The notes below the pieces were generated by a model, which ran no database searches, was not told where the DNA came from, and worked only from the letters and a program-made list of their open reading frames with translations. From IMG/VR virus record IMGVR_UViG_3300034073_003542, positions 124,001 through 188,000 of that record: 64,000 nt of DNA; one strand, written 5' to 3'. This document shows positions 1 to 64,000 of the stretch, in pieces; positions within the stretch are counted from its first letter, which is position 1, and the number at the start of each line of letters is the position of its first letter. Both the position numbers and the translations under genes were made by a program.

Positions 1-749
1 ATGTCTTTTGGAAATCTTGTTGGGATTGTGTCTATGGGCTTTAATAGTTTTTCGTTTTTACCAAAAGCCAGAGCTACTTTCTTATAAAGATTGTATCGAT
101 TTGATGCCCATGCAGCAAGATGAATAAGTTTAATTTTATTTACATCGTCAAACATAACTCGCTCAAGCATTTCGGCAAAATTTATAACATATGTTGGGCT
201 ATTAATCACTTTTCTATAACACTCTATAATTTCACCTTTATCTAATTCATCTAATAGCCATTTTATCCACGGAGATCCACTTCCATAAAGACCAGAAGTT
301 CTAACTACAATACCATTTGAAGCATCGTTTGTTGTGATTTCTCCCAACATCTTACTAATTCCATAAAAAGTTTTGGGGTTCGCTTGACTCTTTTCTGTAT
401 AAATTCCTCCTTCATCACCAGAAAAAACATAGTCTGTTGATATATAAATAAATTTTATGTCACTAATAATTGTTTCAAGAATTGTTTTGGGTGCTTCTGT
501 ATTTATTTGTGTGGCTAATTCTTTATTTTGTTCACATAAATTAATATCTTTTATACCAGCAGCATAAATTATATGTGAATAATAGGGTTTATTTTTAGAG
601 CTAAAATATTTTCTTACATCCACATCATTGGTTAAATCAAGGTCTTTTCTTCCTATAATATGTGTGGTATACTTTTGAGAAAAAAATTTGTAAAGATTAG
701 TCCCAACAAATCCGTTTCCCACTATCAATATTTGTTTTTGTGGGTGCAT
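1..749 (-). CDS. dTDP-4-dehydrorhamnose reductase (RfbD)-like NAD(P)-dependent SDR, 3' end truncated by window edge
   Basis: Not in the ORF track. Manual translation from ATG 749: MHPQKQILIVGNGFVG (Rossmann), YAAGIKDINLCE, ISTDYVFSG, FYGISKMLGE (YxxxK), VVRTSGLYG. TAATG overlap with the upstream stop. Confidence 0.8.
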   Translation of the reverse strand, partial: MHPQKQILIVGNGFVGTNLYKFFSQKYTTHIIGRKDLDLTNDVDVRKYFSSKNKPYYSHIIYAAGIKDINLCEQNKELATQINTEAPKTILETIISDIKFIYISTDYVFSGDEGGIYTEKSQANPKTFYGISKMLGEITTNDASNGIVVRTSGLYGSGSPWIKWLLDELDKGEIIECYRKVINSPTYVINFAEMLERVMFDDVNKIKLIHLAAWASNRYNLYKKVALAFGKNEKLLKPIDTIPTRFPKD

Positions 750-1570
750 TATGTTTCTGTTTCTTGTGCCGCTTTTTTAATTCGATTAATCCAATAGCTT
801 TGACTAGTTATAGATAATTGATAAGTTTTACCAATAGTGATATTATACAAATCTTCCATATGTTGTTTATCTCTTAGTTCATCAATATCGTTTATAATAA
901 TAATAGGCAATTTTTCATACATTTCATAAATTTTGTAGTCGCCTATCTTTACAGTAATTGGAATCCTGCCAGCATACAGAGTTTCCCATAGACGATGCGT
1001 GTCAACCCCGTTTCCCGCTGGACACAGGTTCATTTTATATTTCTTGACCTCTGACACCCACTCTTTAATGGAAAGCGTAGGGGATTCGCAAACGATATGA
1101 GAGCAATTAGAAGCAATATTCCAAACCTTGTTTCTGTGTTCAGTATTTGTTTTGATGTTAAAGTTACAGTAAATAAATTCACTAATTGATTCTGGCTGCA
1201 TATAATTTAAACAGTCCATTTTTTCTTGTACGCGATTTCCCCAGCCAACTCCGTGTCCGTTTCTTATGCACTCGTCACGGTTTTCAATTCCTATTGGAAT
1301 TGGCTCTATGATTGGATTTTTAGATACTGCGTTTTGACAAAACCATTTTGTAATATTTTTGGGCGCTAAATCTAGAATATGATCAGTGATCGGATAATCA
1401 GAGTTACCTGTAATTAAAATAACATCATGATCAAGCAAGCTTATTTGTCCAAAATCTTCTTGTAAAAAATCAGTTTTACAAAACCACACCTTATCTCCAT
1501 CATGAAGATTGGCGAAATTATTAAGTTGTATAAAATCAAGATTTCTGTTCATAAGATTTTTCTTCCACAA
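749..1570 (-). CDS. Exostosin (GT47)-like glycosyltransferase domain protein
   Basis: YKMNLCPAGNGVDTHRLWETLYAGRIPI resembles the exostosin-family C-terminal motif; lies in a glycan cluster. Confidence 0.6.
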   Translation of the reverse strand: MWKKNLMNRNLDFIQLNNFANLHDGDKVWFCKTDFLQEDFGQISLLDHDVILITGNSDYPITDHILDLAPKNITKWFCQNAVSKNPIIEPIPIGIENRDECIRNGHGVGWGNRVQEKMDCLNYMQPESISEFIYCNFNIKTNTEHRNKVWNIASNCSHIVCESPTLSIKEWVSEVKKYKMNLCPAGNGVDTHRLWETLYAGRIPITVKIGDYKIYEMYEKLPIIIINDIDELRDKQHMEDLYNITIGKTYQLSITSQSYWINRIKKAAQETET

Positions 1571-1916
1571 AGTCTGATCCAGTTAAGTCGTTAAGCTTAC
1601 GTTTTAGTTCAGCTCTCTTATCATTAAATGTATATACATCACGAGCAAGCTGGATAAACTCGTCATCAAATTCTTTTAATCTTTCTTTGACACGAATTTT
1701 GTCTTCAGTTTCCCACAAAATATGATTTACTTCACTTAACGTCACATAATATTGAATAATTTCTGGACGCACCATCCAAATCGAACAAATCTCATATAAA
1801 TAATGATATTCTTTTTTAACATTAGCTAGTTTTTGTGGATCTTTTACTTTATCTAATTTAATACTTAGAATGTTCAATTTATCCAAAATCTCGCCGCTAG
1901 AAACCTCGATCTGCAT
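1536..1916 (-). CDS. DUF6165-like protein
   Basis: MQIEVSSGEILDKLNILSIK...LWETEDKIR...ARDVYTFNDKRAELKRKLN...EEKSY; start placed at the TAATG overlap at 1916. Confidence 0.7.
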   Translation of the reverse strand: MQIEVSSGEILDKLNILSIKLDKVKDPQKLANVKKEYHYLYEICSIWMVRPEIIQYYVTLSEVNHILWETEDKIRVKERLKEFDDEFIQLARDVYTFNDKRAELKRKLNDLTGSDFVEEKSYEQKS

Positions 1917-2590
1917 TATACTTCCTCCCAAATTTTGGTTGTTGTCATGTCGCTATAAGGCAATAGATGTTTATTTTTGTGATAGAATAGCTTTCCAGAA
2001 GTAGGAATTCTTTCTACAAGATGTTTAAATGATGAATTGACGCAATGAATCTCACTAGCATTCTGTATAATAAGTCCATAATTAAAAAAGTCAACACTAG
2101 GAACAGTGTAAATAGTTTTTATGTTTGGAGTAATTTTAGAGTAATCGATACCATCAATACCAAGAGAACTTGCGCTATGAATAAATGCGTAAGGCTCGTT
2201 ATTATTAACAAAATATTTGTATGTTTTATATTCTGAAGTATAATCCCTGCGATAATAAAATAGATCTCTATCAAGTGTTTCCATAGGAATGTTTGTTCCA
2301 TTAAGATAGAAATTTCTGTCCCATAAACAATTAGCTATTTTTTGACCTCCTACAGCAAAACCTAATCTATATCCTCCCATATTAGATATCTTAATAAAGT
2401 TTTCTGCGTCTTTATCATCTTCAACCCCAATAATATTGATTCTTGGATCATCTCTATACATAAATATTACATTTTTTAGATTTTTATGTTTACATATCAG
2501 ATATGATTCCCCGTGTTTCTCAGTTAGGTGTCTAACTAGTGCATTACAAATAATGTGATCACCTAATCCTAGGTGGTGATAAATAATCAA
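1916..2590 (-). CDS. Putative glycosyltransferase-like protein (GT-B-like)
   Basis: N-terminal HLGLGDHIICN and C-terminal ASEIHCVNSSF motifs; cluster context. Confidence 0.4.
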   Translation of the reverse strand: MIIYHHLGLGDHIICNALVRHLTEKHGESYLICKHKNLKNVIFMYRDDPRINIIGVEDDKDAENFIKISNMGGYRLGFAVGGQKIANCLWDRNFYLNGTNIPMETLDRDLFYYRRDYTSEYKTYKYFVNNNEPYAFIHSASSLGIDGIDYSKITPNIKTIYTVPSVDFFNYGLIIQNASEIHCVNSSFKHLVERIPTSGKLFYHKNKHLLPYSDMTTTKIWEEV

Positions 2591-2600
2591 TTTAGTTATC

Positions 2601-3218
2601 CTATTTGATATAGTTAATAAGCTTCTCTGGACAATACATTATACTTGCATCTGGCACTTTTGTCAATATAGACCTACAAAACAACCCATCTTCGCCCGAC
2701 GAACTATCTTTGTACCATAGGTTACTTTTTTTAATTGTATCAAGTTTGATAGATATTGGACCGTGACACATATTCTCTTCGAGCGGACATTGTAGATTTG
2801 TACTATTGTATCTGGCTTTTTTTGTTATTTTGTGTACAGTAATTTTTTCCATATCAATATTATTAAATTTTTGTGAACCACTATTATAACTATGTATCAT
2901 CATATCAACACTGAAGTTATTAAAAATATGTTTAACTATTTCGCATTTTTGTGGATGTACTTCATCATCAATATCACAAAAACATAATATCCCTTCCTTA
3001 CACTCTTTTATTAATTCATTTCTAGCATTTCCAGCAGATAGTCTATTTGCAAATATCATTAAGTCTGGCCCGCGTAAAATATCTACATAGGGGCTTGATA
3101 TATCGCTGACTACTATAAAAATTCTGTCTGGTCTAACTGTTTGATTTTTAATAGAAGATAAACACCTATGTATATGGTGTGCATCAACGCTATAGCTAGT
3201 GATGCCAAAGTTAATCAT
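2601..3218 (-). CDS. GT2-family glycosyltransferase
   Basis: SAGNARNELI..CKEGILCFCDIDD (DxD) and SSGEDGLF motifs. Confidence 0.75.
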   Translation of the reverse strand: MINFGITSYSVDAHHIHRCLSSIKNQTVRPDRIFIVVSDISSPYVDILRGPDLMIFANRLSAGNARNELIKECKEGILCFCDIDDEVHPQKCEIVKHIFNNFSVDMMIHSYNSGSQKFNNIDMEKITVHKITKKARYNSTNLQCPLEENMCHGPISIKLDTIKKSNLWYKDSSSGEDGLFCRSILTKVPDASIMYCPEKLINYIK

Positions 3219-3844
3219 TGTCGATATAAAATTAGTGGAAAATCTGCAAATATTCCTTTATAATTTCCTTTTACTAAAGATTGACAAAATAAGCTATCTT
3301 CTGATCTTTCTCTAGATTTGTCTTCGTCAAATTTAATTATGTTAAATATGTTGCGTTTAACTGCTATATGAGCATGATGTATTTTTTTGTCTCTACATTT
3401 TACATTAGTGCTATGTTTTCTTCCTGTTGGCAATTCTATATCTGTAAATGTGTTTATTTTATTTATATCGGTTAGATTTAGAGACGGATATTTATTTGAT
3501 TTGAATTTGTTGTAAGAGTGTAGCATATAGTCATAATCACCCAATATTTTCTTAGTTGTCTCTATTTTTTGTGGATGTGGAATATCGTCAACATCGAAAA
3601 ACACAATTACTTCATTCTGAGCTAACTCTGCTCCTTTATTTCTTGCCCACGCGGCATTTTGTCTGTGTTTATTGTAATGTATAAGAAATTTTGGAAGGGT
3701 CGTATTGATATCCAGATGAGTTGCTTCGCTACATACGATTAAAGTTTCATCTGGTAACTGAGTTTGTCCCTCAAATAAAGGCAAGAGAGAATGTAAATAG
3801 TGATGATCACCACTATAACACGTAATACATAAAGTTATTTTCAT
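3215..3844 (-). CDS. GT2-family glycosyltransferase (paralog of neighbour)
   Basis: AAWARNKGAELAQNEVIVFFDVDD, HPQKIE (shared with neighbour HPQKCE), SEDSLF. Confidence 0.8.
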   Translation of the reverse strand: MKITLCITCYSGDHHYLHSLLPLFEGQTQLPDETLIVCSEATHLDINTTLPKFLIHYNKHRQNAAWARNKGAELAQNEVIVFFDVDDIPHPQKIETTKKILGDYDYMLHSYNKFKSNKYPSLNLTDINKINTFTDIELPTGRKHSTNVKCRDKKIHHAHIAVKRNIFNIIKFDEDKSRERSEDSLFCQSLVKGNYKGIFADFPLILYRQ

Positions 3845-4163
3845 TAGTTTTACCCTGGTATTTTGATAATACTCAGGATAATTTACACCTTTTTAATAGC
3901 TTTTATATTTTTCCTCTAATTCTTTTAAAGCCTCCATTACAGATAATTTCTGCATATCTGTATACACCTGATAGCTCTTAAGATTGTTCTTCATTCCTTC
4001 CAAAAAATAAATTGATGTTGTTATATCTTTGTTTTTTTGTTCTTCAAAATATCTTGTTATTGGATTACTAATACATTTTGTGTTGTTTAGGTGGCTTTTT
4101 AAGATGATGATCAGGTCACATATTCTTGTTTCTGGTGTTTTATGACTTATTTTCCATAAATGA

Positions 4164-4829
4164 TCACTCATTGTCAGGTATATATAAATAATGTTGTGGA
4201 TGACGTATATCATATTCGTCAAATACTTCGCCCACAAATCCTCTGTTTACCCTTTTTGTAGGAAATGGCTTTTTTTCAAAAAATGGATCATGAACTACTT
4301 TGTCGTTACCTATAATGGGATAAAGTACTTGCGAGAAAAAATCATAGTCTGTTCCATATTTATCTTGTTTATTAAAACCATTTAATAATTTCTTCATATC
4401 GTATAAGTAATTTTTACGATACCCCCACATTCCCCCAAGAATAGGGAATCCATGATAAGGATGATCACGCATAATATGAAAAGATTTATCGGTATTGAGC
4501 CATTCGTCAACAGCCGCCTTTTCTCTTAAAGATAAGCGACTATCGGTATCTCGAAATATAGAAATATCGATATTGGGGTAATATGATGTTTCAAATCTCC
4601 AAAACATTCCTCGCCAATCAGCAGGACCGCTCTTAATATAAAGATACGTATTTGGAAGAGAAGATAGGGTCTCTAATATATCGTCTGGAACATCTGACGC
4701 TACATGATAATGACACTCCCAATCTGGATAAAGATCAAGAGCTATTTCAGCGTTACGAATAGCCCCAACGGTATATTTTGGATTACTTCCCCATAAACTA
4801 AAACTAATTACTTTAAGTTGTTCTGGCAT
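4164..4829 (-). CDS. Conserved GT-A-like protein
   Basis: KVISFSLWG..PKYTVGAIRN, MFWRF, IFRDTDSRLS.REKAAVDEW, HIMRDHPYH..PILGGMWG, DYDFF; DxD-like motif. Confidence 0.55.
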   Translation of the reverse strand: MPEQLKVISFSLWGSNPKYTVGAIRNAEIALDLYPDWECHYHVASDVPDDILETLSSLPNTYLYIKSGPADWRGMFWRFETSYYPNIDISIFRDTDSRLSLREKAAVDEWLNTDKSFHIMRDHPYHGFPILGGMWGYRKNYLYDMKKLLNGFNKQDKYGTDYDFFSQVLYPIIGNDKVVHDPFFEKKPFPTKRVNRGFVGEVFDEYDIRHPQHYLYIPDNE

Positions 4830-5365
4830 TATACTCTTTGTGTTCTATTTTTAGCAGGAGAATAATTGTAGATGACTACTGGTATATTCTTCCAGATATC
4901 ATCAATAAGGTCAGAAATGAAGGCCCAGTCGCCGCCTGCGAGTTGACTACCGAATTTATTGCAGTGCAGTTCTACTTTATCAAATCCACTATTCTTGATA
5001 TAATTGCGAACATTAACCATACAATTGACTAATGCTTCGTAGTTTAGTGGGCGAGGATTGGTTTTTGGATTAATGATTCCATTTTGGGCGACCATATTCG
5101 CAAAAATTAAACGGTGGTTATGAAGGGGACTTTTAACTGTCTCTACATATTGTACATAACCTAGAGGTGGTTTTGTAAGCAAATCAAAGTTTGCTGCCAC
5201 TTCTGGAAATGCGTTACGAACAGCTAGAGCAAATCCACTACCAAATCCTCTAACGTTATTACAAACGTGTGGAATGATTACAGAACTACCCAAATTACCG
5301 CTTAAAACAAGCTTTTTTGCTGTGCTGAAAATTTCGCTATTAACAACACGTACATATGGATTCAT
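4829..5365 (-). CDS. Macro domain (ADP-ribose-binding/hydrolase) protein
   Basis: IIPHVCNNVRGFGSGFALAV, FANMVAQNG, LNYEAL, KFGSQLAGGDW..I. Confidence 0.85.
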   Translation of the reverse strand: MNPYVRVVNSEIFSTAKKLVLSGNLGSSVIIPHVCNNVRGFGSGFALAVRNAFPEVAANFDLLTKPPLGYVQYVETVKSPLHNHRLIFANMVAQNGIINPKTNPRPLNYEALVNCMVNVRNYIKNSGFDKVELHCNKFGSQLAGGDWAFISDLIDDIWKNIPVVIYNYSPAKNRTQRV

Positions 5366-5402
5366 GATATTTCTCCTTACTTAGAATGTCCTCACACCCT
5401 TC

Positions 5403-5431
5403 ATTATATCAGACGCAAGAGTACTTGTCAA
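5403..5431 (-). promoter_or_regulatory. sigma70-type promoter
   Basis: TTGACA-N17-TATAAT on the minus strand, upstream of the macro-domain gene. Confidence 0.85.
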
Positions 5432-5517
5432 GCACCAGACTACTGAGAGTCTAGTGTCTTACCCATATTTATATATAAGGTGAATGTATAATAGTGAATT
5501 ACTAAAATTATAAATAT

Positions 5518-5545
5518 TTGCGTTCCAAAATTTTGGGTGTATTAT
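5518..5545 (+). promoter_or_regulatory. Putative promoter of DUF1559 gene
   Basis: TTGCGT-N16-TATTAT, containing the GGTGTATT motif. Confidence 0.45.
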
Positions 5546-5579
5546 TAAGGTAGATTATAGCTAGTAATATATCCCACCT

Positions 5580-6776
5580 ATGGAGAAAAATATGAATATC
5601 AAAACTCGCCGCTCTGCATTTACCCTTGTCGAACTTCTAGTTGTAATTGCTATTATTGGTTTATTAGTAGCAATTTTACTCCCAGCCCTTTCTTCTGCTA
5701 GAAATTCTGCTCAGGCAGCAGCAAGCGGATCAAATTTAAGCACATTTGGTCGTGGTTTCATGATTTTCTCCACAGAAGATAAGCGATCACGCATGAGTAG
5801 CGGCGCTTTTGATCATTTAAGAGATGGAGATGTTAGAAAAGTTGGATGGGTTGCTGATATTATTAGGATTAAGGTGTCAAATCCAGGTAAGGCGCTTGAT
5901 CCAGCTAATACTTATCAGGTAAATGAAAAGGTTGCCGACTATATTGGAGCTACCAATACAACTAAAGCTAATCCTGTTCGCTGGAATAATAAAACAGCAG
6001 ATGTTCATTTTGGTGGAGCTAATGGCCCCACAGATTTTGCTGGATCACCAACACAAGCACAAAAGAATAAATTATGGGAAGACGGATATAACACAAACTA
6101 TGCAACAACATGGCAGTTTAGTCGTGGCGATGTTGTTCCTGGGTCTGACGGAAAGATTAATTCTAATGGAGCTATGAATCCTGTAACATCTGATCCTTCT
6201 AAATGTCCTCTAGATGGTGACGGCCCATTAACAGAAAAGAAATTAACTGGTGGAGGAGTAAGTCGTGATAGAGTTGCTGTAATGGGTGCGGCTCGTCCAG
6301 GCGACGGTTCTGATGCTCTTGTTACTGATGCAATGTTTACCACCTTTAATAATTTCTTTGGAACAGATCAAACAATGATTACAACTGGAGGTATTTTAGT
6401 TGAATCATTTACTGATGGAATGAATTGTCCTTTTACTGATGTTACTCTTGGTGGTGGCACAGATCAAAAAATTCATGAAATTAATGATATTTTCCCTATT
6501 CATGGTTCTCGTAAAACAACTGTTGGAGCAAATACTCTTCTTACAGGAGGATATGCCCAAGTTTTATTTGCGGACGGTCACGTTGCCAAAATTGAGGATG
6601 TGGGCGGTTATCAAGATAATCCTGACAGTTGGCTAGGCCCATATAAAACTGGTGGTGTTCCAACAGCCTCTTCGTTTGAAATTAATAAGAGTGGCTATGA
6701 TGAAGTTAGAGAACTGATCTGGCTCCATCAAATAGGTAACTCGTCAGGTGGTGTTGGCGGAGGTTCTGTAGAGTAA
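5580..6776 (+). CDS. DUF1559-type prepilin N-terminal cleavage/methylation domain protein with H-X-DG C-terminal motif
   Basis: RRSA|FTLVELLVVIAIIGLLVAILLPALSSAR...SNL; C-terminal H...GGYAQVLFADGHV. Likely start at ATG 5592 after GGAG. Confidence 0.9.
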   Translation: MEKNMNIKTRRSAFTLVELLVVIAIIGLLVAILLPALSSARNSAQAAASGSNLSTFGRGFMIFSTEDKRSRMSSGAFDHLRDGDVRKVGWVADIIRIKVSNPGKALDPANTYQVNEKVADYIGATNTTKANPVRWNNKTADVHFGGANGPTDFAGSPTQAQKNKLWEDGYNTNYATTWQFSRGDVVPGSDGKINSNGAMNPVTSDPSKCPLDGDGPLTEKKLTGGGVSRDRVAVMGAARPGDGSDALVTDAMFTTFNNFFGTDQTMITTGGILVESFTDGMNCPFTDVTLGGGTDQKIHEINDIFPIHGSRKTTVGANTLLTGGYAQVLFADGHVAKIEDVGGYQDNPDSWLGPYKTGGVPTASSFEINKSGYDEVRELIWLHQIGNSSGGVGGGSVE

Positions 6777-6811
6777 TTTTATAAGGGACTTACAAAAATC
6801 CTTGACTACTC

Positions 6812-7060
6812 TTATTTAACCTTTGTCCACTTGGGCGTGGGTAACGGACACTCCTGATCTCTCCACGCAAGTTTATTCATAAGAATTTCTTTGTCGTTAA
6901 TGTTACAGCCGCAATGGTCGCATCGCTCTAGTTGAGCATCATAATATTCGCAGCTTTTGCAAATAGCTAGACGTTGTAAGATTAATTCTTTGGAGCTTTT
7001 TGGTGAGCCATTTTTAATATGTGTCCAAAGAGCTTTTATAAATCTAAGTATTCTTTTCAT
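6812..7060 (-). CDS. Cys-rich small protein (DUF6171-like)
   Basis: RLAICKSC...CDHCGC...K..W..QECP..KW pattern. Confidence 0.55.
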   Translation of the reverse strand: MKRILRFIKALWTHIKNGSPKSSKELILQRLAICKSCEYYDAQLERCDHCGCNINDKEILMNKLAWRDQECPLPTPKWTKVK

Positions 7061-7520
7061 TTTCTTTCTTTCCTATTTTTTGAATTGTAGAATCAGCTCC
7101 AACTATCTCATACAGATCAACTTTATTGACTATCTCATTATCTTTAATCCAGCGTATTTCTCCGGTATTTAGACACACGCACATCCTTGTGCCACTTTTC
7201 TTAAAGTCTGTAGTTAATATATACCGTAAATGATTGGTTTTACAATCACACGAACATATAGAAACCTCAAAACTATCTCCTGGAGATAATTCTTCGAGAT
7301 AAAATTCACCTATGGCTTTATCGCTCATCTTCTTGCCATCTGCTAAAATACTCAGAATATTTTTCTTCTTCGTATTCTTGCTCTTTCTCCTTTTTATTTA
7401 GTTTATCAACTCGATGTTCTCTGTTGATATCTTTGATGAATTTTTTATCTTTGCGCTTTTTCCCATAATTATTCTTGCGGGAAAATGCTTTGCCTTCAAA
7501 CTCGTCGTTGTGTGACATAA

Positions 7521-8270
7521 TTAGTCTTTTACCTTATTCTCCTCTATCCACTTAATATACGAACTCACCCTGGTGTGACCAGACTCTTTATTATAGCGTC
7601 TACGTGTCTTTGTGTCAATCGTTTCCGATACAAAACTATTTACACCAGCTAATTTGCCGTCGATAAATAAACCGCCCCCACTATCACCGCTCTGTATAAA
7701 AAATCCAAGCTCTTTTTGTTGGCGTGTCCCAACAGGAAACGGACAAAAAATCATTTCTGGTTTTGATCTATAGATATAGTTTAATCCAGCCCTCTTATTT
7801 CCGTCATTATATAGTTTTTCGTCATGAAATCTCCCAGTAAATCCATAGCCAGCAACTTCCACCTTCTTACCTGTTTCGTTGCGATCAGTAAATAGTTCTG
7901 GATATTTATCTAATTCAAAGCTTTTCTGAGAATATCCTAGAGCTAAATCTACAGTCGCAAATGTTTTTGAGTTATAGTCTTTATGTATAAACACTTTTTC
8001 TAAAAGAAACTTTTTGGTCCCATGAACCACAACACAAATTTCTCTGTCATCAACAACATGAGCAGCCGATAAAACGTGGTGATCGTCAATCATTATACAA
8101 GAACCACAATAAACTCCACCCTTGTCATCAGAAGCAATCAATAAACACACAAAAGGAAACTCGTTACCTTTTTCTATGTATTTTTCGTCTTTAGTATTTG
8201 GGTCAGTAACGCCCCCATAAGATATGGCTGTTAGAAATATAGCTAACAATAGTTGTTTTAAATATGTCAT
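7521..8270 (-). CDS. Secreted trypsin-like (S1) serine protease
   Basis: Signal peptide; catalytic motifs VLSAAHV, DLAL, GDSGGGLF. Confidence 0.92.
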   Translation of the reverse strand: MTYLKQLLLAIFLTAISYGGVTDPNTKDEKYIEKGNEFPFVCLLIASDDKGGVYCGSCIMIDDHHVLSAAHVVDDREICVVVHGTKKFLLEKVFIHKDYNSKTFATVDLALGYSQKSFELDKYPELFTDRNETGKKVEVAGYGFTGRFHDEKLYNDGNKRAGLNYIYRSKPEMIFCPFPVGTRQQKELGFFIQSGDSGGGLFIDGKLAGVNSFVSETIDTKTRRRYNKESGHTRVSSYIKWIEENKVKD

Positions 8271-8333
8271 ATTATATATCCTCCAGATGAGAAATTAACA
8301 TATTCTTATACACCTATTGAATTATGTGGGGAA

Positions 8334-8711
8334 TTATTCTATAGATTTTAGCCATTCCCTATATCTTTTGGGCATATATCCTATTATTTTTCCTTTTTCT
8401 TTATCTTTATCAAATATCCTTGATTCTGGTATAGTCTTTATTCTATATTTCTTTTTAATCTCTTCGTCTTTTTCAATATCGATATAACACACGATATATT
8501 TATCTGATTCTGGAATACCGCCCAACAAAATGTCTCTTTTAAGTTTATGACAATAGGTACAGTATTCTGCCCCGAATATCACAAGGATCGGCCTGTTGGT
8601 TTTTTCGGCCAATTTTTGCGCTTCTGGTAACGACTCAATTATAAATCCTTCTGCTAAACTTGATGAACTAATGACTAGACCCAGAAATATCGCAATTAAT
8701 ATTTTTCGCAT
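8334..8711 (-). CDS. Exported thioredoxin-fold protein
   Basis: Signal peptide; FGAEYCTYCHKL (CxxC); cis-Pro loop TIP. Confidence 0.85.
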   Translation of the reverse strand: MRKILIAIFLGLVISSSSLAEGFIIESLPEAQKLAEKTNRPILVIFGAEYCTYCHKLKRDILLGGIPESDKYIVCYIDIEKDEEIKKKYRIKTIPESRIFDKDKEKGKIIGYMPKRYREWLKSIE

Positions 8712-9600
8712 GTTTACCTAGAATCCTTCCTTTTTGAGTTCTTTGAACCATCCCGGTTCTTAATAGATACGGCTCAATACTGTTTTCAATAGTGTCGATG
8801 GCAATACCTGTCATCGAACTAATTGCTTTCAGCCCTAATGGATTACCAATATTCTGTTGCAGAACTTGGATGTATATTCTATCATACACATCTAGCCCAT
8901 TTTCGTCTATCCCCTGTGTAGAAAATACTTCATCGACAGACAATTTGTTGTTATCTCCTGATGCTGTATACATTTGAAACCATTGAATACGGGCGTTTAA
9001 GATTCGGGGCGTTCCTTTACTACGCTTTGCAATCTCGCTCAGAGCTTCATTATCAAGATTTAATCCAAGACGCTCGGTATTAGCTTTTGCTAATTGTACA
9101 AGCTCTGGGGTATTATAAAATCTCAGATGTTCTTTGATTTGAAAACGATCATAAAACGGCTGACTAAGACTTCCTCCACTAGTTGTGGCCCCAATAAGAG
9201 TAAAGGCTGGAATAGCAATTTCCTCTGGTTCTTTTTCCAAAACGATATTGATTTTGAAATCTTCCATTACTGGATAAAGAAATTCTTCTACCAAAGTTGG
9301 CAAACGATGAATTTCGTCAATAAAAAGAACAGAGCGTTTAGTCATTCTCAATAGGTATGGAAGTATATTTTTGACCTTCCGAAGATTGGCGGCGTTTGTG
9401 ATATGGAGGTCAACCCCTAGCTCATGGGCAATAGCACCCGCCAACGTCGTTTTACCGAGGCCAGGAGGCCCGTCAATTAAAACATGGGGGTGGACGACCC
9501 CTGCGTTTTTACAGCCATCAGTAGTTACCCTAAGACGCTCTACCGTTTCGGTTTGACCAATAATATCACCAAAAGTTGTGGGACGAAAAGCAAGTGTCAT
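8668..9600 (-). CDS. ruvB: Holliday junction branch-migration AAA+ helicase RuvB
   Basis: FRPTTFGDIIGQ, GPPGLGKTT, LFIDEIHRL, EEFLYPVMEDF, FTLIGATT, DRF, RSKGTPR, C-terminal winged helix (IEPYLLR.G.VQRTQKGR). Confidence 0.96.
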   Translation of the reverse strand: MTLAFRPTTFGDIIGQTETVERLRVTTDGCKNAGVVHPHVLIDGPPGLGKTTLAGAIAHELGVDLHITNAANLRKVKNILPYLLRMTKRSVLFIDEIHRLPTLVEEFLYPVMEDFKINIVLEKEPEEIAIPAFTLIGATTSGGSLSQPFYDRFQIKEHLRFYNTPELVQLAKANTERLGLNLDNEALSEIAKRSKGTPRILNARIQWFQMYTASGDNNKLSVDEVFSTQGIDENGLDVYDRIYIQVLQQNIGNPLGLKAISSMTGIAIDTIENSIEPYLLRTGMVQRTQKGRILGKHAKNINCDISGSSH

Positions 9601-10037
9601 TTTAGACTCTCCAAGTTACTCAAGATATATTTCAACAAAGCGCCAACTTCATCTATTGGATTTTTAGCAAACCCCTTATCAATTAAGAGTTTTGCTTCTT
9701 TTTCCGTAAAGCCGTAGCCAACCAAAATTTTAGCACACTGGTTTTGCTTGTCAAGCGATAGGATTGGCTTAGACACTTCCTCAATTTCAATTGGTTCTAT
9801 AGGTTTAGTCGCTGGTGTTGGAGCCTCTTTTGGTTTCTTCTCTTTATAGAGAATCTTGAGCTTGTTGATTTGTTTGGGTTTAAAAATCTCCCCACAATCA
9901 CAAACAACCATAAAATTCTTAGTCTGACATTCCTTCAAAGAAAGCCAATGAGTATATCCACAAGTTTTTTGTGGACATACATATTTTAGGTGAACATCAA
10001 GTTCAATCGGTTTCTGGTAGCTCTTCTTCTTTTTCAT
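9597..10037 (-). CDS. Zn-ribbon protein with C-terminal RuvA domain III-like (UBA-type) module
   Basis: CPQKTC...CDC; Pro/Glu/Lys-rich linker; C-terminus QNQCAKILVGYGFTEKEAKLLI...VGALLKYIL resembles RuvA_C (EAVxALVALGYxxxEA...LIRxAL). ATGA overlap with ruvB. Confidence 0.65.
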   Translation of the reverse strand: MKKKKSYQKPIELDVHLKYVCPQKTCGYTHWLSLKECQTKNFMVVCDCGEIFKPKQINKLKILYKEKKPKEAPTPATKPIEPIEIEEVSKPILSLDKQNQCAKILVGYGFTEKEAKLLIDKGFAKNPIDEVGALLKYILSNLESLK

Positions 10038-10422
10038 TGTCTTGGTCTGCAATATAAAACACCCAATCATCTTTAGTGTCGTCAAAACAAGTTTCAATCA
10101 ATCCCCTATTAGCAAGACTGTTTAAGATATTACTAACCAATCTTGAATTTAGGTTCTGCAAAAATTCACTGTATATTTCAGATGTCATAAAATATCGCAA
10201 CTCTTTTGTTTTCTTATTGCGTTCTTGTTTGAGAACCTGTTTAGCAATAAGCAGTGATTCATTGTATGACAACAAATGATCTAGTCTTTTTTGTTCTTCT
10301 TCTGTAGGATCTTCTATATCTTCTATGTCGATAGAGTTGGGCCTGCCAAAACTTTGAAAAACCATAGTTCTAGCAAAATTGATAAACTGATCTAGGTTTT
10401 CAATAACATATGTTTCCTGCAT
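10003..10422 (-). CDS. Hypothetical protein (paralog of 22151..22516)
   Basis: ORF track; shared motif SLANRGLIETCFDD...WVFY. Confidence 0.6.
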   Translation of the reverse strand: MQETYVIENLDQFINFARTMVFQSFGRPNSIDIEDIEDPTEEEQKRLDHLLSYNESLLIAKQVLKQERNKKTKELRYFMTSEIYSEFLQNLNSRLVSNILNSLANRGLIETCFDDTKDDWVFYIADQDNEKEEELPETD

Positions 10423-10831
10423 TATAGTTCCTAATTAAGAATGTCAAATAAATTTTTGTAATATGGCGGCTCCTTGATTAGATATTCGGCATTACTAATT
10501 TTGTAGTTTTTATACTGAACACCTAATTTATCGCAAATAAATATGTAATCTTTCCAATATTGTGCTTTTTGTGGACCAAAAATAGAATTAACTATATCTT
10601 TGGCTAGTTTTTGAATATCGTAACTGTCTTCTTTGTTAATTTTACTAGCTGGAAAATCACCAAAAGAGAAAAAGAAACAGTCAGCTAAATGATTGCCAAA
10701 ACCTATACTAAATATATCAGAATAGTTAGTTGGAGGAGTAGAAAATATCCCTGATCCAAATAAACCAAATGGATCATAAGGATTTATGTCTTCGGATTCT
10801 TCCTCGTTGTCTTGATAGTCGTCGTACATTT

Positions 10832-11800
10832 TTATCCAATACAAAATTTGTTAGCTATTTTTTCGGCCAGCTTATAGCCCTGACTACTCAAATATTTGTT
10901 ACCAGAGTAGTATAGAGTTTTGCTGGTGTGCTTGATAAACTCAACAACCTCTACTAGCAATTGATTCTTTGAATCATCTTCTTCTAGATTTTCATCTATC
11001 AATTCAGCTACGTATGTATATATGGGATCATTATTAGTAGTAACTGTTTTACAACCCTTTGCTACATCATTCAATGTATGCGTATGCCATTGAGTGCTGC
11101 ATTTTTTATAGTTGTGTTTTACAGTAGTAGAAACTCCCTCTAAAGCCTTTTGAAGTTCTTCGATTGTATAACGACCATTACCAACTCCCTTATAGTCTAA
11201 CAAACTAGTAAAGAATGGAGCTTTACTTTCCCAAGGCTTTCTCCACCAACTAAAAGGAACACGCAAAAGTTGGTTGGGTTTAATAGCTAAAGTATCGCCC
11301 CCAAAACGGTTTGCTAGTTTCTTCTGTAGACCATTCCATACAATACGCGAGACACGCCTAGCAGATTCTTTAAGAACCCAATAGACTTGATAGCCGTTGC
11401 GAGTCTCTACGATCCATGTAGGGACGAGAGGGAACGCCCCAATTTGTTTAAGAAAACCAGCCTTCGCCGTGTTTACTTGACGAGCAGGAAGATACTTGCC
11501 GTCTGCACCACGACCAGCATCTAAATCAACAAAACAAGTTTTATGAGAACGAACTTCGTTGAGAGTTGCATAGCCATTAACATAGAAATACAAATCTCGA
11601 TCAGTATTTTCTGTTTCCTTAATAGCCTTATCTATAGTCCCACATTTAAGCATAGGACTGGTTTTCTTTTTGGGGTTTTGATTATAGGCAAAAAGAGTTG
11701 TTGCTTTTAGACTCTTTAGAAACTTATCAATTTTTACCTTATGATTTTTGGAATGATTTGTTTTATCGAACGGATTCTTAATTGTTGAATTAACTTGCAT
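10832..11800 (-). CDS. RepB-type DNA primase (AEP superfamily)
   Basis: DLYFYVNG, CFVDLD, PTWIVETRNGYQVYW, GGD...KPNQLLRVP. Confidence 0.75.
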   Translation of the reverse strand: MQVNSTIKNPFDKTNHSKNHKVKIDKFLKSLKATTLFAYNQNPKKKTSPMLKCGTIDKAIKETENTDRDLYFYVNGYATLNEVRSHKTCFVDLDAGRGADGKYLPARQVNTAKAGFLKQIGAFPLVPTWIVETRNGYQVYWVLKESARRVSRIVWNGLQKKLANRFGGDTLAIKPNQLLRVPFSWWRKPWESKAPFFTSLLDYKGVGNGRYTIEELQKALEGVSTTVKHNYKKCSTQWHTHTLNDVAKGCKTVTTNNDPIYTYVAELIDENLEEDDSKNQLLVEVVEFIKHTSKTLYYSGNKYLSSQGYKLAEKIANKFCIG

Positions 11801-11832
11801 ATTTTTTCCTTTGTTTTCCTAAAAGTCCAAAT

Positions 11833-11871
11833 AAAAATGAGCGAGTTAGTTTTTTACGCTAACCCGCCCAT
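11833..11871 (-). terminator. Rho-independent terminator after rIIB
   Basis: Minus-strand hairpin GGGCGGGTTAG-N9-CTAACTCGCTC followed by ATTTTT. Confidence 0.75.
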
Positions 11872-11879
11872 CTTATTTA

Positions 11880-12761
11880 TCAGCGACACCAACTGCATCC
11901 ATTAGGGCCACACATTCCATCATCCTCATCTTCATAATCTTCGTCGTCAGCATATTCCTCTTCGTCATACTGACTCCAATCATAATCCTCTTCATCGTAT
12001 TCTTCCTCGTCTACATCATCGTAAGAGTAGTCAGAAGCATAAAGAGGCTTTTTCAATTCGCCTTCATACTCTCCGACCACTTCATACTTACAAGTACGCA
12101 GCTTTTCACAATTGCAATCTGTTGGTACAGAAACAACGTCTGCTGGATTAACCTTGCAAATCATCAAATGATCGCCATGATCAACAGAACCAAATCCGGC
12201 AGCATAATTCAATGCTCCAACATGGTATCCATTAGAACAACCACGAGAACGATCATCGTCAACCTTTGCTCGTGGCATTTCAGGCTTATCTCCTACCATA
12301 TTTCTAGTCTTACCAGTATGCTTATCTGTATAATCTGGACGCACACACTTATACGCTAGGAAACATCCATCTTCGGTAATTGGCAGATGTTCATGATCAA
12401 GAAAATCATACAATTCCTTTTGACTTGTCATGGAAGGATTTTGCATGAGATTCTCAAGAAACTTAACAAGTCCATCGAAAGGAATTGATTCTTCCATAAA
12501 CTTGATGATTCTCTTCGCAATAGAAGAGTGAACAACTTCTCCGTCGAAATATACCTGACCATCCTTAACTTCGACACGACCTCCGCTAACGGCTGGTAGA
12601 GCTTTCTTGACATCAACAATCTCTAGCAACTGTTCAACAGTAGCAGTTGGAAGATTTTCCAAAATCATCTTACGATTAGGATGATCTTGTAGCACAGTAA
12701 AAGTCTTGTTACCAAGAACAAGGGTTAAAACACCATCAGTATAAATAAACGGAACGCTCAT
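11880..12761 (-). CDS. rIIB: RIIB-like protein
   Basis: FLENLMQNPS...ELYDFL...LPITEDGCFLAYK.V..DYTDKHTG, MPR.KVDDDR..GCSNGYHVG..NY; adjacent to rIIA. Confidence 0.85.
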   Translation of the reverse strand: MSVPFIYTDGVLTLVLGNKTFTVLQDHPNRKMILENLPTATVEQLLEIVDVKKALPAVSGGRVEVKDGQVYFDGEVVHSSIAKRIIKFMEESIPFDGLVKFLENLMQNPSMTSQKELYDFLDHEHLPITEDGCFLAYKCVRPDYTDKHTGKTRNMVGDKPEMPRAKVDDDRSRGCSNGYHVGALNYAAGFGSVDHGDHLMICKVNPADVVSVPTDCNCEKLRTCKYEVVGEYEGELKKPLYASDYSYDDVDEEEYDEEDYDWSQYDEEEYADDEDYEDEDDGMCGPNGCSWCR

Positions 12762-12778
12762 CTTTTCTTTCTCCTAAA

Positions 12779-15334
12779 TTAAGAATTAATCAAACCACCA
12801 ATAGCTACTTTAAACGCCTCATCTTTTTTAACCGCAGAAAACCACTTATTGCGATAATCTCGATTATTATCAATCTCTGTGAGACTGCCAGGATTGCTTG
12901 TTCTCATAGTATACTTGAAAGCTGGTGACTTGTCAAGCTCACTCTTTAGCTCTTGTCGTAGTGTTTTAATGTCTAGAGGAGCAAAGCTAGTAGAACTGCT
13001 TGCAAAATCAATCTTAGTAGCTTCGTCTGTAATAGTTCTTTGTTGCATATCCATTAGTCTCTTCATTTTCTGAATACCGCTATAAATAGATCGACTACTA
13101 ATTTGATCTAGGCCATATACCTTTAGAATACTATCAATATGAGCATAGTATTCGTCTAGCTTTAGTTCACAAGCACCAATCCTGATTTTATCTGTTTGGT
13201 TAGTAAAGAAGTCGCCCATAATCAAGTAATCAATATGGTCTACAATTTTCTTGTTCTTAACATACTTCTTATAATCAAACCCAAAAACACTAATCATATG
13301 GTACAGAATTTGACCGACAGAGGAATGATTGGCTCCATAACCCCACTGACTATCATCAATATTATCCATTGACACACGGATTTTATCAGCAATAGACATA
13401 TAATCCAAGTACTTGTCTAGCTTTTTGGCTGACTTTTTGATTTCACGGATCATCCATGTATTAAAGTCGATCAACTCATAATCTTCTTTCAGTTTTTCCA
13501 CAGACTTTTCTTTGATAGCATAGATATTTCCAGAAACACCCAAAATGTCTTTCATTTCAAGATAATAATTATGGATTGTATTGAGTCCCACAAATCCTTC
13601 ACAAGAAATATATCTGGTGATAGGAATGTATACAATCTCTTCCATATCTTCAAGAGACTCCAAATGATCTTCATTAAGAGTTTTTAGATAAGGAGCGTGA
13701 CCATAGTTAGTATCCAGAGCAACTGTGTTAGAATCATCGCCACACAAGAAGAATAGATCATCACTACTTACAGAACCCGTCTTAGCTCTTGCCTTGCGGG
13801 TTTGAGCGATAAGGTATTTGTAGTCTGAAACCTTCTTGAAGTTTTCAAGACCAACATCATTGATAAGATCATCAACACCCACAAGACTTTCGGTATGATC
13901 CTTGGTATCTACAATAAGATAACAATAACAGTTATTCTGCTTGTAATACGCACTAAGAATCTTTTTAGCTTGATTGAGACTCTTTATATCGCAATAGAAA
14001 AACTCAACATTAGACTCTGTATAACCTCCACCCCAACTACTAGTTCCTAGAGTTCCAGAGTAGATTTGCGTGGTAAGAGCAATCTTAGTACGAGAACGTC
14101 TGGCAGCATAATAGTAGCCGAAAACATACAAAGCTTTATCGGCACTGAGATTATATGATAGGTCTGCTCTATCACTAAGATTATAGGTCTTTTGTGTTGT
14201 TGGACAAGTCCAAGACGCACCAACTCCCCAATCATTAATACTGCGGAGCTTATTAAAGGTCTGGATTGCTTCTACACGAGTTTTGCAGGTAGAAATCTTG
14301 TCGGAAAATTCCTTTTTGAGAGAATCGTAGATTTCTTGTGTCTTAGCTCTAAGAGTCTTGATAACAGCTTTAGTGTACTGCAATCCCTCGCGGCTTATAT
14401 CCATGTCGAGTTCACCAATTCCAAACTCGATTTCTAGATAAAGATTCTTGCTATTAATGTTAGACAAAAAGGACTTGTAATTAGTGGCGTTTTCTTTTGC
14501 TTTTTGATTCCATTGAGCAATGTGGGCTTGTTCCTCTTTTTCTACATCACCAATAAGATGTGTAGTATCTACTGGATAAGCAATATTTCCCATAATAGCG
14601 ATAACATTAGAGCCAACATTATGATACGCATTAGGAAATAGATTGTTGGAATTAGTATTACAAACATTCCAATTATCTCCAGAAAGAAGAATATTACGAT
14701 TGGAATAATCCTTCTTGAAGTCAATACCATATCCACCAAAAATGGTAGGCTTTTGCTTTAGGTAGTGAAATACTCTGACTGCTTTTTGAGAGAACTCAGA
14801 ATAATCGTATCGCTTAACGGCAAAACTGATTTCCAAACCATTTGGTTCAGTTGTATCGCAAGAGTGCATCAAATTAAGTGTTGGGATTCCATCATCACCA
14901 ATACTGGCGATATATGTATATTGCTTACCATTAAAAAAGCTTGTTGAAGTAAAGCTCTTAGTATAAGCAAAAGGACTCTTACTTCCTAGACCAAGACATC
15001 CAACAAAATCATTGCTGGTATTTTTGGTTGAAGCTCCATAAGTTGTATAAAGCTTCTCCATATCGGTCTGACTAAGACCTGTGCCAAAATCCCGAACCTT
15101 AAAATTAGGGTCGGTATCACTTGGAAGATAAACATGAAAAGGATTGGTATTTTTTGCAGCAATATGTGCGTCGTTTGCATTGGTGCAAAGTTCACGAATT
15201 ACGGCCCCAATTTTATCTGAATATAAAGAATTGCTCAAGACGTTAAACATCTTGGCGGATTGCTGAATAGTGAACTGATTTTCGCTCTTAACACCACGGG
15301 AATGAACTTCAACTGTCTTATCTGCCAATTTCAT
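12779..15334 (-). CDS. rIIA: RIIA-like protein with N-terminal GHKL (Hsp90-like) ATPase
   Basis: LYSDKIGAVIRELCTNANDAH, VRDFGTGL, YGASTK, GCLGLGSKSPFAY, LDMDISREGL. Confidence 0.88.
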   Translation of the reverse strand: MKLADKTVEVHSRGVKSENQFTIQQSAKMFNVLSNSLYSDKIGAVIRELCTNANDAHIAAKNTNPFHVYLPSDTDPNFKVRDFGTGLSQTDMEKLYTTYGASTKNTSNDFVGCLGLGSKSPFAYTKSFTSTSFFNGKQYTYIASIGDDGIPTLNLMHSCDTTEPNGLEISFAVKRYDYSEFSQKAVRVFHYLKQKPTIFGGYGIDFKKDYSNRNILLSGDNWNVCNTNSNNLFPNAYHNVGSNVIAIMGNIAYPVDTTHLIGDVEKEEQAHIAQWNQKAKENATNYKSFLSNINSKNLYLEIEFGIGELDMDISREGLQYTKAVIKTLRAKTQEIYDSLKKEFSDKISTCKTRVEAIQTFNKLRSINDWGVGASWTCPTTQKTYNLSDRADLSYNLSADKALYVFGYYYAARRSRTKIALTTQIYSGTLGTSSWGGGYTESNVEFFYCDIKSLNQAKKILSAYYKQNNCYCYLIVDTKDHTESLVGVDDLINDVGLENFKKVSDYKYLIAQTRKARAKTGSVSSDDLFFLCGDDSNTVALDTNYGHAPYLKTLNEDHLESLEDMEEIVYIPITRYISCEGFVGLNTIHNYYLEMKDILGVSGNIYAIKEKSVEKLKEDYELIDFNTWMIREIKKSAKKLDKYLDYMSIADKIRVSMDNIDDSQWGYGANHSSVGQILYHMISVFGFDYKKYVKNKKIVDHIDYLIMGDFFTNQTDKIRIGACELKLDEYYAHIDSILKVYGLDQISSRSIYSGIQKMKRLMDMQQRTITDEATKIDFASSSTSFAPLDIKTLRQELKSELDKSPAFKYTMRTSNPGSLTEIDNNRDYRNKWFSAVKKDEAFKVAIGGLINS

Positions 15335-15384
15335 CTTATCTGCTCCAAGTTAGGTTTACTGCTCCAATCGTTACTGATACGTCA

Positions 15385-15412
15385 ATTGTATCACACTACT
15401 AAGGTCTGTCAA
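15385..15412 (-). promoter_or_regulatory. sigma70-type promoter of rIIA/rIIB
   Basis: TTGACA-N16-TACAAT. Confidence 0.8.
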
Positions 15413-15787
15413 GCGTCAGTCATCATCACTATCTTTTTCCCAAAAGTCTTTTTCCTCGGGAACCCATGTCGAATCATTATCGTAACCTTCTTCGTCGTCA
15501 TAATCGCCATAATCTTCTATTTCGTCATCGTCTTCATCATAATCTTCTTCGTCGTCTTCGCTGACCATAATAGAAAAAGTGTTAAGAATCTCTAGAACAA
15601 TATTTAGTTTCTCATTCATTTCTGATAAACTTTTTGCCATCATAGAAAAAGCTTCGCTAGATTTTGCTTGAAAAAGCTCGATTTTGGCAATTTTTTCGGT
15701 AATAGATTCTTCATTTGGATTAGATTCTGACATTAAAAACTCCTATTTAATAATATCTTTATTAGACCAATAAAATATACACCAACA

Positions 15788-15832
15788 AAAATAAGAATAA
15801 GCCGGGACTAAAGCTAACCATAGTCCCGACTT
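15788..15832 (-). terminator. Rho-independent terminator
   Basis: CGGGACTA-N10-TAGTCCCG followed by a T-rich tract on the minus strand. Confidence 0.75.
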
Positions 15833-15855
15833 AATCTCAATTCTTGTTAAATTAC

Positions 15856-16143
15856 TCACGAACCAGCGTGAGCGGCCTGTAAACGACGAACAATGTCGGC
15901 CATAGCCTCAACATTATCCACAGTCTTAACAGGCTTACGACGCTCCATAGCAGGCAATTCAATACCCTTTGCCTCAAGAGCCTTCTTTACTCGGGCATAA
16001 CGAGCCATTGTGGACGGAATCTTCTGTCCCGTCTTTTCAGCAATTTCGGCATAATTCTTACTGCTATAAACAGCCTCAAGAAAAACCTCGTCACTGCAAT
16101 GAACACGCTTCTGAACACCGCTTTCCACAACTACATCAGCCAT
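15856..16143 (-). CDS. Small putative DNA-binding (HTH-like) protein
   Basis: YAEIAEKTGQKIPSTMARYARVKKAL; strong RBS GGAGG; own promoter and terminator. Confidence 0.5.
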   Translation of the reverse strand: MADVVVESGVQKRVHCSDEVFLEAVYSSKNYAEIAEKTGQKIPSTMARYARVKKALEAKGIELPAMERRKPVKTVDNVEAMADIVRRLQAAHAGS

Positions 16144-16226
16144 AATAGAACCTCCAATTAAAAGTTACAAACCAACCAAATTTGTGTGTCTTTGCCACGC
16201 TGGCATCGCTCACACGCTACTACCTT

Positions 16227-16254
16227 ATTGTATCACGCCTTGATTCTTTGTCAA
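16227..16254 (-). promoter_or_regulatory. sigma70-type promoter
   Basis: TTGACA-N16-TACAAT. Confidence 0.8.
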
Positions 16255-16897
16255 GCACCCCTTCTTCGATTTTCTCAATCCTTCAATCCAAGGATTTCGC
16301 CCACATTGAGATTTTCAAAAGTGTCTGTATGAAACCGCCCCAATATTTCTTTTTGATTTTGCTTTATTTCAACGGGAATCTCATCCAACACTTGTATCAT
16401 ATGATTAAGTTTAGTAATAGCATCTTTTACTGGTGTCTTTAATTGCTTCGACAAATTAGCAAAAGTTAAAGATTCCGCCTCAATTTTACTAATGATTTCA
16501 TTAACAAAACTAATAATTGCAGGATCTTCGTTGTATTTGTGAACCAGTCTTTTAGCTATCCATTTAAGCTTATCAATATCTTTACTGTTGACCATTATTA
16601 TCATCTTCACAGATTGTATTGAAAAAGTCTCTAATTTCTTTAATTTTTTCCATACGGATACTTGTCATACCCTCATAAACCTTATATCCAAATAGAATCC
16701 TTACTGCCAATTTAATTTTTTCCCATAATGTATTTGGGTTTGTAGGATAGTATGAAAATAGACCAATAGAAAGATCGCAATCGTTTTCATTGCCATATTC
16801 GCCCCAATAATAATAATCGAACGTAACTACTTCTGAATGACAATCACAGCGAACGATTAATTCTTGATCTGATTTTTTCATCATACACTCCTAGTTA

Positions 16898-17062
16898 CTA
16901 GTCGTCTATTATAAAACTAGCAACAAAATACACGAGGATGCCTGGAACAACGCCAGTCATTATAATACCAACAAGAGTTGCTAGTCTAAGTAATGTAACA
17001 TCAACATTGTATTTGTTAGCTAAAAAACTACAAACACCCATAAATTTTGGTTTAGCGTTCAT
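16898..17062 (-). CDS. PspC-domain membrane mini-protein (54 aa)
   Basis: Below the ORF-track cutoff. Manual translation MNAKPKFMGVCSFLANKYNVDVTLLRLATLVGIIMTGVVPGILVYFVASFIIDD matches the PspC pattern GVCxxLA...xxR...xYxx. ATGA overlap with the ligase stop. Confidence 0.75.
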   Translation of the reverse strand: MNAKPKFMGVCSFLANKYNVDVTLLRLATLVGIIMTGVVPGILVYFVASFIIDD

Positions 17063-18186
17063 CTATCCTCCTTTAAACAATTATTAATATCAACTCTTGC
17101 AAAATTAGGTGTTCCTAATCCTGTTAATCCATTATAAAGGAATTCTACCTTTTTGCCAATCCACTTCTTTTTATCGGCCAGAAATTGGACAGCCTGTTCA
17201 TACGAACCTTTGAATGTTGCGTCAAACTTCAAGCCGTTCCAATCAAGACTGATTCTTTTTCCCGTTCCACTCCAATTTCCTTCGCCTTCTGTGATATCGG
17301 TAATAATAGCATCGTCAGAATCTTCGGGCTTAATTTTCAAGAGATTCTTACTTCGCTTGTTTTCATATCCCATATCTTTTAGTCGTAGCATAGCTCCTTC
17401 ATGTCCCATATCAATTAACTGTAGATAATAATCATTTAGATCATTTTCTGAATTAATATCAAATGAAGGAACTTCAATTATATAGTCTAACGGAACTACG
17501 TAAGTATCAATAAACCTCTTACGTTCTGTATAACAGCAAGTTTTATCTATTCCGAATCCATATCCATCATAAACATAATAGCGAACCATTTTTTCACCTT
17601 GTTCTAAATGGTCATCAGTAATATGTACTGTTCTTCTAATTAGTTTCATTAACTCATTTAGTTGTTGCTTCAAATCTTCATTAAATAGCTCTCCGTCCAA
17701 AACTGCATCTGGATATTTTTCAAAGAATGGAGCTAGAGATTTCTCGATATGAGGACAAGTCAAATACTTTTCTCCCTTACGAGTCCATAATCCATCCTTA
17801 GTTGCAACACATCTTCCACCATTGTACTTTGTTTGTAGTAAATATTCTCCCTTAGTTAAATCAATTTTGTGTTTGTAATCCTTATATTGTTTGGCAAGCA
17901 TAGGCTCAACATAAGCCATGTTGTCGATTTCATTTTTGTTCTCAAAATAGCCTGTTTTTTGCTGCTTTTTGTACTTATTTTCCACTTCTTTTTGAGCTTG
18001 TTCGCTACCAGTAGTTTCGTTCTTTTTGCCTACATTTTTTGGTTGGGCAATTGTCCACTCAGAAGTAACTAGCTCACCCGCTTCAAGTCCACTAACAGTT
18101 CGATATTTATCTCCCTGTTGTTCCATTCGCCAAATACGAACGCGGCCCATAGAATCTCGTGAATATAGTGTTGGGTATGATTTCAT
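17059..18186 (-). CDS. ATP-dependent DNA ligase
   Basis: PMLAK, QTKYNGGRC (adenylated K), LDGELF, YVYD, EGAMLR, LLKIK, OB domain. Confidence 0.93.
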   Translation of the reverse strand: MKSYPTLYSRDSMGRVRIWRMEQQGDKYRTVSGLEAGELVTSEWTIAQPKNVGKKNETTGSEQAQKEVENKYKKQQKTGYFENKNEIDNMAYVEPMLAKQYKDYKHKIDLTKGEYLLQTKYNGGRCVATKDGLWTRKGEKYLTCPHIEKSLAPFFEKYPDAVLDGELFNEDLKQQLNELMKLIRRTVHITDDHLEQGEKMVRYYVYDGYGFGIDKTCCYTERKRFIDTYVVPLDYIIEVPSFDINSENDLNDYYLQLIDMGHEGAMLRLKDMGYENKRSKNLLKIKPEDSDDAIITDITEGEGNWSGTGKRISLDWNGLKFDATFKGSYEQAVQFLADKKKWIGKKVEFLYNGLTGLGTPNFARVDINNCLKEDR

Positions 18187-18460
18187 TTTTTCCTCAATAA
18201 TTAGAAGTGTTATATTCGTCCAAATTAAATATCTGACTCATTGTATCATGCAGCTTATTGATATTTAAACCCAATAAAGCTTTTGTGCCGAGTAAAATAT
18301 TAACTGTTTCATCTTCAGTTAAATTATCTTCTAGTACATTTTCGGCCAAAATATGAAGATTCTCATAAATAGCCCACAAGCTATTAATATCTGTTTCTAA
18401 ATCAAACCGATCTTTCATTGTTGTTCTCCAAGATGTTAGTGTCGATAGCTCGATTATATC

Positions 18461-18835
18461 CTACTGTTGGGGTTTGTCAAGCTGATTTCTGTTTCTAACC
18501 TTTATAAGATAATTCAGGGCATTAATGAGAGAAGGAATATCATCACCCAATTTGCCAAGTCCTTCGTTACACCGACTGCAAACGTGACCACGAAAAGTAT
18601 CGTCTGTATGATCGTGATCTATTACCCATTTCCAAGGAACCTTACCACAAATTTCACACACTTCGGGTCTAGGTGGTGCTTCCTTCTTTAATTTCTTTCT
18701 GACTTTTGCGTGATGCTTGATGCACTCTCTACATCTTGTATCAAGACGATCTTTATAAAGACGATGTTTCGGAAACTCAGAAAGTTTCTTAGTTTCTTTA
18801 CAGTATTGACAAGGTTTTTCTTTTTTGTTTTTCAT
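18461..18835 (-). CDS. Endonuclease VII-family (His-Me) nuclease, probably free-standing homing type
   Basis: N-terminal CxxC...CxxC; CEICG, IDHDH...RGHVCSRCNEGLGKLGDD. Confidence 0.85.
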   Translation of the reverse strand: MKNKKEKPCQYCKETKKLSEFPKHRLYKDRLDTRCRECIKHHAKVRKKLKKEAPPRPEVCEICGKVPWKWVIDHDHTDDTFRGHVCSRCNEGLGKLGDDIPSLINALNYLIKVRNRNQLDKPQQ

Positions 18836-18844
18836 TTTTTGTAT

Positions 18845-19194
18845 TGGTGGAGATGTTGGCATACGATAGCCAAGTCCTAAAAATATTTCAGATAGCTTTT
18901 CTACAAGTTTATTTTGTTCTTTTTAAGAGAAATTATAGAACAAACAACATTCTTTTCTCTTTGCTTGTTTATCTTAGTTTGTTGATACAAGCTTCAACAA
19001 AAGCAAAAGGATTTTACATCAACTTTTTGGACGCCTCCTTTTAGCTTCCTAAAGTTGTCGTAGCCGTTATTAGGCTGCGAGAGCTAATTGATTTACGTCA
19101 ATTAAACGTTTTTATCGACTTGTTAAAGTGGCCTGTCGATAAACCACTACTTGCTTTACTAACCTCTTTATTCTAGTCGAAACCTTTCATCCCC
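18845..19194 (-). ncRNA. ssrA: tmRNA (SsrA), 350 nt
   Basis: 5' GGGGAUGAAAGGUUUCGAC; 3' ...UUGGC-UAUCGUAU-GCCAA-CAUCUCC-A-CCA; acceptor stem with G3-U70; tag ORF (D)VNQLALAA followed by TAA TAA at 19099..19067; dedicated promoter. Confidence 0.95.
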
Positions 19195-19204
19195 GTATGT
19201 TCTT

Positions 19205-19232
19205 ATTATACACCATCAGTTTGGTTTGTCAA
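19205..19232 (-). promoter_or_regulatory. sigma70-type promoter of tmRNA
   Basis: TTGACA-N16-TATAAT about 10 nt upstream of the tmRNA 5' end. Confidence 0.85.
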
Positions 19233-19649
19233 GAAAGAGCTAATTCTATGAGTTTTTGCGCTCTTTTGCTGGGTTTCTTATATCCGTTCTGAAATCCCTT
19301 ACAAATACCATTTTTATACATTTCTTTGATATCAATATCTTTTTTGATCTGATCTATTGTTGGATCTAAAATTTTCCCTTCTTTGTTTACTAACCACCAA
19401 TGAGTTTCAATAACTGGATCGTTAGGTCTATTGACATAAAAATCTATTGGAAAAGATATACATACTGGTTTATATCCAGAATTTTTCCCTCCCAACATAT
19501 GAAATAAGGCTTCTGTAGCAATATAGCAAAAACCAACCGAATGAACATTTTTGTTTTTATTTTGCTCTCTCCAATATGGAGTCAATAACTTTTTTGCTTC
19601 CGGTGTCTTGAATGTTTTTCTAATTAATTTAATGGTCTTTTGTTCTTTT

Positions 19650-19988
19650 TTATTCATTTCTGAAATCCCAAATTTTTAAGCCATATTTTTTTGCTGTCTC
19701 ATACATATTCTTGGTTCCTTTTCCTCCAGGAAACAAAATAACAGCATCAGCATAGTCAGCCATTTCTGCATTACGAATTGGACCAGCGGCCTTTTTGTGC
19801 TTTATCCATTCTGCTGGAAACATTTTTATGGGAATTTGATTTTCTCTCGCCCATCTTTCTCCACAAGCATCAGCACCCTTAGCTCCACCAGAAACAACTT
19901 CGGTAATTTGATCCCTAAGTTGATCTAGTTTAAGTTCATCTGCGTCAGTAAAATAGTAGTCACGACCACCCGCAATAATTACTCGCAT
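19650..19988 (-). CDS. SLOG-family (DUF2493/YspA-like) protein
   Basis: RVIIAGGRDY, VVSGGAKGAD, AAGPIRNAEMA, FPGGKGT.NM. Confidence 0.88.
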   Translation of the reverse strand: MRVIIAGGRDYYFTDADELKLDQLRDQITEVVSGGAKGADACGERWARENQIPIKMFPAEWIKHKKAAGPIRNAEMADYADAVILFPGGKGTKNMYETAKKYGLKIWDFRNE

Positions 19989-20837
19989 GGCATACTCAAA
20001 CATTCTAATTTTAATTGCAATTCATGAAGTTCTCTAGCTACTAATTTCCATCTTGGTGTTACTAGACATATATCTGGAATATAACCATTATAATCCGGCT
20101 CTACTCCATGCTTAATAATTTCTTCTGGATCTAATCCTTTTTTATTACAATATTCTCGTGCTGCTTTTTCTAGTTGTTGATCTGACATAATTTACTCCAT
20201 TTGTTTATATGGTTCCCAACCTTGTAATTTATGATATTGTATATTTGCTTCCACCCAATTATCAGCCCAAATCTCCCATAATAACTCATACTCTCCATCT
20301 TGTACTGCGGCAGTATATTTGGGATGAAGATCTTTCCCTTTAATAAGTAAGAAGCCACCATCTTCTTTTTTGTCTTCCCAAGCGGTATAAAGAGTTTTAT
20401 TGTTATCTGTCATTTTTTATATCTTTTTTAATTTCGTTTAAAGCTTGATTTAGACTAATTAATATTTCATTGCTAGTATCTACTAGATTGTTTGCTCGTT
20501 TTGTTGCTTCTTCAGAAATTTCTTTTAGTTCTAATACGGAGTAACATAATTCTATAACTAATTTCGTTGTGTCATTATTAGTAAAATCTAGCGTCAGTAT
20601 TTCTTGGATACTTTGCTTTGATATGCTTTCGTTTTCTATTAAGGTTATAAGTTTCTTTTTTACTTCTCCATTAATCAGCTGTTTATATGGAGATTTAGTA
20701 AGCATCTTTAATATTTGGTTTATAGAAGGAATATATTTTTGATTAGTGGTCATTTTTAGTCCTTATGGTCTGGGACACAAAGTTTTATGCTCTTCTTTGG
20801 AAAAACAGTGAAATTTGTTTCAAAGGTTAGATTCATT

Positions 20838-21218
20838 TTATCCACCAAAAACCACACACCAATATAGTCGCCCATTTCTATTAGGGCTGAAAGAATATCC
20901 CATATATTTGTATGAGGCACTTAGAATATTCTTCTTATGTCCCCAACTATTCATCCATACTTTCATAACTTCGTTTGTATTTTTTTGACCCCACGCAATA
21001 TTTTCGCCCGCCCTATCAAAACCCAAGTCCATAATATCTCTCATTGAACTATGTTTTAGTTGGTCATTTTCTGCCATCCAATCACAATGCTCAAACGCAT
21101 ATTTCATTAATTTGTCATTCAGAACCAAAAGATTGAGTGGTTTTGGTTTGCGCCAAATACTCCAAGGTTTATATTCAGAACGATATTGATTATGTAGAGT
21201 TAATAGACTCTCACTCAT
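20838..21218 (-). CDS. CAP/SCP-domain protein
   Basis: HNQYR, AFEHCDWM, LKHS, AGENIAWGQ, WMNSWGHKKNIL, YWCVVF. Confidence 0.9.
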   Translation of the reverse strand: MSESLLTLHNQYRSEYKPWSIWRKPKPLNLLVLNDKLMKYAFEHCDWMAENDQLKHSSMRDIMDLGFDRAGENIAWGQKNTNEVMKVWMNSWGHKKNILSASYKYMGYSFSPNRNGRLYWCVVFGG

Positions 21219-21397
21219 TATTTTCTCCGTTTCTAAAATCTTTTATTTTTTCGTCCGCGACCAACTTCTTTTTCTTATACTTATGTTGTCGCCCACTTTT
21301 ACAATAAGGGCAATCTCCACCAGGGCGACATGAGGGATCAAAAGCCTTACTCTTATAATAAGGCTTCCTGTGTTCTTTGCCGTGATTTATTCCTTTG

Positions 21398-21979
21398 TCA
21401 AGGCTCATACGATTTCGCCCCGGAGTTTTTTGTTTCGATATATTTTCTGTATTCGCTCATTATAATACCGCTTACAGTACCAACATTTAGAGAACGAACA
21501 CTTCCCCAATCCTTAATAGTATAAATCTTATCACAAGCTCCCAAAACATAATCGGAAAGCCCATGATTTTCTGACCCAAATACGAACAGGGGACTAATTA
21601 GATTTTTAAAATCCGCCCCATAAAGATCCTCTGTCTTATGAGAATACTTAGGGATATTGTTTTCGATAGCCACAATAGTACGATGTTGTTGACTATTAAT
21701 CAAGACTTCTTCTGTTTCGTAGTAATAAAGGGGCGTATAATTATATGTACCTACAGCACCCCTCTTATCCCACTTCTTTTTTCCAGCATAATGAACAGAA
21801 CTAAAACCAAAGAAATTGGCATTACGAACCAATGTGGAAAGATTAAAATCCCCCTCAACATTAATCATACATACAGACGCATCAATAGTATTATTGCGAC
21901 AATATTGTGCGATTTCTTCTACAGAAAGATTCTTTAGTGTGTCTTTTACGTTGAATGAATTAAATGAGTCTGGTGACAT
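21398..21979 (-). CDS. TrmH/SpoU-family RNA methyltransferase
   Basis: NVEGDFNLSTLVRNA, FVFGSENHGLS, VRSLNVGTVSGI (SPOUT motifs). Confidence 0.88.
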   Translation of the reverse strand: MSPDSFNSFNVKDTLKNLSVEEIAQYCRNNTIDASVCMINVEGDFNLSTLVRNANFFGFSSVHYAGKKKWDKRGAVGTYNYTPLYYYETEEVLINSQQHRTIVAIENNIPKYSHKTEDLYGADFKNLISPLFVFGSENHGLSDYVLGACDKIYTIKDWGSVRSLNVGTVSGIIMSEYRKYIETKNSGAKSYEP

Positions 21980-22150
21980 GATTATGTATTGAGGTTTTCT
22001 AATATTTTTAGTTGCGATTTAATATTTTCTATTTCTTCTTCTGTCTTTTTTATTTCTCTATATATTAGTTTATGTTCCTCGATTGTCTTGATAAAATCTG
22101 TATGAGAATAATCTCGTAACTCGATCAATTTATTTTCTAGATGTACGAGT

Positions 22151-22516
22151 TCATCCTTTTTCTTTTGAATTATTTGTTGCGGACTCATTATTGGGCCTCC
22201 AAAAGACCATTTCGTTTTTCTCATCATCCCACGCACACTCAAGCTCACCTTTTGCTGCCAAGCTTATTTGTGCTGAATTATGAATCCAAAGCACAGCTTC
22301 TTCAAATAGTTTTTGGTTTGTGTTCTCGTCAATTACTGGATTATCGTTCACAAAATTAAGGGCATTACTATGGACTAGCTTTTTGACTTGATCAAGAGTT
22401 ATATACTTATCAAGATCATCCATATAGTAATCTTCTGTAATAGCTTTTGCTGCTTCTGTTCTAATGCGATTGCAATAACCAACAATGTCTGTAATTATGA
22501 ATGATTTGTTTGACAT
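22151..22516 (-). CDS. Hypothetical protein (paralog of 10003..10422)
   Basis: SLAAKGELECAWDD...MVFW. Confidence 0.6.
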   Translation of the reverse strand: MSNKSFIITDIVGYCNRIRTEAAKAITEDYYMDDLDKYITLDQVKKLVHSNALNFVNDNPVIDENTNQKLFEEAVLWIHNSAQISLAAKGELECAWDDEKNEMVFWRPNNESATNNSKEKG

Positions 22517-22956
22517 TATACAACTTCCTTAGTAACGGTTTCAACTGGCTCACGACGCTTGAGTTTGAGAATCTTGTGCGGAACCTTAGTTACACCAGTC
22601 TCCTTATTATAGTATTCTGGCCCCATATAGATATGGGCGATTCCGCCACTCTTATCAATGCCCCACGCTAAAATTCCTTTATCGTCAATCGATTCAACAG
22701 AAAACTTGCCACGATAACCCATAGGAATGAGTTCACCTTCTTTTAGATAATACGGGCCTTGGGCTACCTTGATTTTATCGCCTTTCTGTAAAGATCGCCA
22801 ATCAAAGTTCTTGATACCTTTATGAGTACGCTTTTCTTGGGCGGATACGGTTGTATCTTTCTTACTAATAAAGACATGGTTACAGTTTGAACACACATAA
22901 GTTCTCGGCCCTGTTTCACCCAAACAATCCGGGCAGACCTTTTTGCCTCTCGCCAT
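22516..22956 (-). CDS. Hypothetical protein with N-terminal Zn ribbon and SH3/KOW-like domain
   Basis: CPDC...CSNC; LQKGDKIKV. Confidence 0.45.
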   Translation of the reverse strand: MARGKKVCPDCLGETGPRTYVCSNCNHVFISKKDTTVSAQEKRTHKGIKNFDWRSLQKGDKIKVAQGPYYLKEGELIPMGYRGKFSVESIDDKGILAWGIDKSGGIAHIYMGPEYYNKETGVTKVPHKILKLKRREPVETVTKEVV

Positions 22957-22992
22957 GAAAATTCTCCAAAGTGTTATCGTTCTTATGCTGCT

Positions 22993-23020
22993 AGTATACC
23001 AGAAGAAGCTGGTGTGTCAA
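22993..23020 (-). promoter_or_regulatory. sigma70-type promoter embedded in the 3' end of ORF 22983..23237
   Basis: TTGACA-N16-TATACT. Confidence 0.7.
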
Positions 23021-24358
23021 CAGACTTAGGTAAACCGTCTACGATAGTCAAGTTTCCTGCTGAATAATGACAAAAATAACTTTGGGCAATTTTTCTCTTC
23101 ATCAAACCTTCTTGCTCAATTTCAATATAGACATTAATACGATAACGATTATCCCATAGATTAATAACCTTAGTCATATAGTGATGCTTAGGTTTTTTAA
23201 CTTGCTTGTATAGAAGAGATTCAATTTCTAGACTCATGTTATACTCCGTTTCTATTCAAAAATTGTATCAGAATTGATAGTTAGAACAGTTTTGTCTCCA
23301 AGCCGAAATATATCTACACCTTTTTCTTCGCCCGTGTTGGCGTCGTGTAAGACTATTTCTTCTTGCCAATTAAATTCGCCCATTTTCTCCATATCATGAG
23401 CTTGATCGTACAGATAATTATAGAGGTCTAACCAGTTCAAAATATTCTCCTTTATTTAGTCTATTCTAATCATACTGCCTTTTAACCAACCGGACGTAAC
23501 TGCTCCAGTAATAATTTGTCCAGATGGTGATTTTGCTCGGAAACCTGTAGAAAACGTATCTTCTTTTCCTGCCATAAATGGTCGCCAACCCGTAATTTCT
23601 ATTTCGCTATATCCTTGCGATTCTAGAACCCGTGTTGCATCATCTGGTCTAATTAGTCCTTGTGGTAGTGCTATAGAAAAAAGTGTTACAAGTAAGATCA
23701 CTCCAACTGATACAGCAATAATTTTTAGAACACCAGACATCATAGCTTTATTTTCATAATAAGCTCTGTTCAAAATACTTTCTCCTTATTCATATGACAC
23801 TCTAAGCAATGTTGACAATGTTTACATATTGTGATTTCGACATTATTATATTCCTCAAAATTACTACATATTTCAGGAATATTATCTGGATCAAACCAAT
23901 CATCAATATCACAAATACATCCAGTAGGAATATATGACTCATCCATTAGAATAAGTTCAGATTTTGAAACTCTTTCCATACAATGAGGACAAACATGATA
24001 TTGCTTTGGTGTCATTTTTGTATTGTACCAGCGATCTTGGTTTTGTCAAGTCGAGCAGGGTCGTTTGGCTGAAACTCCACATCTATTTCTGGTTGAGGTA
24101 ATGTTGGAGCTATTGTCACATCTTCCTCATTAACATCAGCAACAGAGAATAATCTAATACGTTTTGGTTCTGGTTTGTTTAGTTTTTCATCCATCATTAA
24201 TCTCCTCTATACTATAAACCTTAACGATATTATATATAAGCCCGCAAGTTCCCTCAAAAGCTAATTGTGCCTCTTTTTCTGTATTTGCATTAATTACGTC
24301 ATTATAAAGAATTGTTTGTTTATATGGATCGGCCTTCTTATAAACTTGTGCTGTTACA

Positions 24359-25297
24359 TTAAACTGTTTCGACTGCATTATATTTTTCTCCATAATCTTT
24401 TAGGAATTGAGATATAGCCACGTTTTTTTGCTTGAACTCATAGTCTATGGTTGCTGGTAACAAAAATAGCTCTTCGTGAAGCTCATAAACATAATCTGAA
24501 TGAGCTTTGTCTGTAGGAGATGCTTTGCCATTACTAAAGTGCATAACTGGCGTAATATCTCGCCATGTTTCATAACACATTACCATAGCAGTCTCAGGAT
24601 CAATACCAACATTATTTAGTCGATGATGGTGAGAATCGTATGTTATGGGAATTTGTGTAGCAGGATGGAAAATCTCTACTAATTCTTGTACATTCCAACA
24701 ATTAGGTTTGTCGTCAATTTCGATAGTAATGCGCGATTTACAATTATCGTGCAATTGGTCAAAAGATTTGAGAAATCGCCCAATAATTTCTTCGTGGGAG
24801 CCTTGCTTGTTATTGATATGAAAGTTAATGGGCGAATTATGATTAGTTGGAAGTCCGATGCGGTCGAAAAACCAACTATAGAAATTTAGTTCTTGAATAG
24901 AGTTCTTGACGGCATTTTCATTAGTAGATGCTAATACCACATAAGGACTCGGGTGGTTTGAAATTCTAACACTAGATTGCTCGATTGTTGATTTGATATT
25001 AGTAAATTCATTATCAATATCGTTATAATTAGGCAAATCTTCTAGCTTAACATTAGCTTCGTCCATTGTGATAAGGGGAAACAGAGAAGAAGAACAACGA
25101 TAATCCCAACCTAATTGATCGCACGTTTGAATAATTTTGGTAGTTACTTTGAGATTATTAAGAATTCGCCCACCTAATATTGCTAGGGCATCTTGTCTAG
25201 GTAAAGCTGAAAATCTAGAAAATGTCATTGTCTGGAACTCGTATCCAGATTTCTTTTTATCTGCCAAATAAATACAGCATAGAGAAGGTTTGTTCAT
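24359..25297 (-). CDS. uvsE: UV-damage endonuclease UvsE/UvdE
   Basis: YRCSSSLFP, RISNHP..YVVLAS, SIQEL, IEIDD, PITYDSHHH, TW...P.MHFS, AHSDYV, DYEFKQKNVA. Confidence 0.9.
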   Translation of the reverse strand: MNKPSLCCIYLADKKKSGYEFQTMTFSRFSALPRQDALAILGGRILNNLKVTTKIIQTCDQLGWDYRCSSSLFPLITMDEANVKLEDLPNYNDIDNEFTNIKSTIEQSSVRISNHPSPYVVLASTNENAVKNSIQELNFYSWFFDRIGLPTNHNSPINFHINNKQGSHEEIIGRFLKSFDQLHDNCKSRITIEIDDKPNCWNVQELVEIFHPATQIPITYDSHHHRLNNVGIDPETAMVMCYETWRDITPVMHFSNGKASPTDKAHSDYVYELHEELFLLPATIDYEFKQKNVAISQFLKDYGEKYNAVETV

Positions 25298-25303
25298 AAC
25301 CCT

Positions 25304-25331
25304 ATTATACCCTAGTCCGTGGATTTGTCAA
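25304..25331 (-). promoter_or_regulatory. sigma70-type promoter of uvsE
   Basis: TTGACA-N16-TATAAT. Confidence 0.8.
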
Positions 25332-25945
25332 GCTTCGGTTGCGTCTTGATATTCTGTGAGTAAGGCTTGTCTCATTTGTGGATTAATATTTATTGGATCA
25401 AAATAATAATTAACATCTTCAACAAATCTATCTGGCATCACTTCCATGATTTTGGGTGTATAGATTGTATTTTTAGATTTTAGTCTTAGTTCTTTGGCGA
25501 TATGGTACGACCACAAATAAGCATTTACCGCCCTAATATATTTTGGGCGATCAAAATCTTCGATTCCAAGTTGTTCAGCTAAATTAAGAACCCTTGATTC
25601 GCAATCATGTTCAAATCGGATTATTGTTTCGAGACTTTTTTGGAGTTGTTCTTCGCTGTATTCTTTATCTAAGTGCATGATCCAAGTAAATAAAAGATCA
25701 TAGTCTGGTGTTTGTTCTTCCCACCCCTCTTTATTCTCTCGCCATTGTAGGTAATGACAATATTCATGAATAAAAATTTCGAAGCTTAATTTGTGTTTCA
25801 TAGCGACAACAAGCTCCATTTTATCTCCAGCTTCAAACCATCCTCCATATCCTCCTGCCAGTTGTTCTTTGTTGTGAAGAAAAACAGAGATATTGTCTCC
25901 AAGAAGTTCTTGGATAGCTTTTGCTAAGAATTCAGATTTGGTCAT
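25328..25945 (-). CDS. Putative zincin-like metallopeptidase
   Basis: FIHEYCHYLQW (HExxH) plus a downstream E (FEHDC). Confidence 0.5.
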   Translation of the reverse strand: MTKSEFLAKAIQELLGDNISVFLHNKEQLAGGYGGWFEAGDKMELVVAMKHKLSFEIFIHEYCHYLQWRENKEGWEEQTPDYDLLFTWIMHLDKEYSEEQLQKSLETIIRFEHDCESRVLNLAEQLGIEDFDRPKYIRAVNAYLWSYHIAKELRLKSKNTIYTPKIMEVMPDRFVEDVNYYFDPININPQMRQALLTEYQDATEA

Positions 25946-26311
25946 TTTCGCTTGTTCCTTGTGCTAACCCACATAAATACGCTAGTTTCATCAATTCTTT
26001 TGGAGAAGTATTAGCTAGATCTATCTTGTTTTGAATAAATGGTTTATTGAACCACTTTTCGAATTTCCACTCTCTTACTTTATCGTGCGTTATACAATAT
26101 TTGTAGTTTAGTAGAAATACTCCAGAATGATATTCATTCGTTATTGTCACATGAAAATTAATATCATTATCAGTATTGATAATTTTACTAACATAACCTA
26201 AATGTACATAATTTCTCTCTGGAGTATGATGATCTAGAGGCATCATATCCCACTCTTCTCCAACATATAAAGAATCTCCCGGTTGTACTTTTTGTGCTTC
26301 TTCTAGTGTCA

Positions 26312-26971
26312 TTAGATAATCCACTCCTGTTCTAGTCCGCCCAAAGCTTCACTCACTATCGGTAATTGTTCGCAGAATATCTTCTTACATCCTTTTGCTA
26401 TCTCTTGATGTTCTTTTTGAGTGCCGTTCTTTTCTCTTAAAGCTATATAGGTAATCCATGAACGAATTGTTCCATTGGCATATAGTCGCGTTGGAGTACA
26501 AAGAGGTAATACATTTCTAGCACACTCTTTAGCAACTCCGTCTTGTAACATACCTTCATAAATAGCTTGAGATTTAGCTATATTTTCTCTTAGCTTCATA
26601 TTCCACTTAAAAACAATTTCTTGATCTAAGTCATTAGTGCTGTTTTGTCTATTTTTTGTGTCTTGTTTACGAAGCTCAAATAGTGGAATTTCTTCTGCTA
26701 ACAATTTTGTATTCGAATATCTTTGAGAAAATTCCTGAAATGAAAAACTTCTATGTCTCAATATTTGTGCAGCAATAGCTCTAGTGGTATTCAGCTCTAG
26801 TATTAGGTTAGCCATTTCAAATATAGACCAGTGTTTCTTCTTTATGCAATATCTAATAAGTTTTGCTATATCGTCTGAATCTTGATTTTCTGGATTTGAT
26901 ACTCTCGCACAATAAGCTATTAAACTCTCTGCTTCTGGAGTTATTGCTACTAATTTTACTTTATCTGACAT
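26312..26971 (-). CDS. thyX: FAD-dependent thymidylate synthase ThyX
   Basis: IAYCARVS, HWSIFE, QILRHRSFSFQEFSQRY, AKECARNVLP, HQEIA. Confidence 0.96.
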   Translation of the reverse strand: MSDKVKLVAITPEAESLIAYCARVSNPENQDSDDIAKLIRYCIKKKHWSIFEMANLILELNTTRAIAAQILRHRSFSFQEFSQRYSNTKLLAEEIPLFELRKQDTKNRQNSTNDLDQEIVFKWNMKLRENIAKSQAIYEGMLQDGVAKECARNVLPLCTPTRLYANGTIRSWITYIALREKNGTQKEHQEIAKGCKKIFCEQLPIVSEALGGLEQEWII

Positions 26972-28456
26972 ATTATTTTTCTCCATATTGTTTATTTGTG
27001 TAAGATATATCAAATTCATCAATACTACACATTTCTTCGTCCCAATTTCCATTACGCAAACCTAATCCTAGAAATGATTCTCCATCTCCATACAACATTG
27101 ATCCACTTTTCCATGTTTTATCAAAATACTCTTGAGTTATCCTTATTGGTTTGTCTCTATTTATGTATGCTGTGGCATCAAATACTTCGGTTCCTTTGTC
27201 AAACCATTCTCCTTTAGATATAAATACCATATATTTTTTGGATGGTTTCCAAAACTTTGTGATTTGATTCCAAATTGGTCTAAATATATATGCACCAATA
27301 ACGCTTGCCGCCCCACTAATCAAACCGTTAGTTACTGGAACTAAAATTGGGGCGCAAGTATATTGGATTTCTTTTTCTTCTGATTTATCGGTCATCTTTT
27401 TCCCATCCATCACAATGCCCCCATTTGTCAATTAGTAATCTTTCTGGTAAGCCTTCTGGTGGTGGTTCTCTACCGCACCACATTTCGTCATGAAATGAAT
27501 CATACTGACGGTATTTACAGTACATACATGGTTGTTCTGCATTTGGTTCAGAATACCATAAAAAATTATTTTCAGTCATTATTAATATATTCCGTTGTCA
27601 TAATCTATTTCGCCCTTATCTATTCGTTCTTTATATTCTTTTTGGTATTGAACCCACTTATAGTCTGTCATATGATTATACATTTGTAAATAAGCCTCAC
27701 GAAGATTAGTGTGGCTATCAGTAACAAGAGGATCAGTCCCAGGCTTTGTCCATCTATAAATACTTGGCTCAGTATCTTTTCCTTTAATCTTTTCAAAAGA
27801 GTACCCAAATTTTTGACACCAGTTTTTAACTTCTTTTTGTGTAAGTGGCATAATTATTTGTTTAGTTTATCTTTCTTATATACTTTTAATATATCAACTA
27901 CATACGACCTAAATTGAATCCAACCCTCTCCAGTATAAGGATAATATGATTCTATTCCACTAAGATAACTAATCGCAACATCTATATTTTTATGAACTAT
28001 TCGCCCAAAAACAAAATTAATTAACGAATTTACTGGTGGATTTCCCCCAAAATCTTTAACGGTATCTATACCAAGATAAGATTCTGCTAAACATCGCCCA
28101 CAGCTATTATAGTGATACTCACAATCTCCGCAATGAGGATTTTGTAGGTCTTCGATTAGATCTTTTATCTCTTCTTCGTTATATTCTATCTTATCAAATT
28201 TTTTCCATAAATTATCGATATTGTCTATTAGATATTTATTGGGCGATTTACGAATGCGCGAATAGTTTTCTTCTATCCATTCATTTTCGTGTTGAGTTGT
28301 TCTAGTGGTGGCTTGATCGACATTATATTGGATATCAAAAAGATTGTTACATAATTTGTCTAATTTCACCCTATAAAACAATAGCTTCTTTTCTGTGTCG
28401 TTTAGAAAAACTTTTGTTTCAAGAGGATTTTGGGCGTATTGTATAATCATACTGTT

Positions 28457-29026
28457 TTAGACACTCATTTCGCCCGTTCTTGTTTCCATCACAGCTTTAA
28501 TTTCATCGAAACTCCACGGCTCACCAAAGATTTTACCATAGTTTACACAATTGTCAACTCCAACATCTAGAGTTTTTCTTTTAAGGATTCTATCTTCCCT
28601 ATCTAGATTTCCATGAACATGACCAAAAAGATGCCAACTTCCATGAAAACTCTTTGCCCAGCTACGCATTGGGTAGTGCATCATAAATATCCATTGTCCT
28701 CGATGATTAATCTCTATATACTTATCAACTAGTTTTACTTTGCCGTAAGTCTTTTGTAGTTCATAAAGATCTTTTGCTCGGTCATGGTTCCCAATTGAAA
28801 TATAGATATTATTACAGTTAAGAGTCTTAAGGTAATCTCTAACTGGACTTCCTCTATAGCTCACATCGCCCAAAAGGTAGAGATGATCATTTTGTTTGAC
28901 TACTTTATTTATTTGATCAGTCATGAATTGATTCATATCGTGTATATTGTCAAATCCACGATTACAATGTCTATTGATATTTCCGTGGCCCCAATGCTGA
29001 TCCGAACTTATATATATATCGCCCAT
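28457..29026 (-). CDS. Calcineurin-like metallophosphoesterase
   Basis: SDQHWGH, LLGDV, GNHD, HYP, HLFGHVH, DVGVD. Confidence 0.92.
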   Translation of the reverse strand: MGDIYISSDQHWGHGNINRHCNRGFDNIHDMNQFMTDQINKVVKQNDHLYLLGDVSYRGSPVRDYLKTLNCNNIYISIGNHDRAKDLYELQKTYGKVKLVDKYIEINHRGQWIFMMHYPMRSWAKSFHGSWHLFGHVHGNLDREDRILKRKTLDVGVDNCVNYGKIFGEPWSFDEIKAVMETRTGEMSV

Positions 29027-29493
29027 TATCTTGCCCTCGGAGGCATATCTCCTGTTCTTTGAATTTTATCAAGACGATCTTCTACTATATCAAGCCTATC
29101 TCTCATTTTTAGAAGTTGTTCAGTATCCTTACAGCTTTCTTTGGTAAAATAAAGCACATGCTCTACAAAACAATTAGTTTCATATTTATTGAGTTCTGCA
29201 CGAACAATAGCTACTATAGAAAGCAATATAGCGCCAACAGAAACAATCCATACGGAATAAGACTTCATAATATATTTCTCCTTTATTTATCTGTTCTAAT
29301 ATTTTTTACGCTATCTACTAATTCATCATTGATATAAACATCTATATAACAATCGCAGTTTGTGCCTTCTTCATACGTTTCTACATCAATTCCGCTCTGT
29401 AGTCTAGCATTATATTTATTTAAGAGCGACTTTAATTCTTGATAAAACGGTCCTGTTTTTTCATCAATCCACATAATATACCTCGATTAAAAA

Positions 29494-29685
29494 TATTGAT
29501 GGACGTTTTGCGTGAGCTTTTCAGGCTCCACCAGAAGTGCCTGCTAGTTGTTGTAGCGTTACACACCCAAGTATACCCCTGATTAACAACCGTATACTTG
29601 CTCTATCTCTGTCGCAATTAGTCTCCCGAAGGTCAGAATACGTCTGATCATGGCGGAATCTGCCGCCCCATCCCGTCCATCAATA
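29494..29685 (-). ncRNA. Unassigned structured ncRNA (~190 nt)
   Basis: ORF-free, GC-enriched intergenic segment closed by a perfect 12-bp terminal stem, with several internal hairpins; begins about 7 nt below a consensus -10. Confidence 0.7.
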
Positions 29686-29692
29686 CATACTT

Positions 29693-29720
29693 ATTATAGC
29701 ACAGGGATGGGGTTTGTCAA
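29693..29720 (-). promoter_or_regulatory. sigma70-type promoter (extended -10) of the candidate ncRNA
   Basis: TTGACA-N16-TATAAT with TGn. Confidence 0.85.
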
Positions 29721-31328
29721 GTGAGCAGATTGACACAATTTTAGTATCTCCATCCAGTTGTTTCACCAAAAGCATTATAAGAATTATCTCTATAAAGAGC
29801 TATTGACACTTTACCTTTTTCTCTCGCCTTATTCATTTCTCGCTCTACTATTTTTCTGTATTTTGGTTGAAGTCTATATTGATCTGAAATATTATCGAAA
29901 TAACACTCAACAAATTGGGCTAAAACTTCCGGTGGCCCCTGAATCCTCACCATAAATCCTTCTTCATCTAATTCAATATGAAGTTGATCTAATTTATCAA
30001 ATTCACCTACAACCCAATCGTCCGCAGCGAGTAGTATACCACAACTCAAAATAAGTGTCAATAAGGCGCGCATTTATCTTTTTGTTTTGTAGTTTTTAAG
30101 TTTCTTTCCATTCAATTTCGTGCTATCTAATTTTGATTCTAATTGATCTAATTCTTTAAGGGCTTCACCCAATTGTTTGTGAAGTTTTCTAATTTCTTTT
30201 ACTCTGAGTTTGTGAGTGGCATCTTCTTGCCAAATATTGTAAATGTTGGACTTTACTTCTAGTTCGCCAGAACCATCCTCAAAAATATTCCCCTTAATCT
30301 GCTTACCCTCAAAATCAACCCTATAAGCAATCTTATCAGAAGGTGGCTCTGATATATAGACCTTAATCATTTATTTCTCCTTATCATATATTTCCTGTAA
30401 CTTCTTTCCAAATTCTCCAAGAACAATAAGTTCTCCCAGCGTATCTGTAATATAATCATGAACCTCGTCATAAATTATATCTATAAATTCTTGTCTAAGT
30501 TTAGGTTGTGCGTTGAATAGGTCTAATACTTTTTTCTTATCTTGTCTCCATAGAAGATGTTCTACTAATTCAGATATAAGGAAATGAAACTTGAACTCAA
30601 ATCCGTCTGTTTTTTTATTCATTTTTATCCTTCTTAAACCCATCATTTATCATTAGTGGTCCCGTATGAAACACAGACAGCTTTTCATTATATAGAGGTA
30701 AATGAACTCCTACAACCCTATTTGTCTCTTGACATCTAAGTAAACAAATATCTGCCCCTTCACCCTTAATCCACTCTCCATAATGAGAAACAGTTGGATC
30801 AACTATTAATTCTACGGAATGACCATCCATATCGACATAAATAGACATTGATGGCTCATAGTTCTTAGCTTCTTCAATCAGTTTTGACATCATATAATTA
30901 AATCTGTCTACGTCATATTTTTGTCTCTCTTTAAAATCTTCATCATTTTGATCGGTCATTTTCTGGTTCCTTCTCTATTGTTAGAACATTAAGTGGGCCA
31001 GACAAATACCAGAATCCTCCCGATCCTTTTGTAGCAAGCCATTCTTTGCCCTCAATTACAACGATAGTATATTTTATATCACTGTTTGGGTTATGTACTT
31101 TAGTAATACCTCTTTCACAACCACAAAATATCAATAATAGCATCAATATTAGAGAATATTTCATTTTTCGTCCTTCTTTTTCTTTTTCTTCTTTTCGCTT
31201 CCTTGTTTTAGTTCTGCATACTTCTTGACGTTTTTCTCAAGACGTTTTATATATTCTTCTTGTTCTTCGGCTTTTTTACAAACTTTTTTAATTCGCTTTT
31301 TTGTCCAGTAGTCCCAAAATCCCATGTC

Positions 31329-31889
31329 TCAAAATGGCGACAGCCTATCCTCCTTGGTATTATCTGATAGTAATTTTAGATTTTCATATTTAGTAATAAT
31401 TTCAGAAAGCTCATTAACTAAATCTGGATCTGAATTTCGTAAAGCTCCTAGTAACAGTTTTGTTTCTTCAAAATATAATTTTGCAAATGATTCATTCCAA
31501 GGAATATCGAGACAGTTATCAATACGATCTATAAGTTTGATTGAGCGACATTCTCGCGGAATTAAAGCTAGATGTTCTCTGTCCATCCTTTTTCTTTGTT
31601 CTCTATTATATTCTGGATGTTTTTTGGATACATTTGTCAAGCACGAAACGTAATGACCTACTGTGCTTCCAAAAATATAATCTATTTCATTTTGAGTAAC
31701 TCCACAATCTTCTATAACGTCATGTAAATATGCCGCACACACAAGTTCCTCTGTGCTATAGTAAAGCATCATGGTCTTGGAGGCAACCCTCATTGGATGA
31801 AAGATATATGGATCGCCCGAATATTTACGAGTTTGATTTTTATGGGCTTCTCTAGCAAAATGGGCGGCTTGAATTATTCGGTTTTGCAT
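31329..31889 (-). CDS. HD-domain (p)ppGpp hydrolase-like (SpoT/Mesh1-type) protein
   Basis: AAHFAREAH..Q.RKYSGDPYIFHP..VA, AAYLHDVIED, IKLIDRIDN. Confidence 0.85.
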   Translation of the reverse strand: MQNRIIQAAHFAREAHKNQTRKYSGDPYIFHPMRVASKTMMLYYSTEELVCAAYLHDVIEDCGVTQNEIDYIFGSTVGHYVSCLTNVSKKHPEYNREQRKRMDREHLALIPRECRSIKLIDRIDNCLDIPWNESFAKLYFEETKLLLGALRNSDPDLVNELSEIITKYENLKLLSDNTKEDRLSPF

Positions 31890-32467
31890 TTTTTAAGTTC
31901 CTGTTCTAGTTTTACGATATACTCTTGAAATTTTGCTAGTTTTGATCGGGTTTCTTCTAGTCTTTTCCATATTGATTGTACGCGAATATCTTCGTGATTT
32001 TGGGCAAATTCACGCATTTCTGTAATGCCAAATTTCATGTTTAAGTATGATCTTGTTTCCATTTTTTAATTGCTGTTACAGCCTCCAACAAATAATACAT
32101 ACGTTCATCATCATCAAACATTCCATCTCCATTTGGTGCTGCACTATAAATAGTTTCGCCACCACAATGAGGAACATCTACTGTAAAACGCCCATGTCTG
32201 AGTCGTAAATATCCAACCAGTTTTCCTCGACCATCAAACGCATCGTATTGTTCAGGACAAGCAAAGCAAGTTAGTATAAGTTTTAGTCCGTCAATAATTA
32301 TTTCGTTCATATTTTTACTTTTCTAATACAAAGTATGTTATCAATATCAATATCGTTGAATATATCTGAATTACATTCTATAATATCAATAACTTCTCTA
32401 ATACTATCGGCATATAATTCTTGAACTTTTATTGTTGTTCCATAGTAATATAATATTTCAAATAATA

Positions 32468-32863
32468 TCATAACAACTTTAGATGTCCGCACAATTTATC
32501 TAATTCCTCAGAAAGATACGGCCCAAAAGCCGCACAAGTATTTGTGGGAACTCCATGAAATTCTGTAGCTCCATTATCTGTAATTAGGTGTGTTTCAATT
32601 CCTAACTCTTTTCCCTTTTCTACAAGTGCTAGTAATTCTTCTTCGGAGTCTACTGAGACACAAATTTTGGTGAAACTATTTTCGAGCCAGTGTTTTTCAA
32701 CTTCTGTTAGAAGAGTAGTATATTCATACAAAAGTCCACACTCTAAAGCTTGTTGCATACGTCTAGTTATAAAAGACATTGAGGCGTGAGAAACTTGTGC
32801 TGCGATTTTTCCTTTGCGCATATTGAGCTTTTTATTTACGACAATAACTTGTTTAGTGTTCAT
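32468..32863 (-). CDS. pth2: Peptidyl-tRNA hydrolase, Pth2 type
   Basis: KQVIVV...LNMRKGKIAAQVSHAS, TKICV, ITDNGATEF, TC.AFGP, LDKLCGHLKLL. Confidence 0.93.
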   Translation of the reverse strand: MNTKQVIVVNKKLNMRKGKIAAQVSHASMSFITRRMQQALECGLLYEYTTLLTEVEKHWLENSFTKICVSVDSEEELLALVEKGKELGIETHLITDNGATEFHGVPTNTCAAFGPYLSEELDKLCGHLKLL

Positions 32864-33074
32864 TTAATCAATCCGTTAAGTTCTCTAAGATGTTCACACG
32901 TTAATTTCCATTCTTCCCCATTTTGGGGAGGATATCTTTCTTTCAAATACGCAATATATCTATCCCATGCCGCTTCTATCTTTGTTAAAATATCGGCAGC
33001 TTCGTCAATCTCTCCGTCATGACAATAATCATAGTTCATTAATCTACTAACTAGATTTTTGGTCTTTGACATGA

Positions 33075-33410
33075 CTATACCTCTCTCCAATACTTTACAA
33101 CCTTTTCGGCCTGCTGAACTTCAACAAAACCCAAATAGTTATCAAAGCGTGTAGTTTCATAGGAAGAATACCAACCATCCAATTTGAAGTATTTGGTTTC
33201 TCCATTCTTTTTTGCTGAAAAAATTACCCAATAATCTGATCCTTCATAAGAAGTAGAACTTGCTTCAATAAAATCAAGGGTAAATCCGTGGATAATTGCG
33301 GATCGCTTATTTCCGTTATCAATAAGTGTCTTAAATCTAAGAAAATCGTTATGATTTTGCTTACCGCTAAGTGCTGCTTTTAGCTCATTGATCATTATAC
33401 ATCCTTCCAA
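33075..33410 (-). CDS. Hypothetical protein, tandem paralog 1
   Basis: EGSDYWVIFS...KYFKLDGWYSSYE. Confidence 0.65.
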   Translation of the reverse strand: MEGCIMINELKAALSGKQNHNDFLRFKTLIDNGNKRSAIIHGFTLDFIEASSTSYEGSDYWVIFSAKKNGETKYFKLDGWYSSYETTRFDNYLGFVEVQQAEKVVKYWREV

Positions 33411-33730
33411 TAGTCAATCATTTTTTGAGCCTTTTCTACTTCATTAAACGCAAAATAATCATCGAAAGTTGAACCTTCATAAGAAGCATACCAACCTTCT
33501 AGCTTAAAGTATCGTGTTTGACCATCCTTAGTGGCTGAAAATACTACCCAATATTCAGATCCCATATCTTCGCCGCCATATCCGTCCTCATGCTTGAGAG
33601 TAAAATCACCGAAAGTCTCTTCGCCGTAACCATCATTGATAAAATCTTGAAAATTATCGTAGTTTTCATCCTTTTCGAGCGTATTTTTCAATTCTTCCAA
33701 CATTATAAGCCTCCTTAAAATCTTTGACAA
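33395..33730 (-). CDS. Hypothetical protein, tandem paralog 2
   Basis: GGEDMGSEYWVVFS...RYFKLEGWYASYEGS. Confidence 0.65.
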   Translation of the reverse strand: MSKILRRLIMLEELKNTLEKDENYDNFQDFINDGYGEETFGDFTLKHEDGYGGEDMGSEYWVVFSATKDGQTRYFKLEGWYASYEGSTFDDYFAFNEVEKAQKMIDYWKDV

Positions 33731-34568
33731 AATCTTTCTGTGTAGTACGAATTTCCCACCAATTATCTATTGCAAAATCTCTAAACCATCCACTCGTGAG
33801 CGTGGTACAAATTTTCTCTTGCGCTGCGCTGAACGCTATTCTACCAGGCATTTGTGGTTTGTCAAGCACTAGCTTTGGAATAATAAATCTTTCCAGAGCA
33901 ATAACATACGCTTCTTCTTGCACACATCGTATTTTATCTTCATGAGATAATTCATCCCACAAATCTCGTTCGCACTTAGCGAGTTCTGGATTTCTCTTGA
34001 GTCGTTCATAAATCGGTTCCGCATAATAAGCAACTATACGATGAAGAGAATCATGGTCGAATACTTTGTCTACAAAATCATCAAAAAACTCTTCATTAGT
34101 TTTATTAAGAGAAGGAACACGATCTTTGAATTGTTCTTTGGTAAGCTTAATTCGCTCTTTTAGAATAGGATGATCCAATGAAGTAATATCACTCCCCAAA
34201 AGCTCCTTAATTTTTTGTAGTTCAGAGATATGTCTCATGAATTTGATAGGACGCCAAACATGACTTCTTTTTTGAATATAGAGTTCTTGAGGAGTACAGA
34301 CTACAAATCTAAAAATCTCCTTATCGTCAACTTTGTAAGAAGCTTCTGTGTTAGAATCGCCCACAAATTTATTATTGTTTAGAGAATCTCTATTGATAAA
34401 CTCAATATTGTTATCGTATGAGACAGCAGACTTCCCCTCAAAACTTAGACCGATTTTATTTAAGTCGGCTTCTGAGGCAATAAAGTCCCAATCTGAACTA
34501 TTGGAGTTAGATTCATACGAAGTGCCTTGCCAGTATCTCAAAGCTCTTGAACCAGTTAATAGAATCAT
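33666..34568 (-). CDS. Nucleotidyltransferase-like phage protein
   Basis: N-terminal LTGSRAL...SDWDFI (GS + DxD, pol-beta-like); C-terminal HDSLH...EE.YVIALER...CTTLTSGWFRDFA. Confidence 0.5.
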   Translation of the reverse strand: MILLTGSRALRYWQGTSYESNSNSSDWDFIASEADLNKIGLSFEGKSAVSYDNNIEFINRDSLNNNKFVGDSNTEASYKVDDKEIFRFVVCTPQELYIQKRSHVWRPIKFMRHISELQKIKELLGSDITSLDHPILKERIKLTKEQFKDRVPSLNKTNEEFFDDFVDKVFDHDSLHRIVAYYAEPIYERLKRNPELAKCERDLWDELSHEDKIRCVQEEAYVIALERFIIPKLVLDKPQMPGRIAFSAAQEKICTTLTSGWFRDFAIDNWWEIRTTQKDFVKDFKEAYNVGRIEKYARKG

Positions 34569-34962
34569 TATGCTCCACCCCCAATAGCTTCTGCTCGTCC
34601 AGCTTCAATCCTGTGTTTTCTTAACTTTCCCCAATTAGTAATGGGCCATTTCCGTCTTTTTTGTACAGCGGCTTTTGCTTCTGTAAGATTATAGGCAATC
34701 GCAAAAGCTAATCCGCCCGACCAATCCGGCTCAAAACCGTGCCATACATACAATTTCAGTTTTGGTTTCTTTTCCATAAGAAAATTTGGCCGGTGTGGAC
34801 ACATTGGGGCATCACCCCCTCCCGCCACTCCGTTTAACAATCGGGTGAAATTATACCGTGTAGTGATGTTCTTAGGTATTCACTTAACCCCTGCTCCCGC
34901 TTCCCACTACGGTCTGCTCCTGCCAATATCTCCTGTTTGTTTTGATTCTTGTCGATACACCT

Positions 34963-34990
34963 ATTATAGCATAGAAGTCGATACTGTCAA
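34963..34990 (-). promoter_or_regulatory. sigma70-type promoter (extended -10)
   Basis: TTGACA-N16-TATAAT; the -10 is flanked by a GTATCGAC direct repeat. Confidence 0.8.
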
Positions 34991-36630
34991 GCCTCAGACG
35001 ATCCCAAAATGCCGCATGATCTTTTCAACTATTGCATAAATTGCGTATGGAGGAAAAAATATAGCAAGTAATTTCCACCAACCTTGGGCAACAACCATTC
35101 CTGCAAAATACATAAACATTAACCAAACAGACGCCATATTTAAGGTTGGATATTTTTTAGCCTGCTTTTTTTTCTTTTTGGAGATTGGGGCGGGATTCAT
35201 CGGATACTCCTTTTTCGGTAGGATTATATAGGGTCTTAATTTTAATCATGAAGAATGTTCCGCAAAATGCTCCTGATGCTAATGGAATTAAATAGTAAAC
35301 ATTCTCCGAATAAGATATTACACCATAAGCAAGTAAAGAATAAATAACGCTTGTTGTTACTGCTCCCCTTAAAGCTTTGCCTTCATTGACGCATATTATA
35401 TAGTATGAATAAAGAGCATCTATAATAAAATAACATATGAAGATTTGTAGGGCTGTTATATATGAGAAGTCTGTACTATTCATGTTCGACCTTGGTACTT
35501 TAGATTAGACATATCAATCTGATATATCAAATATTTTCCGCCCAATAGCTCTTATTTCTTCTATGCTAATATCTTCAACAGTAGTCCAACTAACTTGGGG
35601 CAATTTTCTCCAGCCAGGAGGTTGCCAGATGCGATAAACCTGAAATAGTATTCCCCCTATTGCTCTAATTTCACCCTTTTTTAAGCCCTTTTCACTGCTT
35701 GTTAGAATTGCCCCAAATCCTCCCACCCATTCATATTCGATATGGTCAATAATAGCCGTAAAATGAGACGCTCTAAATCTTGCTTTTGTTAAGTCCACAT
35801 TGACCCCCTTAATTCTATGAGTTTGATTAATTTTTCTGTATCTTCTTTTTCGTATTGTTCTTCTAATTCTTCCGCTTGTTTGTATCTTTGTTTTTTGTCT
35901 AAGTAGTGAGATATTGGATTTTTGTTTTCTTTTTCTTCGTAGAAGTCCATCGGATCTTTTCTATTAGGGCGATGGATTGTCCACCATTCATAAAGTTCTC
36001 GAAATTGTTTCGCTGCTTCTATTTGGTGATCGGGACAAGGATATTCTTCATTCACACTGTTTTCGGCCCAAGCGACATATCTATAAAATCCTTCCTTACC
36101 TTTTTCGTTCTTTTTTCCAGATCGCCCACCTATTTCGCCCTCACAAAATTCATAACAGAAAGCATCAAACAAACAATGTAAGATACGAGTATCCATGTCG
36201 TACCATTCACCACGAGGAAGTTTACTTACAAGAGCGTGTGTATGATTAACGAAACGATTTCTATATTCGCACTGGATACTCCACCATAAATCACCTGGGA
36301 AGTATACAATATTTTGTAGTGTATCTAGGAATTCTTCAGCAAACCAATATCTCCAAGAATGTTTGGCTTTTAATTCTTTTCTCCAATTATCCCATCCTTC
36401 AAAAGAAAGATAGTGTGGTTTTTTCTCACCTCTGATCCAGTTCGCAAATTTAGAACATGACCAGTAATTGATTCGTGTGCGTTTTCTTAGCATCATACAA
36501 TTCGTGTTTATAAAAAAAGATAGCGTTTAGTCTTACAAAAGCAGCTATCAGTAAATCTACGGTTTTGCCTCGGACTTTTATATCCTATCGGGATACCCGC
36601 GACCCGAAACTTGTGTTTGGCAATATTACT

Positions 36631-36658
36631 ATCATAGCACAACAAACCAGTTTGTCAA
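36631..36658 (-). promoter_or_regulatory. sigma70-type promoter
   Basis: TTGACA-N16-TATGAT with TGn. Confidence 0.7.
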
Positions 36659-36694
36659 GCTCAAATCCACAGATTGCCACAATCACAATTTGGG

Positions 36695-37510
36695 TTACTT
36701 GTTTACTTTAATTAAATTTTTAACTTTGTTATATTTTCTTTTTAATCCAATATCTAAACGATCTTGATATAAATAGTTAGCTATTTTAACTACAGCATCC
36801 AAACTAGAAACACGTATTCTTGAATCTTTATGTCCTTTTTTTGATATATTTTTTTGAATTTTGTATTTTTTGATTTTGATCTTATTAAATAAAGATACTA
36901 TACTGGACCAATCTTGCTCGTATGTAGAACCAAGAATAAACTGTTTTGCTTTATTTGTAATATAAAAACATCCGTCTCCATCAAAATATCCTCTATAAAA
37001 TAGATAGTGCTTATTTTTAGGTATCAGTTTTAATAATTTATTTGGAGGAGTATAGTTTTTTTTGTTAAAGTCAAAAGATATTAATTTAGAAACAAGGGCT
37101 ATATCATTAATTGCAAGTGTAATATTTTTTTGTCTTTTAACTCCTTTTTTATCCACCCTCTCTTTTCTAATAAATAAACTCCACTTTCCTACTTTAGTAA
37201 AACAGTTTTTTAGGATCTTATAGTCAGTAAATAAAATTTGACACTGTAAACTACAATATTTATGATTTTTTGATGATTTATAAAGGAATCCATCAGCCCA
37301 TAAAAACCCTAAAATATAAATTTCTTCATCTGTTAAGTCTTTAAAAGATTTATTGTACCAATCTGTTTTTCTAGGAGCATATCTTCTAATATCATATTTA
37401 GAAAGTTGACCATAAACGTGATTGGTTGTACATCCTAATTTTTTAGCTATTAGAGAAGCGGGATTATTTTCTTTAATAAATAATCTATATAATAATTTCT
37501 TTGCTATCAT
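36695..37510 (-). mobile_element. Free-standing LAGLIDADG homing endonuclease
   Basis: Two motifs, YILGFLWADG and FYRGYFDGDG; N-terminal HTH. Confidence 0.88.
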
Positions 37511-38150
37511 GATTGTATTTTAGTCTATAAATTTCTAGCTCATTTAGGCATTTAAAAAAGGTATTGTTGTAATAAATTTCTTTTGAGATATGGTAATGAC
37601 AGAAAAACCAAGCTTTAGGAGCATGAATATTCCATACTTCTTCTAGTCCCCAACCAGTTCTATTATTAAATAGTGGAGCGTTTGGAGGTATAAGTTGTGG
37701 TGTCAAAAACCTTGGACAATCATGTGTTAGAACAATATCTGGTTTAATTTGTTTATATAGTTTAAAACATTCTTCCCATTTATCTATAGTCATTTCCTCT
37801 GTCTCAAACCAGTCCAAATTAGGAGTTCTATACATCCTATCAATAGAATACGCTCCTCCTATTTGGAAAAATTTAACACCATTTAATTCTTCATAACTAA
37901 AATAATCTTGGTAATAATGAGGAGTAAGATGTATTAAGTCGTGCCGACAATGATTGCCTCTAATGATGCGCACTTTATCACTATCAACATTCTTTAGAGT
38001 ATCTCTTGGGTCACACATACAAAAATCGCCCAACTGAACTATAAATTTATTGCGATCCTTCTCTCTTACTATTTCGTGAAACAAACGTAGCTTCTGATGA
38101 ACGTCTCCACAAAGTAAAATTTCACCAAATTGTTGTTTTTTTATAGTCAT
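37485..38150 (-). CDS. Metallophosphoesterase
   Basis: CGDVH, QLGDF, GNH, GGAYSID, VLTHDCP, WFFCHYH. Confidence 0.88.
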   Translation of the reverse strand: MTIKKQQFGEILLCGDVHQKLRLFHEIVREKDRNKFIVQLGDFCMCDPRDTLKNVDSDKVRIIRGNHCRHDLIHLTPHYYQDYFSYEELNGVKFFQIGGAYSIDRMYRTPNLDWFETEEMTIDKWEECFKLYKQIKPDIVLTHDCPRFLTPQLIPPNAPLFNNRTGWGLEEVWNIHAPKAWFFCHYHISKEIYYNNTFFKCLNELEIYRLKYNHDSKEIII

Positions 38151-39557
38151 TTTATTGCCTTAAATTATGCTTTATCTTGTCTGTCTTGATAGTCTCTTCC
38201 TTCTCTAAATCCAATACAATATGCGTTTTTAATCCAAAAATGAATCATATCCCATTGTTTATCTTTATCTTCATTGCGTGGAACCATGATATCATTGTAT
38301 ATTCGCTCACCACGAATACTAAATCCTTCAATGTCTTGATACCAATTTTTGAAATGTTCTTCTGTGTCGATATCTTCTTTAGACACTTTCTTGCCTCTTC
38401 TCCAATTCGTCCTGTACAATCAATGCCATAACATAATGTGCAGTAAATGGCACTTCTCTACCCTCAAGCAAATAACCTCCAATAAAATCATAAAACCGCC
38501 CAGGATTCTTCTGAAATTCCTCATAAACAGAAGGATATTCCCATGCCAAATATCGCCCAACAGAAATCATATAATCATCAATTTGATGTCGCAGTTTCTT
38601 AGACATTATATTGCTCCAAAGTTGTGTTTGTTTCTCAACTACTGTGTATCGAGTATACCATACATCTAACCTTTGTCAAGCGTCACTTATGGGAATAGAT
38701 TTGATCTTTTTTATTTTATTTTGTTTGTCTTCGTTTATAAGTTCAGCTATTTTTGCTCTCGCCATTTTTTCAAGAGGGTATTTTTCAATTTCTTTATAAT
38801 ATCCAACGACAGCACTTGCATATGTCTCTTTATAATACCAACTAAAAATAAACCAATGTTTCTTTATCTGAAACCAAGATTCTCCAGTACCGTCTTCAAA
38901 TTGTACGATAGAATATCGAGTCATTCATAGCCTCCAGACTTATATTGATTTGTTTTGAATCTTGATTCTTTCTTTTTCTTGGTTTTATGTCTATATCCAC
39001 AAACTTTACATATTTCTCCATCCCCTATAATATTCCGATCACAACCACAGCACCAACTTTCTCCTAATTTTGCTATACGGCTTTTTTGTCTATTAGACAG
39101 AATTTCTTCTTCGTTATAGTCTAAATCGAAATCTTTTGAGCTTGACATACTTATATTTTATCACACAGTCTGAGATTTGTCAACTAAAGCTCTATATTGG
39201 GTGGAGAAATTTCTACTCGCCATCCATTTGGAATATGTTCTTTATTGCTTCCTAATCCTTTTGGATAAGTTTTTAAGAAAGATACTCCTTCGTCTGCTTC
39301 TACTTCTGGTATATTTCTACTTTGAACTTGATATGTTCTATAAACTTCTCCATCTGGTTTAACTAAGGCTATATTATATGTTAGAATAGGTTTTGCTTTT
39401 TCTGCTTGGATACCTAAATATACTATAGTAGGAGTACCTATAAACAGTAATACAAACACAAAATGTAATAGAACTGCTAAAAATCTATCCAATAAAAAAT
39501 CAATATCAAACCAACGCATAAATCTTTCCCATCTTTTTTGTCTAAGGTATTCTCGTA

Positions 39558-40118
39558 TCATTTAAAAGCTAACTCCCAATGACTTGCACAAACAGGCAAA
39601 TATTTTTCTTCGCATCCTAATTCCACAGAATTACCTTCGATGGTAGGAATCCCATCTATCATTTTCAGATTGAATACAGCCTTTTGTCTACAATAAAAAC
39701 ACGTAGTCTTAATTTCATCAATAACATCAGCTATAGATAATAATAAAGCAGAAGCAGGAAATGGTTCTTTTCTAAAATCAGTTCTTAAACCATAACAAAT
39801 AATAGGTGGACTACCTGTATATGTAGCTCTCCTCATACATTTAATGATTTCGGTTGATAAAAATTGTACTTCATCAACTAAAATAATATCAGCATCTTCA
39901 TGCCAGCCAAACATAGTTTGGTCTTGTTGAATAATAAAATCCGCCTCGGTTTCTAATCCGGCTCTAGATTTTACCGTTCTTTCTCCAAAACGAGTATCAA
40001 TAGCTGGCTTAACTACATCTACTTTCTTACCTTGTTGACGATAAGAATGAGCGGTTGCTAATAAATCAAGCGTTTTGGCACTTCCTACAACCCCATACTT
40101 AAAATAGAGTTTAGCCAT
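39558..40118 (-). CDS. tdk: Thymidine kinase
   Basis: LYFKYG...AKT, VKSRAG, ILVDEVQFL, YGLRTDF, CxxC...C Zn site, YLPVC..H. Confidence 0.95.
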   Translation of the reverse strand: MAKLYFKYGVVGSAKTLDLLATAHSYRQQGKKVDVVKPAIDTRFGERTVKSRAGLETEADFIIQQDQTMFGWHEDADIILVDEVQFLSTEIIKCMRRATYTGSPPIICYGLRTDFRKEPFPASALLLSIADVIDEIKTTCFYCRQKAVFNLKMIDGIPTIEGNSVELGCEEKYLPVCASHWELAFK

Positions 40119-40987
40119 TATTTATATTCCTTATAACATTTATTGTTAGCTATTGAATTAATTATTCCATGACTGATATTATAGTCCTTAGCTATATGTC
40201 TATGTGTTTCTTTTCCTTTAGATAGTCTTTTTCTTATTTCTTTAACTTGTGTAAGATTTAATTTTCTTTGACTTAATAAATATTGTTCATATTTTATTCT
40301 TTGTTTTATTATCTTATCAAAATTTTTCTTTTTTCTTTTTAGGAATATTGTTGCGTCCTTATACATAAAATCCATTAGTTTTTTAATTTCTTTGTACCCA
40401 TATAATCTAATATCGCAAGTATAAGTGTTTTGTTTGGTTTTTTTATATTTTACCATAAAAGAAGATATATTTAATTTTCTTTTAAAGAACCTTAATAAAT
40501 ATTCACTAAAGTCACTATTAGAAATAATCATAAAGGTATATTTATTTTGATTTTTACTCTTCGTAACAGATATACCTCCATCACCATCAAAATATCCTCT
40601 TATAAAGTGATGAATTAAATTTTTAGGTATGTGTCTGTATGGAAATTTTAAGGTATAACTTTTTTGATTATCTAATCCCTTATTAATTAAGTGATTAGTA
40701 AAAATTTCTCCGTATATTTTGATATATTTATATTTACTTTGTTTATTTTTGTTGTTTGGAGTATAATGTTTCGAATCTCCTATTTTCCCAGAATATTTTG
40801 TGTACTTTTTAAAGTAACGCAATATCTCTATATCTCTAGCCTGTAATTCAATTTGAACGTACTTATTACTTTTCTTAGTAGAGATATGACCATCTGCACA
40901 TATAAATCCAAATAAATACGCTTTATCTTCTGTATCTATGACTTTAAAATAATCGTGATCTTTATTATGTATATGTTTATTATTCAT
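40118..40987 (-). mobile_element. Free-standing LAGLIDADG homing endonuclease
   Basis: AYLFGFICADG and HFIRGYFDGDG; C-terminal HTH. Confidence 0.88.
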
Positions 40988-42005
40988 TTTCTTTTAGCAG
41001 AAAGTTATTGTTGATGACTTTAAAACTTATATCTGAATCTTTACTTCTAACAACTATCCCCTCTGCTTGTTGTTGTGGAGAAGCGTTTGGAAAGAAGTCT
41101 TTATATTTTATGTCGGATAAAGTAAATAGCTCATTAATTGTATATTTAAAATTATCTCCTTGTTCGATAATTGGAACAAATTTAAGTTCTATTCTCTTTA
41201 TAATATCTAACGCATCGTCAATTGGTAGCTTTTTATTTGTTTCAATATCTACAACGTTGAATATATAGATGTCTGGTTCTGTTACCTTCATCTTATTTCC
41301 TTGTATATTTCCAATTACCTCTCCCTGAATAGCTACTTTAAATCCATCTTGATGTAATTTTCTAAGCTTATTTTCTATGTCATACTTCTCGCTTAGTTTC
41401 CAGAACATATGGTCGGGTTTTTCTTTGTATGAATAATTTCGCCCACAAACATGATAATCTCCCGCTGCATCAATTAAAAATGTGGATGATGTACCATCCA
41501 GCTTTAATGATATATAGTATGGGCGACCCCAAAGAGCCTCGATAAAACGATACTTGTCGTTATTCTGAACTCTTTCTTCGTCTGTCTTAGAAATAGGCCA
41601 ACTAAATCCGCCCTTAACATCTCCTTGAATAGCTGTTGGTACTGGTGGTTCATATTTTTCTATTCCTAGAAACTCTGTAACATCAGCACCTTCAACCGCT
41701 AAACCTATTTCTGGGAATTTATCTATAGGCATAGCAACGCCTTGGGATAAGACTTTTTTTAATTTTATGCTCTTGAGTCTATACTTGTTGATACCATCAC
41801 GCCAGCAGGATTTTTTAAGAAATTCGTAGCGAGGCTCGTCTGGCAATAGGCTGTCTATCTCAAAAAACAAACAGAGGTCGTCTACATTAAATTCATCTTT
41901 CTTGACAACGCATTGCCAATCAAGAATCTTAGCAAGAACAATCTGATCTGCCACCTCAATAGGAAGAATTTCTTTGATTTTTTGTATTGATGCTAGCTGA
42001 CGCAT
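40980..42005 (-). CDS. ATP-dependent RNA ligase (DRB0094/Rnl2-like)
   Basis: RQLASIQKI...ADQI..A.ILDWQCVVKK, KLDGTS, VCGRN, IQGEV, EGIVVR, FKVINNNFLLK. Confidence 0.92.
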   Translation of the reverse strand: MRQLASIQKIKEILPIEVADQIVLAKILDWQCVVKKDEFNVDDLCLFFEIDSLLPDEPRYEFLKKSCWRDGINKYRLKSIKLKKVLSQGVAMPIDKFPEIGLAVEGADVTEFLGIEKYEPPVPTAIQGDVKGGFSWPISKTDEERVQNNDKYRFIEALWGRPYYISLKLDGTSSTFLIDAAGDYHVCGRNYSYKEKPDHMFWKLSEKYDIENKLRKLHQDGFKVAIQGEVIGNIQGNKMKVTEPDIYIFNVVDIETNKKLPIDDALDIIKRIELKFVPIIEQGDNFKYTINELFTLSDIKYKDFFPNASPQQQAEGIVVRSKDSDISFKVINNNFLLKENE

Positions 42006-42194
42006 TTTATTTCTTTCTTGTAAAATCCACCCAAAGCTCTTTTCCGACAGTAATTAGTAGAGCTAATGTAGTGAATAGATGAACTATTATAGCAAAAGCT
42101 ATTCTGTTTTTGTTTTCTAGAGTTTGTGGGATAGCTAAAAGAATTTGTCCAACGATATAGTTTATCAACAACAAATACGTTAGATATGACATTA

Positions 42195-42503
42195 TTAAAC
42201 TTCTACCTTATCTATAAAATCGCCCAATTCTCTCTTAAAAGCATTCCCAATATTCCTATTATAGTTGATAAGACGGATGTTCGCCCCAAAAAATTCTTCC
42301 CCCTGTTCCTTTAAAATCCGCCCAAGGCAATTCTCAATCCAAGATTTAGATACAGAATCAACATCCTTAAAATCAAGCTCAATATGCAATTCTGTGTCAA
42401 TTTCTTCCATCATAGACAGATAAAGCTCTTTACTCTGCTTAACGGATTTCAAAGTTTTTCCCTGTATTTCTTCCAATGGATAGTAAATTACTGGACCCTT
42501 CAT
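42195..42503 (-). CDS. STAS-like (DUF4325-like) domain protein
   Basis: IELDFKDVDSVSKSWIENCLGRI resembles STAS lDFxgV..isxSF. Confidence 0.6.
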   Translation of the reverse strand: MKGPVIYYPLEEIQGKTLKSVKQSKELYLSMMEEIDTELHIELDFKDVDSVSKSWIENCLGRILKEQGEEFFGANIRLINYNRNIGNAFKRELGDFIDKVEV

Positions 42504-44082
42504 TTTAGCTCCTGTTCTGCTTTGTTATATATAGGCTGGATTAATACCCATACTCCGTTCTCGTCTGATTTAACTTGTATATTATTTTTAGTATTTTGTA
42601 GTATTGCTAGTTTTTGACATTCGTATGAATATCCACACCAAATAGCAAATAAGATAACAGCAAATATCCCACTAATAATTACTGTTAGACAAATATTATC
42701 ATAATCTCTCATCTTCGATTAACCTTTCTTGCTGGATCGCGTATAGGAGTTTTTGCAATTTGTGGATTAGGAAGTTCTGTTGTAAATTTTGTAAAATGCC
42801 ATTGATTAATAGGATTATGATATTCTCCCCATCCTTGTTTATCGTATAAGTCTTGTATCTTTTCGTCAATTTCTTTTGATAGTTCTTTATATGATTTTGA
42901 TGGAAGTATCCAGCTAAAAATTGAACACATTCCTTCTCCAATACTTTGAAATCCCTTCATTATAGACATTATGATACTTCCTTCTCTGTTACATTAGTAA
43001 GTTTGGTTAAATAAACCTCAAAGATGTTAATATGGGAGTATTTAAAAATATGATTATCTAAAAGTTCAATTATAACACCTTCTCCTATACAATCTTTAGC
43101 AGATGAGAATTTTCCGCAAACTCTTGCTTTGCCCTCATAAATACATGGATGATTAACTTGTACAATATCTCCAAACTGTAGATTCAATAAACTATCCATC
43201 AAACACTTCTCCTCATACACAGGGTCTTTGTCTCGATTGTACCATAATCTTTGTGTTTGTCAAGCTTAGTCGAAAACGCCCCCAAAAACTATTTTTCTAA
43301 ATCCTCTTTCATCAAATGTATTTAAGTCCTCAAGATTTCTCTTAGCAAATAGACCATCCTCTTTGTCGATTTGTTCGCTCAATTCTTTTCGATATTGATT
43401 AATGTCGAAATCGCAATAATCTATAACGGTACATACAATTGACTGAGGTTTCTTTTCTTTCATTAGAACCATAATAACAGTCATTCTCTTAACTACTTTT
43501 CCTTCTTCGTATTCGCTTTCTTCTGTTTCTTTTATGATTTGTATATCGGAATTGTTATCATAATACGCTTGAGGAAAATGGCTATAATAATCTTTTCTAG
43601 GTTTACCATCTAGTATCGGATCATCTGTTTTTACTCCTACATCTATCCACGGTTCTATAATATGTTCTTTATTTGCTGAACACCCTCCACCTCCAATAGA
43701 AATTACTTCTCTATCTGCTTTGATATTAACCCACGCTTCTTTTACTGGCATTATAGTTGTGCGACCCCATATATGACCTATTTCGCACTCTCCTGTCACA
43801 TTTTGTGTACGATATACTTGTCCTATATGTTTGCCTCCAACTTTAATTTGACCGTAGGCTACATCTATATATCCAATTAGATATCCAAATAACAAAACTC
43901 CGACTGTTATTGTTAATATGAATAATAGAGTTTGCCAACGAGTTAATTCTTTTGGTTGTTTGATCATGATTTTTATAGTTTGTTAATTGTTCCTATAATA
44001 TGTAAATACATGATAACAAAAGGAAGTAGTATAAAAACTATTTGACCTATTATATCTAATATTTTGTAGATCATTTCTTTTC

Positions 44083-44110
44083 TTGACAAGTCTTAATTTG
44101 GTTTTATAAT
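44083..44110 (+). promoter_or_regulatory. sigma70-type promoter driving the inverted HNH gene
   Basis: TTGACA-N16-TATAAT on the + strand. Confidence 0.75.
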
Positions 44111-44156
44111 AAGGTGCCGCGATGTATGAGCAGATACTTCACGAATACTACCATAT

Positions 44157-44185
44157 ATTCTACCAGACACCCAGGGTTTTGTCAA
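44157..44185 (-). promoter_or_regulatory. sigma70-type promoter, face-to-face with the previous one
   Basis: TTGACA-N17-TAGAAT. Confidence 0.65.
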
Positions 44186-44230
44186 CTGCTCTTGACATTA
44201 TCTTGGGTTGTTTGTTTTTGGGATGTTAGG

Positions 44231-45076
44231 ATGAAAAAAACAAAGAAATGTAAACAGTGTGGAAAAAGAAAATCTATAGACAAATACTATAAACACAAGA
44301 CTTGTAAAGATGGATATAGAGATATTTGTAAGATATGTATTAATAAATTATCTAAAGAATATGTAGAGAAAAATAAAGAAAAAATTGCCCAACGACAAAA
44401 AAAATATAGAGAAAAAAATAAAGAAAAGCTTTCTCAACAAAGAAAAGACTATAGAGAGAAAAATAAAGAAAAGGTCAAAAAACAAAAACAGGCCAACTAT
44501 TTAAAACACAAAAATAAGACATTACAAAAAAGTAAAGAATATAAAGAAAAACTTAAAAAAGAAAATCCAGAAAAATTAAAATTATGGCGAAAAAATTATT
44601 GTATTAGACATAAAAATAAATTAAAAGAATATAAGCGAAACTATCACCAAAAAAACAAAGTAAAAATAAGAAATATAAGGAATAAATATAGAAAATATAA
44701 ATACGATTCAGATATTGGATATAGAATGCAAGAGAATATTAGGAGTAGAATGAGATATCTCTTGAAAGGATATTATAAAAGTAAAGCCACACTAGAATTA
44801 TTAGGATGTTCGGACGATCAACTTAAAAAACATCTAGAAAAACAATTTGAGCCAAGTATGACTTGGGATAATTACGGATATTATGGGTGGCATATTGACC
44901 ATATCAGACCATGTTCTAGTTTTGATTTATCTGATCTAGAACAACAAAAACAGTGCTTTCATTATACGAATTTACAGCCATTATGGGCAAAAGACAATTA
45001 TATTAAAGGTAATAAGATACCTATTTCTTCCAGTGATGATCTTCATGGCCTGCCATTAAACACCCATACGGAATAA
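44231..45076 (+). mobile_element. HNH homing endonuclease (inverted orientation)
   Basis: CKQC...CKIC, Lys-rich helical repeats, WHIDHIRPC...CFHYTNLQPLWAKDN; start placed at MKKTKK. Confidence 0.85.
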
Positions 45077-46409
45077 TTTCATCCACTATATTTCCAAGAT
45101 TAAATTTTTGGATTTGGTTCTTTACTTTTTCAGCATTTTTATAAGCAGATGGAAGTTCTGTTATATCCATTTTTCCTGTGTAGAATCTTACATCTAGACC
45201 CCTAGTATCTTCATCAAACAATTCATATCCTGTTTTGTTTTGTAGAGATATTTTAGTGTATTCAGTTCTACTCATTTCGCGGCCAGCACCATGACTTGTA
45301 AAACCTAAATTAGTTTCGGTTTCTTCTCCATTAACAATAAGAATACCATCTCTCATATTAAGAGGTATTAATCTTAGACCATTAGTTGAGTCAGGAACAA
45401 ATTCATTTAATAATGGTGTTGCTCCTTTGGCATGGATGTAAGTATTATCTTTTTTAAACACAAAATTATGTTCATTCCAATAATTGTCATGTATATTTAC
45501 ATTAATTTTACTAGCAATTTCCGTATGAATAAGCGTATGATTTAGCTTTGTCCATTCTCTAACTACTTGTAAAGCGTTCCAATATGTAACACCTTCTTCT
45601 GTGTCCATTGGAATCCAGCCTAAATTATCATTAACGTTTGGAGCTATTTCTTTACGAAACTTCTCAGCTATGTCATTTCCCTTCTTGAATAATAAAGCTC
45701 CGAAAGAGCGACTGCCATGATGAGTAACTAATACTGTTTCTCCAGAGCTTTTTAAGTAGCCTACAAATAGGAAATGGTTGCCGTTTCCTTGAGTTCTTAA
45801 ATCTTTTTGGGCTTTATCTAGACTTTTTTCTCCAGATAAATATAGATTGTTAAGAATATCGTTCTTTAAAGGTTCTGGTATAATATCTTTTGGATTTTGT
45901 CTTCCACCAGCACCAAAATGTGTTATTTTTTCTGCTTTATCTAGGACAATTTTTGGATCTATTTTTCCTAGATTAGAAAACATAACTGAACAACATACGT
46001 CGGCACTGTGAAATTTTGGGTGGATTGCATTTAAAGTTTGTATGACTCCACCCACAGGAATATCAAACTCGCCCGTAGGGCAAGCGTCAGGCATCACAGC
46101 AGCATTTATAGCGGTTGGAGCCACCAAAATATTGTGCATAGCCCGCGTGACCGAAAACATATTGTTAACTTCGGCCTCATTTTTTGGGTCGATTTCTATA
46201 TTGCAATGAAAATTGATTGGTTCATCCCTTGGTTCCATTGTTTTTGGTGGAAGAGGAACAAAACGTGTCTGAATTTCGTTATACAGATTTTCTTCGCTGT
46301 ACTTGTCTCGATTTTGATTTGCCCACTCAATAGCTGACTTAAACCATTTCCCAGGGGTAAAACCCATACTGATTAAAGATTGACCAGTAATTGACATCAT
46401 ACACCTCAC
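45021..46409 (-). CDS. rtcB: RtcB-family RNA 2',3'-cyclic phosphate ligase
   Basis: VMPDACP, IPVGG, ADVCC, GNGNHF, THHGSR, HN, HAKGATP, SHGAGR.MSR, ELPSAYK. Confidence 0.93.
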   Translation of the reverse strand: MRCMMSITGQSLISMGFTPGKWFKSAIEWANQNRDKYSEENLYNEIQTRFVPLPPKTMEPRDEPINFHCNIEIDPKNEAEVNNMFSVTRAMHNILVAPTAINAAVMPDACPTGEFDIPVGGVIQTLNAIHPKFHSADVCCSVMFSNLGKIDPKIVLDKAEKITHFGAGGRQNPKDIIPEPLKNDILNNLYLSGEKSLDKAQKDLRTQGNGNHFLFVGYLKSSGETVLVTHHGSRSFGALLFKKGNDIAEKFRKEIAPNVNDNLGWIPMDTEEGVTYWNALQVVREWTKLNHTLIHTEIASKINVNIHDNYWNEHNFVFKKDNTYIHAKGATPLLNEFVPDSTNGLRLIPLNMRDGILIVNGEETETNLGFTSHGAGREMSRTEYTKISLQNKTGYELFDEDTRGLDVRFYTGKMDITELPSAYKNAEKVKNQIQKFNLGNIVDEIIPYGCLMAGHEDHHWKK

Positions 46410-46446
46410 TTAAACACAACCGAGCCAGGATTCGACACGATATCCT

Positions 46447-46474
46447 ATTATATCGGAATGGATGTGTCTGTCAA
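46447..46474 (-). promoter_or_regulatory. sigma70-type promoter of rtcB
   Basis: TTGACA-N16-TATAAT. Confidence 0.8.
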
Positions 46475-48170
46475 TCTACGAGTTTTTTCTCGGTGATTAT
46501 TACTCGTATGGGTGCTGGCCTATATTGTATAACAGTTGGTACTTCAAACATACCTGGCCTATATGCGTTCATATCGTAAACTTCAACTTCTCCAGTTTCA
46601 GTATTACAATAAGTGCAGTAATTTATAGGAACACCTTCTGCATCAAACAATATAGTTGGTTGACCAACCGTATTTTCAAGTGTTAGAATCATGATTATTT
46701 TCTAAATATGATTCCATAATCTTAGAAAACTCTTCTGGTTCTTCCTTAAATAGCCACATTAGCCAATCGGGCAATCTTTGGTCTTTTGGTTTATGTCGTA
46801 GCATACGACGCCACAATTCTGCTCCAATTTGGATCAAACGAGGTTCATCCTCTACCCTATCTGCAAATGAATAAATCGTGGCGAGTTCTTCTTCATCAAA
46901 ACATTCTAGGGAATGGAATGAAATTACTTCAAGAACCCCCTTAGCAATCTCCTGGCATAAAACAGGGAATGTCAAAGCATGAGCCGATACTTTTGGTTGA
47001 TCTTCTTCGTATTCTACTTTTTCGCTACCAACAGCAGGAATAATTCCCATCATGCTCATCATTGCAGAATAATCTGTTACATAATAAGAAAGAAGCGACT
47101 CTAAGGTAAGATGAGAATATATAGTAGGTAAATCCTTATTAAGCTCTTTTAGTTCCTCACTAACCAAATGGTGCATACTGATATAAATATGCGTGGATGC
47201 ACCTTGAAGGATTGCATTTATCAAAATTCGTTTGTGAATTTCGTCTTTTATATACTGAGGAAGTTCTTCATAAGACTTAGTTGGCTCAGGAGTATTATTC
47301 AATTCTACTTGAGCGTTTTCATTAAGCTGTGCTTCGATATTGATTTCATCTAAATCAAACTCAAGACATTCGCTCACAGCTTTTTTGGCTAATTCTTGTA
47401 ACGCTTGAGTGTGCGGGCGTTCTGCTCTTGGTAATTTGTCTCTCAACCCTCCTCCACCAAGATAATCTAGTTTTTGGTATCTCTCTACTAGATATTCGTA
47501 TCCATCACAAAACAAATCTTTTCCAAAAAATACCATATGAGGATTGTAACAATATACATGATCCTTATGGGATTTTAACTGACTCCAGAAATTTAGCAGA
47601 CTATTGTTCATCGTCATACACTTCGTACAGTTTGGATTAGTGATTTGAGTATCATTCTACTACAGCTTCTTCTTTTGTCAATGCTTGTGCGTTAGCATGA
47701 GGATATTCTAGCTGAAACTTTCTATAGTATTTCTTTAGTTCATAATCATCAGAACTATCTTTAGCTACATTCTGTTTAGCCCAATATTCTTCGGCATCCA
47801 TCCATCTTTCCTTCAAAACGTCACACACATAACAATACATAGTTTTAGGATCAGTCATTATGATTGGTTCTGCTTCCGGCCAACGTCCCCCAATAATGAA
47901 TGTCGCATATACAGCCAAGTTGTATGGCTTAGTATTATTGTAAAGAATAGTTTGTTCGGCTTCTTCCCATCTTGATTCAATATAAAAGATAGAATAAGCA
48001 AGTAGAAGATCGGCTCGGCCAGATGCTAAAATCTTTTTGCGTAATTCTGGAGAGTCTTGCGTAGAATAATATTCGAGACACTTCAAAAATTCTTTGTGTG
48101 TAGCTTCTTTAATAGCGAGATCAATGTCAGTAAACTTTGGTACGTATTTCTCAAACATCATACACCTTTC

Positions 48171-48195
48171 TTTTGCGATACTTTTCTAAAGTATC
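48171..48195. repeat. 25-bp palindrome-containing element, copy 1
   Basis: TTTTGCGATACTTTTCTAAAGTATC, identical at 61966..61990. Confidence 0.8.
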
Positions 48196-48307
48196 AGTTC
48201 TTTGGTTCTGGAAGTTTTGCTGGTTGCGGTGGATTAAATGGCGACTCTGTTTTATCTGGAGATTTAGTAGGAGTAGTTGTAGGTGTTGTTGTTGGAGCAG
48301 TTGTCAT
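48194..48307 (-). CDS. 37-aa Thr/Pro-rich micro-ORF
   Basis: MTTAPTTTPTTTPTKSPDKTESPFNPPQPAKLPEPKN; fills the gap between ORFs, with purine-rich AAGGA upstream. Confidence 0.5.
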   Translation of the reverse strand: MTTAPTTTPTTTPTKSPDKTESPFNPPQPAKLPEPKN

Positions 48308-49660
48308 TGTTATTCCTTAAAAAGAGATTCTAAAATTTCGATCAGTTCAGCCTTGAGAGTATCAACTGAGCGGTCATCAGTATCCATGAATTGTCCCACA
48401 CTATTATTCTTAATAGAGAATTGATAGAGAGGCTTACCTTCTTTCCAAACGGCATAGATATCATCATGAATATAGTATGAGTAGTATGTTCCTACTGGAT
48501 TTGCCGTACACCACTTAGTATCCTTACCAATAACGCAATACTTTAGGTGCTGCAATTCCTTTTCTTCTTCTGTTGGATTTGGTTGAAGTTTGGCTACTTT
48601 GAAAACCTTATATATTTTATCTTCATAAGCAACATCAATTTTGGTTCCCTTTGGGAGAGTACCATCGGTCTTCATTTTAATCCACTGATTTTTGCTGGTT
48701 TGCTTAATTTCCAGCATAGTTGCTTGCAATTGATCATGTGATAATCCTAATTGAGTAGGAGTAGCTTCGTTAAGCTTATCGTAGCCCTTTTCTTCATAGA
48801 GATGTTTATTTTCTCGGAAAAATTTTGCTGTATCAATAGCAGCTTCAATATCTTCGATATAAGCATTGGGTTTAGTAGTAAGATAACCCAAAACATAGTC
48901 GATATAATATTGCTGATGCTTTTCGTTAGAGACTTTGCTCTCAATTGAGCAAATAATATCCTTCTTTAATTTTTCTAGTTGTGGATGAAATTCACGATTT
49001 CCTGCGACCATTCCCAAATAAGATTCTTGGGTGAATTCTTCTTTTTTACCTTTGAGTCGCTTAATTGTTTCTGCAAACTTTTCTTCAAGATTCATCATAC
49101 ACTCCGTTTGAGTTGGCTTCCCGTGCTTTGTCTCAATTGTACCACAACCAAACTATCTGTCAATCGCCCAATTCATTTTCTTGAATAGGCCCAAAAACAT
49201 CAGCAAAAGTAAATCCTTCTAAATGGGTAAATAGTGATGGAATGTTATACATAGGTATTTTAATAGTAAATGACAGATCCATTCCGTCTGGTGGATCATT
49301 TGTTGTCCAGCTAATATTTGTTACTTGTTGATCTAAAATAAACTTTTTTAGAGCTATTCGTTTTTTCTTACGGTCCTTAAAATATCTACGAATCATTGGA
49401 ACAAGTTGTGGGCTTTTTGGGTCCAAGCAATACTAAAAGAAAAACAATCTCTACTAATTCTTAAATCTATAAGATTCATTTCTATCGCTAGTCCTGCTTT
49501 TTTCTGGTTACAAAATTTTGTTAAAAGGTCTTGATGATTTATTTCTGGAGATTTATATATCTCGCGTAATATTTCTATTACATATTTCTTTTCATTAAAA
49601 TATTCTTCAATCATATTATCTCTATTATAATGTGGTGTATTTATAACAAAGGAGAAAATT

Positions 49661-49993
49661 ATGTGTGATAATAGTTACCCAATATGTTCTACTATTTTAC
49701 CTATTCCACCTATAGAGGTGTTTGAAAAAGCTATTGATCCTTCTGATCGGCACTTTTTAACCAGTTATCCTCATGCTACATTTTTTAGAGACATTGGTCA
49801 ATTTAATCACTGGTTTTATGAATACAAAATAGATTCCCTAGAAATTTATCAACCTATGATTATGCCACCCTTTGTTATTCCTGTTGTTTTATCTCCGCAT
49901 CCTGTTCCAGAACCTTCTTTATTTATGGTGGCTCCTATTGTCTTTCTAAGTATTTTTGGGGGCAGATTTCTACTAAAATCCATACGGATATAA
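49661..49993 (+). CDS. PEP-CTERM sorting-domain protein (no obvious signal peptide)
   Basis: C-terminal PVPEPSLFMVAPIVFLSIFGGRFLLKSIRI; RBS AAGGAG. Confidence 0.7.
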   Translation: MCDNSYPICSTILPIPPIEVFEKAIDPSDRHFLTSYPHATFFRDIGQFNHWFYEYKIDSLEIYQPMIMPPFVIPVVLSPHPVPEPSLFMVAPIVFLSIFGGRFLLKSIRI

Positions 49994-49997
49994 CCGT

Positions 49998-50025
49998 ATT
50001 GTATCAGACCTGGGCGATCTGTCAA
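49998..50025 (-). promoter_or_regulatory. sigma70-type promoter firing antisense across ORF 49661..49993
   Basis: TTGACA-N16-TACAAT. Confidence 0.7.
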
Positions 50026-50714
50026 GTTCTATTCTTTGTCTTATAATATAGAATAAGACCCAATGGTATAATTCCATAGATTAAAATATTTAACGATGGC
50101 TCTGGAACTATAACCCAAGATATAGTTGATGCAATATTGCTGCTAATATTTAATCCATTACTTCCTTGTCTTATATCGTTAATAATGAAACTAAATGTAT
50201 AGTTTGTTCCTCCTAATAGGGGAAATACGATATTGCTATTGTTGTTTAATGTTTGAGAATCTCCATAGTTATTTTGAACTGTTAGACCATTAATTCCGGT
50301 ATTACTTCCAGATATTTCTCTTGCGTATGATACCAAAAATTCTCCATCATAAATAGGAATAAAAGAATATGACCATACTAAATTATTAGATACTCTAGCT
50401 AATGTACCTGACCCGTTTGTATTGCTACTCCAACCATATTCAATATTGATATTTCCAGTAATTTCGTTTATAATATCTGACTCAAGATTAATATATGACG
50501 TAGTTGTTCTAGCTCCAGAAGTTAGTTGAGCAAATGTTGCAATATCTGTAGGATTTGATAGGGAGGAATTATTGCTAACAAAAGTATTTGATAATTGAGT
50601 AACCGATGAAGATATTGTTGAATTAGAAGTCGATCCAGGCAAAAGAATAGAAGAATAGCCATATTGAGATAGGGCTAGAAAAATAGACAAAAAAAGAATC
50701 GTTGTTTTTAGCAT
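50022..50714 (-). CDS. Secreted Ser/Thr/Asn-rich PEP-CTERM protein
   Basis: Signal peptide; C-terminal IVPEPS, then TM helix, then KTKNR. Confidence 0.85.
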   Translation of the reverse strand: MLKTTILFLSIFLALSQYGYSSILLPGSTSNSTISSSVTQLSNTFVSNNSSLSNPTDIATFAQLTSGARTTTSYINLESDIINEITGNINIEYGWSSNTNGSGTLARVSNNLVWSYSFIPIYDGEFLVSYAREISGSNTGINGLTVQNNYGDSQTLNNNSNIVFPLLGGTNYTFSFIINDIRQGSNGLNISSNIASTISWVIVPEPSLNILIYGIIPLGLILYYKTKNRT

Positions 50715-51783
50715 TTTAGGTAGGATTTTGTTAAAGGTAGGAAGCGTATAATTAACTTATACACCAATTTGTTTATATTCCAGCTTTGGAATCAGTTCAT
50801 TGGTTTCCGAGGCAATTGTCTCGATTGATATTTTTAAGACTTTGTTAGTGTTTGGATTTTCTGTGTTAGCTATATTTACGATCTTTTGAATTGCTTCTAT
50901 AATCTTATTGCCGTCAAGATTTTTATTAAGAGAGAAATAAGTAGTAGTCAATCCTCTTCTCCTAAATCTCGTAGTCTTTCTCCTGTTTCTGGATGACAAT
51001 ATAGGTTTCCTATATATTCACCATAAATTTTTTCTGATCCAGAAATATGTTTTCCCATCCATAATGATCCCTCAATTTCGCCACCTAGTGATCTGATAAA
51101 TTCCGCAACTTTATCGTAACAGCTTTCACATAAATCGCATGAGTGTGTTTGACAATCTTTGTTAGATGAAAATCCCCAAGAAGCAAACATTGAACAATAT
51201 TCAACATTTCCAAATTCGTCTACGCAACTATTTTTGCAGACATTACAGATAACGTCTGTGACTGTTTCTATTTGTTTTTGTCCGAAGGTTTTCATTTGCC
51301 CTTTGTTCTAATTGCTATGAACAAATCTAGTAGTTTCGATAAAAATTTCATGGTGAGCTAAATATAACGAATAATAGGAGAGCTATCACGAATGTTATTA
51401 TTTGGGCTTCTTGCATTATTTTGTCTCGGGCGGTTTATATCCGCATGTCCAGTTTTCTACTCCTGCATCAATTAAAGATTGTGTTTCTTTGTCTTTTTCT
51501 GAGATAGTATAACCCTTAGTTTCTTTAGAAGTTCTGACAAATTCTTCATCCCATGATCCAACGGGACCATCACCAATCAAAGATTTCCATTCATCTATTT
51601 TTTTTTGTGAAAGAGGCGGGACATAATGAAATCTCTTATCTTTTAGTTCTAATTCCGTTAGAGTTTCCAATAGCTTTTTTTCTATAGTTGGCTCTACTTT
51701 TTCAAAAGATTCCATATATCCTTTTAGCCAATAACAGAAATTTTCCGGCGTCATCTAATATGTCCTTTTATAAAGTAAAAATA

Positions 51784-51855
51784 AGACCGCAGTTGGAATC
51801 GAACCAACAAATGCTGTTTTGCAGACAGCCACCAACGCCAATTGATTTTGCGGCC
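51784..51855 (-). tRNA. tRNA-Cys(GCA)
   Basis: GGCCGCA/TGCGGTC acceptor stem, GCTGT-CTGCAAA-ACAGC anticodon arm, GTTGG-TTCGATT-CCAAC T-arm, U73 discriminator; no encoded CCA; promoter at 51882..51909. Confidence 0.92.
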
Positions 51856-51913
51856 AGACCGGCGAACGTCCTAGCAATTCTATATTACACCAATTTGCCG
51901 GTTTGTCAATGGT

Positions 51914-52561
51914 TTAATTTTGACCTCCCATTGCACTAAGTTCTTCTGGAGTATAAGAGCAATTAACTTCTGCTCCCCTACTTTTAGCCGTTCTCATTCT
52001 CTTGACGTTAGAAGCCGCAGAACTAAATGCTGCAAAAGAATTTGCCGCCGCATAATTTGCCACTCCAAGAGCATTAATTCCCATAGAAGTAGCATTAGAG
52101 AAAGCGTCTTGATTAGCTCCAAGGAATGTAAATTTCCAACTATAAACATTAGTCTGATGTTCAATCATTTGTTTAATTTGGTCTAATTTAAATTCATGGC
52201 TAGAATTTTCTCCTCCATCAGTAACTATAACAAAAGTTACCAATCCTGGGCGGTCTTTTTCTTCCATATTACTTAATCTTGCACCAGCTTCATTAATAGA
52301 ACGTCCTACTGCATCTAGAAGTGCCGTCATTCCGCGAGGAACAAGATTATATTCTTTTACATTTTGAATAGATTCACCCTTATATACAAAATTATATTCA
52401 TTATCAAACTCTACAAGAGTAAGCAAACATTCTCCAGGTTCCTTTTTTTGTTCAGAAATAAAGTGGTTGATACCGTTTTGTGCTTCTATTTTTGTAGCCT
52501 CCATTGAACCACTTCTGTCAACAATTAATGTTACGTCTGTTAAATCGTTTCTCATTTTCAT
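51914..52561 (-). CDS. vWA-domain protein
   Basis: IVDRSGSM (MIDAS DxSxS), GMTALLDAVG, IVTDGGENSS, FTFLGANQDA. Confidence 0.92.
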   Translation of the reverse strand: MKMRNDLTDVTLIVDRSGSMEATKIEAQNGINHFISEQKKEPGECLLTLVEFDNEYNFVYKGESIQNVKEYNLVPRGMTALLDAVGRSINEAGARLSNMEEKDRPGLVTFVIVTDGGENSSHEFKLDQIKQMIEHQTNVYSWKFTFLGANQDAFSNATSMGINALGVANYAAANSFAAFSSAASNVKRMRTAKSRGAEVNCSYTPEELSAMGGQN

Positions 52562-53309
52562 ACTCCTTTTGTTTAATATCTAATTGCTAGATTGTTAATT
52601 CTTTTTTCTGTTTCTTCTAGTTTCGCTTCTATCTTCTTAAGTTTTTTAAGTACGGCTTCCAATACTTCATCTTCACCTATAGGATAATTTTCATCCTCGT
52701 ATATTTCGATTGCGTCTATTATATCGTAAAATAGATCATTACCACTATCCTCTGATGTAAGAGTTGTGTCATCCATATATCTCATACATAAATCAATAAA
52801 AGATGTTGCTCTTTCCAAATCTTCATCGTTTTCAATTACAAATTTCATCATACCTCCTCGTCTGGCTCGTGCGATAAATATAAAGCTGCTGATATTTGAC
52901 GAATAGCATTGCGTTCGTTTTCTGTCATAGCATACCAAGGGGCGTCTAATATGTCGCGCAAATCATCTGCTTCTGGATGGTCGCCTTTTCCTGCCACTAT
53001 TAATTTATGTAACTCTATACATCCATAGAGTGACTTGAGAAAGTTTTCGCTCATATTTTAAAGTCCTTGAAATCATCCCAAGCGGCAAACCCACACAAAT
53101 ATCTTCTACTACATTCCCAATCTAAAGTCCACAAACAAGTTCCCACAGCACCCCAATGGTCGCTTAATCTAATTACTCCGTTTTCTAAATGCCAGTAAGA
53201 AGAACCAGAAAAAGACCAATAATCTGGATTAGTTCTTGGCGTTTTACACGATTGATAATTTGCCCATGTTCTAAAAAAGAAGTTTGTTTTGTCGTACCCC
53301 ATCAATATA

Positions 53310-53762
53310 TTATAGGTTTGGTTTGGTGTTTGTCAAGTAGTTCCATAGACAATTTGGTGTAATTTGATCCGTCTTGGATTGGATTAAATTTTCCATTATC
53401 AAAGATCGCCCGCAAATTTCCGAACAAAACCATTTTGATCTTGTATTTGTTTGTTTTTTGATGGAAAATCTGCTTCCAGCAATTATTGCTCCAAACCAAT
53501 CATAGGGTTTTCCGACTTGAGATTCGCACCAGACATACATCCTAAATTCTTGTGAGTCTGAAACTTCAATTGTTGTATAATCCCAATGTTCAGGATTGGG
53601 CATAATTTTTTTGAATCTTACTCCTCCATCTCTTGTTGATGAAGAAAACCATTCGCCAGTTTTGAAAATTAGTTCAACATGAGAATATTTACCTCCTGTA
53701 GCCCACGCTATCAATTTATCTTGATAGTCTCCATATTTAGCTAGATAAAAAGCTAACTGCAT
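53310..53762 (-). CDS. Permuted papain-like NlpC/P60 (YiiX/YebB-like) protein
   Basis: KYSHVEL, VGKPYDW.G, KWFCSEI, ITPN.L. Confidence 0.8.
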   Translation of the reverse strand: MQLAFYLAKYGDYQDKLIAWATGGKYSHVELIFKTGEWFSSSTRDGGVRFKKIMPNPEHWDYTTIEVSDSQEFRMYVWCESQVGKPYDWFGAIIAGSRFSIKKQTNTRSKWFCSEICGRSLIMENLIQSKTDQITPNCLWNYLTNTKPNL

Positions 53763-54270
53763 ATAATTTCCTCTAATTCCTTAAGCTCCTTTTGTTCAGC
53801 TATATAGGTTTTTCCATAACCTAGTGACCCTAATCTTTTGGGTGTTAGCAATTCTCCTGCCCTCATAAATCCCTTAAATGTATAGCTTGGAAAAACTCCC
53901 ACCATTAAAGCAAATAAGTCTATATGACGAGATTTCCACGGCACAGCCAAAAGTTTACCTGTAGCATATTTGGTAGTTTTTACATCAACTGATTTTCCAC
54001 ACGGTAATAGGGCATCGCCCTTATCTTCTTGAGAAGTTCTAGTATAAATAGAAAAGTCTAGAAAAACATTGAATAGTTTACAGAAAGCCCACTCTGCTCC
54101 AATTCCTTCTATATCGGTTTCTTCGTTTGATTGATTGCCTATTTTAGAGTTTTTAATTTCTTCTAATCTATTGTTGTCATATCTCATTTTAGCTAGAAGT
54201 AGACATATATCTTGTTCTATTTTAGAGAGATAAACTTTGGAATTAATAGGAACTCGCATTGACATAACTA

Positions 54271-54705
54271 TCATCCGTTTAAGTGATTAATGACTTTCTC
54301 TGCAATCCTAGCTGTTAATCCTTCATCCATATATGTTTGAAAATAACTATCCTCTCGGCTAACACCAGCATAAATATCATCATCCAAAATAGCATATTTA
54401 TTAACTGGTAAACAAGCTTTTTCTTCAAGCCATAAACCTATTTCATGTCCTCTATGTCCACCAAAAGTTTGTGGTGTAACATCATATATTTCCATTCCGT
54501 GAGATAGTAATACAGCTTTTACCATATCAAAATCTTCTTTACGGATTCTCCATGTGCTACTTAATACTATTTTTGCGTCAGTAGCATAAACTATTGCTTT
54601 CAATAAGGAGACTCTATCCGCATCTATATAATGGATTCCATATTGGGAAAGACCTTCCCAGGTATTCAAAACTCCGTCAATATCGAGCATCAGTACCTTC
54701 ATCAT
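54271..54705 (-). CDS. HAD-family phosphatase, Swiss-Army-knife RNA-repair-like (HAD_SAK_2)
   Basis: LDIDGVLN, IVLSSTWR, RGHEI..WL, YAILDDD. Confidence 0.85.
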   Translation of the reverse strand: MMKVLMLDIDGVLNTWEGLSQYGIHYIDADRVSLLKAIVYATDAKIVLSSTWRIRKEDFDMVKAVLLSHGMEIYDVTPQTFGGHRGHEIGLWLEEKACLPVNKYAILDDDIYAGVSREDSYFQTYMDEGLTARIAEKVINHLNG

Positions 54706-55691
54706 TCACTTCCTTAGTTTTTTTAGTATATCTATGTATTATAGCATACTGATGGAGTCTGTCAATAGTGATAAATATTTCCTGGCATCCTTGGCTCACA
54801 AGGATATGTACTTGGTGGTTGTTGTAGTGGATAATATGTGGGCGTCAATTTTTGATTTTGTGTTGTAAATAGCATTAAATTAGTTTCTAGAATATTAATT
54901 CTTCCTATTAGGTCTTTAGTTACTAATTCTAGGTTTAGCAGGGAGGATAAGATAACATCTAATTTTTGGTCAGTTGTTGGTGGTTTGATAGCTTTCTTTT
55001 TGGGCGATTTTGTTTTAGTTTGTTTTGTTTTCTTTTTCATTAGACCACTCTCGTTTAGTTAATTGACTAATTAAATCCATTAAAAGTACTGGAACTATAA
55101 AAATTGCTCCAATAAAAAATACTGAAAACCAATATAGTCTTTCATATCCTTCTTCAATCATTCCTTCTCTATTCCAAGATAGAAAAATAATAATTGTTGT
55201 ATAGACTAATAAATAATTTAATAGTTTTGTCATATTATTTATAGATAAATTCCTATCATATATCCAACTATATAAGCAAAAAAAGCTATCATAGCCAGTG
55301 TCATGAATTCTTTCATCTCATTATATTCCTAACAAACATCCCAAACCCAATTAAAACGTGTAGCACGAATACATACCATAAAACAGGAAATAAAAACGCT
55401 CCACAAAATAATCCGGCAAAAAGTACCTGAAATGTTAGATTAAAAAAACTGGCTGTTTTATCTGTAATTTTCATTATAGATAGAAACGGATTAAAATATA
55501 TCATTAATAGAGTTGAGATTAACGATATCATTATTTTGGCTCAAATTTAAGAGATAAAATTAGTAATGTTGGAACCCATATACCAATAAAAATTCCTGTT
55601 TCATGATTAATAGAGTACCATGCAGATATACTTGTAGCTATACTAACAAGTCCACACACAAAACATATATCGCTAAGAAGTTTATTCATTA

Positions 55692-56543
55692 TTATATTGT
55701 AACCTTTTGTTTAGATGAAATAGTGTAACTTTTAATAATATCTTGAAATCGCCAAAAATCTTTAAAACAGCACAAAAATCCAGACGCATGAGTAAAATGA
55801 GAGTAAGGATTTGGTTGAATCTTGATGTTGTCAGTATTGATTGAGATTAAACGATATCCTGAATCTTCTCTACTATCTTGAGTTAAAATTAAAGAAATGT
55901 CAAGTTTCTTCATTTTACAGAAATATTGCGTAGGTAGCTTATCAAAATCGTTACGGTTAACACCAACGCATCCTGTTACATCTAATATATTGTGTCCGCT
56001 AACTTCACCAAGAACATAGCCGTCCTCGATTATATCAATTAGATTTTTCTGTTCTTCTATTGTACGACAGATATTTTCTCCGATCTTAGCCATCAAAATT
56101 AAGATTGGGCCATTAACTCTACAATCTTGAAATTCGCTGAATATTTCAAGTACACCCTCAACAATGGGTGATCTTGTCATCTTAACAGACTCAATATCAG
56201 TTTTGATTAACTTAGCTGCGGCAGTAGGACCGAATGAATCACAAACTTCAATAAATCTTAGCTCTGGCATGAAATCTCTAAATTCAATATCTCCATAAAA
56301 ATATTCCAGAATTTGTGTAAAAGAACAAATTTCTTGCTTGAATTGGTGATGGTCAAAATTCTTTAAGTTAGGATTAAACTGTAGACCTTGATCTATTACC
56401 CAAATATTAGGATCGCCCAAATCTTCTTGGGTGAAATCACGCCGATAGATTTCACATTGAGGTAATTTATAGAGAAGCACACAAGCCGCCAAAAAATCGT
56501 CGGAATGAGCCGAATACTTGTGAACTATAACTTTTTCAATCAT
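55692..56543 (-). CDS. MYG1-family (DHH-like) exonuclease
   Basis: H...AHSDDFLA, IYRRD, VIDQG, NFDHHQ, FTHASGFL. Confidence 0.75.
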   Translation of the reverse strand: MIEKVIVHKYSAHSDDFLAACVLLYKLPQCEIYRRDFTQEDLGDPNIWVIDQGLQFNPNLKNFDHHQFKQEICSFTQILEYFYGDIEFRDFMPELRFIEVCDSFGPTAAAKLIKTDIESVKMTRSPIVEGVLEIFSEFQDCRVNGPILILMAKIGENICRTIEEQKNLIDIIEDGYVLGEVSGHNILDVTGCVGVNRNDFDKLPTQYFCKMKKLDISLILTQDSREDSGYRLISINTDNIKIQPNPYSHFTHASGFLCCFKDFWRFQDIIKSYTISSKQKVTI

Positions 56544-58248
56544 TTGATCCCAATAAAACTAATGCCTGCTCAACAAAGTCTTTCGTTTCTTGTTCATGCC
56601 ACGAGTATTGTAAATCCCAATCCCTGTCTCTGATAAAAGCATGAAGTTCTTCCTTAGAATCATACCATAATATAGAATTAAAAAGAGATTCTCGTAACTC
56701 TTCAATTTCCTTGAATGATTCACACGCTTGTAAAGCATCACAACCCGAACAACTTCCCCATCCAAAAATCAACATACCATAACGGTTTCCGTCACGCAAA
56801 ATTAAACGAGAATCACCCTGATAATCACTATCATCAACCTGTAAAAGTGTTTCAAAACCCATAGAGTTAATTAAAGCCCCATAATCTCCTGGGCCATAAA
56901 ATCGCCCATATTTCTCTTCATCCTCTGCTAAACAAGGATAAACTTCTCTAATAGGTTGCATCATTCACTCCATTTTTCCTCAATGTAAAACATTGTCTCT
57001 TCTGCTTTCATTGTGTCGTAAAAACAATCAATATCTGTCTCGTATGTAATTTCGTCATACAGTTTTCTATCAACCGTATGTAGAGTATCCATAAGAGCTT
57101 GCCCAAATCTTAGGTCAGGATTATTGCAATACTTTTCGTCAACAAGCTCCATAAAATCAGAAAATTTACTCATTCAATCGCCCTTATTATCCATCCTGCA
57201 CCAGTATTCAAATGAACTAACTGGTGGTGATATATGTGTCGTTCTTTCATGGTCATTTTTTGTCATATACATAATATTAGGCGGAAGTTTACCGGGTGGC
57301 GAAACCCAAGGTTTGTTATCTTCTGGATCAGGAATATACGGCCATGTTTTCTTTTTAGGATATTCTGGGAGAGGAATAGCTGGAGGAATAATCTTGATTG
57401 GTTCACTATTAGCTAATATAAATCTTCCATTACTTTCAATGGTTGCATGAATCTCAACAGATTGTATCGGACTATCAACGAGTTGCTCTAGTTCTGCTAA
57501 ATCTCTAGCTACATAGAATGATGTATGATTTACTTTATATACATATTGAATAGTAACAGATACTTCTTTATTTACTTGTTTTCTAGCCATTGCTTGCCTT
57601 TCTTTCTATTATACGGGAGTTCCTGTGTTTGTCAACTACCTAGTTAAGTTCATGCACTCTTTTTGGGCGGATTTATAATATCTGGGGTTTTCTGTTTTGA
57701 GATATGTTATATATAGATCGAATATTCCTTTTGTTACTTGTTTGTATGTATTTGTCGATCCACAAATCCTGTCAACAAAACTCTTTTTATCAGTATTGAT
57801 TGTATAAAGAGGAAATGGATCGTGTGGTTTCTTGCCATCAAATCTGATATAATATTTAGTGTTAGTTGGATTAACTTCTCTAACATCTCTATTTAATCCT
57901 GCAACCAATTCTTTAGCGAATACTTTATCGTCATCCTTATTTCGTAGAGAATTTTCATATTCATCTTCCAATTCTTGATATTGTAGAGTAGTATAGAATT
58001 TATTTTGTTTTGGTACTTTACTCATTTGCCTTAATTTCTTCTTGAGTGGAAGTGGTTCGATCTTGAGTGATTGGGTGATACAAACTCACCACATATTTCG
58101 TTGAGAACACACCAAAGACCGTTAAAAATAGGGCCACTAATAAAGTTCTTGTGAAACTTTCAGTATAATCAACATCATGTTCGCTGCTCATATTTTCATC
58201 CTATAAGTAAAGGTATTCTGTCTTATTATAACAGAAGTAGAGAGATTG

Positions 58249-59724
58249 TCAACCTTCCTTGATAGTTTTTTCTGTTATTTTCCCCGTTTTTTCTAGTCTC
58301 TCTTGTTCTTCATACTCCATTAATCCAACTACAAGTAAAGATATTTTATCAGCTATTGTTTGTCTTTCTTCTTCCGTCCAACTATCAAAAAAATGATCTA
58401 TACTATCTTCAGCCATTGTAATTCAGTTTCTATGATTTTCTTTGTTATTTTTTCGCCTTTTTCTAATTGAGTTAATTCTGTTTGGTCAACAATTCGTCTC
58501 ATAAATTTAGTCCAATAGTCCATAACATTAGTGGTGTTTTCTTGATTGCTTGGAAATTTGTCGAAATATTCTTCGTTCATTGTATTGTTTTTCTTGTCTG
58601 ATATCCTTCTTGATATCCTTCTGGACTAAAACTGTGAGATATACATTCAGGAACAAATTGCCAATCCCTACTAACGTATTTTACATATAGCCCAGTATTA
58701 TTGTCAATATATCCTCCATCTACAATTACTGTAACTTTATCTGGCGACGATTTTTCTGGTTTCAAAGCCATGTTGATATCCTTCTTCGTAAATATTATGT
58801 GGATCTCTATATTCTATACTTCTAGTTGTTCCATCTAAGTATGTGATATCAATATTGTGTGTCATTCTACCAGCAATATCAGCAATGTTTGGAGCAAATC
58901 CATCCCATATTTGGTCTATTTCTCTTGTACTAGAAATAGTTAGACCTGAAATATTTACAGCTTCTTCTCTTGATATACCAAATGACGCTAATATTGATAT
59001 GGTTGCTTCATCCATTGATTATTCTTGTATAATAAGTCTTGTCTGGTATCCTTTTCGATATCCCATTTTATATCTGTCAAGAAAAACATTTTCAAAACAA
59101 CCAGAACCCATAAAAGCAAAATCGCCCAATAAATATTCAAAATTAACAACTCCAGATGAAAAAGGTAGAGGTTCTTCTATTTGCATCTCTGGTATCCCTG
59201 GTATTGTTACGCTTTCAGGTTGCAATAATTTTTCTTGTTTCATAGCCATGAGTATATCCTGCTTCTAATTTTTGTAGAGAACCAAATAGAAAATCCATTA
59301 ATCGTTTAGTATATGGCTTCTCTTCGTTAGCTTCACAGTAACGATATATTGATTCAATATTGTAAGATTTTTCTTGTTTCATAACCTTCCTCGTAACCTT
59401 CTGGATTACCCAATTCATAATTAATGAATTGAAGACTTCTTCTATCCATAATAATTGGACCCATTGTTTGGTAAGCAAAAAAGGGCATTCTATAACGATC
59501 TTCGTTTTCTGGTATTTCTGGTTTGACTAATCCTCCTGTTGCCATTATTATTCACTCTCGATCTTTTTTAGTGTTTCTTTTCCTGGGATATATCCTTCCC
59601 AATCAGTCATGTCATCCAAAATTATAGTAGCGGCTGATCTTTCAAAAGCCAACTCCAGTTCTCTGAACAAAATAGCTGTAAGGTCTATATGACACGCCCA
59701 AAAATTGTCGATTTCATCAGGCAT
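58249..59724 (-). repeat. Array of 8 overlapping micro-ORFs with a shared C-terminal module
   Basis: ORFs 59548..59724, 59354..59545, 59215..59382, 59019..59249, 58737..59015 and 58577..58771 end in xGYxxG(Y/F/K)(E/Q)T(R/L)xx; 58398..58580 and 58249..58416 carry LEKxxKITxKxI. Confidence 0.8.
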
Positions 59725-59985
59725 CATTTCCGCCCCAAAACTCTTTTAACACTATCTTTAAGTTTATATTATTTTTTCTGTTATATATACGAGCCATTAA
59801 TCTTTTATCAGATGGATCAGACGGCCTCCAAAATTCAACAACATTATCATTAGGAAATCTATAACTATGTGGTGGATCATATTGTCGTATATAAGATATT
59901 TCTCTACTATATCTTTCATAAACATAATATAGTTGCTCTTTAGCTTCATCAAGTAATTGTTTTCTGTTTTCGAAATATTGTTTGA

Positions 59986-60153
59986 TCATATATTATTTAT
60001 AGCAACGATTGTTGAAGCTATTTCTATAATTAGAAAAGATATCAATAAAGCCATTGATCCTAATATAAAACCCGTTGCACTTATAATAATAGTCTGTAAG
60101 GCTATATAACCATATTTTTCTCTTCGTTTTCGTTTAAAGTATTGTCGAATCAT
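59986..60153 (-). CDS. 55-aa membrane micro-protein with MIRQYF N-terminus
   Basis: Manual translation MIRQYFKRKRREKYGYIALQTIIISATGFILGSMALLISFLIIEIASTIVAINNI; overlaps both neighbours at their start/stop codons. Confidence 0.6.
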   Translation of the reverse strand: MIRQYFKRKRREKYGYIALQTIIISATGFILGSMALLISFLIIEIASTIVAINNI

Positions 60154-61391
60154 TATACGGTAGCACCAATTATTTCTATCAAAGTAGTTTGTTTTGATTC
60201 TATTTCAGATAGGTCTTTCTCTATAAGATCAAGAATGTTTGATTTGAAATAGACTTCTTGTAGATGAGCATAAAGAGTTCCGTGATATTCTGACTCAAAA
60301 CCTGACTCACACATAAGAGGAGAGGTTGAATATGGATCTTTTTCCCATACATAAAGATATCCTCTTCTGTCATATTCGCCCAATCTAAGAAGATTTGAAT
60401 ATTTTCCCAGTTCTTTATATCCATATTTTATTACTGCTACATATAAATCTTCTATAAAGGTTAGTTTTTCTATTATATTATTGAGAATCTTAAAACCAAA
60501 ATGTCTTTTAATAGCTCCGTATTCTGGTAATTTTAACTCACTAATAGTAGTATAGATTTGATTTATTCTATTTCTTATTGAATCAATCTGTGAAGATTTA
60601 GTTTCTAGTTGTAACATATAGCTGGACTTCTTGTTTGATTTGTTTTAGGTCTTGATTCAAAAGATCAATAAGATTATCTTTAAAAGAGCATATAATATCT
60701 CCATTTGGATCTATTCTTAGAACCTCAAGATATTTTTTGTATTCATGATATACACTCTCATGTACAGGAAATGTATTAAGCATAGAATAATTTATACTAT
60801 TATTAATCATATCTAACTTTCTTTCAAAGAAGTATCTCTTAATAAGACTCATATCTTTGATTAGATATTTAAGTTCGGTGATCTTATCGTATATTGCTAT
60901 CATATCATTTTATCTAGTTCTTTCTCGATAAGGTCTAATACATTTGGCTTAAAGTACATATCTGGAAGTAACGATTGACCAAATTGATTGCAATAATGTC
61001 CTATGTCAATATATTTATCTGATATAATCATATTAAATGTTTCGTATGTATCGTAATTATATATTACGAAACTAAGTTCTGTAGTTACGCCACATTCTTC
61101 ATAAGAACAATATTGAGATATAGTAGTACAATATCTATTAAGATTTTCTTCTCCATACATATCAAAAAGAGTTAATACGGATTTAAACTCATTTAGTTTA
61201 TCAAATACACTTCTTCTTTTTATTGTCTCGAAATGTTTTTTAATCATTCCAAGCTTAGAATAATCACCACCAACAAGAGAATTTCTAGTTTGATGAATTT
61301 TATGGAGAAGCTCTTTGATAGTCATACATTTTCTTTCTCTTGATTCTGTTAGATATAATCTGTTTGGTTTGATCTTTATTGATAACCCCAA
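60153..61391 (-). other. Three tandem paralogous hypothetical genes (60153..60617, 60598..60903, 60900..61391)
   Basis: Shared IK(R/K)(H/Y)F and C-terminal FKxN(I/L/V)(L/I)DL(I/L)xx(D/E)L motifs. Confidence 0.7.
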
Positions 61392-61945
61392 TATAATTCA
61401 AACCCAATAAATAAGACAAATCTTCTGGATCAATACCGCACTGATCTACTTTGACTCGCTCTTTTTTGCAGATTCCTAGAAAATCATTTAGAAAAAATCC
61501 CGAGACAAATTGATTAAAAGTTTTCATCAGACACCTTCTTTTTTCCCTGAAACTAAAGTTAGCGGGCCTTTAGAAATCCATACAAAGTCATCAAAACTAT
61601 AAGGAAAGATTTCATTATGTCTGTATATTTGTACGTGTTTTCCTGGTTCTCCAGGCATCATATCTCTAACCAGAATTATCTCTGATCCAGCACACGAATG
61701 TCTTTTTGCCCAATAATATCCAGGCTTTCTAGTTTTAGTCATTATTATTGCCTTCCACAATAATTAAGTTTCTATCGCTCCCAAAATCGTAATCGTCATT
61801 ATCGGCCAGAATCTCTATCTGTTTGATTCTCCAATCCAACTCATTCGTATAGTAATCAGCTATAGCATTTAGACTTGGGCCGACTACCCAATCAGTTGTT
61901 TCTTGTTTAGTTGCGGTTGCGTGAGTAATTTTACAAAGTATCATA

Positions 61946-62008
61946 TCTCAATTGGCGATGGCCTTTTTTGCGATACTTTTCTAAAGTATCTCTCAAACGG
62001 CGACGGCC
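61946..62008. repeat. Direct repeat - palindrome - direct repeat element (copy 2 of the 25-bp element)
   Basis: TCTCAATTGGCGATGGCC (61946..61963) and TCTCAAACGGCGACGGCC (61991..62008), 15/18 identical, flank GATACTTT-TCT-AAAGTATC. Confidence 0.75.
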
Positions 62009-64000
62009 TGCTGCTCCTATTTTAGTTTCTCTATTACTTGTTCTGGAGAAAATCCTTCGCTTAAAACATCAACGATTTCAAAACTATATCTTTGATGTGA
62101 TCCTGGTGCAATAAACATATTGTCATTTTGACATTGTATGATATCTTTTGCTTTACTGGCTCGAAATTCTACGACATAATACTTCCCAGGAATCAATTTA
62201 GGCTTAGGTTCTGGAATTGGGTTTGAATCAATCCAATCAATTTCTGAAAGATAAAATCCAACACCGCAATGAAAATACCAAGTACCATCAAATCTAATAA
62301 TTACATTAGTTTTATCTCCCCTGAATCTCGCCCAATAATATCCCGGTTTACGTTCCTCTTTGCTCACAAAGCACCTCCAAAAAGTCTCTTACGATTTCTG
62401 TTTCGCTCAACCATCCCCTTAATATCTTTTAGATTCCACTTATTAGCCCACTGAAAATGCCACGCATCACCAAGGGGAAGATGAATCAAAGTTAAAGGCT
62501 TAGACTTAAATACCATATATTGAGCGTATCCATCTGCCACTCCCTCGCGGACTATTTCTCCGCAAAGATCGCCAGAACCATTTGCGAGACACCATTCTCG
62601 CATCTTATCAAGCCATGCTTCTTCACGTTGCTTCCAATTTTCGATTGGAAAAAGGTCGGGCGTTTCTCTTAGTTCTTGCGGCGGCGAATAAATCTGAGCC
62701 ATTATTTTCTCCTGTGTTTCTTGAACGATTCAGTTTTCTACAACAACTTCTTTTGTATTGTTCAATATTCTCAGAAATTTATTACCATCAGTATGAGGAT
62801 CACAACAAACCATAGTAAAATCTTCTCCTCTATAAACCCATTTTGGTAGGAATCGTTGTGTATAAATGCTATCACTATAGTAATCGCCTGTTTCGTTTAC
62901 TAATTCTTCTTTGGTTTTAGCGTAATGTAATTCTCCTCCTCGACCCTCTCCGTCCAATCTCCAATACATTTCGCGGCAATCATCCAAAGGAATAACTACC
63001 CAATCTTCTACATATCCAAAATACTCGTAAATTTTTTGTTGAATTTCAAAGTATTGATCTAACAGCTTCATAGTTGTCTCCGTTGTTCCCTCTATCGTAC
63101 CACACCTTATTGGTTTGTCAAACGCTCACGAAAATCAAGTAATTTATCTAAATGTTTTTGTTCTATATCTGTTCTTTTTCTTTGCCATTTTATTCTATTA
63201 TCCAAATCTTCTTGAGTTGCTAAACGGATATATTTGCATGGTCGTAATCCATAGTACCAATCTTTTGATCCAAACCAACCCTCTGCATAAACGGGATCAT
63301 GTTCTGCCTCAGAAATACATACAACATTACCAGTATAATCATGCAAAGAAGCAATTATATCTCCCTTTTTCCAGTTTGGTTCATTTGTCATTTAAAATAT
63401 CTCCTCGTAATTTACCACGATTCCAACTAATAGGTGAATCTTTCTCCATTTTATCCCAATTAGCATAAATTTCTCGTACCTTCTTCATAGCCTCTTCTTT
63501 GGCTAGTTCGGCGTGTAGTAATTCCATACGAGCATAATACATAGCTTTATGTCTACCTTGTTTGAGAAAAAGAGGTTCTGTTTCTCTTGTTGGAATAGAT
63601 ACTTCTTCATCTTCAAGATCGTATTCCCAAGAAATTAAGTTCATATGCGACATAATAGCCATAAAACTTTCTTGTGGCAACCCTTGAATTTGATCCACAA
63701 TTTTTTGTTCCGCTTCGTTTAGTTTTGGTAAAGGTGCTGTCATTAAATTGCCTCCTCAAATACGTATGACCAATAACGACTATCGGGTTTGTCTTGAATA
63801 CCATCCCAATAGATCGACCTTGCTATATAGGACGGAACCTTTAGTCGCCCACAATTTACTTGCCAATGCCGTTCTAGTTTTTTGTAAAGTTGCAATCCTG
63901 TGCCAGTTTTATACTTCAAATCTTCCGCTCCATACAATCTTAAGATATGAACATCTGAACAAAGAACTCGACACTCATTTGGATGAATCATTTCAAGACT

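What the first reader, a model, noticed from the sequence alone, without database searches (positions are those of the whole stretch)
5580..6776. Phage-encoded DUF1559 prepilin-like protein, inverted relative to the genome flow
Seen: a type IV pilin-like N-terminus (RRSA|FTLVELLVVIAIIG) and a C-terminal H...LFADGHV motif in which H and DG are 23 residues apart instead of the usual 9; one of only three + strand genes. Established: DUF1559/H-X9-DG proteins are greatly expanded in Planctomycetota and related PVC bacteria. Inference: host assignment to PVC. The protein may be processed by the host prepilin peptidase and enter or poison a pilus/T2SS used as the phage receptor (superinfection exclusion), or remodel the host surface.
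Basis: partly seen in the sequence, partly recalled or inferred. Interest (0 to 1): 0.7.

Follow-up and report, generated by a model that had tools for sequence, protein, structure and literature searches.

The report
Phage copy of planctomycete pilin-like gene
A 210-kb uncultured phage carries a well-preserved copy of one specific pilin-like envelope gene taken from planctomycete bacteria, which points to the phage's host and suggests that it remodels a pilus-like host surface structure during infection.

Summary
Window 5580-6776 (+) is an intact ORF; the likely start is 5592, giving 394 aa. It has a prepilin N-terminus (RRSA|FTLVELLVVIAIIG) and a C-terminal H-X23-DG...V motif.

The protein does not hit PF07596 or TIGR04294 itself. 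It is nevertheless a full-length homolog of DUF1559 proteins (hhalign E 1.7e-56; best AFDB cluster is DUF1559, TM 0.62).

It is not an assembly chimera. Contigs from four runs and two other assemblies bridge both junctions, and the gene's GC3 (0.22) is typical of the phage.

The gene is a single-gene insertion, on the opposite strand, between two core genes that are adjacent in all 38 related phages examined.

It nests inside a clade of single-copy orthologs (74-83% identity) from small-genome, 63-70% GC Planctomycetota MAGs. Synonymous sites are fully turned over while 133 of 138 conserved positions are kept, so the acquisition is old and under purifying selection.

The phage has no pilus machinery; the candidate hosts do. 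It also carries a 92-aa truncated prepilin, and relatives carry canonical DUF1559 genes (at least 254 IMG/VR stretches).

Best reading: a host-processed functional mimic of an envelope or pseudopilus component, probably for receptor replacement and superinfection exclusion as with P-FimU. Keeping up a host function is the main rival. A "poison" role is unlikely.

The parts
5580..6776 (+). ORF of the prepilin-type, DUF1559-superfamily protein (398 aa from 5580; probably 394 aa from the ATG at 5592), stop codon included
5582..5585 (+). GGAG Shine-Dalgarno, 6 nt before the ATG at 5592 (the likely true start)
   Evidence: read directly. The neighbouring minus-strand gene uses AGGAGA, also with a 6-nt spacer.
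5592..5618 (+). short basic leader peptide MNIKTRRSA; predicted prepilin-peptidase cleavage after Ala (residue 13 of the 398-aa numbering)
   Evidence: Ala at -1 is common in planctomycete prepilins. Cleavage itself is inferred.
5619..5777 (+). mature N-terminus FTLVELLVVIAIIG... (Phe+1, Glu+5) and the long alpha-1 helix (residues 16-66 in the model)
5778..6500 (+). large insertion domain between alpha-1 and the C-terminal sheet. It has invariant Asp/Gly-rich motifs (GAFDHLRDGD, DGDGPL). The phage-private changes S112Y, +G155, H179Q and N240P lie here.
6501..6584 (+). variant C-terminal motif H308-X23-D332-G333-H-V. The His aligns with the canonical His of H-X9-DG, and about 14 residues are inserted (predicted beta-hairpin 311-322).
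6735..6773 (+). Gly-rich C-terminal tail GNSSGGVGGGSVE. The GGGxVE end is invariant in the ortholog family; model confidence is low here.
5366..5579 (.). 214-bp divergent intergenic region upstream of the gene. It contains a perfect sigma70-type consensus for the minus-strand neighbour (5431->5403) and an 8/9 inverted repeat (5433-5441 / 5448-5456). It has no similarity to host DNA.
4829..5365 (-). left flanking phage core gene (178 aa, no Pfam hit). In 38 of 38 related phage loci it lies directly next to the right flanking gene.
6812..7060 (-). right flanking phage core gene (82 aa, Cys-rich, weak DUF6171 hit), convergent with the pilin-like gene (35 bp apart)

Best explanation
The gene is a functional phage copy of one particular single-copy envelope gene. 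The source is a narrow clade of small-genome Planctomycetota (Pirellulales-labelled MAGs). That gene encodes a divergent member of the DUF1559 / H-X9-DG prepilin-like superfamily.

Shown:
- It was captured from that clade, going by the tree.
- It was inserted as a stand-alone, opposite-strand moron between two adjacent phage core genes.
- It has stayed long enough for synonymous sites to reach phage composition, while the protein remained under strong purifying selection.
- The phage has no prepilin peptidase or pilus/T2SS ATPase. The candidate hosts have both.

Inferred mechanism:
1. During infection the protein inserts into the host inner membrane through its class-III signal and alpha-1 helix.
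2. The host A24 prepilin peptidase cuts it after Ala(-1).
3. It then takes the place of, or adds to, the host ortholog in a pilus- or pseudopilus-type envelope structure, as a functional mimic.
4. The most likely pay-off is receptor replacement or masking. A few phage-private changes at otherwise invariant positions (S112Y, +G155, H179Q, N240P) would alter what other phages, or the phage's own progeny, recognise while assembly is kept. This would work like the P-FimU and PilA-like proteins of Pseudomonas and Xylella phages.

The 92-aa truncated prepilin elsewhere in the genome would act on the same machinery.
For: Family and fold:
- Prepilin motif above the cut-offs.
- Full-length profile homology to canonical DUF1559 (hhalign probability 100%, E 1.7e-56).
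- 43 of 62 relatives hit PF07596.
- Confident model with a 51-residue alpha-1 helix plus a C-terminal sheet.
- Best AFDB cluster is DUF1559 (E 1e-18, TM 0.62/0.57).
- 21 of 25 weak PDB matches are type IV pilins or pseudopilins.

Host origin:
- The 74-83% identical homologs lie on cellular contigs near dnaN-gyrB, with conserved neighbours.
- There is one full-length copy per 3-4 Mb MAG.
- The phage sequence nests in the cellular clade (SH-aLRT 98), with a terminal branch of 0.17 against a median of 0.074.

Age and selection:
- GC3 is 0.22 against 0.76-0.94 in hosts.
- 78-86% of four-fold sites differ between phage and host, against 39.5% between two hosts of equal protein identity.
- 133 of 138 conserved positions are kept.

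Insertion: the flanking genes are adjacent in 38 of 38 related loci, and none of those has the gene.

Real join.

Dependence on the host: no PF01478 or PF00437 in the phage. A24 peptidase is present in 4 of 5 candidate hosts and T2SSE ATPases in 5 of 5.

Second prepilin in the phage.

Recurrence in the phage group.

Co-occurrence with the donor clade in the same samples.

Precedent for phage-encoded pilins acting as receptor replacements, including truncated and virulent-phage cases: PMC12952977.
Against: - No expression data: no RNA run was listed.
- No evidence that DUF1559 proteins are assembled into fibres or serve as phage receptors. Their function is unknown (PMC10632474, PMC2754498, PMC12673574).
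- P-FimU proteins are highly diverged from host FimU and carry extra loops. This copy is 83% identical to its host orthologs, and that pattern is the classical signature of an auxiliary gene that simply keeps a host function running.
- Four private replacements at conserved columns is high but not extreme (rank 9 of 119). Their position in 3D could not be mapped.
- The phage is 35% GC and the donor clade is 63-70% GC. No CRISPR-spacer, tRNA or proximity evidence ties the phage to that host.
- No integrase was found, so any exclusion would have to act during lytic infection.
Confidence: 0.4

Rival explanations
1. Auxiliary 'host-function maintenance' gene. The phage copy does exactly what the host ortholog does, for example as part of a pseudopilus-dependent secretion or macromolecule-uptake apparatus. 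It is expressed to keep that function running after host transcription is shut down, as with cyanophage psbA. It has no role in receptor masking.
For: - High protein conservation with complete synonymous amelioration.
- Branch length within the cellular range.
- 96% of conserved positions kept, including Phe+1 and Glu+5.
- The host gene is single-copy and conserved in synteny, so it probably has a specific housekeeping role.
- Two DUF1559 paralogs are essential in Planctopirus limnophila (PMC10632474).
Against: - The phage changes four residues and inserts one at positions invariant, or at least 97% conserved, in 118 cellular homologs. That is more than any of its 46 close-clade relatives.
- Related phages carry diverse, highly diverged DUF1559 paralogs (49% identity or less to named cellular proteins) at different genome positions. 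That looks more like a conflict interface than metabolic support.
- The same phage also has a truncated prepilin, which cannot carry a full function.
Confidence: 0.33
2. Dominant-negative 'poison' pilin. The protein enters the prepilin pathway but blocks the peptidase or the assembly platform. This shuts down the host pilus or T2SS, either for exclusion or to stop retraction or secretion.
For: - Opposite-strand moron with its own upstream region.
- Gly(-1) to Ala at the cleavage site, private within the ortholog family (116 of 118 have Gly).
- The companion 92-aa truncated prepilin could act this way. PMC12952977 raises this possibility for truncated PilA.
Against: - Ala at -1 is a common natural state in planctomycete prepilin-like proteins: 23 of 245 relatives, nearly all relatives of the 92-aa gene, and 29 of 80 viral DUF1559 genes.
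- A poison needs only the N-terminal helix, yet the whole 380-residue globular part is under strong purifying selection.
Confidence: 0.12
3. Neutral or decaying passenger gene, an assembly chimera, or host DNA inside a mis-called provirus.
For: Only one phage lineage in IMG/VR carries this ortholog. No transcription evidence exists.
Against: - Intact ORF with a Shine-Dalgarno sequence.
- GC3 is typical of the phage and unlike any host.
- Saturated synonymous change with 82% amino-acid identity rules out neutrality.
- Both junctions are bridged with zero differences and even depth in several runs and in independent assemblies from metagenomes 3300035670 and 3300036770.
- The flanks are phage core genes on both sides.
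Confidence: 0.03

Closest known systems
P-FimU, with the P-PilA and truncated PilA proteins of Pseudomonas and Xylella phages (Sztanko et al., Cell Rep 2026, PMC12952977)
   Same: - A phage-encoded homolog of a host type IV pilin-class protein.
- The phage carries no pilus machinery, so the protein must use the host's.
- The paper also describes PilA-like genes in virulent phages and N-terminal-only truncated pilins. These match this phage's no-integrase status and its 92-aa second prepilin.
   Different: - Here the protein is a 394-398-aa DUF1559-superfamily member with a roughly 240-residue insertion domain, not a small minor or major pilin.
- The host is Planctomycetota.
- The copy is 83% identical to its host orthologs, whereas the paper describes the P-FimU proteins as highly diverse with extra loops, and the Xylella P-PilA proteins are about 50% identical to host PilA.
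- Incorporation into a fibre and any effect on adsorption are untested.
DUF1559 / SBP_bac_10 (PF07596) with the H-X9-DG C-terminal domain (TIGR04294) of Planctomycetota and other PVC bacteria
   Same: - Prepilin N-terminus.
- Same overall predicted fold (AFDB DUF1559 cluster, TM 0.62).
- Full-length profile homology (E 1.7e-56).
- C-terminal ...LFADG(H/S)V strand.
   Different: - No direct PF07596 hit, and TIGR04294 is below its cut-off.
- The spacing is H-X23-DG, caused by an insertion of about 14 residues.
- It belongs to a single-copy, syntenic ortholog group rather than the usual large paralog swarm.
- It has an invariant GGGxVE C-terminal tail.
- It is encoded by a phage.
Type II secretion pseudopilins and type IV pilins (GspG/PulG/EpsG, PilA)
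   Same: - Class-III signal peptide with Phe+1 and Glu+5.
- Long alpha-1 helix followed by an antiparallel sheet.
- NCBIfam GspG, ComGC and PilA models match the N-terminal 40-60 residues.
- Weak structural matches are almost all pilins.
   Different: - Sequence matches are confined to the N-terminus and lie far below the equivalog cut-offs.
- Structural Z is at most 4.5.
- The protein is three times larger.
Classical phage auxiliary genes of host origin (e.g. cyanophage psbA)
   Same: Nested within host orthologs, compositionally ameliorated, and with a highly conserved protein sequence. This comparison rests on my own knowledge of those systems.
   Different: The product is an envelope or pilin-class protein of unknown biochemical function, not a metabolic enzyme.

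Membership tests
Prepilin-type (class III signal peptide) proteins: PF07963 / TIGR02532 | N-terminal cleavage/methylation motif scoring above the curated cut-offs | tested here: met
   PF07963 28.7 bits (cut-off 21.2) and TIGR02532 23.7 bits (cut-off 16.3). 33 bits in the genome scan.
Prepilin-type (class III signal peptide) proteins: PF07963 / TIGR02532 | Short basic leader, small residue at -1, Phe at +1, Glu at +5, about 20 hydrophobic residues | tested here: met
   The sequence reads MNIKTRRSA|FTLVELLVVIAIIGLLVAILLPA. Position -1 is Ala rather than Gly. Ala occurs in 23 of 245 relatives and in 29 of 80 viral DUF1559 genes.
Prepilin-type (class III signal peptide) proteins: PF07963 / TIGR02532 | Pilin fold: long alpha-1 helix packed on an antiparallel beta-sheet | tested here: inconclusive
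   The model has helix 16-66 and strands 311-339. 21 of 25 VIA-align hits are pilins or pseudopilins, but Z is at most 4.5. Foldseek finds nothing in the PDB.
Prepilin-type (class III signal peptide) proteins: PF07963 / TIGR02532 | Cleavage and N-methylation by an A24 prepilin peptidase, and assembly by a T4P/T2SS machine | not testable with these tools
   Only the prerequisites were checked. The phage has no A24 peptidase or T2SSE. The candidate hosts have them in 4 of 5 and 5 of 5 genomes.
DUF1559 (Pfam PF07596, SBP_bac_10) | Match to the PF07596 HMM at or above the gathering score | tested here: not met
   No PF07596 hit even at E<=1.
DUF1559 (Pfam PF07596, SBP_bac_10) | Homology to bona fide members over the whole domain (superfamily level) | tested here: met
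   - 43 of 62 phmmer relatives hit PF07596, best E 3e-20.
- hhalign of the ortholog family against an alignment seeded with two PF07596-positive proteins: probability 100%, E 1.7e-56, 357 columns.
- The top AFDB cluster is 'DUF1559 domain-containing protein', E 1e-18.
H-X9-DG C-terminal domain (TIGR04294) | Model score at or above 19 bits | tested here: not met
   12.6 bits, with only model positions 9-20 matched. 29 of 62 relatives do match.
H-X9-DG C-terminal domain (TIGR04294) | His exactly nine residues before Asp-Gly | tested here: not met
   The spacing is H308-X23-D332. The His aligns with the canonical His, with about 14 residues inserted. The His is Val in 6 of 17 family members.
Phage-encoded pilin mimics (P-FimU / P-PilA class, PMC12952977) | A phage gene homologous to a host pilin-class protein, in a phage lacking its own assembly machinery | tested here: met
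Phage-encoded pilin mimics (P-FimU / P-PilA class, PMC12952977) | The product is incorporated into the host pilus and blocks adsorption of phages that bind it | not testable with these tools
Phage-encoded pilin mimics (P-FimU / P-PilA class, PMC12952977) | Expressed from a prophage (for P-FimU proper) | tested here: not met
   No PF00589 integrase in a record rated 100% complete. The gene resembles the paper's virulent-phage PilA-like cases instead.
Host-derived auxiliary gene (moron) of a phage | Nested within cellular orthologs, absent at the same site in related phages, and with phage-like composition | tested here: met

The most novel reading that the evidence does not exclude
A large, uncultured and undescribed group of low-GC phages of about 150-220 kb infects Planctomycetota. 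These phages routinely carry DUF1559 / H-X9-DG prepilin-like genes because the enigmatic, massively expanded DUF1559 family builds the surface or periplasmic fibre that the phages use as a receptor or must control. IMG/VR holds 377 contigs with the group's RuvB-like gene and at least 254 DUF1559-like stretches. 64 of the 80 best stretches are flanked by homologs of this phage's genes.

The window's gene is a near-orthologous copy of a single-copy host gene. It would be the cleanest available handle for finding out what DUF1559 proteins do and for cultivating, or linking, the first phages of this phylum.
Probability: 0.3. Interest if true: 0.75.

Novelty: new variant of a known kind. Interest (0 to 1): 0.58.

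Why it matters
- **DUF1559 function.** DUF1559 proteins are the largest paralog family in Planctomycetota: 68 copies in Planctopirus limnophila, two of them essential, and 74 in Rhodopirellula baltica (PMC10632474, PMC2754498). Their function is still unknown. A phage that has kept one specific member under strong purifying selection, and a whole phage group that repeatedly carries members, says these proteins sit at the phage-host interface. That gives a concrete experiment.
- **Host link.** The gene provides a gene-level host link for a widespread uncultured group of large phages that has no deposited relative.
- **Wider scope for pilin replacement.** It extends the recently described idea of phages replacing a host pilus component (PMC12952977) beyond Proteobacteria, and beyond classical small pilins.

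Tried and rejected
1. **Gly(-1)->Ala as a sign of an uncleavable 'poison' prepilin.** Rejected, because Ala at -1 is common in planctomycete and viral DUF1559-type prepilins.
2. **Chimeric assembly or provirus with host DNA.** Rejected.
3. **Host's 67-aa upstream neighbour co-transferred.** Not found in the phage (tblastn best E 0.15). The upstream 214 bp has no similarity to host DNA.
4. **The 92-aa prepilin as a truncated remnant of a full-length DUF1559 at a syntenic site.** Only loose synteny with L201 (1.5 kb away), so this is inconclusive.
5. **A 41-44% paralog lying about 5 kb from a T2SSE ATPase in two host genomes, as functional context.** A TPR gene on the opposite strand and unannotated ORFs lie between them, so it is not a clear operon and I dropped it as evidence.
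6. **Solved-structure and viral-structure matches.** Foldseek finds nothing in the PDB or BFVD.
7. **Deposited phage genomes (INPHARED).** No match for this protein or for a canonical viral DUF1559. RuvB-like matches are 40.2% identity at best.
8. **PHROGs on nine structural-block ORFs.** Only a weak major-head-protein hit.
9. **Transcription evidence.** No RNA run was listed.
10. **Literature on phage DUF1559 or H-X9-DG.** None found in the searchable library.
11. **High-GC3 plus-strand ORFs at the right end of the genome as recent host genes.** No Pfam hits and possibly spurious frames; not pursued.
12. **Complex prediction.** Not run, because no defined binding partner could be named. A CRISPR-spacer search was also not attempted, because no tool takes unknown spacers.
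Full report
**1. The observation.**

The ORF listing finds a 398-aa ORF at 5580-6776 on the plus strand. Its N-terminus reads MEKNMNIKTRRSA|FTLVELLVVIAIIG, and its C-terminal region reads ...PIHGSRKTTVGANTLLTGGYAQVLFADGHV...

A GGAG lies at 5582-5585, 6 nt before the second ATG at 5592. No such site precedes 5580. The neighbouring minus-strand gene uses AGGAGA with the same spacing. The likely product is therefore 394 aa with a 9-residue basic leader, which is also the length of the database entry P0001.

PF07963 (28.7 bits, cut-off 21.2) and TIGR02532 (23.7 bits, cut-off 16.3) pass. PF07596 (DUF1559) gives no hit even at E<=1. TIGR04294 (H-X9-DG) reaches only 12.6 bits against a cut-off of 19. 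H308 and D332 are 23 residues apart.

**2. What the genome is.**

The window is bases 124001-188000 of a single 209,847-bp virus record. It is 35.4% GC, CheckV rates it 100% complete, and it is classed as linear.

A plus-strand block (1-42.6 kb) holds a weak major-head-protein match and a 5,102-aa ORF. Almost everything else is on the minus strand. No integrase was found.

The phage belongs to a large uncultured group. 377 IMG/VR stretches encode its RuvB-like protein, the best 80 of them at 63-73% identity, and many of these contigs are 150-224 kb at 25-38% GC. Deposited phage genomes hold no close relative.

**3. Is the join real?**

- *Run contigs.* Logan contigs of four runs were laid on 4600-7400. 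One 20,983-bp contig at 101.6x spans everything with no differences. In three other runs separate contigs bridge the left junction (5365/5580) and the right junction (6776/6812). There are no joints or loose ends, and depth is even.
- *Other assemblies.* Independent assemblies from metagenomes 3300035670 (160 kb) and 3300036770 (2.7 kb; the pilin gene plus four downstream phage genes) have the same arrangement.
- *Composition.* The gene's GC3 is 0.218, inside the phage's own range (median 0.25, 5-95% range 0.175-0.381). The cellular orthologs have GC3 of 0.76-0.94 in contigs of 63-70% GC.

It is not host DNA.

**4. What the protein is.**

- *Relatives.* An exhaustive phmmer search finds 58 clusters (at 50% identity) below E 1e-30 and 477 below 1e-10. 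Of 62 relatives, 43 hit PF07596 and 29 hit TIGR04294.
- *Profile homology.* I compared the ortholog family with an alignment headed by two bona fide PF07596/TIGR04294 proteins. The result was probability 100%, E 1.7e-56, 357 aligned columns. H308 falls on the canonical His, and about 14 residues are inserted before the LFADGHV strand.
- *Model.* The AlphaFold2 model is confident (pLDDT 88.9, pTM 0.87). It has a 51-residue alpha-1 helix, a large middle domain and a C-terminal four-stranded sheet.
- *Fold matches.* The best AFDB cluster is a DUF1559 protein (E 1e-18, TM 0.62/0.57). Foldseek finds nothing in the PDB or BFVD. A Foldseek-independent scan gives only weak matches (Z at most 4.5), but 21 of 25 are type IV pilins or pseudopilins.

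So the protein is a divergent branch of the DUF1559 superfamily built on a pilin scaffold. It fails direct membership of PF07596 and TIGR04294 but is homologous along its whole length.

One caveat on the motif: the His is replaced by Val in 6 of 17 family members, so it is not essential to this branch. The family also has invariant Asp/Gly-rich motifs (GAFDHLRDGD, DGDGPL) and an invariant GGGxVE C-terminal end.

**5. Where it came from.**

The 70-83% identical homologs all lie on cellular contigs. The conserved neighbourhood is dnaN-DciA-gyrB ... a 67-aa ORF, the pilin-like gene, a P-type ATPase, and three Band_7 genes. The named records are Planctomycetota MAGs (Pirellulales, Planctomycetaceae).

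Each 2.9-4.0 Mb MAG has one full-length ortholog, plus 15-40 paralogs that match only the N-terminus. In a sample of 151 genomes of that order, orthologs of at least 74% identity occur in five, all 3.4-4.0 Mb.

On a 129-sequence ML tree the phage protein nests inside this clade (SH-aLRT 98). Its terminal branch is 0.17 against a median of 0.074, with cellular branches reaching 0.43. The direction of transfer was therefore cell to phage.

**6. How long ago, and under what selection.**

At four-fold degenerate sites with the same amino acid, 78-86% of third bases differ between the phage and host genes. Two host orthologs of equal protein identity (83%) differ at 39.5% of such sites. Synonymous sites have been completely re-equilibrated to phage composition. 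Meanwhile the protein diverged no more than host orthologs diverge from each other, which means strong purifying selection over a long residence.

Of 138 columns that are at least 95% conserved in 118 cellular homologs, the phage keeps 133. Its private changes are G13A, S112Y, an inserted G155, H179Q and N240P. Counting replacements only, it ranks 9th of 119 and first among its 46 close-clade relatives.

**7. How it sits in the phage.**

In all 38 related phage loci that carry both flanking genes (the 178-aa and 82-aa ORFs), those genes are adjacent, with gaps of about 20-100 bp. None has a prepilin motif nearby.

Here 1.45 kb is inserted between them, on the opposite strand, with its own 214-bp upstream region that has no host similarity. 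This is a moron-type insertion private to this lineage.

The surrounding conserved genes include a trypsin-like protease and a thioredoxin-like protein, both with signal-peptide-like N-termini.

**8. Dependence on the host, and companions.**

The phage has no A24 prepilin peptidase and no T2SSE ATPase. Four of five candidate host genomes have the peptidase, and all five have 5-7 T2SSE ATPases.

The phage has a second prepilin gene at genome 189986-190264 (-), 92 aa, MRKA|FTLVELLVVIAIIG... It is an orphan beyond the helix.

One of nine complete relatives (G160) carries two canonical DUF1559/H-X9-DG genes (PF07596 at 130 and 160 bits). An IMG/VR scan with a canonical alignment found 254 stretches. 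Of the best 80:
- 70 have low-GC flanks;
- 76 are full-length;
- 71 keep H-X9-DG;
- gene GC3 is 0.13-0.41 in the low-GC contigs (0.13-0.35 in all but one);
- 64 are flanked by homologs of this phage's ORFs.

G160's copy is at most 49% identical to named cellular proteins, which are Adhaeretor and Posidoniimonas, both Pirellulales. Carriage of DUF1559 genes is thus a trait of the phage group. The window's gene stands out as a near-orthologous copy of a single-copy host gene.

**9. Host.**

- *For Planctomycetota.* The evidence is the nested phylogeny, the second PVC-type prepilin and the group-wide DUF1559 genes. There is also co-occurrence. In the runs that hold the phage, over 100 high-GC contigs per run (15 in the small X4) match the prepilin N-terminus. 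In X1 and X3, contigs at 2-7x match the body of the cellular ortholog at about 87-93% DNA identity.
- *Against, or open.* There is a 30-point GC gap. A similar gap is known for phiKZ and Pseudomonas aeruginosa (my own knowledge). There is no spacer or proximity evidence.

**10. Mechanism.**

Shown: origin, insertion, age, selection, and dependence on host machinery.

Inferred: membrane insertion, cleavage after Ala13 by the host peptidase, and entry into the place of the host ortholog.

The closest experimentally characterised system is P-FimU (PMC12952977). There, a prophage-encoded minor pilin is incorporated into the pilus, keeps it functional and blocks tip-binding phages. That paper also reports PilA-like and N-terminal-only pilins in virulent phages.

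I favour this receptor-replacement reading (0.40), for three reasons:
- the phage-private changes at invariant positions;
- the diversity and recurrence of DUF1559 genes in the group;
- the truncated companion gene.

The main rival (0.33) is plain maintenance of the host function. It fits the very high conservation. A dominant-negative poison (0.12) is disfavoured, because the whole globular part is conserved and Ala(-1) is a normal variant. Passenger or artefact readings are essentially excluded.

**11. Novelty.**

Phage-encoded pilins are a known kind. A phage-encoded DUF1559-superfamily protein is not described in the literature I could search. The function of DUF1559 is itself unknown. I rate this a new variant of a known kind, with moderate-to-good interest. 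The group-wide pattern noticed in passing is arguably the more important lead.

Noticed in passing
outside the window: genome 189986-190264 (-), = L023:1303-1581 (-): A second prepilin-type gene in the same phage, 92 aa (89 aa from the ATG): MRKA|FTLVELLVVIAIIG... N_methyl scores 31-33 bits. It has no homolog beyond the N-terminal helix. It resembles the truncated N-terminal PilA proteins of virulent Pseudomonas phages (PMC12952977).
   Followed up: partly
L134:595-1581 (-) and L135:505-1578 (-) (IMGVR_UViG_3300024324_000009); L138-L217: A related 171-kb phage carries two canonical DUF1559 / H-X9-DG genes. IMG/VR holds at least 254 DUF1559-like stretches. Most are full-length, ameliorated and in low-GC contigs. 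64 of the best 80 are flanked by homologs of this phage's genes. This looks like an undescribed group-wide trait.
   Followed up: partly
window 7521-8270 (-) and 8334-8711 (-): A trypsin-family protease and a thioredoxin-like protein, both with signal-peptide-like N-termini. They are conserved next to the insertion site across the phage group, so the pilin-like gene sits in a block of exported proteins.
   Followed up: partly
window 5403-5456: A perfect sigma70-type consensus (TTGACA-17-TATAAT with TG) on the minus strand at 5431->5403, serving the 178-aa gene. It adjoins an 8/9 inverted repeat (5433-5441 / 5448-5456) in the divergent intergenic region, which could be an operator.
   Followed up: no
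L002 (genome 19652-34960, +): A single 5,102-aa ORF inside the plus-strand (structural) block of the phage.
   Followed up: no
L009:500-7000 (genome about 200.5-207 kb): A region of raised GC (40-52% against 35% for the genome). Its plus-strand ORFs have GC3 of 0.5-0.62 and no Pfam hits. It could be a recent acquisition, or the ORFs could be spurious frames.
   Followed up: partly
window 51784-51855 (-): tRNA-Cys (GCA), the only tRNA in the window.
   Followed up: no
L010, L011, L013, L014, L016 (cellular loci): In the donor clade the ortholog always follows a 67-aa ORF and usually precedes a 675-681-aa P-type ATPase, not far from dnaN-gyrB. The 67-aa ORF is not in the phage.
   Followed up: partly
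L136:6019-7113 (-) and L137: In two host genomes a 41-44% paralog of the family lies about 5 kb from a T2SSE ATPase gene. The arrangement is conserved, but it is not a clear operon.
   Followed up: partly
L020 (CAZCHF010000010.1) and P0403: The taxonomic labels of some MAG records carrying family members look doubtful. One is labelled 'Candidatus Kuenenia sp.' at 65% GC with the Pirellulales-type ortholog. Another is a 'Patescibacteria group' MAG with a DUF1559 protein.
   Followed up: no

What the first reader, a model, noticed from the sequence alone, without database searches (positions are those of the whole stretch)
8668..10037. Non-canonical RuvAB: RuvB paired with a Zn-ribbon protein carrying only a RuvA domain III-like module
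Seen: a full-length ruvB is translationally coupled (ATGA) to an upstream 146-aa ORF built as Zn ribbon (CxxxxC...CxC), a flexible Pro/Glu/Lys linker, then a three-helix segment resembling RuvA domain III. It has no OB-fold or HhH domains, and no ruvA or ruvC is present in the window. Established: RuvA domain III is the linker-tethered module that binds and loads RuvB, while domains I-II recognise Holliday junctions. Inference: the phage swapped the DNA-recognition part, so the RuvB motor may be recruited to a different substrate (forks, phage origins, packaging/recombination intermediates, or a protein target) or hijack host RuvB. This is a candidate undescribed system.
Basis: partly seen in the sequence, partly recalled or inferred. 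Interest (0 to 1): 0.8.

Follow-up and report, generated by a model that had tools for sequence, protein, structure and literature searches.

The report
Phage RuvB with a mini-RuvA adaptor
A large uncultivated phage encodes its own RuvB DNA motor next to a small protein that keeps only the RuvB-binding end of RuvA, joined to a basic zinc ribbon; this is a natural, stripped-down variant of the bacterial RuvAB recombination machine that appears not to have been described.

Summary
On the minus strand, a 146-aa ORF (9597-10037) overlaps a 310-aa ruvB (8668-9600) by ATGA. RuvB passes the NCBIfam RuvB equivalog cut-off.

The 146-aa protein has three parts: an invariant four-Cys zinc ribbon, a disordered Pro/Glu/Lys linker, and a three-helix C-terminus. 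Four tests place that C-terminus with RuvA domain III:
- a profile search of PDB sequences
- Foldseek
- hhalign
- Pfam RuvA_C hits on relatives

The residues matching E. coli RuvA L167, G171 and Y172 are the most conserved.

No RuvA domain I/II or RuvC is in the window, but an endonuclease VII resolvase is (18461-18862).

The family is large (339 clusters at 50% identity). It was found only in viral and metagenome contigs, and always with this architecture.

The gene sits directly upstream of phage-type ruvB in 91 of 105 unique loci, but it was lost at least six times. Two unknown genes upstream (10003-10422, 10431-10844) accompany ruvB in all 105.

Best reading: a RuvA-derived adaptor. Domain III docks on and activates the phage RuvB, and the basic zinc ribbon supplies the anchor. 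The interaction, the zinc ribbon's ligand and the substrate are untested. I rate it a new variant of a known kind.

The parts
8668..9600 (-). Phage ruvB, 310 aa. AAA+ motor with Walker A (GPPGLGKTT), Walker B (FIDEIH), sensor 1, arginine finger (YDRF), sensor 2 (GTPRI) and a C-terminal winged helix with a basic beta-hairpin (RTQKGR).
   Evidence: Pfam RuvB_N, RuvB_C and AAA_lid_4. NCBIfam NF000868 298.6 > 282. About 40% identity to solved RuvBs at E = 8e-61. Motifs read from the alignments.
9597..10037 (-). Gene for the 146-aa zinc-ribbon + RuvA domain III protein ('ZnR-D3').
   Evidence: ORF. Family of 27 close and 339 distant clusters. Structure model.
9873..9992 (-). Zinc-ribbon core, residues 16-55. 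Cys21, Cys26, Cys46, Cys48; conserved His30 and Trp31.
   Evidence: Conserved columns. pLDDT above 90. The N-domain (residues 1-66) has median pI 9.4 and net charge +7 over 141 relatives. Foldseek finds only generic zinc ribbons.
9762..9842 (-). Disordered Pro/Glu/Lys-rich linker, residues 66-92.
   Evidence: pLDDT 47-53. Length varies from 3 to 66 residues in the family and the sequence is not conserved.
9600..9761 (-). RuvA domain III homologue, residues 93-146. Three helices, motif L105-V-G-Y108-G109-F110-T-x-x-E114.
   Evidence: Profile against PDB sequences: 1ixs_A (RuvA D3) E = 0.0036, and 7 of 8 hits are RuvA. Foldseek: top 16 hits are all RuvA D3, TM 0.74 to 1ixs_A, rmsd 1.5-1.9 A. hhalign against RuvA: P = 3.5e-4. 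Pfam RuvA_C hits 12 of 141 relatives, best 1.5e-5. Residue mapping.
9597..9600 (-). ATGA stop/start overlap between the ZnR-D3 gene and ruvB.
   Evidence: Read directly. In relatives the two genes abut or overlap, from about +4 to -34 nt.
10003..10422 (-). 'up1', 139 aa, unknown function. Overlaps the ZnR-D3 start by 35 nt. Possibly a winged helix. Acidic tail ending in PETD.
   Evidence: Present upstream of ruvB in 105 of 105 unique phage loci. Alignment A4. No significant PDB, Pfam or PHROG match. Weak winged-helix leads.
10431..10844 (-). 'up2', about 132-137 aa, unknown function. Acidic Tyr/Asp-rich N-terminus; invariant C-terminus ending YYK(G/N)LFDILN.
   Evidence: Present in 79 of 80 and 78 of 80 loci. 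Alignment A5. No match in PDB or the Atlas.
10832..11800 (-). 322-aa protein with weak primase-like similarity. Context only: a replication/recombination neighbourhood.
   Evidence: Pfam RepB_primase E = 0.0014, below cut-off; phrog_3123 E = 9.7e-08. Syntenic in at least 40 of 80 loci.
18461..18862 (-). Endonuclease VII-type Holliday-junction resolvase, 133 aa. The likely resolving partner in the same genome.
   Evidence: Pfam PF02945, 42.9 bits against a cut-off of 23.6, E = 4.6e-11. Motif DHDH...RGxxCxxCN.

Best explanation
The 146-aa protein is a RuvA-derived adaptor for the phage's own RuvB motor.

**D3 end.** The C-terminal three-helix domain is homologous to RuvA domain III. [quoted passage not shown] In bacteria, domain III bound there recruits RuvB, works as a nucleotide-exchange factor and gives the motor a fixed point to pull against.

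**Zinc-ribbon end.** The tetrameric OB-fold/HhH platform of RuvA is replaced by a small, strongly basic four-Cys zinc ribbon on a flexible tether. I infer that this anchors the complex to DNA, or possibly to the acidic tails of the two conserved upstream proteins.

**Role.** The complex would drive branch migration or fork remodelling during phage recombination-dependent replication and repair. Junctions would be cut by the phage's endonuclease VII and sealed by its ligase.

**Shown:** the domain architecture, the homology to D3, the conserved pairing with ruvB, and the absence of RuvA domains I and II.

**Inferred:** the physical D3-RuvB contact, what the zinc ribbon binds, and the substrate.

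The adaptor enhances rather than enables the system, because several related phages have lost it and kept RuvB.
For: **D3 homology, four independent tests**
- A profile of the family hits RuvA D3 chains first among 177,635 PDB sequences. 1ixs_A scores E = 0.0036, and 7 of 8 hits are RuvA.
- Foldseek's top 16 PDB hits are all RuvA D3. Probability is 0.99 for the top eight and 0.66-0.98 for the rest. TM is 0.74 to 1ixs_A, ahead of UBA/CUE domains.
- hhalign against a RuvA alignment gives P = 3.5e-4, confined to D3. The controls up1 and up2 give P = 0.38 and 0.98.
- Pfam RuvA_C is by far the commonest family matched by relatives: 12 of 141, best 1.5e-5. An ESM Atlas sister cluster carries RuvA_C in 50% of its members.

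**Interface residues**
- Family positions L105, Y108, G109 and F110 align with E. coli RuvA L167, L170, G171 and Y172.
- These are among the best-conserved positions of the C-terminal domain: G109 100%, L105 87%, F/Y110 98%.
- L167A and L170A abolish RuvB activation without affecting junction binding (PMC2628435).

**Role of D3.** Its function as RuvB recruiter, nucleotide-exchange factor and fulcrum is taken from PMC9477746.

**Pairing with ruvB**
- ATGA overlap in the window.
- ruvB abuts or overlaps downstream in 79 of 79 evaluable IMG/VR loci and in 4 of 4 other contigs.

**The phage RuvB looks active**
- All catalytic motifs and the DNA-binding hairpin are kept.
- The phage clade (51 unique sequences in that alignment) differs from bacterial RuvB at both elements of the D3 site. 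Alpha3 reads GDLAAxL in bacteria and KNILPYL in phage. The hairpin tip is 5 residues shorter. Other phage-specific substitutions exist, such as R to S in GATTSGG.

**Other points**
- The N-domain is basic: median pI 9.4, net charge +7.
- A recombination and repair context lies in the window: endonuclease VII, ATP-dependent ligase, UvdE.
Against: - No test of physical interaction was possible. The structure tool takes single chains only.
- The window's own protein does not reach any Pfam RuvA_C score. Each homology statistic is modest alone, because the domain is only about 50 residues.
- The zinc ribbon matches no characterised DNA-binding family. A basic pI is weak evidence for DNA binding.
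- The gene is missing from 14 of 105 unique phage ruvB loci, through at least six independent losses, with nothing in its place within 10 kb.
- In those lineages the RuvB alpha3 and hairpin show no relaxation. That surface may therefore serve another partner as well.
- up1 and up2, not ZnR-D3, are the universal neighbours of ruvB.
Confidence: 0.6

Rival explanations
1. This is an adaptor to a protein, not to DNA. D3 binds RuvB, but the basic zinc ribbon binds another phage protein. Candidates are the acidic C-terminal tail of up1 or the acidic N-terminus of up2. The four-gene cassette up2-up1-ZnR-D3-RuvB would then form one machine, with DNA recognition supplied by up1 (a possible winged helix) or up2.
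For: up1 and up2 accompany ruvB in 105 of 105 and about 98% of loci. The up1 gene overlaps the ZnR-D3 start. up1 has a near-invariant acidic tail ending in PETD, and up2 has an acidic Tyr/Asp-rich N-terminus. These are complementary in charge to the +7 zinc ribbon. The PETD-type tail is kept in 78 of 91 loci with ZnR-D3 but only 7 of 14 without it. Weak winged-helix leads exist for up1.
Against: There is no detectable homology for up1 or up2 and no interaction test. The tail correlation is confounded, because the tail is encoded in the region that overlaps the ZnR-D3 gene. The winged-helix leads are all below significance.
Confidence: 0.2
2. This is a pure regulator. The protein only delivers a D3 module that tunes the RuvB ATPase cycle through nucleotide exchange. 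The zinc ribbon is a folding or stability module with no targeting role.
For: D3 binding itself stimulates nucleotide exchange and hydrolysis in RuvB (PMC9477746). The gene is dispensable in several lineages. The zinc ribbon has no specific structural relatives.
Against: The zinc ribbon is the best-conserved part of the protein: mean column identity is 70% for residues 1-68 against 53% overall. Conserved surface-type residues include H30, W31, K40 and K55, with a consistently high positive charge. That is more than a passive scaffold would need. In the published lever mechanism D3 must be anchored to act as a fulcrum.
Confidence: 0.1
3. This is host interference. The D3 domain targets the host's RuvB, either to hijack it or to block host RuvAB by competing with host RuvA.
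For: Isolated D3 domains bind RuvB, and RuvA and RuvB from different species can complement each other (PMC9477746).
Against: The gene is translationally coupled to the phage's own ruvB in every locus where it occurs. The phage RuvB's D3-docking elements have diverged together from the bacterial ones, which suggests a private pair. No ZnR-D3 gene was found without an adjacent phage ruvB among evaluable loci.
Confidence: 0.06
4. The resemblance is only a generic UBA-like three-helix bundle. The protein is an unrelated small zinc-finger protein that happens to lie next to ruvB.
For: UBA, CUE and RuvA_C folds are small and similar. Foldseek E-values are all above 0.2, and the window protein has no Pfam hit itself.
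Against: RuvA D3 outranks every UBA/CUE structure in both sequence-profile and fold searches. Pfam RuvA_C, not UBA, is what relatives match. The sequence motif and the functionally tested residues line up. Adjacency to ruvB in 79 of 79 loci is not chance.
Confidence: 0.04

Closest known systems
Bacterial RuvA (Holliday-junction branch migration complex subunit RuvA; Pfam RuvA_N, HHH_5, RuvA_C)
   Same: The C-terminal domain of about 50 residues is homologous to RuvA domain III. It is joined by a flexible linker, is encoded immediately upstream of ruvB, and keeps the hydrophobic residues (E. coli L167, L170, Y172 equivalents) needed to activate RuvB.
   Different: Domain I (OB-fold, tetramerisation) and domain II (two HhH motifs, DNA binding) are absent. 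A 65-residue basic four-Cys zinc ribbon takes their place. There is no evidence of tetramer formation or junction specificity. The protein is 146 aa against about 200. It is dispensable in some lineages.
Bacterial RuvB (NCBIfam NF000868 / TIGR00635)
   Same: Same three-domain architecture and all catalytic and DNA-contact motifs. About 40% identity to solved RuvBs. Passes the NF000868 cut-off.
   Different: The phage RuvBs form a monophyletic, long-branch viral clade. The N-terminus is about 15 residues shorter. The alpha3 helix sequence differs. The presensor-1 hairpin tip is 5 residues shorter. The T. thermophilus R147 DNA contact is replaced by Ser. The protein scores below the TIGR00635 cut-off (283.4 < 299.05).
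Isolated RuvA domain III fragments used in structural work (PDB 1ixs, 7x7p, 7pbl)
   Same: A D3 module without the junction-binding core. This is the closest structural match to the phage domain.
   Different: Those are laboratory truncations. Here nature has made a D3 protein with a new N-terminal module and kept it across hundreds of phage lineages.
Jumbo-phage recombination modules (RuvC-like, endonuclease VII or RusA resolvases without RuvB; PMC7824862)
   Same: A large phage genome with its own resolvase (endonuclease VII) and repair genes.
   Different: [quoted passage not shown] This clade encodes a true RuvB plus a RuvA-derived adaptor.

Membership tests
RuvB (NF000868 / TIGR00635 / Pfam RuvB_N + AAA_lid_4 + RuvB_C) | Whole-protein HMM score above the curated cut-off | tested here: met
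   NF000868 298.6 bits against 282. However, TIGR00635 scores 283.4 against 299.05, which is below cut-off. Pfam RuvB_N 155.6, RuvB_C 67.0 and AAA_lid_4 32.9 are all above their cut-offs.
RuvB | Walker A, Walker B, sensor 1, arginine finger and sensor 2 intact | tested here: met
   GPPGLGKTT, FIDEIH, GATT, YDRF and GTPRI are invariant in 19 phage sequences and align with the bacterial motifs.
RuvB | Presensor-1 beta-hairpin (RuvA D3 docking element) | tested here: met
   Present, but with a tip 5 residues shorter (GEGPAARS becomes EKEPE) in all phage sequences.
RuvB | C-terminal winged helix with a basic beta-hairpin contacting DNA (P. aeruginosa R314/R317/R319) | tested here: met
   The equivalent is RTQKGR, that is R, K, R. 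Residue roles are from PMC10071043.
RuvB | ATP-dependent branch migration activity | not testable with these tools
   Needs biochemistry.
RuvA (canonical) | Domain I OB-fold with the conserved VREDAQxLYGF motif | tested here: not met
   A RuvA HMM aligns only its D3 part to the protein. hhalign covers only RuvA positions 140-198. The model shows a zinc ribbon in that place.
RuvA (canonical) | Domain II with two helix-hairpin-helix motifs | tested here: not met
   No HHH or RuvA_N Pfam hit. No helices are predicted before residue 95 except a five-residue turn.
RuvA (canonical) | Domain III (RuvA_C) tethered by a flexible linker | tested here: met
   Linker pLDDT is about 50.
RuvA (canonical) | Tetramer that binds four-way junctions | not testable with these tools
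   Needs oligomeric-state measurements and DNA-binding assays.
Pfam RuvA_C (PF07499) | Match to the family HMM | tested here: inconclusive
   The window protein itself has no hit at E <= 1. Twelve of 141 relatives match at E <= 0.01, best 1.5e-5. Family-profile and fold searches point to RuvA D3.
Zinc ribbon (generic four-Cys) | Two Cys knuckles on beta-hairpins; metal binding | tested here: met
   C21/C26 and C46/C48 are 99-100% conserved and sit on predicted beta-strands with pLDDT above 90. Zinc binding itself is not testable here. No specific zinc-ribbon family matches.
Endonuclease VII (PF02945), for the ORF at 18461-18862 | HMM above cut-off and the HNH-type DHDH...N motif | tested here: met
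   42.9 bits against 23.6. Motif seen.

The most novel reading that the evidence does not exclude
The conserved cassette up2-up1-(ZnR-D3)-RuvB is a phage-specific DNA-remodelling machine of a new composition. A bacterial-type RuvB ring is targeted by two proteins of unknown fold. The RuvA remnant survives only as an optional activating tether. The RuvB motor would then work on a substrate chosen by up1 and up2, such as stalled or reversed forks, replication origins or concatemer junctions, rather than on RuvA-bound Holliday junctions. It would also be a natural demonstration that D3 is a portable AAA+ regulatory module.
Probability: 0.3. Interest if true: 0.78.

Novelty: new variant of a known kind. 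Interest (0 to 1): 0.62.

Why it matters
RuvAB is the textbook bacterial branch-migration motor. Its current mechanism gives RuvA domain III two roles: nucleotide-exchange factor and fulcrum.

Here evolution has run the domain-swap experiment. D3 is kept, the junction-binding core is discarded, and a zinc ribbon is added. A RuvB whose D3-docking surface has changed in step sits beside it. Related phages have also dropped the adaptor altogether.

This gives a compact, easily expressed system for three questions:
- What D3 alone contributes to a RuvB motor.
- Whether RuvB can be retargeted by other modules.
- What two unknown, always-linked proteins do.

It also corrects the published generalisation that large phages lack RuvB-type motors. 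The clade is substantial: at least 507 IMG/VR contigs encode a relative of this RuvB.

Tried and rejected
1. **Named relatives.** Pfam, PHROGs and NCBIfam on the 146-aa protein gave no hit. tblastn against 50,697 GenBank phage records gave no match. So there are no cultured or named relatives.
2. **Zinc-ribbon identity.** Foldseek of the N-domain alone returned only generic zinc ribbons at probability <= 0.15.
3. **up1 and up2 identity.** Profile searches of PDB sequences, hhalign against RuvA and against ZnR-D3, and the ESM Atlas gave nothing significant. They are not diverged RuvA domains I/II.
4. **Canonical RuvA elsewhere.**
   - A RuvA HMM run on six-frame ORFs of the window and about 230 related loci gave only D3-type hits on ZnR-D3 proteins.
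   - A motif scan of all IMG/VR contigs, including this phage's whole contig, gave none. That scan is motif-based, so a very divergent RuvA could be missed.
   - The 146 kb of the contig outside the window was not read directly.
5. **Relaxation test.** If D3 binds alpha3 and the hairpin, lineages that lost ZnR-D3 might show relaxed conservation there. Only 2 of 19 deviating conserved columns fall in those elements, about the share expected from their length. The result is null.
6. **Relocation of the gene in ZnR-D3-less phages.** None lies within 10 kb. A close-relative scan found only the query's own contigs. Whole contigs were not tested.
7. **Cellular homologues.** A scan of GTDB genomes found none. 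It used one pattern only.
8. **Expression.** No RNA run was listed, and the DNA runs are subsurface metagenomes.
9. **Promoter and terminator scan of 7400-12900.** Counts were not above shuffles.
10. **'Phage' ruvB hits in GenBank.** Those inspected (7 of 81) show cellular-type flanking genes, with ruvA directly upstream in five. None shows the phage-clade changes, and all are below 60% identity. They served only as a source of canonical RuvA and RuvB for comparison.
Full report
**What is in the sequence**

The finding lies on the minus strand of what is clearly a large phage genome. Almost every gene runs the same way, G+C is about 34%, and many ORFs are small with no known family. The window is part of IMG/VR contig IMGVR_UViG_3300034073_003542, which is 209,847 bp long. 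The DNA runs that hold it are subsurface metagenomes.

ORF 8668-9600 encodes a 310-aa RuvB:
- Pfam RuvB_N 1.1e-45, RuvB_C 1.4e-18 and AAA_lid_4 5.7e-08.
- NCBIfam NF000868 scores 298.6 against a cut-off of 282. The older TIGR00635 model is just missed, at 283.4 against 299.05.
- The protein is about 40% identical to solved RuvBs, E = 8e-61.

ORF 9597-10037 encodes 146 aa. Its TGA stop overlaps the ruvB ATG as ATGA, and a GGAG lies 8-13 nt upstream.

**The 146-aa protein**

It has no Pfam, PHROG or NCBIfam hit of its own and no relative among 50,697 deposited phage records. It does belong to a real family:
- A word-indexed search found 27 metagenomic relatives.
- An exhaustive profile search found 339 clusters at 50% identity with E <= 1e-3, of which 226 have E <= 1e-10. 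The 150 shown are 80-184 aa long and nearly all match across the whole profile.
- Over 141 members, C21, C26 and C46 are invariant and C48 is 99% conserved. Y19, H30 and W31 are conserved at 90-99%.

AlphaFold2 on the family alignment (mean pLDDT 79) gives three parts:
- a zinc-ribbon core, residues 16-55, pLDDT above 90
- an unstructured Pro/Glu/Lys linker, residues 66-92, pLDDT about 50
- three helices at 95-107, 112-125 and 131-145

The linker varies from 3 to 66 residues across the family. The N-domain is strongly basic (median pI 9.4, net charge +7). The C-domain is mildly acidic.

**Is the C-terminus RuvA domain III?**

Four independent tests say yes.

1. A family profile searched against all PDB sequences returns eight hits. 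Seven are RuvA, aligned over domain III only. The best is the T. thermophilus D3 fragment crystallised with RuvB (1ixs_A, E = 0.0036).
2. Foldseek's top 16 PDB matches for the model are all RuvA D3. Probability is 0.99 for the top eight and 0.66-0.98 for the rest. TM is 0.74 normalised to 1ixs_A, with rmsd 1.5-1.9 A over 46-48 residues and 23-30% identity. UBA and CUE domains rank below.
3. hhalign against an alignment of five canonical RuvAs gives P = 3.5e-4, confined to RuvA positions 140-198. The two neighbouring proteins, used as controls, give P = 0.38 and 0.98.
4. When 141 relatives are scanned one by one, Pfam RuvA_C is by far the commonest family: 12 members, best 1.5e-5. The next family has 2. 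An ESM Atlas sister cluster carries RuvA_C in half of its members.

In a joint alignment, the family motif L105-V-G-Y108-G109-F110 lines up with E. coli RuvA L167-V-A-L170-G171-Y172. These are among the best-conserved positions of the C-terminal domain. L167A and L170A are known to abolish RuvB activation without harming junction binding (PMC2628435).

Each statistic is modest because the domain has only about 50 residues, but they agree.

**What is missing and what replaces it**

No part of the protein matches RuvA domain I or II.

Canonical RuvA was looked for in four places and not found:
- the window's six-frame ORFs
- Pfam scans of 96 window ORFs
- about 230 related loci
- a motif scan of all 2.9 million IMG/VR contigs using RuvA domain I patterns

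The motif scan is the only test that covers this phage's whole contig, and it would miss a very divergent RuvA.

The zinc ribbon resembles only generic zinc ribbons, at Foldseek probability <= 0.15. What it binds is unknown.

There is no RuvC. However, a 133-aa endonuclease VII resolvase lies at 18461-18862 (42.9 bits against a cut-off of 23.6). It sits next to an ATP-dependent DNA ligase (17059-18186), and a UvdE endonuclease is at 24359-25297.

**The phage RuvB**

All phage RuvBs retrieved form one long-branch clade apart from seven bacterial sequences. They keep:
- Walker A and B, sensor 1, the arginine finger and sensor 2
- the MEDF signature
- the basic C-terminal hairpin that contacts DNA in P. 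aeruginosa RuvB (residue roles from PMC10071043 and PMC10272136)

They differ consistently in both elements that form the D3-docking surface described by Wald et al. (PMC9477746):
- Helix alpha3 reads xGDLAAxLxxL in bacteria but SVKNILPYLM in phage.
- The presensor-1 hairpin has a tip 5 residues shorter.

Alpha3 is assigned from the order of secondary-structure elements given in that paper, not from a structure of this protein. Also replaced is the arginine equivalent to T. thermophilus R147, a DNA contact, which is serine here. A private, co-adapted D3-RuvB pair is the simplest reading, but it is an inference.

**Synteny, and a complication**

Starting from ZnR-D3:
- Four other metagenome contigs have ruvB directly downstream.
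- So do 79 of 79 evaluable IMG/VR loci, overlapping or abutting by about +4 to -34 nt.

Starting instead from the phage RuvB:
- 507 IMG/VR contigs encode a relative.
- Among 105 unique full-length RuvB loci with readable upstream sequence, 91 have ZnR-D3 directly upstream and 14 do not.
- In those 14, the gene order is up2-up1-ruvB, with up1 abutting ruvB and no ZnR-D3 within up to 10 kb either side (as far as each contig reaches).
- On the RuvB tree, Fitch parsimony gives presence at the root and six losses. Shuffled labels give a mean of 14.1 changes and a minimum of 10.
- The RuvBs of these lineages show no relaxation at alpha3 or the hairpin.

The adaptor is therefore ancestral and usually kept, but not indispensable.

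**The invariant partners**

The invariant neighbours are two proteins of unknown function.
- **up1** (10003-10422, 139 aa). Its 3' end overlaps the ZnR-D3 start. It ends in a near-invariant acidic EKPETD.
- **up2** (10431-10844). It has an acidic Tyr/Asp-rich N-terminus and an invariant C-terminal YYKGLFDILN.

Neither has a significant match anywhere. For up1 there are three weak pointers to a winged helix.

**How it most likely works**

Shown:
- the domain architecture
- the homology to D3
- the conserved coupling with an apparently active RuvB
- the absence of RuvA's junction-binding core
- a recombination and repair gene context

From established RuvAB mechanism (PMC9477746): D3 recruits RuvB, wedges open the neighbouring subunit to release ADP, and must be anchored to act as the fulcrum of the lever stroke.

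Inferred:
- The phage D3 docks on the phage RuvB in the same way.
- The basic zinc ribbon provides the anchor, on DNA (my preferred reading) or on the acidic tails of up1 and up2.
- The complex drives branch migration or fork remodelling, with endonuclease VII resolving the junctions.

I put 0.6 on this overall: about 0.9 on D3 homology, about 0.75 on D3-RuvB binding, and below 0.5 on DNA as the zinc ribbon's ligand.

Rivals:
- a protein-to-protein adaptor within a four-protein machine (0.2)
- a pure nucleotide-exchange regulator (0.1)
- interference with host RuvB (0.06)
- a coincidental UBA-like fold (0.04)

**Comparison with what is known, and novelty**

The RuvB is a member of the RuvB family, though a divergent viral branch. 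The 146-aa protein is not a RuvA: two of the three defining domains were tested and are absent. It carries a RuvA_C-type domain and probably works like the RuvB-facing half of RuvA.

A search for papers holding the terms RuvA, domain III, zinc ribbon and phage found none. A second search, for phage-encoded or phage RuvB, found only a comparative survey of 224 jumbo phages. That survey states that their RuvC resolvases are not coupled to a RuvB-like ATPase (PMC7824862).

The family was found only in viral and metagenome contigs. It was absent from a one-pattern scan of GTDB genomes and from GenBank phage records.

I rate it a new variant of a known kind. It is not categorically new, because both the motor and the docking domain are recognisable RuvAB parts.

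**Limits**

- No multimer prediction, biochemistry or expression data were available. No RNA run was listed.
- About 146 kb of the phage contig lies outside the window and was tested for RuvA only through a motif scan.
- 189 weaker family hits of the exhaustive search were not displayed. They could hide other architectures.

Noticed in passing
window 10003-10422 (-) and 10431-10844 (-): Two proteins of unknown function (up1, up2) are the invariant upstream neighbours of phage ruvB: 105 of 105 and about 98% of loci. up1 ends in a near-invariant acidic EKPETD. up2 ends in an invariant QPxYYKGLFDILN, which looks like a short C-terminal docking peptide.
   Followed up: partly
L098, L099, L100, L105, L116, L120, L123, L169, L173-L176, L188, L197, L199, L201, L208, L212-L214: Related phages in which the ZnR-D3 gene is cleanly absent, so that up1 abuts ruvB. 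There were at least six independent losses on the RuvB tree. The PETD-type tail of up1 is kept in 78 of 91 loci with ZnR-D3 but only 7 of 14 without it. That comparison is confounded, because the tail is coded in the overlap with the ZnR-D3 gene.
   Followed up: partly
window 18461-18862 (-), 17059-18186 (-), 24359-25297 (-): An endonuclease VII-type Holliday-junction resolvase lies next to an ATP-dependent DNA ligase, and a UvdE UV-damage endonuclease lies a few kb away. Together they form a phage-borne recombination and repair set in the same region as ruvB.
   Followed up: yes
window 5580-6776 (+): One of very few plus-strand genes in the window. It is a 398-aa type IV pilin or pseudopilin-like protein with a prepilin N-methylation motif and a C-terminal '...LFADGHV' segment. 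A related phage (L004, 2651-3949) carries a DUF1501 gene. From my own knowledge, both kinds of gene are typical of Planctomycetota and Verrucomicrobiota, so they may hint at the host.
   Followed up: partly
window 40980-42005, 45021-46409, 51784-51855 (all -), plus small ORFs: An RNA repair and translation set: RNA ligase with an OB domain, RtcB, a HAD_SAK_2 domain protein, peptidyl-tRNA hydrolase PTH2, and a tRNA-Cys. This suggests defence against host tRNA-cleaving systems.
   Followed up: no
window 40118-40987 (-): A LAGLIDADG-type homing endonuclease gene lies between thymidine kinase (39558-40118) and the RNA ligase.
   Followed up: no
L001 11663-12667, L003 10310-11314, L004 5293-6291: Related phages carry an actin-like gene (Pfam PF25216 'Volactin', a family named after a Haloferax cell-shape protein) downstream of ruvB: two genes away in L001 and L003, seven genes away in L004. 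It is not at that position in the window, where thioredoxin and a trypsin-like protease follow ruvB.
   Followed up: no
window 8334-8711 (-): A thioredoxin-fold protein with an N-terminal signal-peptide-like segment. Its start overlaps the last 44 nt of ruvB. The window's RuvB has a unique 12-residue C-terminal extension encoded in that overlap.
   Followed up: no
window 9754-9727 (-): A near-consensus sigma-70-like site (TTGACA, 16 nt spacer, TAAAAT, with an upstream TG) lies inside the ZnR-D3 gene, about 130 nt upstream of ruvB. Promoter-like sites in the region are not more frequent than in shuffles.
   Followed up: no
window 12779-15334 and 11880-12761 (-): An 851-aa GHKL/HSP90-like ATPase and a 293-aa protein lie upstream of the cassette. 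Homologues of the 293-aa protein in related contigs carry Pfam Phage_T4_rIIB. This looks like an rIIA/rIIB-like pair next to the replication and recombination block.
   Followed up: partly

What the first reader, a model, noticed from the sequence alone, without database searches (positions are those of the whole stretch)
18845..19232. Complete phage tmRNA with tag DVNQLALAA and an atypical T-loop
Seen: a 350-nt RNA with an Ala-type acceptor stem (G3-U70, A73, encoded CCA), a tag ending in LAA with a double stop, and its own promoter. The T-arm loop is 8 nt (UAUCGUAU) instead of the 7-nt UUCRANY. Established: tmRNA rescues stalled ribosomes and -LAA tags target ClpXP; some large phages carry ssrA. 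Inference: it sustains translation when host defences cleave mRNA or tRNA; the odd T-loop may alter SmpB/EF-Tu binding or evade host nucleases.
Basis: partly seen in the sequence, partly recalled or inferred. Interest (0 to 1): 0.6.

Follow-up and report, generated by a model that had tools for sequence, protein, structure and literature searches.

The report
Phage tmRNA with a remodelled T-arm
A 210-kb T4-like phage carries a complete ribosome-rescue RNA (tmRNA) whose T-loop has eight bases instead of seven, and the same kind of loop marks about 137 other virus-borne tmRNA genes that the standard finder program cannot see.

Summary
Rfam RF00023 matches window 19194..18845 (minus strand) end to end at 96.9 bits (cut-off 47). 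The acceptor stem has G3-U70, A73 and an encoded CCA. PK1 precedes the resume codon GAC, and the tag is DVNQLALAA followed by UAA UAA. A perfect TTGACA-16-TATAAT promoter lies just upstream. The T-loop really is 8 nt (UAUCGUAU), and that alone makes ARAGORN miss the gene.

The loop is not a one-off. The same loop occurs in 71 IMG/VR viral contigs. Related loops (UCUCGGAU, UUUCGAAG and others) occur in 66 more, in both one-piece and permuted tmRNA genes. In every case loop positions 2 and 6 form a Watson-Crick pair (A-U, C-G or U-A), the stem closes with C-G or U-A rather than G-C, and the D region is 12 nt rather than 13-14.

I read this as a T-arm lengthened by one base pair, capped by a UCG triloop, and matched to a shortened D-loop.

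A scan of 185,579 prokaryote species found one true case, on a phage-like MAG contig. That scan required an encoded CCA.

The phage has no SmpB, EF-Tu or AlaRS, so the RNA must use host factors. Why phages favour this elbow is unknown. I found no expression data and could not infer the host.

The parts
19205..19232 (-). Sigma70-type promoter: TTGACA (19232-19227), 16-nt spacer, TATAAT (19210-19205). G1 of the tmRNA lies 10 nt after the -10 hexamer. The stop codon of the upstream gene overlaps the -35 hexamer.
   Evidence: 12/12 consensus match. It is one of 26 perfect sites on the coding strand of the genome, against 2 on the other strand.
18845..19194 (-). Mature one-piece tmRNA (ssrA), 350 nt
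   Evidence: RF00023 at 96.9 bits, model 1-374, E 1.5e-36. The minimum-energy fold keeps the acceptor stem and T arm, z -3.2.
19176..19194 (-). Acceptor 5' strand GGGGAUG (19194-19188) and the 12-nt D region AAAGGUUUCGAC (19187-19176)
   Evidence: Read. The D region is 12 nt, as in 105 of 112 tmRNAs with this loop class, against 13-14 nt in most canonical viral tmRNAs.
19113..19148 (-). Pseudoknot PK1: stem 1 pairs RNA 47-51 with 64-68 (5 bp); stem 2 pairs RNA 54-60 with 76-82 (7 bp)
   Evidence: Rfam alignment structure line and direct reading.
19067..19099 (-). Tag reading frame: resume codon GAC (19099-19097), DVNQLALAA to 19073, then stops TAA TAA (19072-19067)
   Evidence: ARAGORN's call after the diagnostic loop edit. 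The Rfam alignment puts GAC where the consensus has the resume codon.
18856..18873 (-). T arm: stem UUGGC/GCCAA and the 8-nt loop UAUCGUAU (18868-18861). Proposed reading: U1-A7 and A2-U6 pairs, a UCG triloop and a bulged U8.
   Evidence: Direct reading. Family covariation.
18845..18855 (-). Acceptor 3' strand CAUCUCC (18855-18849), discriminator A (18848), encoded CCA (18847-18845)
   Evidence: Direct reading.
18461..18835 (-). EndoVII/HNH-type endonuclease gene starting 10 nt after the CCA. Probably a free-standing homing-type gene. The likely start is the ATG at 18835, not the in-frame ATG at 18862 inside the T-loop.
   Evidence: PF02945 E 3.4e-11; phrog_2633 E 7e-25. ORF list.
19229..19657 (-). 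Upstream gene of unknown function (phrog_12251)

Best explanation
This is a working one-piece tmRNA gene of a distant T4-like jumbo phage.

Shown by the sequence: all the sequence-level features needed for trans-translation, apart from the standard T-loop, are present. These are an alanine-identity acceptor stem with encoded CCA, the D-region GG, PK1, a resume codon, a 9-codon tag ending in LAA, and two stops. A consensus sigma70 promoter of the type this phage uses 26 times sits upstream.

Inferred course of action:
1. Host RNA polymerase transcribes the gene early in infection.
2. Host RNase P and 3' exonucleases trim the transcript.
3. Host AlaRS charges it, and host SmpB and EF-Tu deliver it to ribosomes stalled on broken messages.
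4. The ribosome adds A-DVNQLALAA and terminates.
5. Host ClpXP-type proteases remove the tagged products.
The phage has no SmpB, EF-Tu or AlaRS of its own.

The 8-nt T-loop is a designed-in variant, not damage. My inference from covariation is as follows. The 5-bp stem closes with C-G. On it stack a U-A pair (the 54-58 equivalent) and one extra Watson-Crick pair. A UCG triloop (the psi55-C56-R57 equivalent) caps the arm, and one base is bulged instead of two. The arm is thus one pair longer, and the D region is one or two bases shorter, which would keep the D-loop/T-loop contact that SmpB needs.

This design recurs in about 137 viral contigs, in both standard and permuted tmRNA genes. It was not found on any bacterial chromosome searched.

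Why phages prefer it is not known. My leading guess is that it sets the phage tmRNA apart from host tRNA and tmRNA for some factor that reads the canonical elbow.
For: Identity of the RNA:
- RF00023 at 96.9 bits, full length.
- Direct reading of the acceptor stem, G3-U, A73, CCA, PK1, tag and stops.
- ARAGORN gives the same tag once one loop base is removed.
- 12/12 promoter, one of 26 on the coding strand.

Phage setting:
- Viral record of 209,847 bp, CheckV 100%.
- RIIA, RIIB, ligase, EndoVII, RtcB and Rnl; 25 tRNAs.
- No SmpB, EF-Tu or AlaRS.

The loop is selected, not accidental:
- UAUCGUAU sits between covarying stems in 44 (with CCA) or 71 (without the CCA requirement) viral contigs.
- 15 of 16 loci tested are tmRNAs above the Rfam cut-off, 8 standard and 7 permuted.
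- The full census finds 137 viral contigs with seven loop variants. Loop positions 2 and 6 are Watson-Crick in 138/138 (137 viral contigs plus the MAG contig L049), although position 6 was left free in the pattern.
- Pair counting gives 100% paired and a covariation score of 0.671, against 0.150 in shuffles.
- Related tmRNA bodies carry different 2-6 pairs (L072 against L066).

Coupling to the D region:
- 12 nt in 32/33 unique UAUCGUAU tmRNAs, against 11/68 canonical ones; Fisher p about 8e-16, not corrected for relatedness.
- A related phage (56% ligase identity) carries a tmRNA with a 7-nt loop and a 14-nt D region. Its PK1 and tag are homologous to 8-nt-loop tmRNAs.

Virus restriction:
- Only 2 pattern hits in 185,579 prokaryote species. 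One is not a tmRNA. The other lies on a 7.2-kb MAG contig with an endolysin, an HNH gene and a phage exonuclease, and that MAG has its own canonical tmRNA.
- None in 400 further Bacteroidota genomes with the CCA-free pattern.

Literature: D-loop/T-loop contacts are needed for SmpB binding, and SmpB binds the elbow (PMC3968760).
Against: - There is no expression, processing, charging or tagging evidence.
- The only other copy of this particular tmRNA is a 100% identical record of the same phage, so its PK2-PK4 region has no comparative support. The Rfam alignment there has low posterior values and several non-standard pairs.
- The whole-collection bacterial scan demanded an encoded CCA, so lineages whose ssrA lacks it were covered only by a 400-genome sample of one phylum.
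- The T stems in the counted alignment were selected for complementarity, and the loop class was recognised after the fact. The pair statistics therefore lean towards the proposed structure. The free position 6 is the fairest test.
- A C-G pair at the proposed extra step shows Watson-Crick geometry, but nothing here shows the 3D fold.
- The host is unknown.
Confidence: 0.75

Rival explanations
1. The loop reflects DNA-level selection, not RNA function. The canonical T-loop-to-CCA stretch of ssrA is a favoured target of integrases and of group I introns with homing endonucleases. On this view the 8-nt allele is a cleavage- or integration-immune version that travels with neighbouring free-standing HNH/EndoVII genes, while the RNA merely tolerates it.
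For: - An EndoVII-type gene starts 10 nt after the CCA.
- A phrog_3322 HNH gene abuts the tmRNA on L049.
- HNH/EndoVII-like genes lie within 1.5 kb of the T arm in 30/137 loci of this class, against 1/111 canonical-loop viral loci.
- Introns occupy four T-loop positions in bacterial tmRNA genes, and islands often integrate into ssrA (PMC11915505).
Against: - The comparison is biased. The queries came from this phage, 23 of the 30 positives belong to one clade, and many canonical loci are probably prophage borders.
- Immunity alone does not explain the strict 2-6 covariation, the flipped closing pair, or the matching change in the D region. These are constraints at the RNA level.
Confidence: 0.15
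2. The RNA is a decoy or inhibitor of host trans-translation. The altered elbow lets it soak up SmpB, AlaRS or ribosomes without productive tagging, as reported for the tag-less tRNA-like form in mycobacteriophage DS6A.
For: - The T-arm departs from the canonical form and the phage brings no SmpB.
- A phage tmRNA-like RNA that inhibits endogenous tmRNA is on record (PMC11915505).
Against: - PK1, the resume codon, a 9-codon frame ending in LAA and a double stop are all intact.
- Other members of the loop class also keep typical degradation tags such as ANDETWALAA.
- The D-loop change looks compensatory rather than disruptive.
Confidence: 0.07
3. The gene is a decaying copy captured from a host, and the extra loop base is a lesion or an assembly error.
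For: ARAGORN rejects it. The PK2-PK4 alignment is weak.
Against: - The identical loop occurs in 71 contigs with covarying stems, and six sister loops keep the same architecture.
- The gene has a perfect promoter and an intact tag frame.
Confidence: 0.03
4. The loop simply copies the host's own tmRNA. On this view an unsampled bacterial lineage, or one whose ssrA lacks an encoded CCA, has this T-arm, and the phages picked it up from there.
For: - The whole-collection bacterial scan required an encoded CCA.
- One Bacteroidota tmRNA checked lacks an encoded CCA.
- A 25-contig viral group with this loop also lacks an encoded CCA.
Against: - There was no chromosomal instance in 185,579 species with the CCA pattern, and none in 400 Bacteroidota without it.
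- The class spans standard and permuted genes with very different tags, so many hosts would be needed.
- The loop form switches within one phage tmRNA lineage.
Confidence: 0.1

Closest known systems
Bacterial one-piece tmRNA (ssrA, Rfam RF00023)
   Same: Full-length covariance-model match, G3-U70/A73/CCA acceptor, D-region GG, PK1, resume codon, a tag ending in LAA, and stop codons.
   Different: The T-loop is 8 nt, not 7. The stem closes with C-G instead of G53-C61. The D region is 12 nt. The RNA is short (350 nt) and AT-rich with a weak PK2-PK4 match. It is encoded by a virus that has no smpB.
Known phage-encoded tmRNAs (79 in the 2025 tmRNA database, 402 phages in a 2021 survey, huge phages, the two-piece tmRNA of OM43 phage Melnitz)
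   Same: A phage carrying ssrA next to many tRNAs. Both standard and permuted forms occur in aquatic phages (PMC11915505, PMC9004378, PMC7162821).
   Different: Those surveys identified tmRNAs with ARAGORN, or with ARAGORN plus BLAST to earlier entries. ARAGORN calls none of the 73 loci I tested that match the UAUCGUAU pattern, 72 of which are true members of the class. No BLAST match to GenBank phages was found for this tmRNA or for two other members. None of the papers I read or searched mentions an 8-nt T-loop.
tmRNA genes with a group I intron in the T-loop
   Same: A departure from the plain gene form located in the T-loop (PMC11915505).
   Different: Here a single extra base is retained in the mature RNA. 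There is no intron, and the loop has its own conserved architecture.
Free-standing homing endonuclease genes beside tRNA genes in T4-like phages (own knowledge: SegB in the T4 tRNA region)
   Same: An EndoVII/HNH gene lies directly beside the RNA gene.
   Different: No cleavage site or homing behaviour is known here. The association was measured only crudely.

Membership tests
tmRNA (RF00023) | Covariance-model score above the curated gathering score, full length | tested here: met
   96.9 bits against 47, model 1-374, E 1.5e-36
tmRNA (RF00023) | 7-bp acceptor stem with G3-U70, discriminator A73 and a 3' CCA (alanine identity) | tested here: met
   GGGGAUG/CAUCUCC with G3 opposite U, then A, then an encoded CCA
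tmRNA (RF00023) | T arm with a 5-bp stem and a 7-nt T-psi-C loop | tested here: not met
   The 5-bp stem is present, but the loop is 8 nt (UAUCGUAU) and the closing pair is C-G. ARAGORN fails for this reason alone. This is a departure in one feature, shared by a whole class of Rfam-positive tmRNAs.
tmRNA (RF00023) | Stem-less D region with a GG and a UUCGAC-like motif | tested here: met
   AAAGGUUUCGAC, 12 nt, one or two bases shorter than usual
tmRNA (RF00023) | Pseudoknot PK1 just upstream of the resume codon | tested here: met
   RNA 47-51/64-68 and 54-60/76-82, all Watson-Crick
tmRNA (RF00023) | Internal tag frame without a start codon, with a hydrophobic C-terminus and a stop | tested here: met
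   GAC resume codon, DVNQLALAA, UAA UAA
tmRNA (RF00023) | Pseudoknots PK2-PK4 downstream of the tag | tested here: inconclusive
   The region aligns with low posterior values and several non-standard pairs. There are no diverged orthologues to test covariation.
tmRNA (RF00023) | Works with SmpB, is alanylated, and tags stalled products | not testable with these tools
   No smpB in the phage. The host is unknown.
Viral tmRNAs with an extended T arm (class defined here) | Pyrimidine-purine closing pair, loop U-N-UCG-N'-A-N with N-N' Watson-Crick | tested here: met
   C-G closing pair and U-A-UCG-U-A-U. The class shows 138/138 Watson-Crick at positions 2-6.
Viral tmRNAs with an extended T arm (class defined here) | D region of 12 nt | tested here: met
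   12 nt here; 105/112 in the class
Viral tmRNAs with an extended T arm (class defined here) | Encoded on viral, not bacterial chromosomal, DNA | tested here: met
   Viral record with T4-like genes. The class-wide claim is limited by the CCA requirement.

The most novel reading that the evidence does not exclude
Phages maintain their own structural class of tmRNA. Its elbow is rebuilt: the T arm is one base pair longer, it carries a UCG triloop, and the D-loop is shortened to match. The class spans one-piece and two-piece genes and many unrelated phages, is absent from bacterial chromosomes, and is invisible to ARAGORN-based surveys. If so, the canonical tRNA elbow is something phages gain by avoiding in their tmRNA, for example to escape a host or rival-element factor that reads it. 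It would also mean phage tmRNA counts to date are underestimates.
Probability: 0.45. Interest if true: 0.7.

Novelty: new variant of a known kind. Interest (0 to 1): 0.6.

Why it matters
Phage tmRNAs are known, so the gene itself is not a surprise. Three things are new here.

1. A sequence rule (U-N-UCG-N'-A-N between a C-G or U-A closing pair, with a 12-nt D region) picks out about 137 viral tmRNA genes and essentially no bacterial ones. This suggests selection specific to life in a phage.
2. The rule gives a natural experiment on the D-loop/T-loop contact that SmpB depends on. The loop form switches inside a single tmRNA lineage.
3. There is a practical consequence. ARAGORN is the tool used in the huge-phage and phage-database surveys and in the main tmRNA database pipeline. 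It returns nothing for any of the 72 members tested, so phage trans-translation genes are being under-counted.

All of this rests on sequence comparison only.

Tried and rejected
I did not try another route.
- Close relatives in GenBank phages: blastn with the tmRNA, with 12 kb around it, and with two other class members found nothing.
- Orthologues of this particular tmRNA:
  - The only hit, L012/L304, is a 100% identical record of the same phage.
  - A back-translated tag pattern found only that record.
  - The ligase neighbour search found one relative, G402, whose tmRNA sits elsewhere and has a canonical loop.
- Phage-encoded partners: no SmpB, EF-Tu or AlaRS.
- Gp23 and GOLLD searches of the genome were blank, but their controls rang nowhere, so they say nothing.
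- Host inference:
  - RIIA hits are all below 40% identity.
  - The nearest clusters to UvdE are viral.
  - Only a sigma70/Shine-Dalgarno host type can be stated.
- Supplementary files of the tmRNA database paper hold no sequences. Mao et al. 2009 is not held.
- General T-loop nuclease evasion was considered and marked down, because the phage's own tRNAs keep canonical loops.
- An assembly error was rejected because of the class-wide conservation.
- The metagenome scan was not used.

Full report
**1. The observation**

Rfam's covariance model for tmRNA (RF00023) matches window 19194..18845 on the minus strand over its whole length, at 96.9 bits against a gathering score of 47 and E 1.5e-36. 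A search of the whole genome gives the same place.

- The acceptor stem is GGGGAUG/CAUCUCC, with G3 opposite U.
- The discriminator is A, and CCA is encoded.
- The D region is AAAGGUUUCGAC.
- PK1 is a clean H-type pseudoknot: RNA 47-51 pairs with 64-68, and RNA 54-60 pairs with 76-82.
- The frame GAC GUA AAU CAA UUA GCU CUC GCA GCC UAA UAA gives DVNQLALAA plus two stops.
- The T arm is UUGGC-UAUCGUAU-GCCAA.

The promoter is a 12/12 consensus site, TTGACA-16-TATAAT, at 19232-19205. It ends 10 nt before G1. No intrinsic terminator follows the gene. The minimum-energy fold keeps the acceptor stem and the T arm (z -3.2).

ARAGORN finds no tmRNA in the window or the genome, even at relaxed thresholds. 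When loop base 1 or 2 is removed in silico, or the loop is replaced by a canonical one, it calls a 349-nt tmRNA with exactly this tag. The eighth loop base is therefore the only reason the standard finder misses the gene.

**2. The setting**

The window is positions 124001-188000 of a 209,847-bp IMG/VR viral record that CheckV rates complete.

Genes near the tmRNA are T4-like:
- RIIA, RIIB and an ATP-dependent DNA ligase.
- An EndoVII/HNH gene that starts 10 nt after the CCA.
- UvdE, RtcB and an Rnl-type RNA ligase.

RIIA is under 40% identical to anything in GenBank phages, so this is a distant T4-like jumbo phage.

The genome has 25 tRNA genes, 24 of them in one cluster outside the window. 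ARAGORN calls all 25 with its standard 7-nt T-loop, and 23 carry the TTCRA motif. The genome has no SmpB, EF-Tu or AlaRS.

Twenty-six perfect TTGACA-N16-18-TATAAT sites lie on the coding strand, against two on the other strand. About half of the ORFs have a Shine-Dalgarno-like motif upstream, against 10% in the background. The host therefore uses sigma70-type promoters and SD-led initiation. I could not narrow it further.

**3. The loop is not unique**

The pattern GGAC-N5-TATCGTAT-N8-CTCCACCA finds 44 IMG/VR contigs. Dropping the CCA requirement raises this to 71.

- The stems around the invariant loop covary freely. Nine stem pairs were already seen in the first 44 contigs.
- Of 16 loci put through Rfam, 15 are tmRNAs above the cut-off. 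Eight are standard, and seven are circularly permuted two-piece genes. The sixteenth, from a Geobacteraceae MAG, is a chance match.
- ARAGORN calls none of the 73 pattern-matching loci natively. It of them after the one-base diagnostic edit, with ordinary tags such as ANDETWALAA, ANDEKYALAA and ANDYSYAVAA.
- Apart from L012, which is a 100% identical record of the same phage, these contigs share almost no proteins with this phage.

**4. Anatomy of the loop class**

A wider scan showed further 8-nt loops between perfect 5-bp stems. They fall into two groups.

The group that includes this gene has these features:
- The stem closes with C-G or U-A, not the usual G-C.
- The loop reads U-N-UCG-N'-A-N.

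A complete scan for that frame, with N' left free, gave this census of viral contigs:

| Loop | Viral contigs |
|---|---|
| UAUCGUAU | 71 |
| UCUCGGAU | 36 |
| UUUCGAAG | 18 |
| UUUCGAAU | 7 |
| UUUCGAAA | 2 |
| UAUCGUAG | 2 |
| UCUCGGAG | 1 |
| Total | 137 |

Counting the MAG contig L049 as well gives 138 members. In all 138, N and N' form a Watson-Crick pair (A-U, C-G or U-A). The 35 pattern hits without a perfect stem look like chance.

On an alignment of 38 distinct T arms, the seven proposed pairs are 100% paired. The covariation score is 0.671 against 0.150 in shuffles, and it collapses when the partner is slid. The stems were selected for pairing and the class was recognised after the fact, so the free N' is the fairest evidence.

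Related tmRNA bodies carry different N-N' pairs. L072 has C-G and L066 has U-A, at 79% identity over 285 nt. That is a compensatory change.

My reading, which is an inference:
- The U-A pair is the counterpart of the 54-58 pair.
- An extra Watson-Crick pair is stacked on it.
- UCG stands for psi55-C56-R57.
- One bulged base replaces the usual two.

**5. A matching change in the D region**

I measured the D region from nucleotide 8 to the end of the UUCGAC-like motif.
- It is 12 nt in 32 of 33 unique UAUCGUAU tmRNAs, and in 105 of 112 members of the whole class.
- Viral tmRNAs with 7-nt loops mostly have 13-14 nt; only 11 of 68 have 12 nt.
- Fisher's test gives p about 8e-16. It is not corrected for relatedness.

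The nearest relative found through the ligase is a 172-kb phage, G402, with 56% identity. It has a tmRNA at another genomic position, with a canonical UUCGACU loop and a 14-nt D region. Its PK1 and its long tag are nevertheless clearly homologous to those of the 8-nt-loop tmRNAs L023, L010 and L007. Loop form and D length therefore change together within one tmRNA lineage.

[quoted passage not shown] This makes a compensated pair of changes plausible.

**6. Distribution**

The CCA-containing pattern found two hits in one genome for each of 185,579 prokaryote species.
- One hit is not a tmRNA.
- The other, L049, is a 7.2-kb contig of a Bacteroidetes MAG. The contig carries an endolysin, an HNH gene abutting the tmRNA, a phage exonuclease and 2OG oxygenases. 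The MAG also has its own canonical tmRNA at 147 bits.

So I found no chromosomal bacterial instance.

The caveat matters. The scan demanded an encoded CCA. The MAG's own tmRNA lacks one, and so does a 25-contig viral group with this loop. A CCA-free pattern found nothing in 400 further Bacteroidota genomes. I could not repeat that check across all phyla.

**7. Function**

Apart from the 7-nt T-loop, the gene has every sequence feature of a working tmRNA. It is under a promoter of the kind this phage uses repeatedly.

The most likely account is ordinary trans-translation run on host SmpB, EF-Tu, AlaRS and proteases. This would keep ribosomes free while messages are being broken during infection. 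The RtcB and Rnl genes and the large tRNA set fit a phage that invests in keeping translation going. That is context, not proof.

The canonical T-loops of the phage's tRNAs argue against a general T-loop nuclease as the driver.

A DNA-level alternative is immunity to the homing endonucleases, introns or integrases that target the canonical ssrA 3' end. It has some support from neighbouring HNH/EndoVII genes: 30/137 loci against 1/111. That comparison is biased, and the alternative does not explain the RNA-level covariation.

**8. Comparison with what is known**

Phage tmRNAs, both one-piece and two-piece, are well documented (PMC11915505, PMC9004378, PMC7162821). Those surveys relied on ARAGORN, or on ARAGORN plus BLAST to earlier entries.

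I found no mention of an 8-nt T-loop in tmRNA in the held library. The library is incomplete, and Mao et al. 2009 could not be read.

I file this gene as a tmRNA that departs in one defining feature. It is a member of a class, probably undescribed, of virus-borne tmRNAs with an extended T arm.

**9. Limits**

- This particular tmRNA has no diverged orthologue.
- The host is unknown.
- The bacterial census is incomplete for CCA-less genes.
- The statistics are not corrected for phylogeny.

Noticed in passing
window 45024-46409 (-) and 40983-42005 (-): RtcB tRNA-splicing ligase and an Rnl-type RNA ligase with the PHA02142 OB domain, in the same 64-kb window as the tmRNA. This is an RNA-repair set. 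Rnl homologues also sit near the tmRNA in L007, L016, L023, L024 and L030.
   Followed up: partly
L004:6914-7296 (+): A GOLLD RNA (RF02032, 280 bits) lies about 2.5 kb from an 8-nt-loop tmRNA and between tRNA genes on a 10-kb freshwater viral contig. The search for GOLLD in this phage's own genome was uninformative.
   Followed up: no
whole genome G000:C1, e.g. window 18453-18480 (-): There are 26 perfect TTGACA-N16-18-TATAAT sites on the coding strand against 2 on the other strand. A second one lies only 750 nt downstream of the tmRNA promoter. They look like a T4-style early promoter set.
   Followed up: partly
window 51784-51855 (-); G000:C1:203300-205998: A lone tRNA-Cys lies in the window, far from the 24-tRNA cluster near the genome end.
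   Followed up: no
L006, L010, L023, L030, L047; L306:1501-1939 (-): One phage tmRNA lineage encodes unusually long tags (25-40 residues) that share a conserved motif, roughly AE-x-IFNN-x-D, before the ALAA/VAA end. The motif occurs in both the 8-nt and 7-nt loop forms. A conserved internal tag motif suggests a function beyond a degradation signal.
   Followed up: no
L274-L299 (sample 3300045988): About 25 viral contigs of 50-195 kb from one sample carry the UAUCGUAU loop with a 3' end CTCCA-CTA (no encoded CCA). Where resolvable they have a permuted layout and tags like GNTSYVMDYTGIAA. Most have a phrog_3322-like HNH gene nearby.
   Followed up: partly
L306:1501-1939 (-): The tmRNA of the related 172-kb phage scores 99.5 bits in Rfam and has a canonical 7-nt loop, yet ARAGORN misses it too. 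ARAGORN's blind spot for phage tmRNAs is therefore wider than the 8-nt loop.
   Followed up: no
8-nt loops AGUCGGAG, CUUCGAUG etc. (e.g. L050-L149): A second group of 8-nt T-loops in viral tmRNAs keeps the canonical G-C closing pair and a 13-nt D region. It does not fit the U-N-UCG-N'-A-N rule.
   Followed up: no
window 19653-20003 (-) and 24362-25297 (-): A YAcAr/SLOG-family protein lies two genes upstream of the tmRNA. A UvdE UV-damage endonuclease lies further on, and its nearest Atlas clusters are viral.
   Followed up: no
G001:C502:70-405 (L268): The Bacteroidetes MAG holding L049 has a third tmRNA (95.5 bits, 7-nt loop) on a 1.9-kb contig, besides its 147-bit chromosomal-looking one. This is probably another viral or mis-binned fragment.
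   Followed up: no

What the first reader, a model, noticed from the sequence alone, without database searches (positions are those of the whole stretch)
29494..29720. Unassigned ~190-nt multibranched ncRNA with a dedicated promoter
Seen: an ORF-free intergenic region whose ends form a perfect 12-bp stem (TATTGATGGACG 29494..29505 / CGTCCATCAATA 29674..29685). The 5' arm starts about 7 nt below a TGn-TATAAT box. Internal helices: GGCGG/CCGCC (29652..29667), TCAGA/TCTGA (29633..29647), a cUUCGg loop (29625..29632), a perfect 9-bp CAAGTATAC/GTATACTTG (29568..29600) and GAGC/GCTC (29514..29528). It has no tRNA, tmRNA, SRP or 6S hallmarks that I can recognise. Inference: a novel phage RNA, for example a sponge or antitoxin mimic, a protein scaffold, or an RNAP/Cas decoy.
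Basis: partly seen in the sequence, partly recalled or inferred. Interest (0 to 1): 0.8.

Follow-up and report, generated by a model that had tools for sequence, protein, structure and literature searches.

The report
New structured small RNA of phages
This gene-free stretch of an uncultured T4-like phage encodes a previously undescribed, intricately folded RNA of about 200 nt whose fold is kept by dozens of compensating mutations in relatives; its function is unknown, but it behaves like an exchangeable accessory gene.

Summary
The RNA lies on the minus strand (about 29688 to 29489). A perfect TTGACA-16-TGcTATAAT promoter places +1 at the foot of a 13-bp closing stem, and the stem is followed by UUUUU. 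Rfam gives no hit even at E<=10. It is not a tRNA, tmRNA, Y RNA, 6S RNA or T4 rnaC/rnaD.

A 16-mer scan recovered diverged homologs in a second, unrelated T4-like lineage (L149/L209, L207, L208; 60-74% identical). On four sequences, 94.6% of cells are paired against 29-43% in slid controls. 29 pairs change on both sides, against 0-3 in the controls. A 6-bp loop-loop pseudoknot also covaries. The single-stranded motifs GGAUGG, CAGAUU, AUGA and AGACUAAU are invariant.

In lineage 2 the RNA lies antisense to all its neighbours, so it is a stand-alone gene there, not a leader. One locus shows three states: absent, allele A and allele B. 54 of 57 differences over 2.6 kb fall inside the RNA.

Function is not shown. 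My best guess is a trans-acting folded RNA that binds a protein or other factor, perhaps in phage-host conflict. No transcript ends were measured.

The parts
29693..29720 (-). Sigma-70 early-type promoter: -35 TTGACA 29720-29715, 16-nt spacer, TG 29701-29700, -10 TATAAT 29698-29693. Predicted +1 at about 29686-29688.
   Evidence: 12/12 match with TG extension. It is one of five promoters in the window that have both 12/12 and TG. It is conserved together with the RNA in the X6 contig, whose homology ends 2 nt upstream of the -35.
29674..29686 (-). P1 5' arm: 13 nt, of which 12 form Watson-Crick pairs and one is a G.U pair at the base.
   Evidence: In homologs 8 of the 13 pairs change on both sides and 100% of cells are paired.
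29668..29673 (-). Invariant single-stranded junction GGAUGG.
   Evidence: Identical in all four sequences.
29652..29667 (-). H2 hairpin GGCGG-CAGAUU-CCGCC, with an invariant loop.
   Evidence: The stem becomes CACGG/CCGUG in X4, CAUGG/CCAUG in L149 and CGUGG/CCACG in L207/L208. 3 of 5 pairs are compensated.
29648..29651 (-). Invariant linker AUGA.
29633..29647 (-). H3 hairpin UCAGA-CGUAU-UCUGA.
   Evidence: Becomes UCGGA/UCCGA in L149 and CCAGA/UCUGG in L207/L208. The loop varies only U/C, in X6 and L149.
29625..29632 (-). H4 mini-hairpin CC-UUCG-GG with a UNCG tetraloop.
   Evidence: The loop is UUCG in the window and L149, and UGCG in L207/L208. The stem is invariant.
29617..29624 (-). Invariant single-stranded AGACUAAU.
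   Evidence: Identical in all four sequences. It is part of the 16-mer that recovered L149.
29568..29600 (-). H5a: 9-bp hairpin with a 15-nt loop. Loop bases GUUGUU (29590-29585) form one side of the loop-loop pseudoknot.
   Evidence: The stem sequence is entirely different in L149 (GCUAAUC/GAUUAGU) and in L207 (GCCAAAUC/GGUUUGGU), but it stays paired.
29536..29567 (-). H5b: two-tier hairpin with loop CAACAAC. Loop bases AACAAC (29552-29547) pair with the H5a loop.
   Evidence: Both tiers covary. The loop-loop pairing GUUGUU/AACAAC becomes GUUGCU/AGCAAC in L149 and GUUGCU/GGCAAC in L207/L208. Within the window alone p is about 0.03.
29532..29535 (-). P5 3' strand UCUG, pairing with CAGA at 29608-29611. 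This short helix closes the H5a/H5b three-way junction and is tentative.
   Evidence: Constrained fold. 92.9% of cells are paired and 2 of 4 pairs are compensated on A7. The register is uncertain.
29510..29531 (-). H6 hairpin GUG(G)AGC-CUGAAAA-GCUCAC, found only in the window lineage.
   Evidence: Present in the window fold and absent from L149, L207 and L208. X6 has a loop change only.
29493..29505 (-). P1 3' arm.
29489..29493 (-). U5 run, the presumed 3' end or a leaky intrinsic terminator. It is followed by the RBS and ATG of the 63-aa ORF (29474-29283).
   Evidence: Homology of the X6 contig stops exactly at 29489.

Best explanation
The locus is a gene for a stand-alone, highly structured small RNA of about 190-200 nt that belongs to a previously undescribed family.

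Shown. The fold is a 13-bp closing stem around a multi-helix junction. The 5' domain has three short hairpins (H2, H3, H4) separated by invariant single-stranded motifs. The 3' domain is a three-way junction whose two hairpins (H5a, H5b) touch through a 6-bp loop-loop pseudoknot. The fold is under strong purifying selection on the minus strand. The element, together with its promoter, is a discrete and exchangeable module found in two unrelated T4-like phage lineages and in different gene contexts.

Inferred. Host sigma-70 RNA polymerase transcribes it from the consensus early promoter, starting at the foot of P1. The transcript ends, at least partly, at P1 plus the U-run. The paired ends make the RNA stable. 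It acts in trans as a folded molecule: the invariant unpaired motifs (GGAUGG, CAGAUU, AUGA, AGACUAAU) are displayed on a freely covarying scaffold and bind a protein or other factor. The presence/absence and allele turnover at one locus suggest an accessory role in phage-host conflict, such as a decoy or sponge.

My confidence is about 0.9 that it is a real, independent structured RNA gene, about 0.55 that it works in trans by binding a factor, and about 0.25-0.3 that this is specifically counter-defence.
For: Promoter and ends. There is a 12/12 promoter with TG on the minus strand, with +1 at the stem base, and U5 follows the 3' arm. Of 34 such promoters, nearly all lie 6-50 nt from a start codon. 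The largest exceptions are the tmRNA (342 nt) and this RNA (218 nt), and only those two transcripts are significantly structured.

No coding potential or known family. No ORF is called in the gap in any assembly. Rfam gives 0 hits at E<=10.

Natural variants. X4 has two double compensations in H2. X6 T29676C gives G.U on the minus strand but A.C on the plus strand. All 10 listed substitutions are either unpaired or pair-preserving on the minus strand, and the chance of two or more double compensations is 6e-4.

Homologs. L149, L207 and L208 were found with a 16-mer and the covariance model. Replacing the MFE structure by the comparative one raised their scores from 56-70 to 89-106 bits.

Covariation. 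94.6% of cells are paired against 29-43% in slid controls. 29 pairs are doubly changed against 0-3 in the controls. 0 of 500 shuffles reach the observed values. In the hand-anchored table, 27 of 48 helix positions are compensated and none is non-canonical, and the pseudoknot covaries.

Module behaviour. X6 homology spans exactly 29489-29722, with unlike flanks on both sides. In L207 the RNA is on the strand opposite to all neighbours. A 389-nt indel removes it in L206. 54 of 57 differences between L209 and L207 over 2587 nt lie inside the RNA: identity is 99.88% outside and 70.7% inside.

Expression hint. In a wastewater RNA-seq run, apart from one short low-identity piece, the only part of the 5 kb represented is a 179-nt contig on the RNA, at depth 22.
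Against: No transcript ends were measured. The X4 contig reaches 29703, about 15 nt upstream of the predicted +1, and the tool warns that DNA can be present in RNA libraries.

The comparative set is small: four full sequences making three alleles, plus partial variants. Alignment A7 was fitted to the model, and L149 is misaligned in H5a.

P1 with a 168-nt interior and an AU-rich base is an atypical intrinsic terminator. In the window the next three ORFs have no strong promoter of their own, so some transcripts must read through, and the RNA is then also a 5' leader.

The promoter in lineage 2 is only a 10/12 match and would leave a leader of about 13 nt.

No partner protein was found. The small neighbouring ORFs have no Pfam or PHROG domain, and the two lineages share no neighbouring gene.

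The conflict or decoy role rests only on turnover pattern and context.
Confidence: 0.6

Rival explanations
1. Cis-acting 5' leader (attenuator, riboswitch-like sensor or mRNA stabiliser) of the downstream early ORFs. P1 plus the U-run would be a regulated terminator, and the 5'-terminal stem would protect the mRNA.
For: In the window there is no strong promoter between the RNA and the next three ORFs (63 aa, 80 aa, phosphoesterase). An RBS and ATG follow 15 nt after the U-run. In X6 another gene also starts just after the module. The architecture, a closing stem with a junction and conserved unpaired bases, resembles an aptamer.
Against: In lineage 2 no co-directional gene follows. The RNA converges on the 69-aa ORF, and all nearby genes are on the other strand. 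The downstream genes differ in every context. A 13-17-bp perfect P1 is too stable for a ligand-gated switch, which is my inference. No Rfam riboswitch matches.
Confidence: 0.12
2. Base-pairing regulatory sRNA. One of the invariant unpaired motifs, for example AGACUAAU or GGAUGG, would be a seed that pairs with host or phage mRNAs.
For: It is a stand-alone transcription unit with a 3' stem and U-rich tail, and it has short invariant single-stranded stretches.
Against: No complementarity to phage translation-start regions, the tmRNA or the tRNA exceeds shuffled controls. Conservation is spread over many loops and junctions plus a pseudoknot, which is typical of complex-folded RNAs rather than seed-type sRNAs (inference). 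The host genome is unknown, so host targets could not be tested.
Confidence: 0.12
3. Y-RNA-like partner of a Ro60 (Rsr) protein within the phage's RNA-repair toolkit.
For: The ends are paired in a long stem. The window encodes RtcB, an RNA ligase, a tmRNA and PTH2. A related phage encodes TROVE/Ro60 and RlaP, and RlaP sits exactly where the RNA sits in the window.
Against: There is no TROVE homolog in the 64-kb window (best E 0.21), and none at the position syntenic with L007. The GNCGAA(N)G and GGUCCGA motifs are absent, and there is no T- or D-arm. The length is about 200 nt against 80-130 nt (PMC4201824). The family model R3 finds no member in about 125 viral Ro60 loci.
Confidence: 0.03
4. 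DNA-level element rather than an RNA: a MITE, a bidirectional terminator or cruciform, a recombination site, or an origin with a priming promoter.
For: It has a perfect terminal inverted repeat with TA at both ends. It is part of an indel cassette. In L206 a simple hairpin occupies the site. A 12-bp inverted repeat is expected by chance.
Against: It is single-copy in the window. The conserved unit extends 37 nt beyond the inverted repeat, to the -35 element, and 5 nt on the other side. Seven internal helices and a pseudoknot covary. The G.U-type changes fit one strand only. GC is raised rather than AT-rich as an unwinding element would be.
Confidence: 0.03
5. Catalytic or self-assembling RNA: a new ribozyme, or an RNA that multimerises through intermolecular GUUGYU/RRCAAC loop pairing.
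For: It has a complex fold with invariant unpaired nucleotides and covarying complementary loops. Covariation cannot tell intramolecular from intermolecular pairing.
Against: No known ribozyme family matches. The two hairpins are adjacent arms of one junction and of similar length, so intramolecular docking is the simpler reading (inference). There is no experimental evidence.
Confidence: 0.08

Closest known systems
Bacterial and phage Y RNAs (YrlA/YrlB; Chen et al. 2014, PMC4201824)
   Same: A stable small RNA whose 5' and 3' ends form a long stem around a structured module. It is found in phages that carry RNA-repair genes.
   Different: It has no Ro-binding motif and no tRNA-like T or D arms, and it is about twice as long. 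No Ro60 gene is nearby, and no family member is found in about 125 viral Ro60 loci.
Phage T4 small stable RNAs rnaC (species 1) and rnaD (species 2)
   Same: Orphan stable RNAs of T4-type phages whose function is unknown.
   Different: The T4 RNAs sit at the end of the tRNA cluster and are annotated as 139 and 119 nt. rnaC carries a canonical T-arm. The covariance model finds no similarity. The present RNA has its own promoter and is not next to tRNAs.
Three-way-junction aptamers with docked loops (purine-riboswitch type) and phi29 pRNA loop-loop pairing. Both resemblances are recalled from memory, so they are leads and not tests.
   Same: Two side-by-side hairpins from one junction are joined by Watson-Crick loop-loop pairs that covary.
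   Different: No Rfam purine, pRNA or other family hit at E<=10. The domain is larger and is embedded in a 190-nt RNA. There is no expression platform or cognate gene, and the phage type is unrelated to phi29.
Orphan complex-folded RNAs frequent in phages and prophages (ROOL, GOLLD; 10.1101/2024.12.08.627333)
   Same: A structured, covariation-supported RNA of unknown function carried by phages, possibly relying on loop-mediated tertiary or quaternary contacts.
   Different: It is 3-4 times smaller, has no sequence or structure match in Rfam, and is so far seen only in two uncultured T4-like lineages.
6S RNA
   Same: About 190 nt, with a closing stem formed by the two ends, and abundant.
   Different: It is not a rod with a central bubble. 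It is a multi-hairpin junction supported by covariation, and Rfam 6S does not match.

Membership tests
Y RNA / YrlA | Long stem formed by the 5' and 3' ends | tested here: met
   13-bp P1.
Y RNA / YrlA | Ro-binding motif GNCGAA(N)G (bacterial) or GGUCCGA near the 5' end (PMC4201824) | tested here: not met
   No exact match, and no match with one mismatch for GGUCCGA.
Y RNA / YrlA | Conserved T-arm and D-arm-like stem-loops (tRNA mimicry) | tested here: not met
   No GUUCRANYC or UUCRA motif. ARAGORN finds nothing at default or 80% thresholds.
Y RNA / YrlA | Encoded within about 4 kb of a Ro60/TROVE gene on the same strand | tested here: not met
   tblastn of seven viral TROVE proteins against the window gives a best E of 0.21. 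R3 finds no member in about 125 TROVE loci. The rest of the 160-210-kb genome was not examined.
Y RNA / YrlA | Length 80-130 nt | tested here: not met
   About 200 nt in the window and 184-191 nt in homologs.
tRNA / tmRNA | Cloverleaf or tRNA-like domain recognised by ARAGORN or by Rfam RF00005/RF00023 | tested here: not met
   Only a spurious 'tRNA-Gln with an 84-nt intron' appears, on the plus strand at the 60% threshold.
6S RNA | Rod-like helix with a large central bubble; Rfam RF00013 | tested here: not met
   No Rfam hit at E<=10. The covariation-supported fold is a multi-hairpin junction.
Known riboswitch or ribozyme classes | Match to any Rfam 15 covariance model | tested here: not met
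   0 hits at E<=10 for the window RNA. Only noise (13 bits against gathering scores of 77-95) for L207.
Type III antitoxin RNA (ToxI-like) | Tandem direct repeats of about 34-36 nt upstream of an endoribonuclease toxin gene | tested here: not met
   TRF finds no repeats in 29300-29900. The downstream ORFs are 63 and 80 aa with no Pfam or PHROG family.
MITE / IS-derived element | Terminal inverted repeats that bound the conserved unit; multiple copies; target-site duplication | tested here: not met
   The inverted repeat is present, but the element is single-copy in 64 kb and the conserved unit extends beyond the repeat to the promoter and the U-run. The flanking TA is ambiguous because it is palindromic.
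T4 rnaC / rnaD | Sequence or structure similarity; position at the end of the tRNA cluster | tested here: not met
   R1 finds nothing in T4 68.5-74.5 kb. rnaC has a T-arm that is absent here. The only tRNA in the window is 22 kb away.
Intrinsic (rho-independent) terminator | GC-rich hairpin with a short loop, directly followed by a U-tract | tested here: inconclusive
   A U5 run directly follows P1, but the 'loop' is 168 nt and the stem base is AU-rich. The consensus scan does not call it. Lineage 2 has UAUUU.

The most novel reading that the evidence does not exclude
This is the founding member of a new functional class of phage RNA. It would be a complex-folded, trans-acting RNA expressed at the very start of infection and used in phage-host conflict, for example as a structural decoy that titrates a host defence or RNA-decay protein, or as a self-assembling or catalytic RNA. 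Its alleles are swapped among otherwise identical phages (99.88% identity outside the gene, 70.7% inside) because the target is under arms-race selection.
Probability: 0.2. Interest if true: 0.85.

Novelty: new variant of a known kind. Interest (0 to 1): 0.62.

Why it matters
Stand-alone structured RNAs of phages are few, and most are orphans. This one has unusually clean support for so rare an element. About 30 base pairs covary, as does a loop-loop pseudoknot, and four sequence motifs are invariant. It occurs in two unrelated uncultured T4-like lineages. Its population pattern is typical of accessory conflict genes: within one phage species it is absent, or present as one of two alleles that are only 71-74% identical, in otherwise near-identical genomes.

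It gives a concrete candidate, small enough for biochemistry and structure work, for an RNA-based host-takeover or counter-defence function. It also provides a ready covariance model for finding more members. If it turns out to be only a leader or stabiliser, it is still a new RNA family worth depositing.

Tried and rejected
- Known families: Rfam at gathering thresholds and at E<=10, and ARAGORN, gave nothing.
- Deposited phages: blastn of the window and L207 alleles against 50,697 phage genomes gave no match.
- Flanking-protein routes:
  - The 110-aa ORF led to relatives (L007-L009) that carry RlaP instead of the RNA.
  - The 63-aa ORF has no homologs.
  - The phosphoesterase led to L063-L065, which have no RNA.
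- Ro60 idea: no TROVE in the window. R1 and R3 find nothing in about 125 TROVE loci. A profile scan for TROVE could not show whether the rest of this genome has one, because there are 386 loci and only 80 are shown.
- Exact-word scans: two 20-mers in metagenome contigs and genome contigs returned nothing. Two viral 16-mer scans gave only chance hits besides the window's own contigs. The third gave L149, plus two chance hits (L147, L148).
- MITE: single copy, and the conserved unit is not bounded by the inverted repeat.
- Type III or type I toxin-antitoxin: no repeats; no consistent antisense partner; the small ORFs beside the RNA in the two lineages are unrelated.
- T4 rnaC/rnaD: no similarity.
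- Trans targets in the window: duplex energies are no better than with shuffled RNA.
- Other long promoter-proximal leaders in the window: unstructured, with z scores between -1.4 and +0.9.
- L063 505-nt gap: looks like an uncalled membrane-protein ORF.
- CsrA-type GGA motifs, tRNA anticodon mimicry and C/D-box or k-turn readings were considered by eye only and not pursued.

Full report
**1. The observation**

The 266-nt gap 29475-29740 lies between two minus-strand ORFs, 29741-30073 (110 aa) and 29283-29474 (63 aa). The inverted repeat 29494-29505/29674-29685 is the only perfect repeat of at least 12 bp with arms no more than 400 nt apart in the window. By itself it is not remarkable, because composition-preserving shuffles give 3.2 such repeats per 64 kb. 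The predicted +1 (29686-29688) is at the foot of the stem. The 3' arm is followed directly by UUUUU (29493-29489), and then by the RBS and ATG of the 63-aa ORF. The RNA is therefore read from about 29688 to 29489 on the minus strand.

**2. Genome context**

The window is part of a 160-210-kb uncultured myovirus (IMG/VR UViG 3300035670_000020 and 3300034073_003542; all assemblies are identical here). The sequencing runs flagged as possible sources of the window are subsurface metagenomes. It encodes:
- rIIA;
- RtcB, an RNA ligase, thymidine kinase and LAGLIDADG endonucleases;
- ThyX, UvdE and a SpoU methylase;
- PTH2 and an HD_4 protein;
- a tmRNA and a tRNA-Cys.

The minus strand carries 34 near-consensus sigma-70 promoters, against 3 on the plus strand. 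Almost all of them lie 6-50 nt from a start codon. The two largest exceptions are the tmRNA promoter (342 nt) and this one (218 nt), and only those two transcripts fold significantly better than shuffles. The element has 47% GC in a 33% GC neighbourhood, which puts it in the top 0.7% of 200-nt windows. No gene caller placed an ORF in the gap in any of four assemblies.

**3. Not a known RNA**

Rfam 15 gives no hit even at E<=10. ARAGORN gives nothing at sensible thresholds. There are no tandem repeats, and blastn against 50,697 phage genomes finds nothing.

The Y-RNA idea arose because a related contig encodes Ro60/TROVE and RlaP, so I tested it against the published criteria (PMC4201824). There is no GNCGAA(N)G or GGUCCGA motif and no T or D arm, and the RNA is about twice the expected length. 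No TROVE gene is in the window or at the syntenic position. No family member occurs in about 125 viral Ro60 loci.

T4 rnaC and rnaD are unrelated. rnaC has a canonical T-arm, and the covariance model finds nothing in that T4 region.

**4. Natural variation near the window's lineage**

- A freshwater DNA contig (X6) is homologous over exactly 29489-29722, from the -35 element to the U-run, with 11 differences. It is unlike the window on both sides, so the promoter plus RNA forms a discrete module.
- A closer freshwater relative (X7) has 2 differences in 119 nt of the RNA, against 17 in 199 nt of the adjacent ORF.
- In a wastewater RNA-seq run (X4), apart from a 53-nt low-identity piece elsewhere, the only part of the 5 kb represented is a 179-nt contig on the RNA (depth 22). 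It carries G29652C/C29667G and G29653A/C29666T, two double compensations in the GGCGG/CCGCC hairpin.

All ten listed substitutions are either unpaired or pair-preserving on the minus strand. T29676C gives G.U on the minus strand but A.C on the plus strand. Random substitutions give two or more double compensations in only 128 of 200,000 trials. This also shows that the MFE fold, which opens that hairpin, is wrong. Enforcing the hairpin costs only 2.2 kcal/mol.

**5. Diverged homologs**

A 16-mer from an invariant stretch, filtered with the covariance model, recovered L149, a contig of a second T4-like lineage. Look-ups with a neighbouring protein then gave further assemblies of that lineage. 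These loci encode gp13, gp15, sheath, gp19, an NAD-dependent ligase and glycosyltransferases. Two alleles were found there: L149/L209, and L207/L208. They are 60-64% identical to the window RNA and 74% identical to each other. No protein in these loci matches any window protein by tblastx, and this lineage also has no close cultured relative.

**6. Structure**

The closing stem has a completely different sequence in lineage 2 but is still a perfect stem of 13 bp, extendable to 17. H2, H3, H5a and both tiers of H5b also change sequence while keeping their pairing. The UUCG loop becomes UGCG, which is still a UNCG tetraloop. GGAUGG, CAGAUU, AUGA and AGACUAAU are invariant.

The loops of H5a and H5b are complementary over 6 bp (p about 0.03 in the window alone), and this pairing covaries: GUUGUU/AACAAC, GUUGCU/AGCAAC and GUUGCU/GGCAAC.

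Rebuilding the single-sequence model with the comparative structure raised the homolog scores from 56-70 to 89-106 bits. On the resulting alignment, 94.6% of cells are paired, against 29-43% when partners are slid by 1-3 columns. 29 pairs change on both sides, against 0-3 in the slid controls. 0 of 500 shuffles reach any observed measure.

Caveats: there are only four sequences, making three alleles. The alignment was fitted to the model. L149 is misplaced in H5a, which counts against the structure rather than for it. P5 is short and its register is uncertain. H6 is specific to the window lineage.

**7. Gene behaviour**

In lineage 2 the RNA lies on the strand opposite to all its neighbours. 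It diverges from a 145-aa gene across an 85-nt AT-rich spacer that contains a 10/12 promoter match, and it converges on a 69-aa ORF whose stop codon is 8 nt from the RNA's 3' end. So it cannot be a 5' leader there.

Three sibling assemblies lack it. A clean 389-nt indel removes the 69-aa ORF and all but the first ~14 nt of the RNA, leaving a small hairpin.

Between L209 and L207, 54 of the 57 differing columns over 2587 nt are inside the 184-nt RNA. Identity is 99.88% outside and 70.7% inside. This points to allele replacement at this locus rather than in-place divergence. The small ORFs next to the RNA in the two lineages are unrelated.

**8. Interpretation**

Shown: this is a new, strongly constrained RNA fold, carried as a module with its own promoter, in two unrelated phage lineages and in variable contexts.

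Inferred: it is transcribed early by host RNA polymerase and ends, at least partly, at P1 plus the U-run. It is stable because its ends are paired. It acts in trans through the invariant unpaired motifs displayed on a covarying scaffold. Complex-folded RNAs with this conservation pattern are usually ribonucleoprotein components, ligand binders or ribozymes rather than seed-type antisense RNAs; that statement rests on general knowledge and was not tested here. The absent/allele A/allele B pattern resembles accessory conflict loci, so a decoy or sponge role is my leading guess, at about 0.25-0.3.

In the window the promoter must also feed the downstream ORFs by read-through, so a dual role as leader and small RNA is possible. 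The rivals (cis leader, base-pairing sRNA, Y RNA, DNA element, ribozyme or multimer) are weighed in the Rival explanations section.

**9. Limits**

- No transcript ends were measured. The X4 contig reaches 15 nt upstream of the predicted +1, and it may contain DNA or read-through transcript.
- All collection scans were exhausted, and R3 could be run only on about 1.24 Mb of held loci.
- The hosts are unknown.
- The part of the genome outside the window was not examined for Ro60 or other partners.

Noticed in passing
window 18845-19194 (-), promoter 19232-19205: Phage-encoded tmRNA (Rfam, 96.9 bits) that ARAGORN does not call. It has its own 12/12 promoter and ends in CCA. By eye, the reading frame before the UAAUAA stop ends in ...NQLALAA.
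   Followed up: partly
window 21398-21979, 31329-31889, 32468-32863, 40980-42005, 45021-46409, 55692-56543: A dense RNA-repair and translation-rescue toolkit: SpoU methylase, HD_4 (RelA/SpoT-type hydrolase), PTH2, an RNA ligase with the PHA02142 OB fold, RtcB (only residues 194-451 match the profile) and a weak MYG1-like exonuclease. Contigs L007, L063 and L064, from two runs with adjacent accession numbers and related to this phage, add Ro60/TROVE, RlaP and Thg1.
   Followed up: partly
whole window: 34 near-consensus sigma-70 promoters (at least 11/12, many with TG and a cTTGACAaa context) on the minus strand, against 3 on the plus strand. This is a very promoter-dense early region of small ORFs.
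   Followed up: yes
window 29648-29671 (-) and the same place in L149, L207 and X4: The invariant GGAUGG ... CAGAUUCC ... AUGA can also be read as a 6-7-codon mini-ORF, M-(G/A)-(R/W)-Q-I-P-(P/R)-stop(UGA). It has no Shine-Dalgarno sequence, and the variable codons change non-synonymously in step with the H2 stem. It is probably a by-product of RNA constraints.
   Followed up: no
L209 35-218 against L207 9221-9411: A hyper-divergent island: 54 of 57 differences over 2.6 kb between two otherwise 99.88% identical phages lie in the RNA gene. The changes are mostly A/U in one allele to G/C in the other (39% against 53% GC).
   Followed up: yes
L206 9380-9420 (-): In the RNA-less sibling phage, the first ~14 nt of the P1 5' arm remain and run into a short hairpin (AGAAUCA-UGC-UGAUUCU). 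This may be the ancestral terminator, or the scar of the 389-nt indel.
   Followed up: partly
contig logan:SRR13425445_65247 (the part upstream of L007; no DNA returned): A 470-nt gene-free gap lies directly upstream of the phage Ro60/TROVE gene. It is a plausible place for a phage Y RNA, but it could not be read.
   Followed up: no
window 35595-35614 / 35697-35716: A second inverted repeat (20-nt arms, 80% complementary, 82 nt apart). It lies inside a called 94-aa ORF.
   Followed up: no
window 51784-51855 and 51914-52561: tRNA-Cys lies immediately downstream of a 215-aa protein with a weak von Willebrand A domain hit. BLAST shows no similarity to the vWA domain of Ro60.
   Followed up: partly
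window 5580-6776 (+), 44114-45076 (+), 7521-8270 (-), 8668-9600 (-): There are two rare plus-strand ORFs. One has a prepilin-type N-terminal methylation motif. The other (320 aa, no family) has its own plus-strand promoter and overlaps the 3' end of RtcB. The window also has a trypsin-like protease and a RuvB-like ATPase.
   Followed up: no
window 36695-37510, 40118-40987; L007 733-1578; L063 7917-8858: Several LAGLIDADG homing endonuclease genes are scattered through the early regions of this phage group, in keeping with heavy mosaicism.
   Followed up: no
L206/L207 1-844: In lineage 2, a glycosyltransferase of 827 aa carries an intein-splicing domain hit.
   Followed up: no
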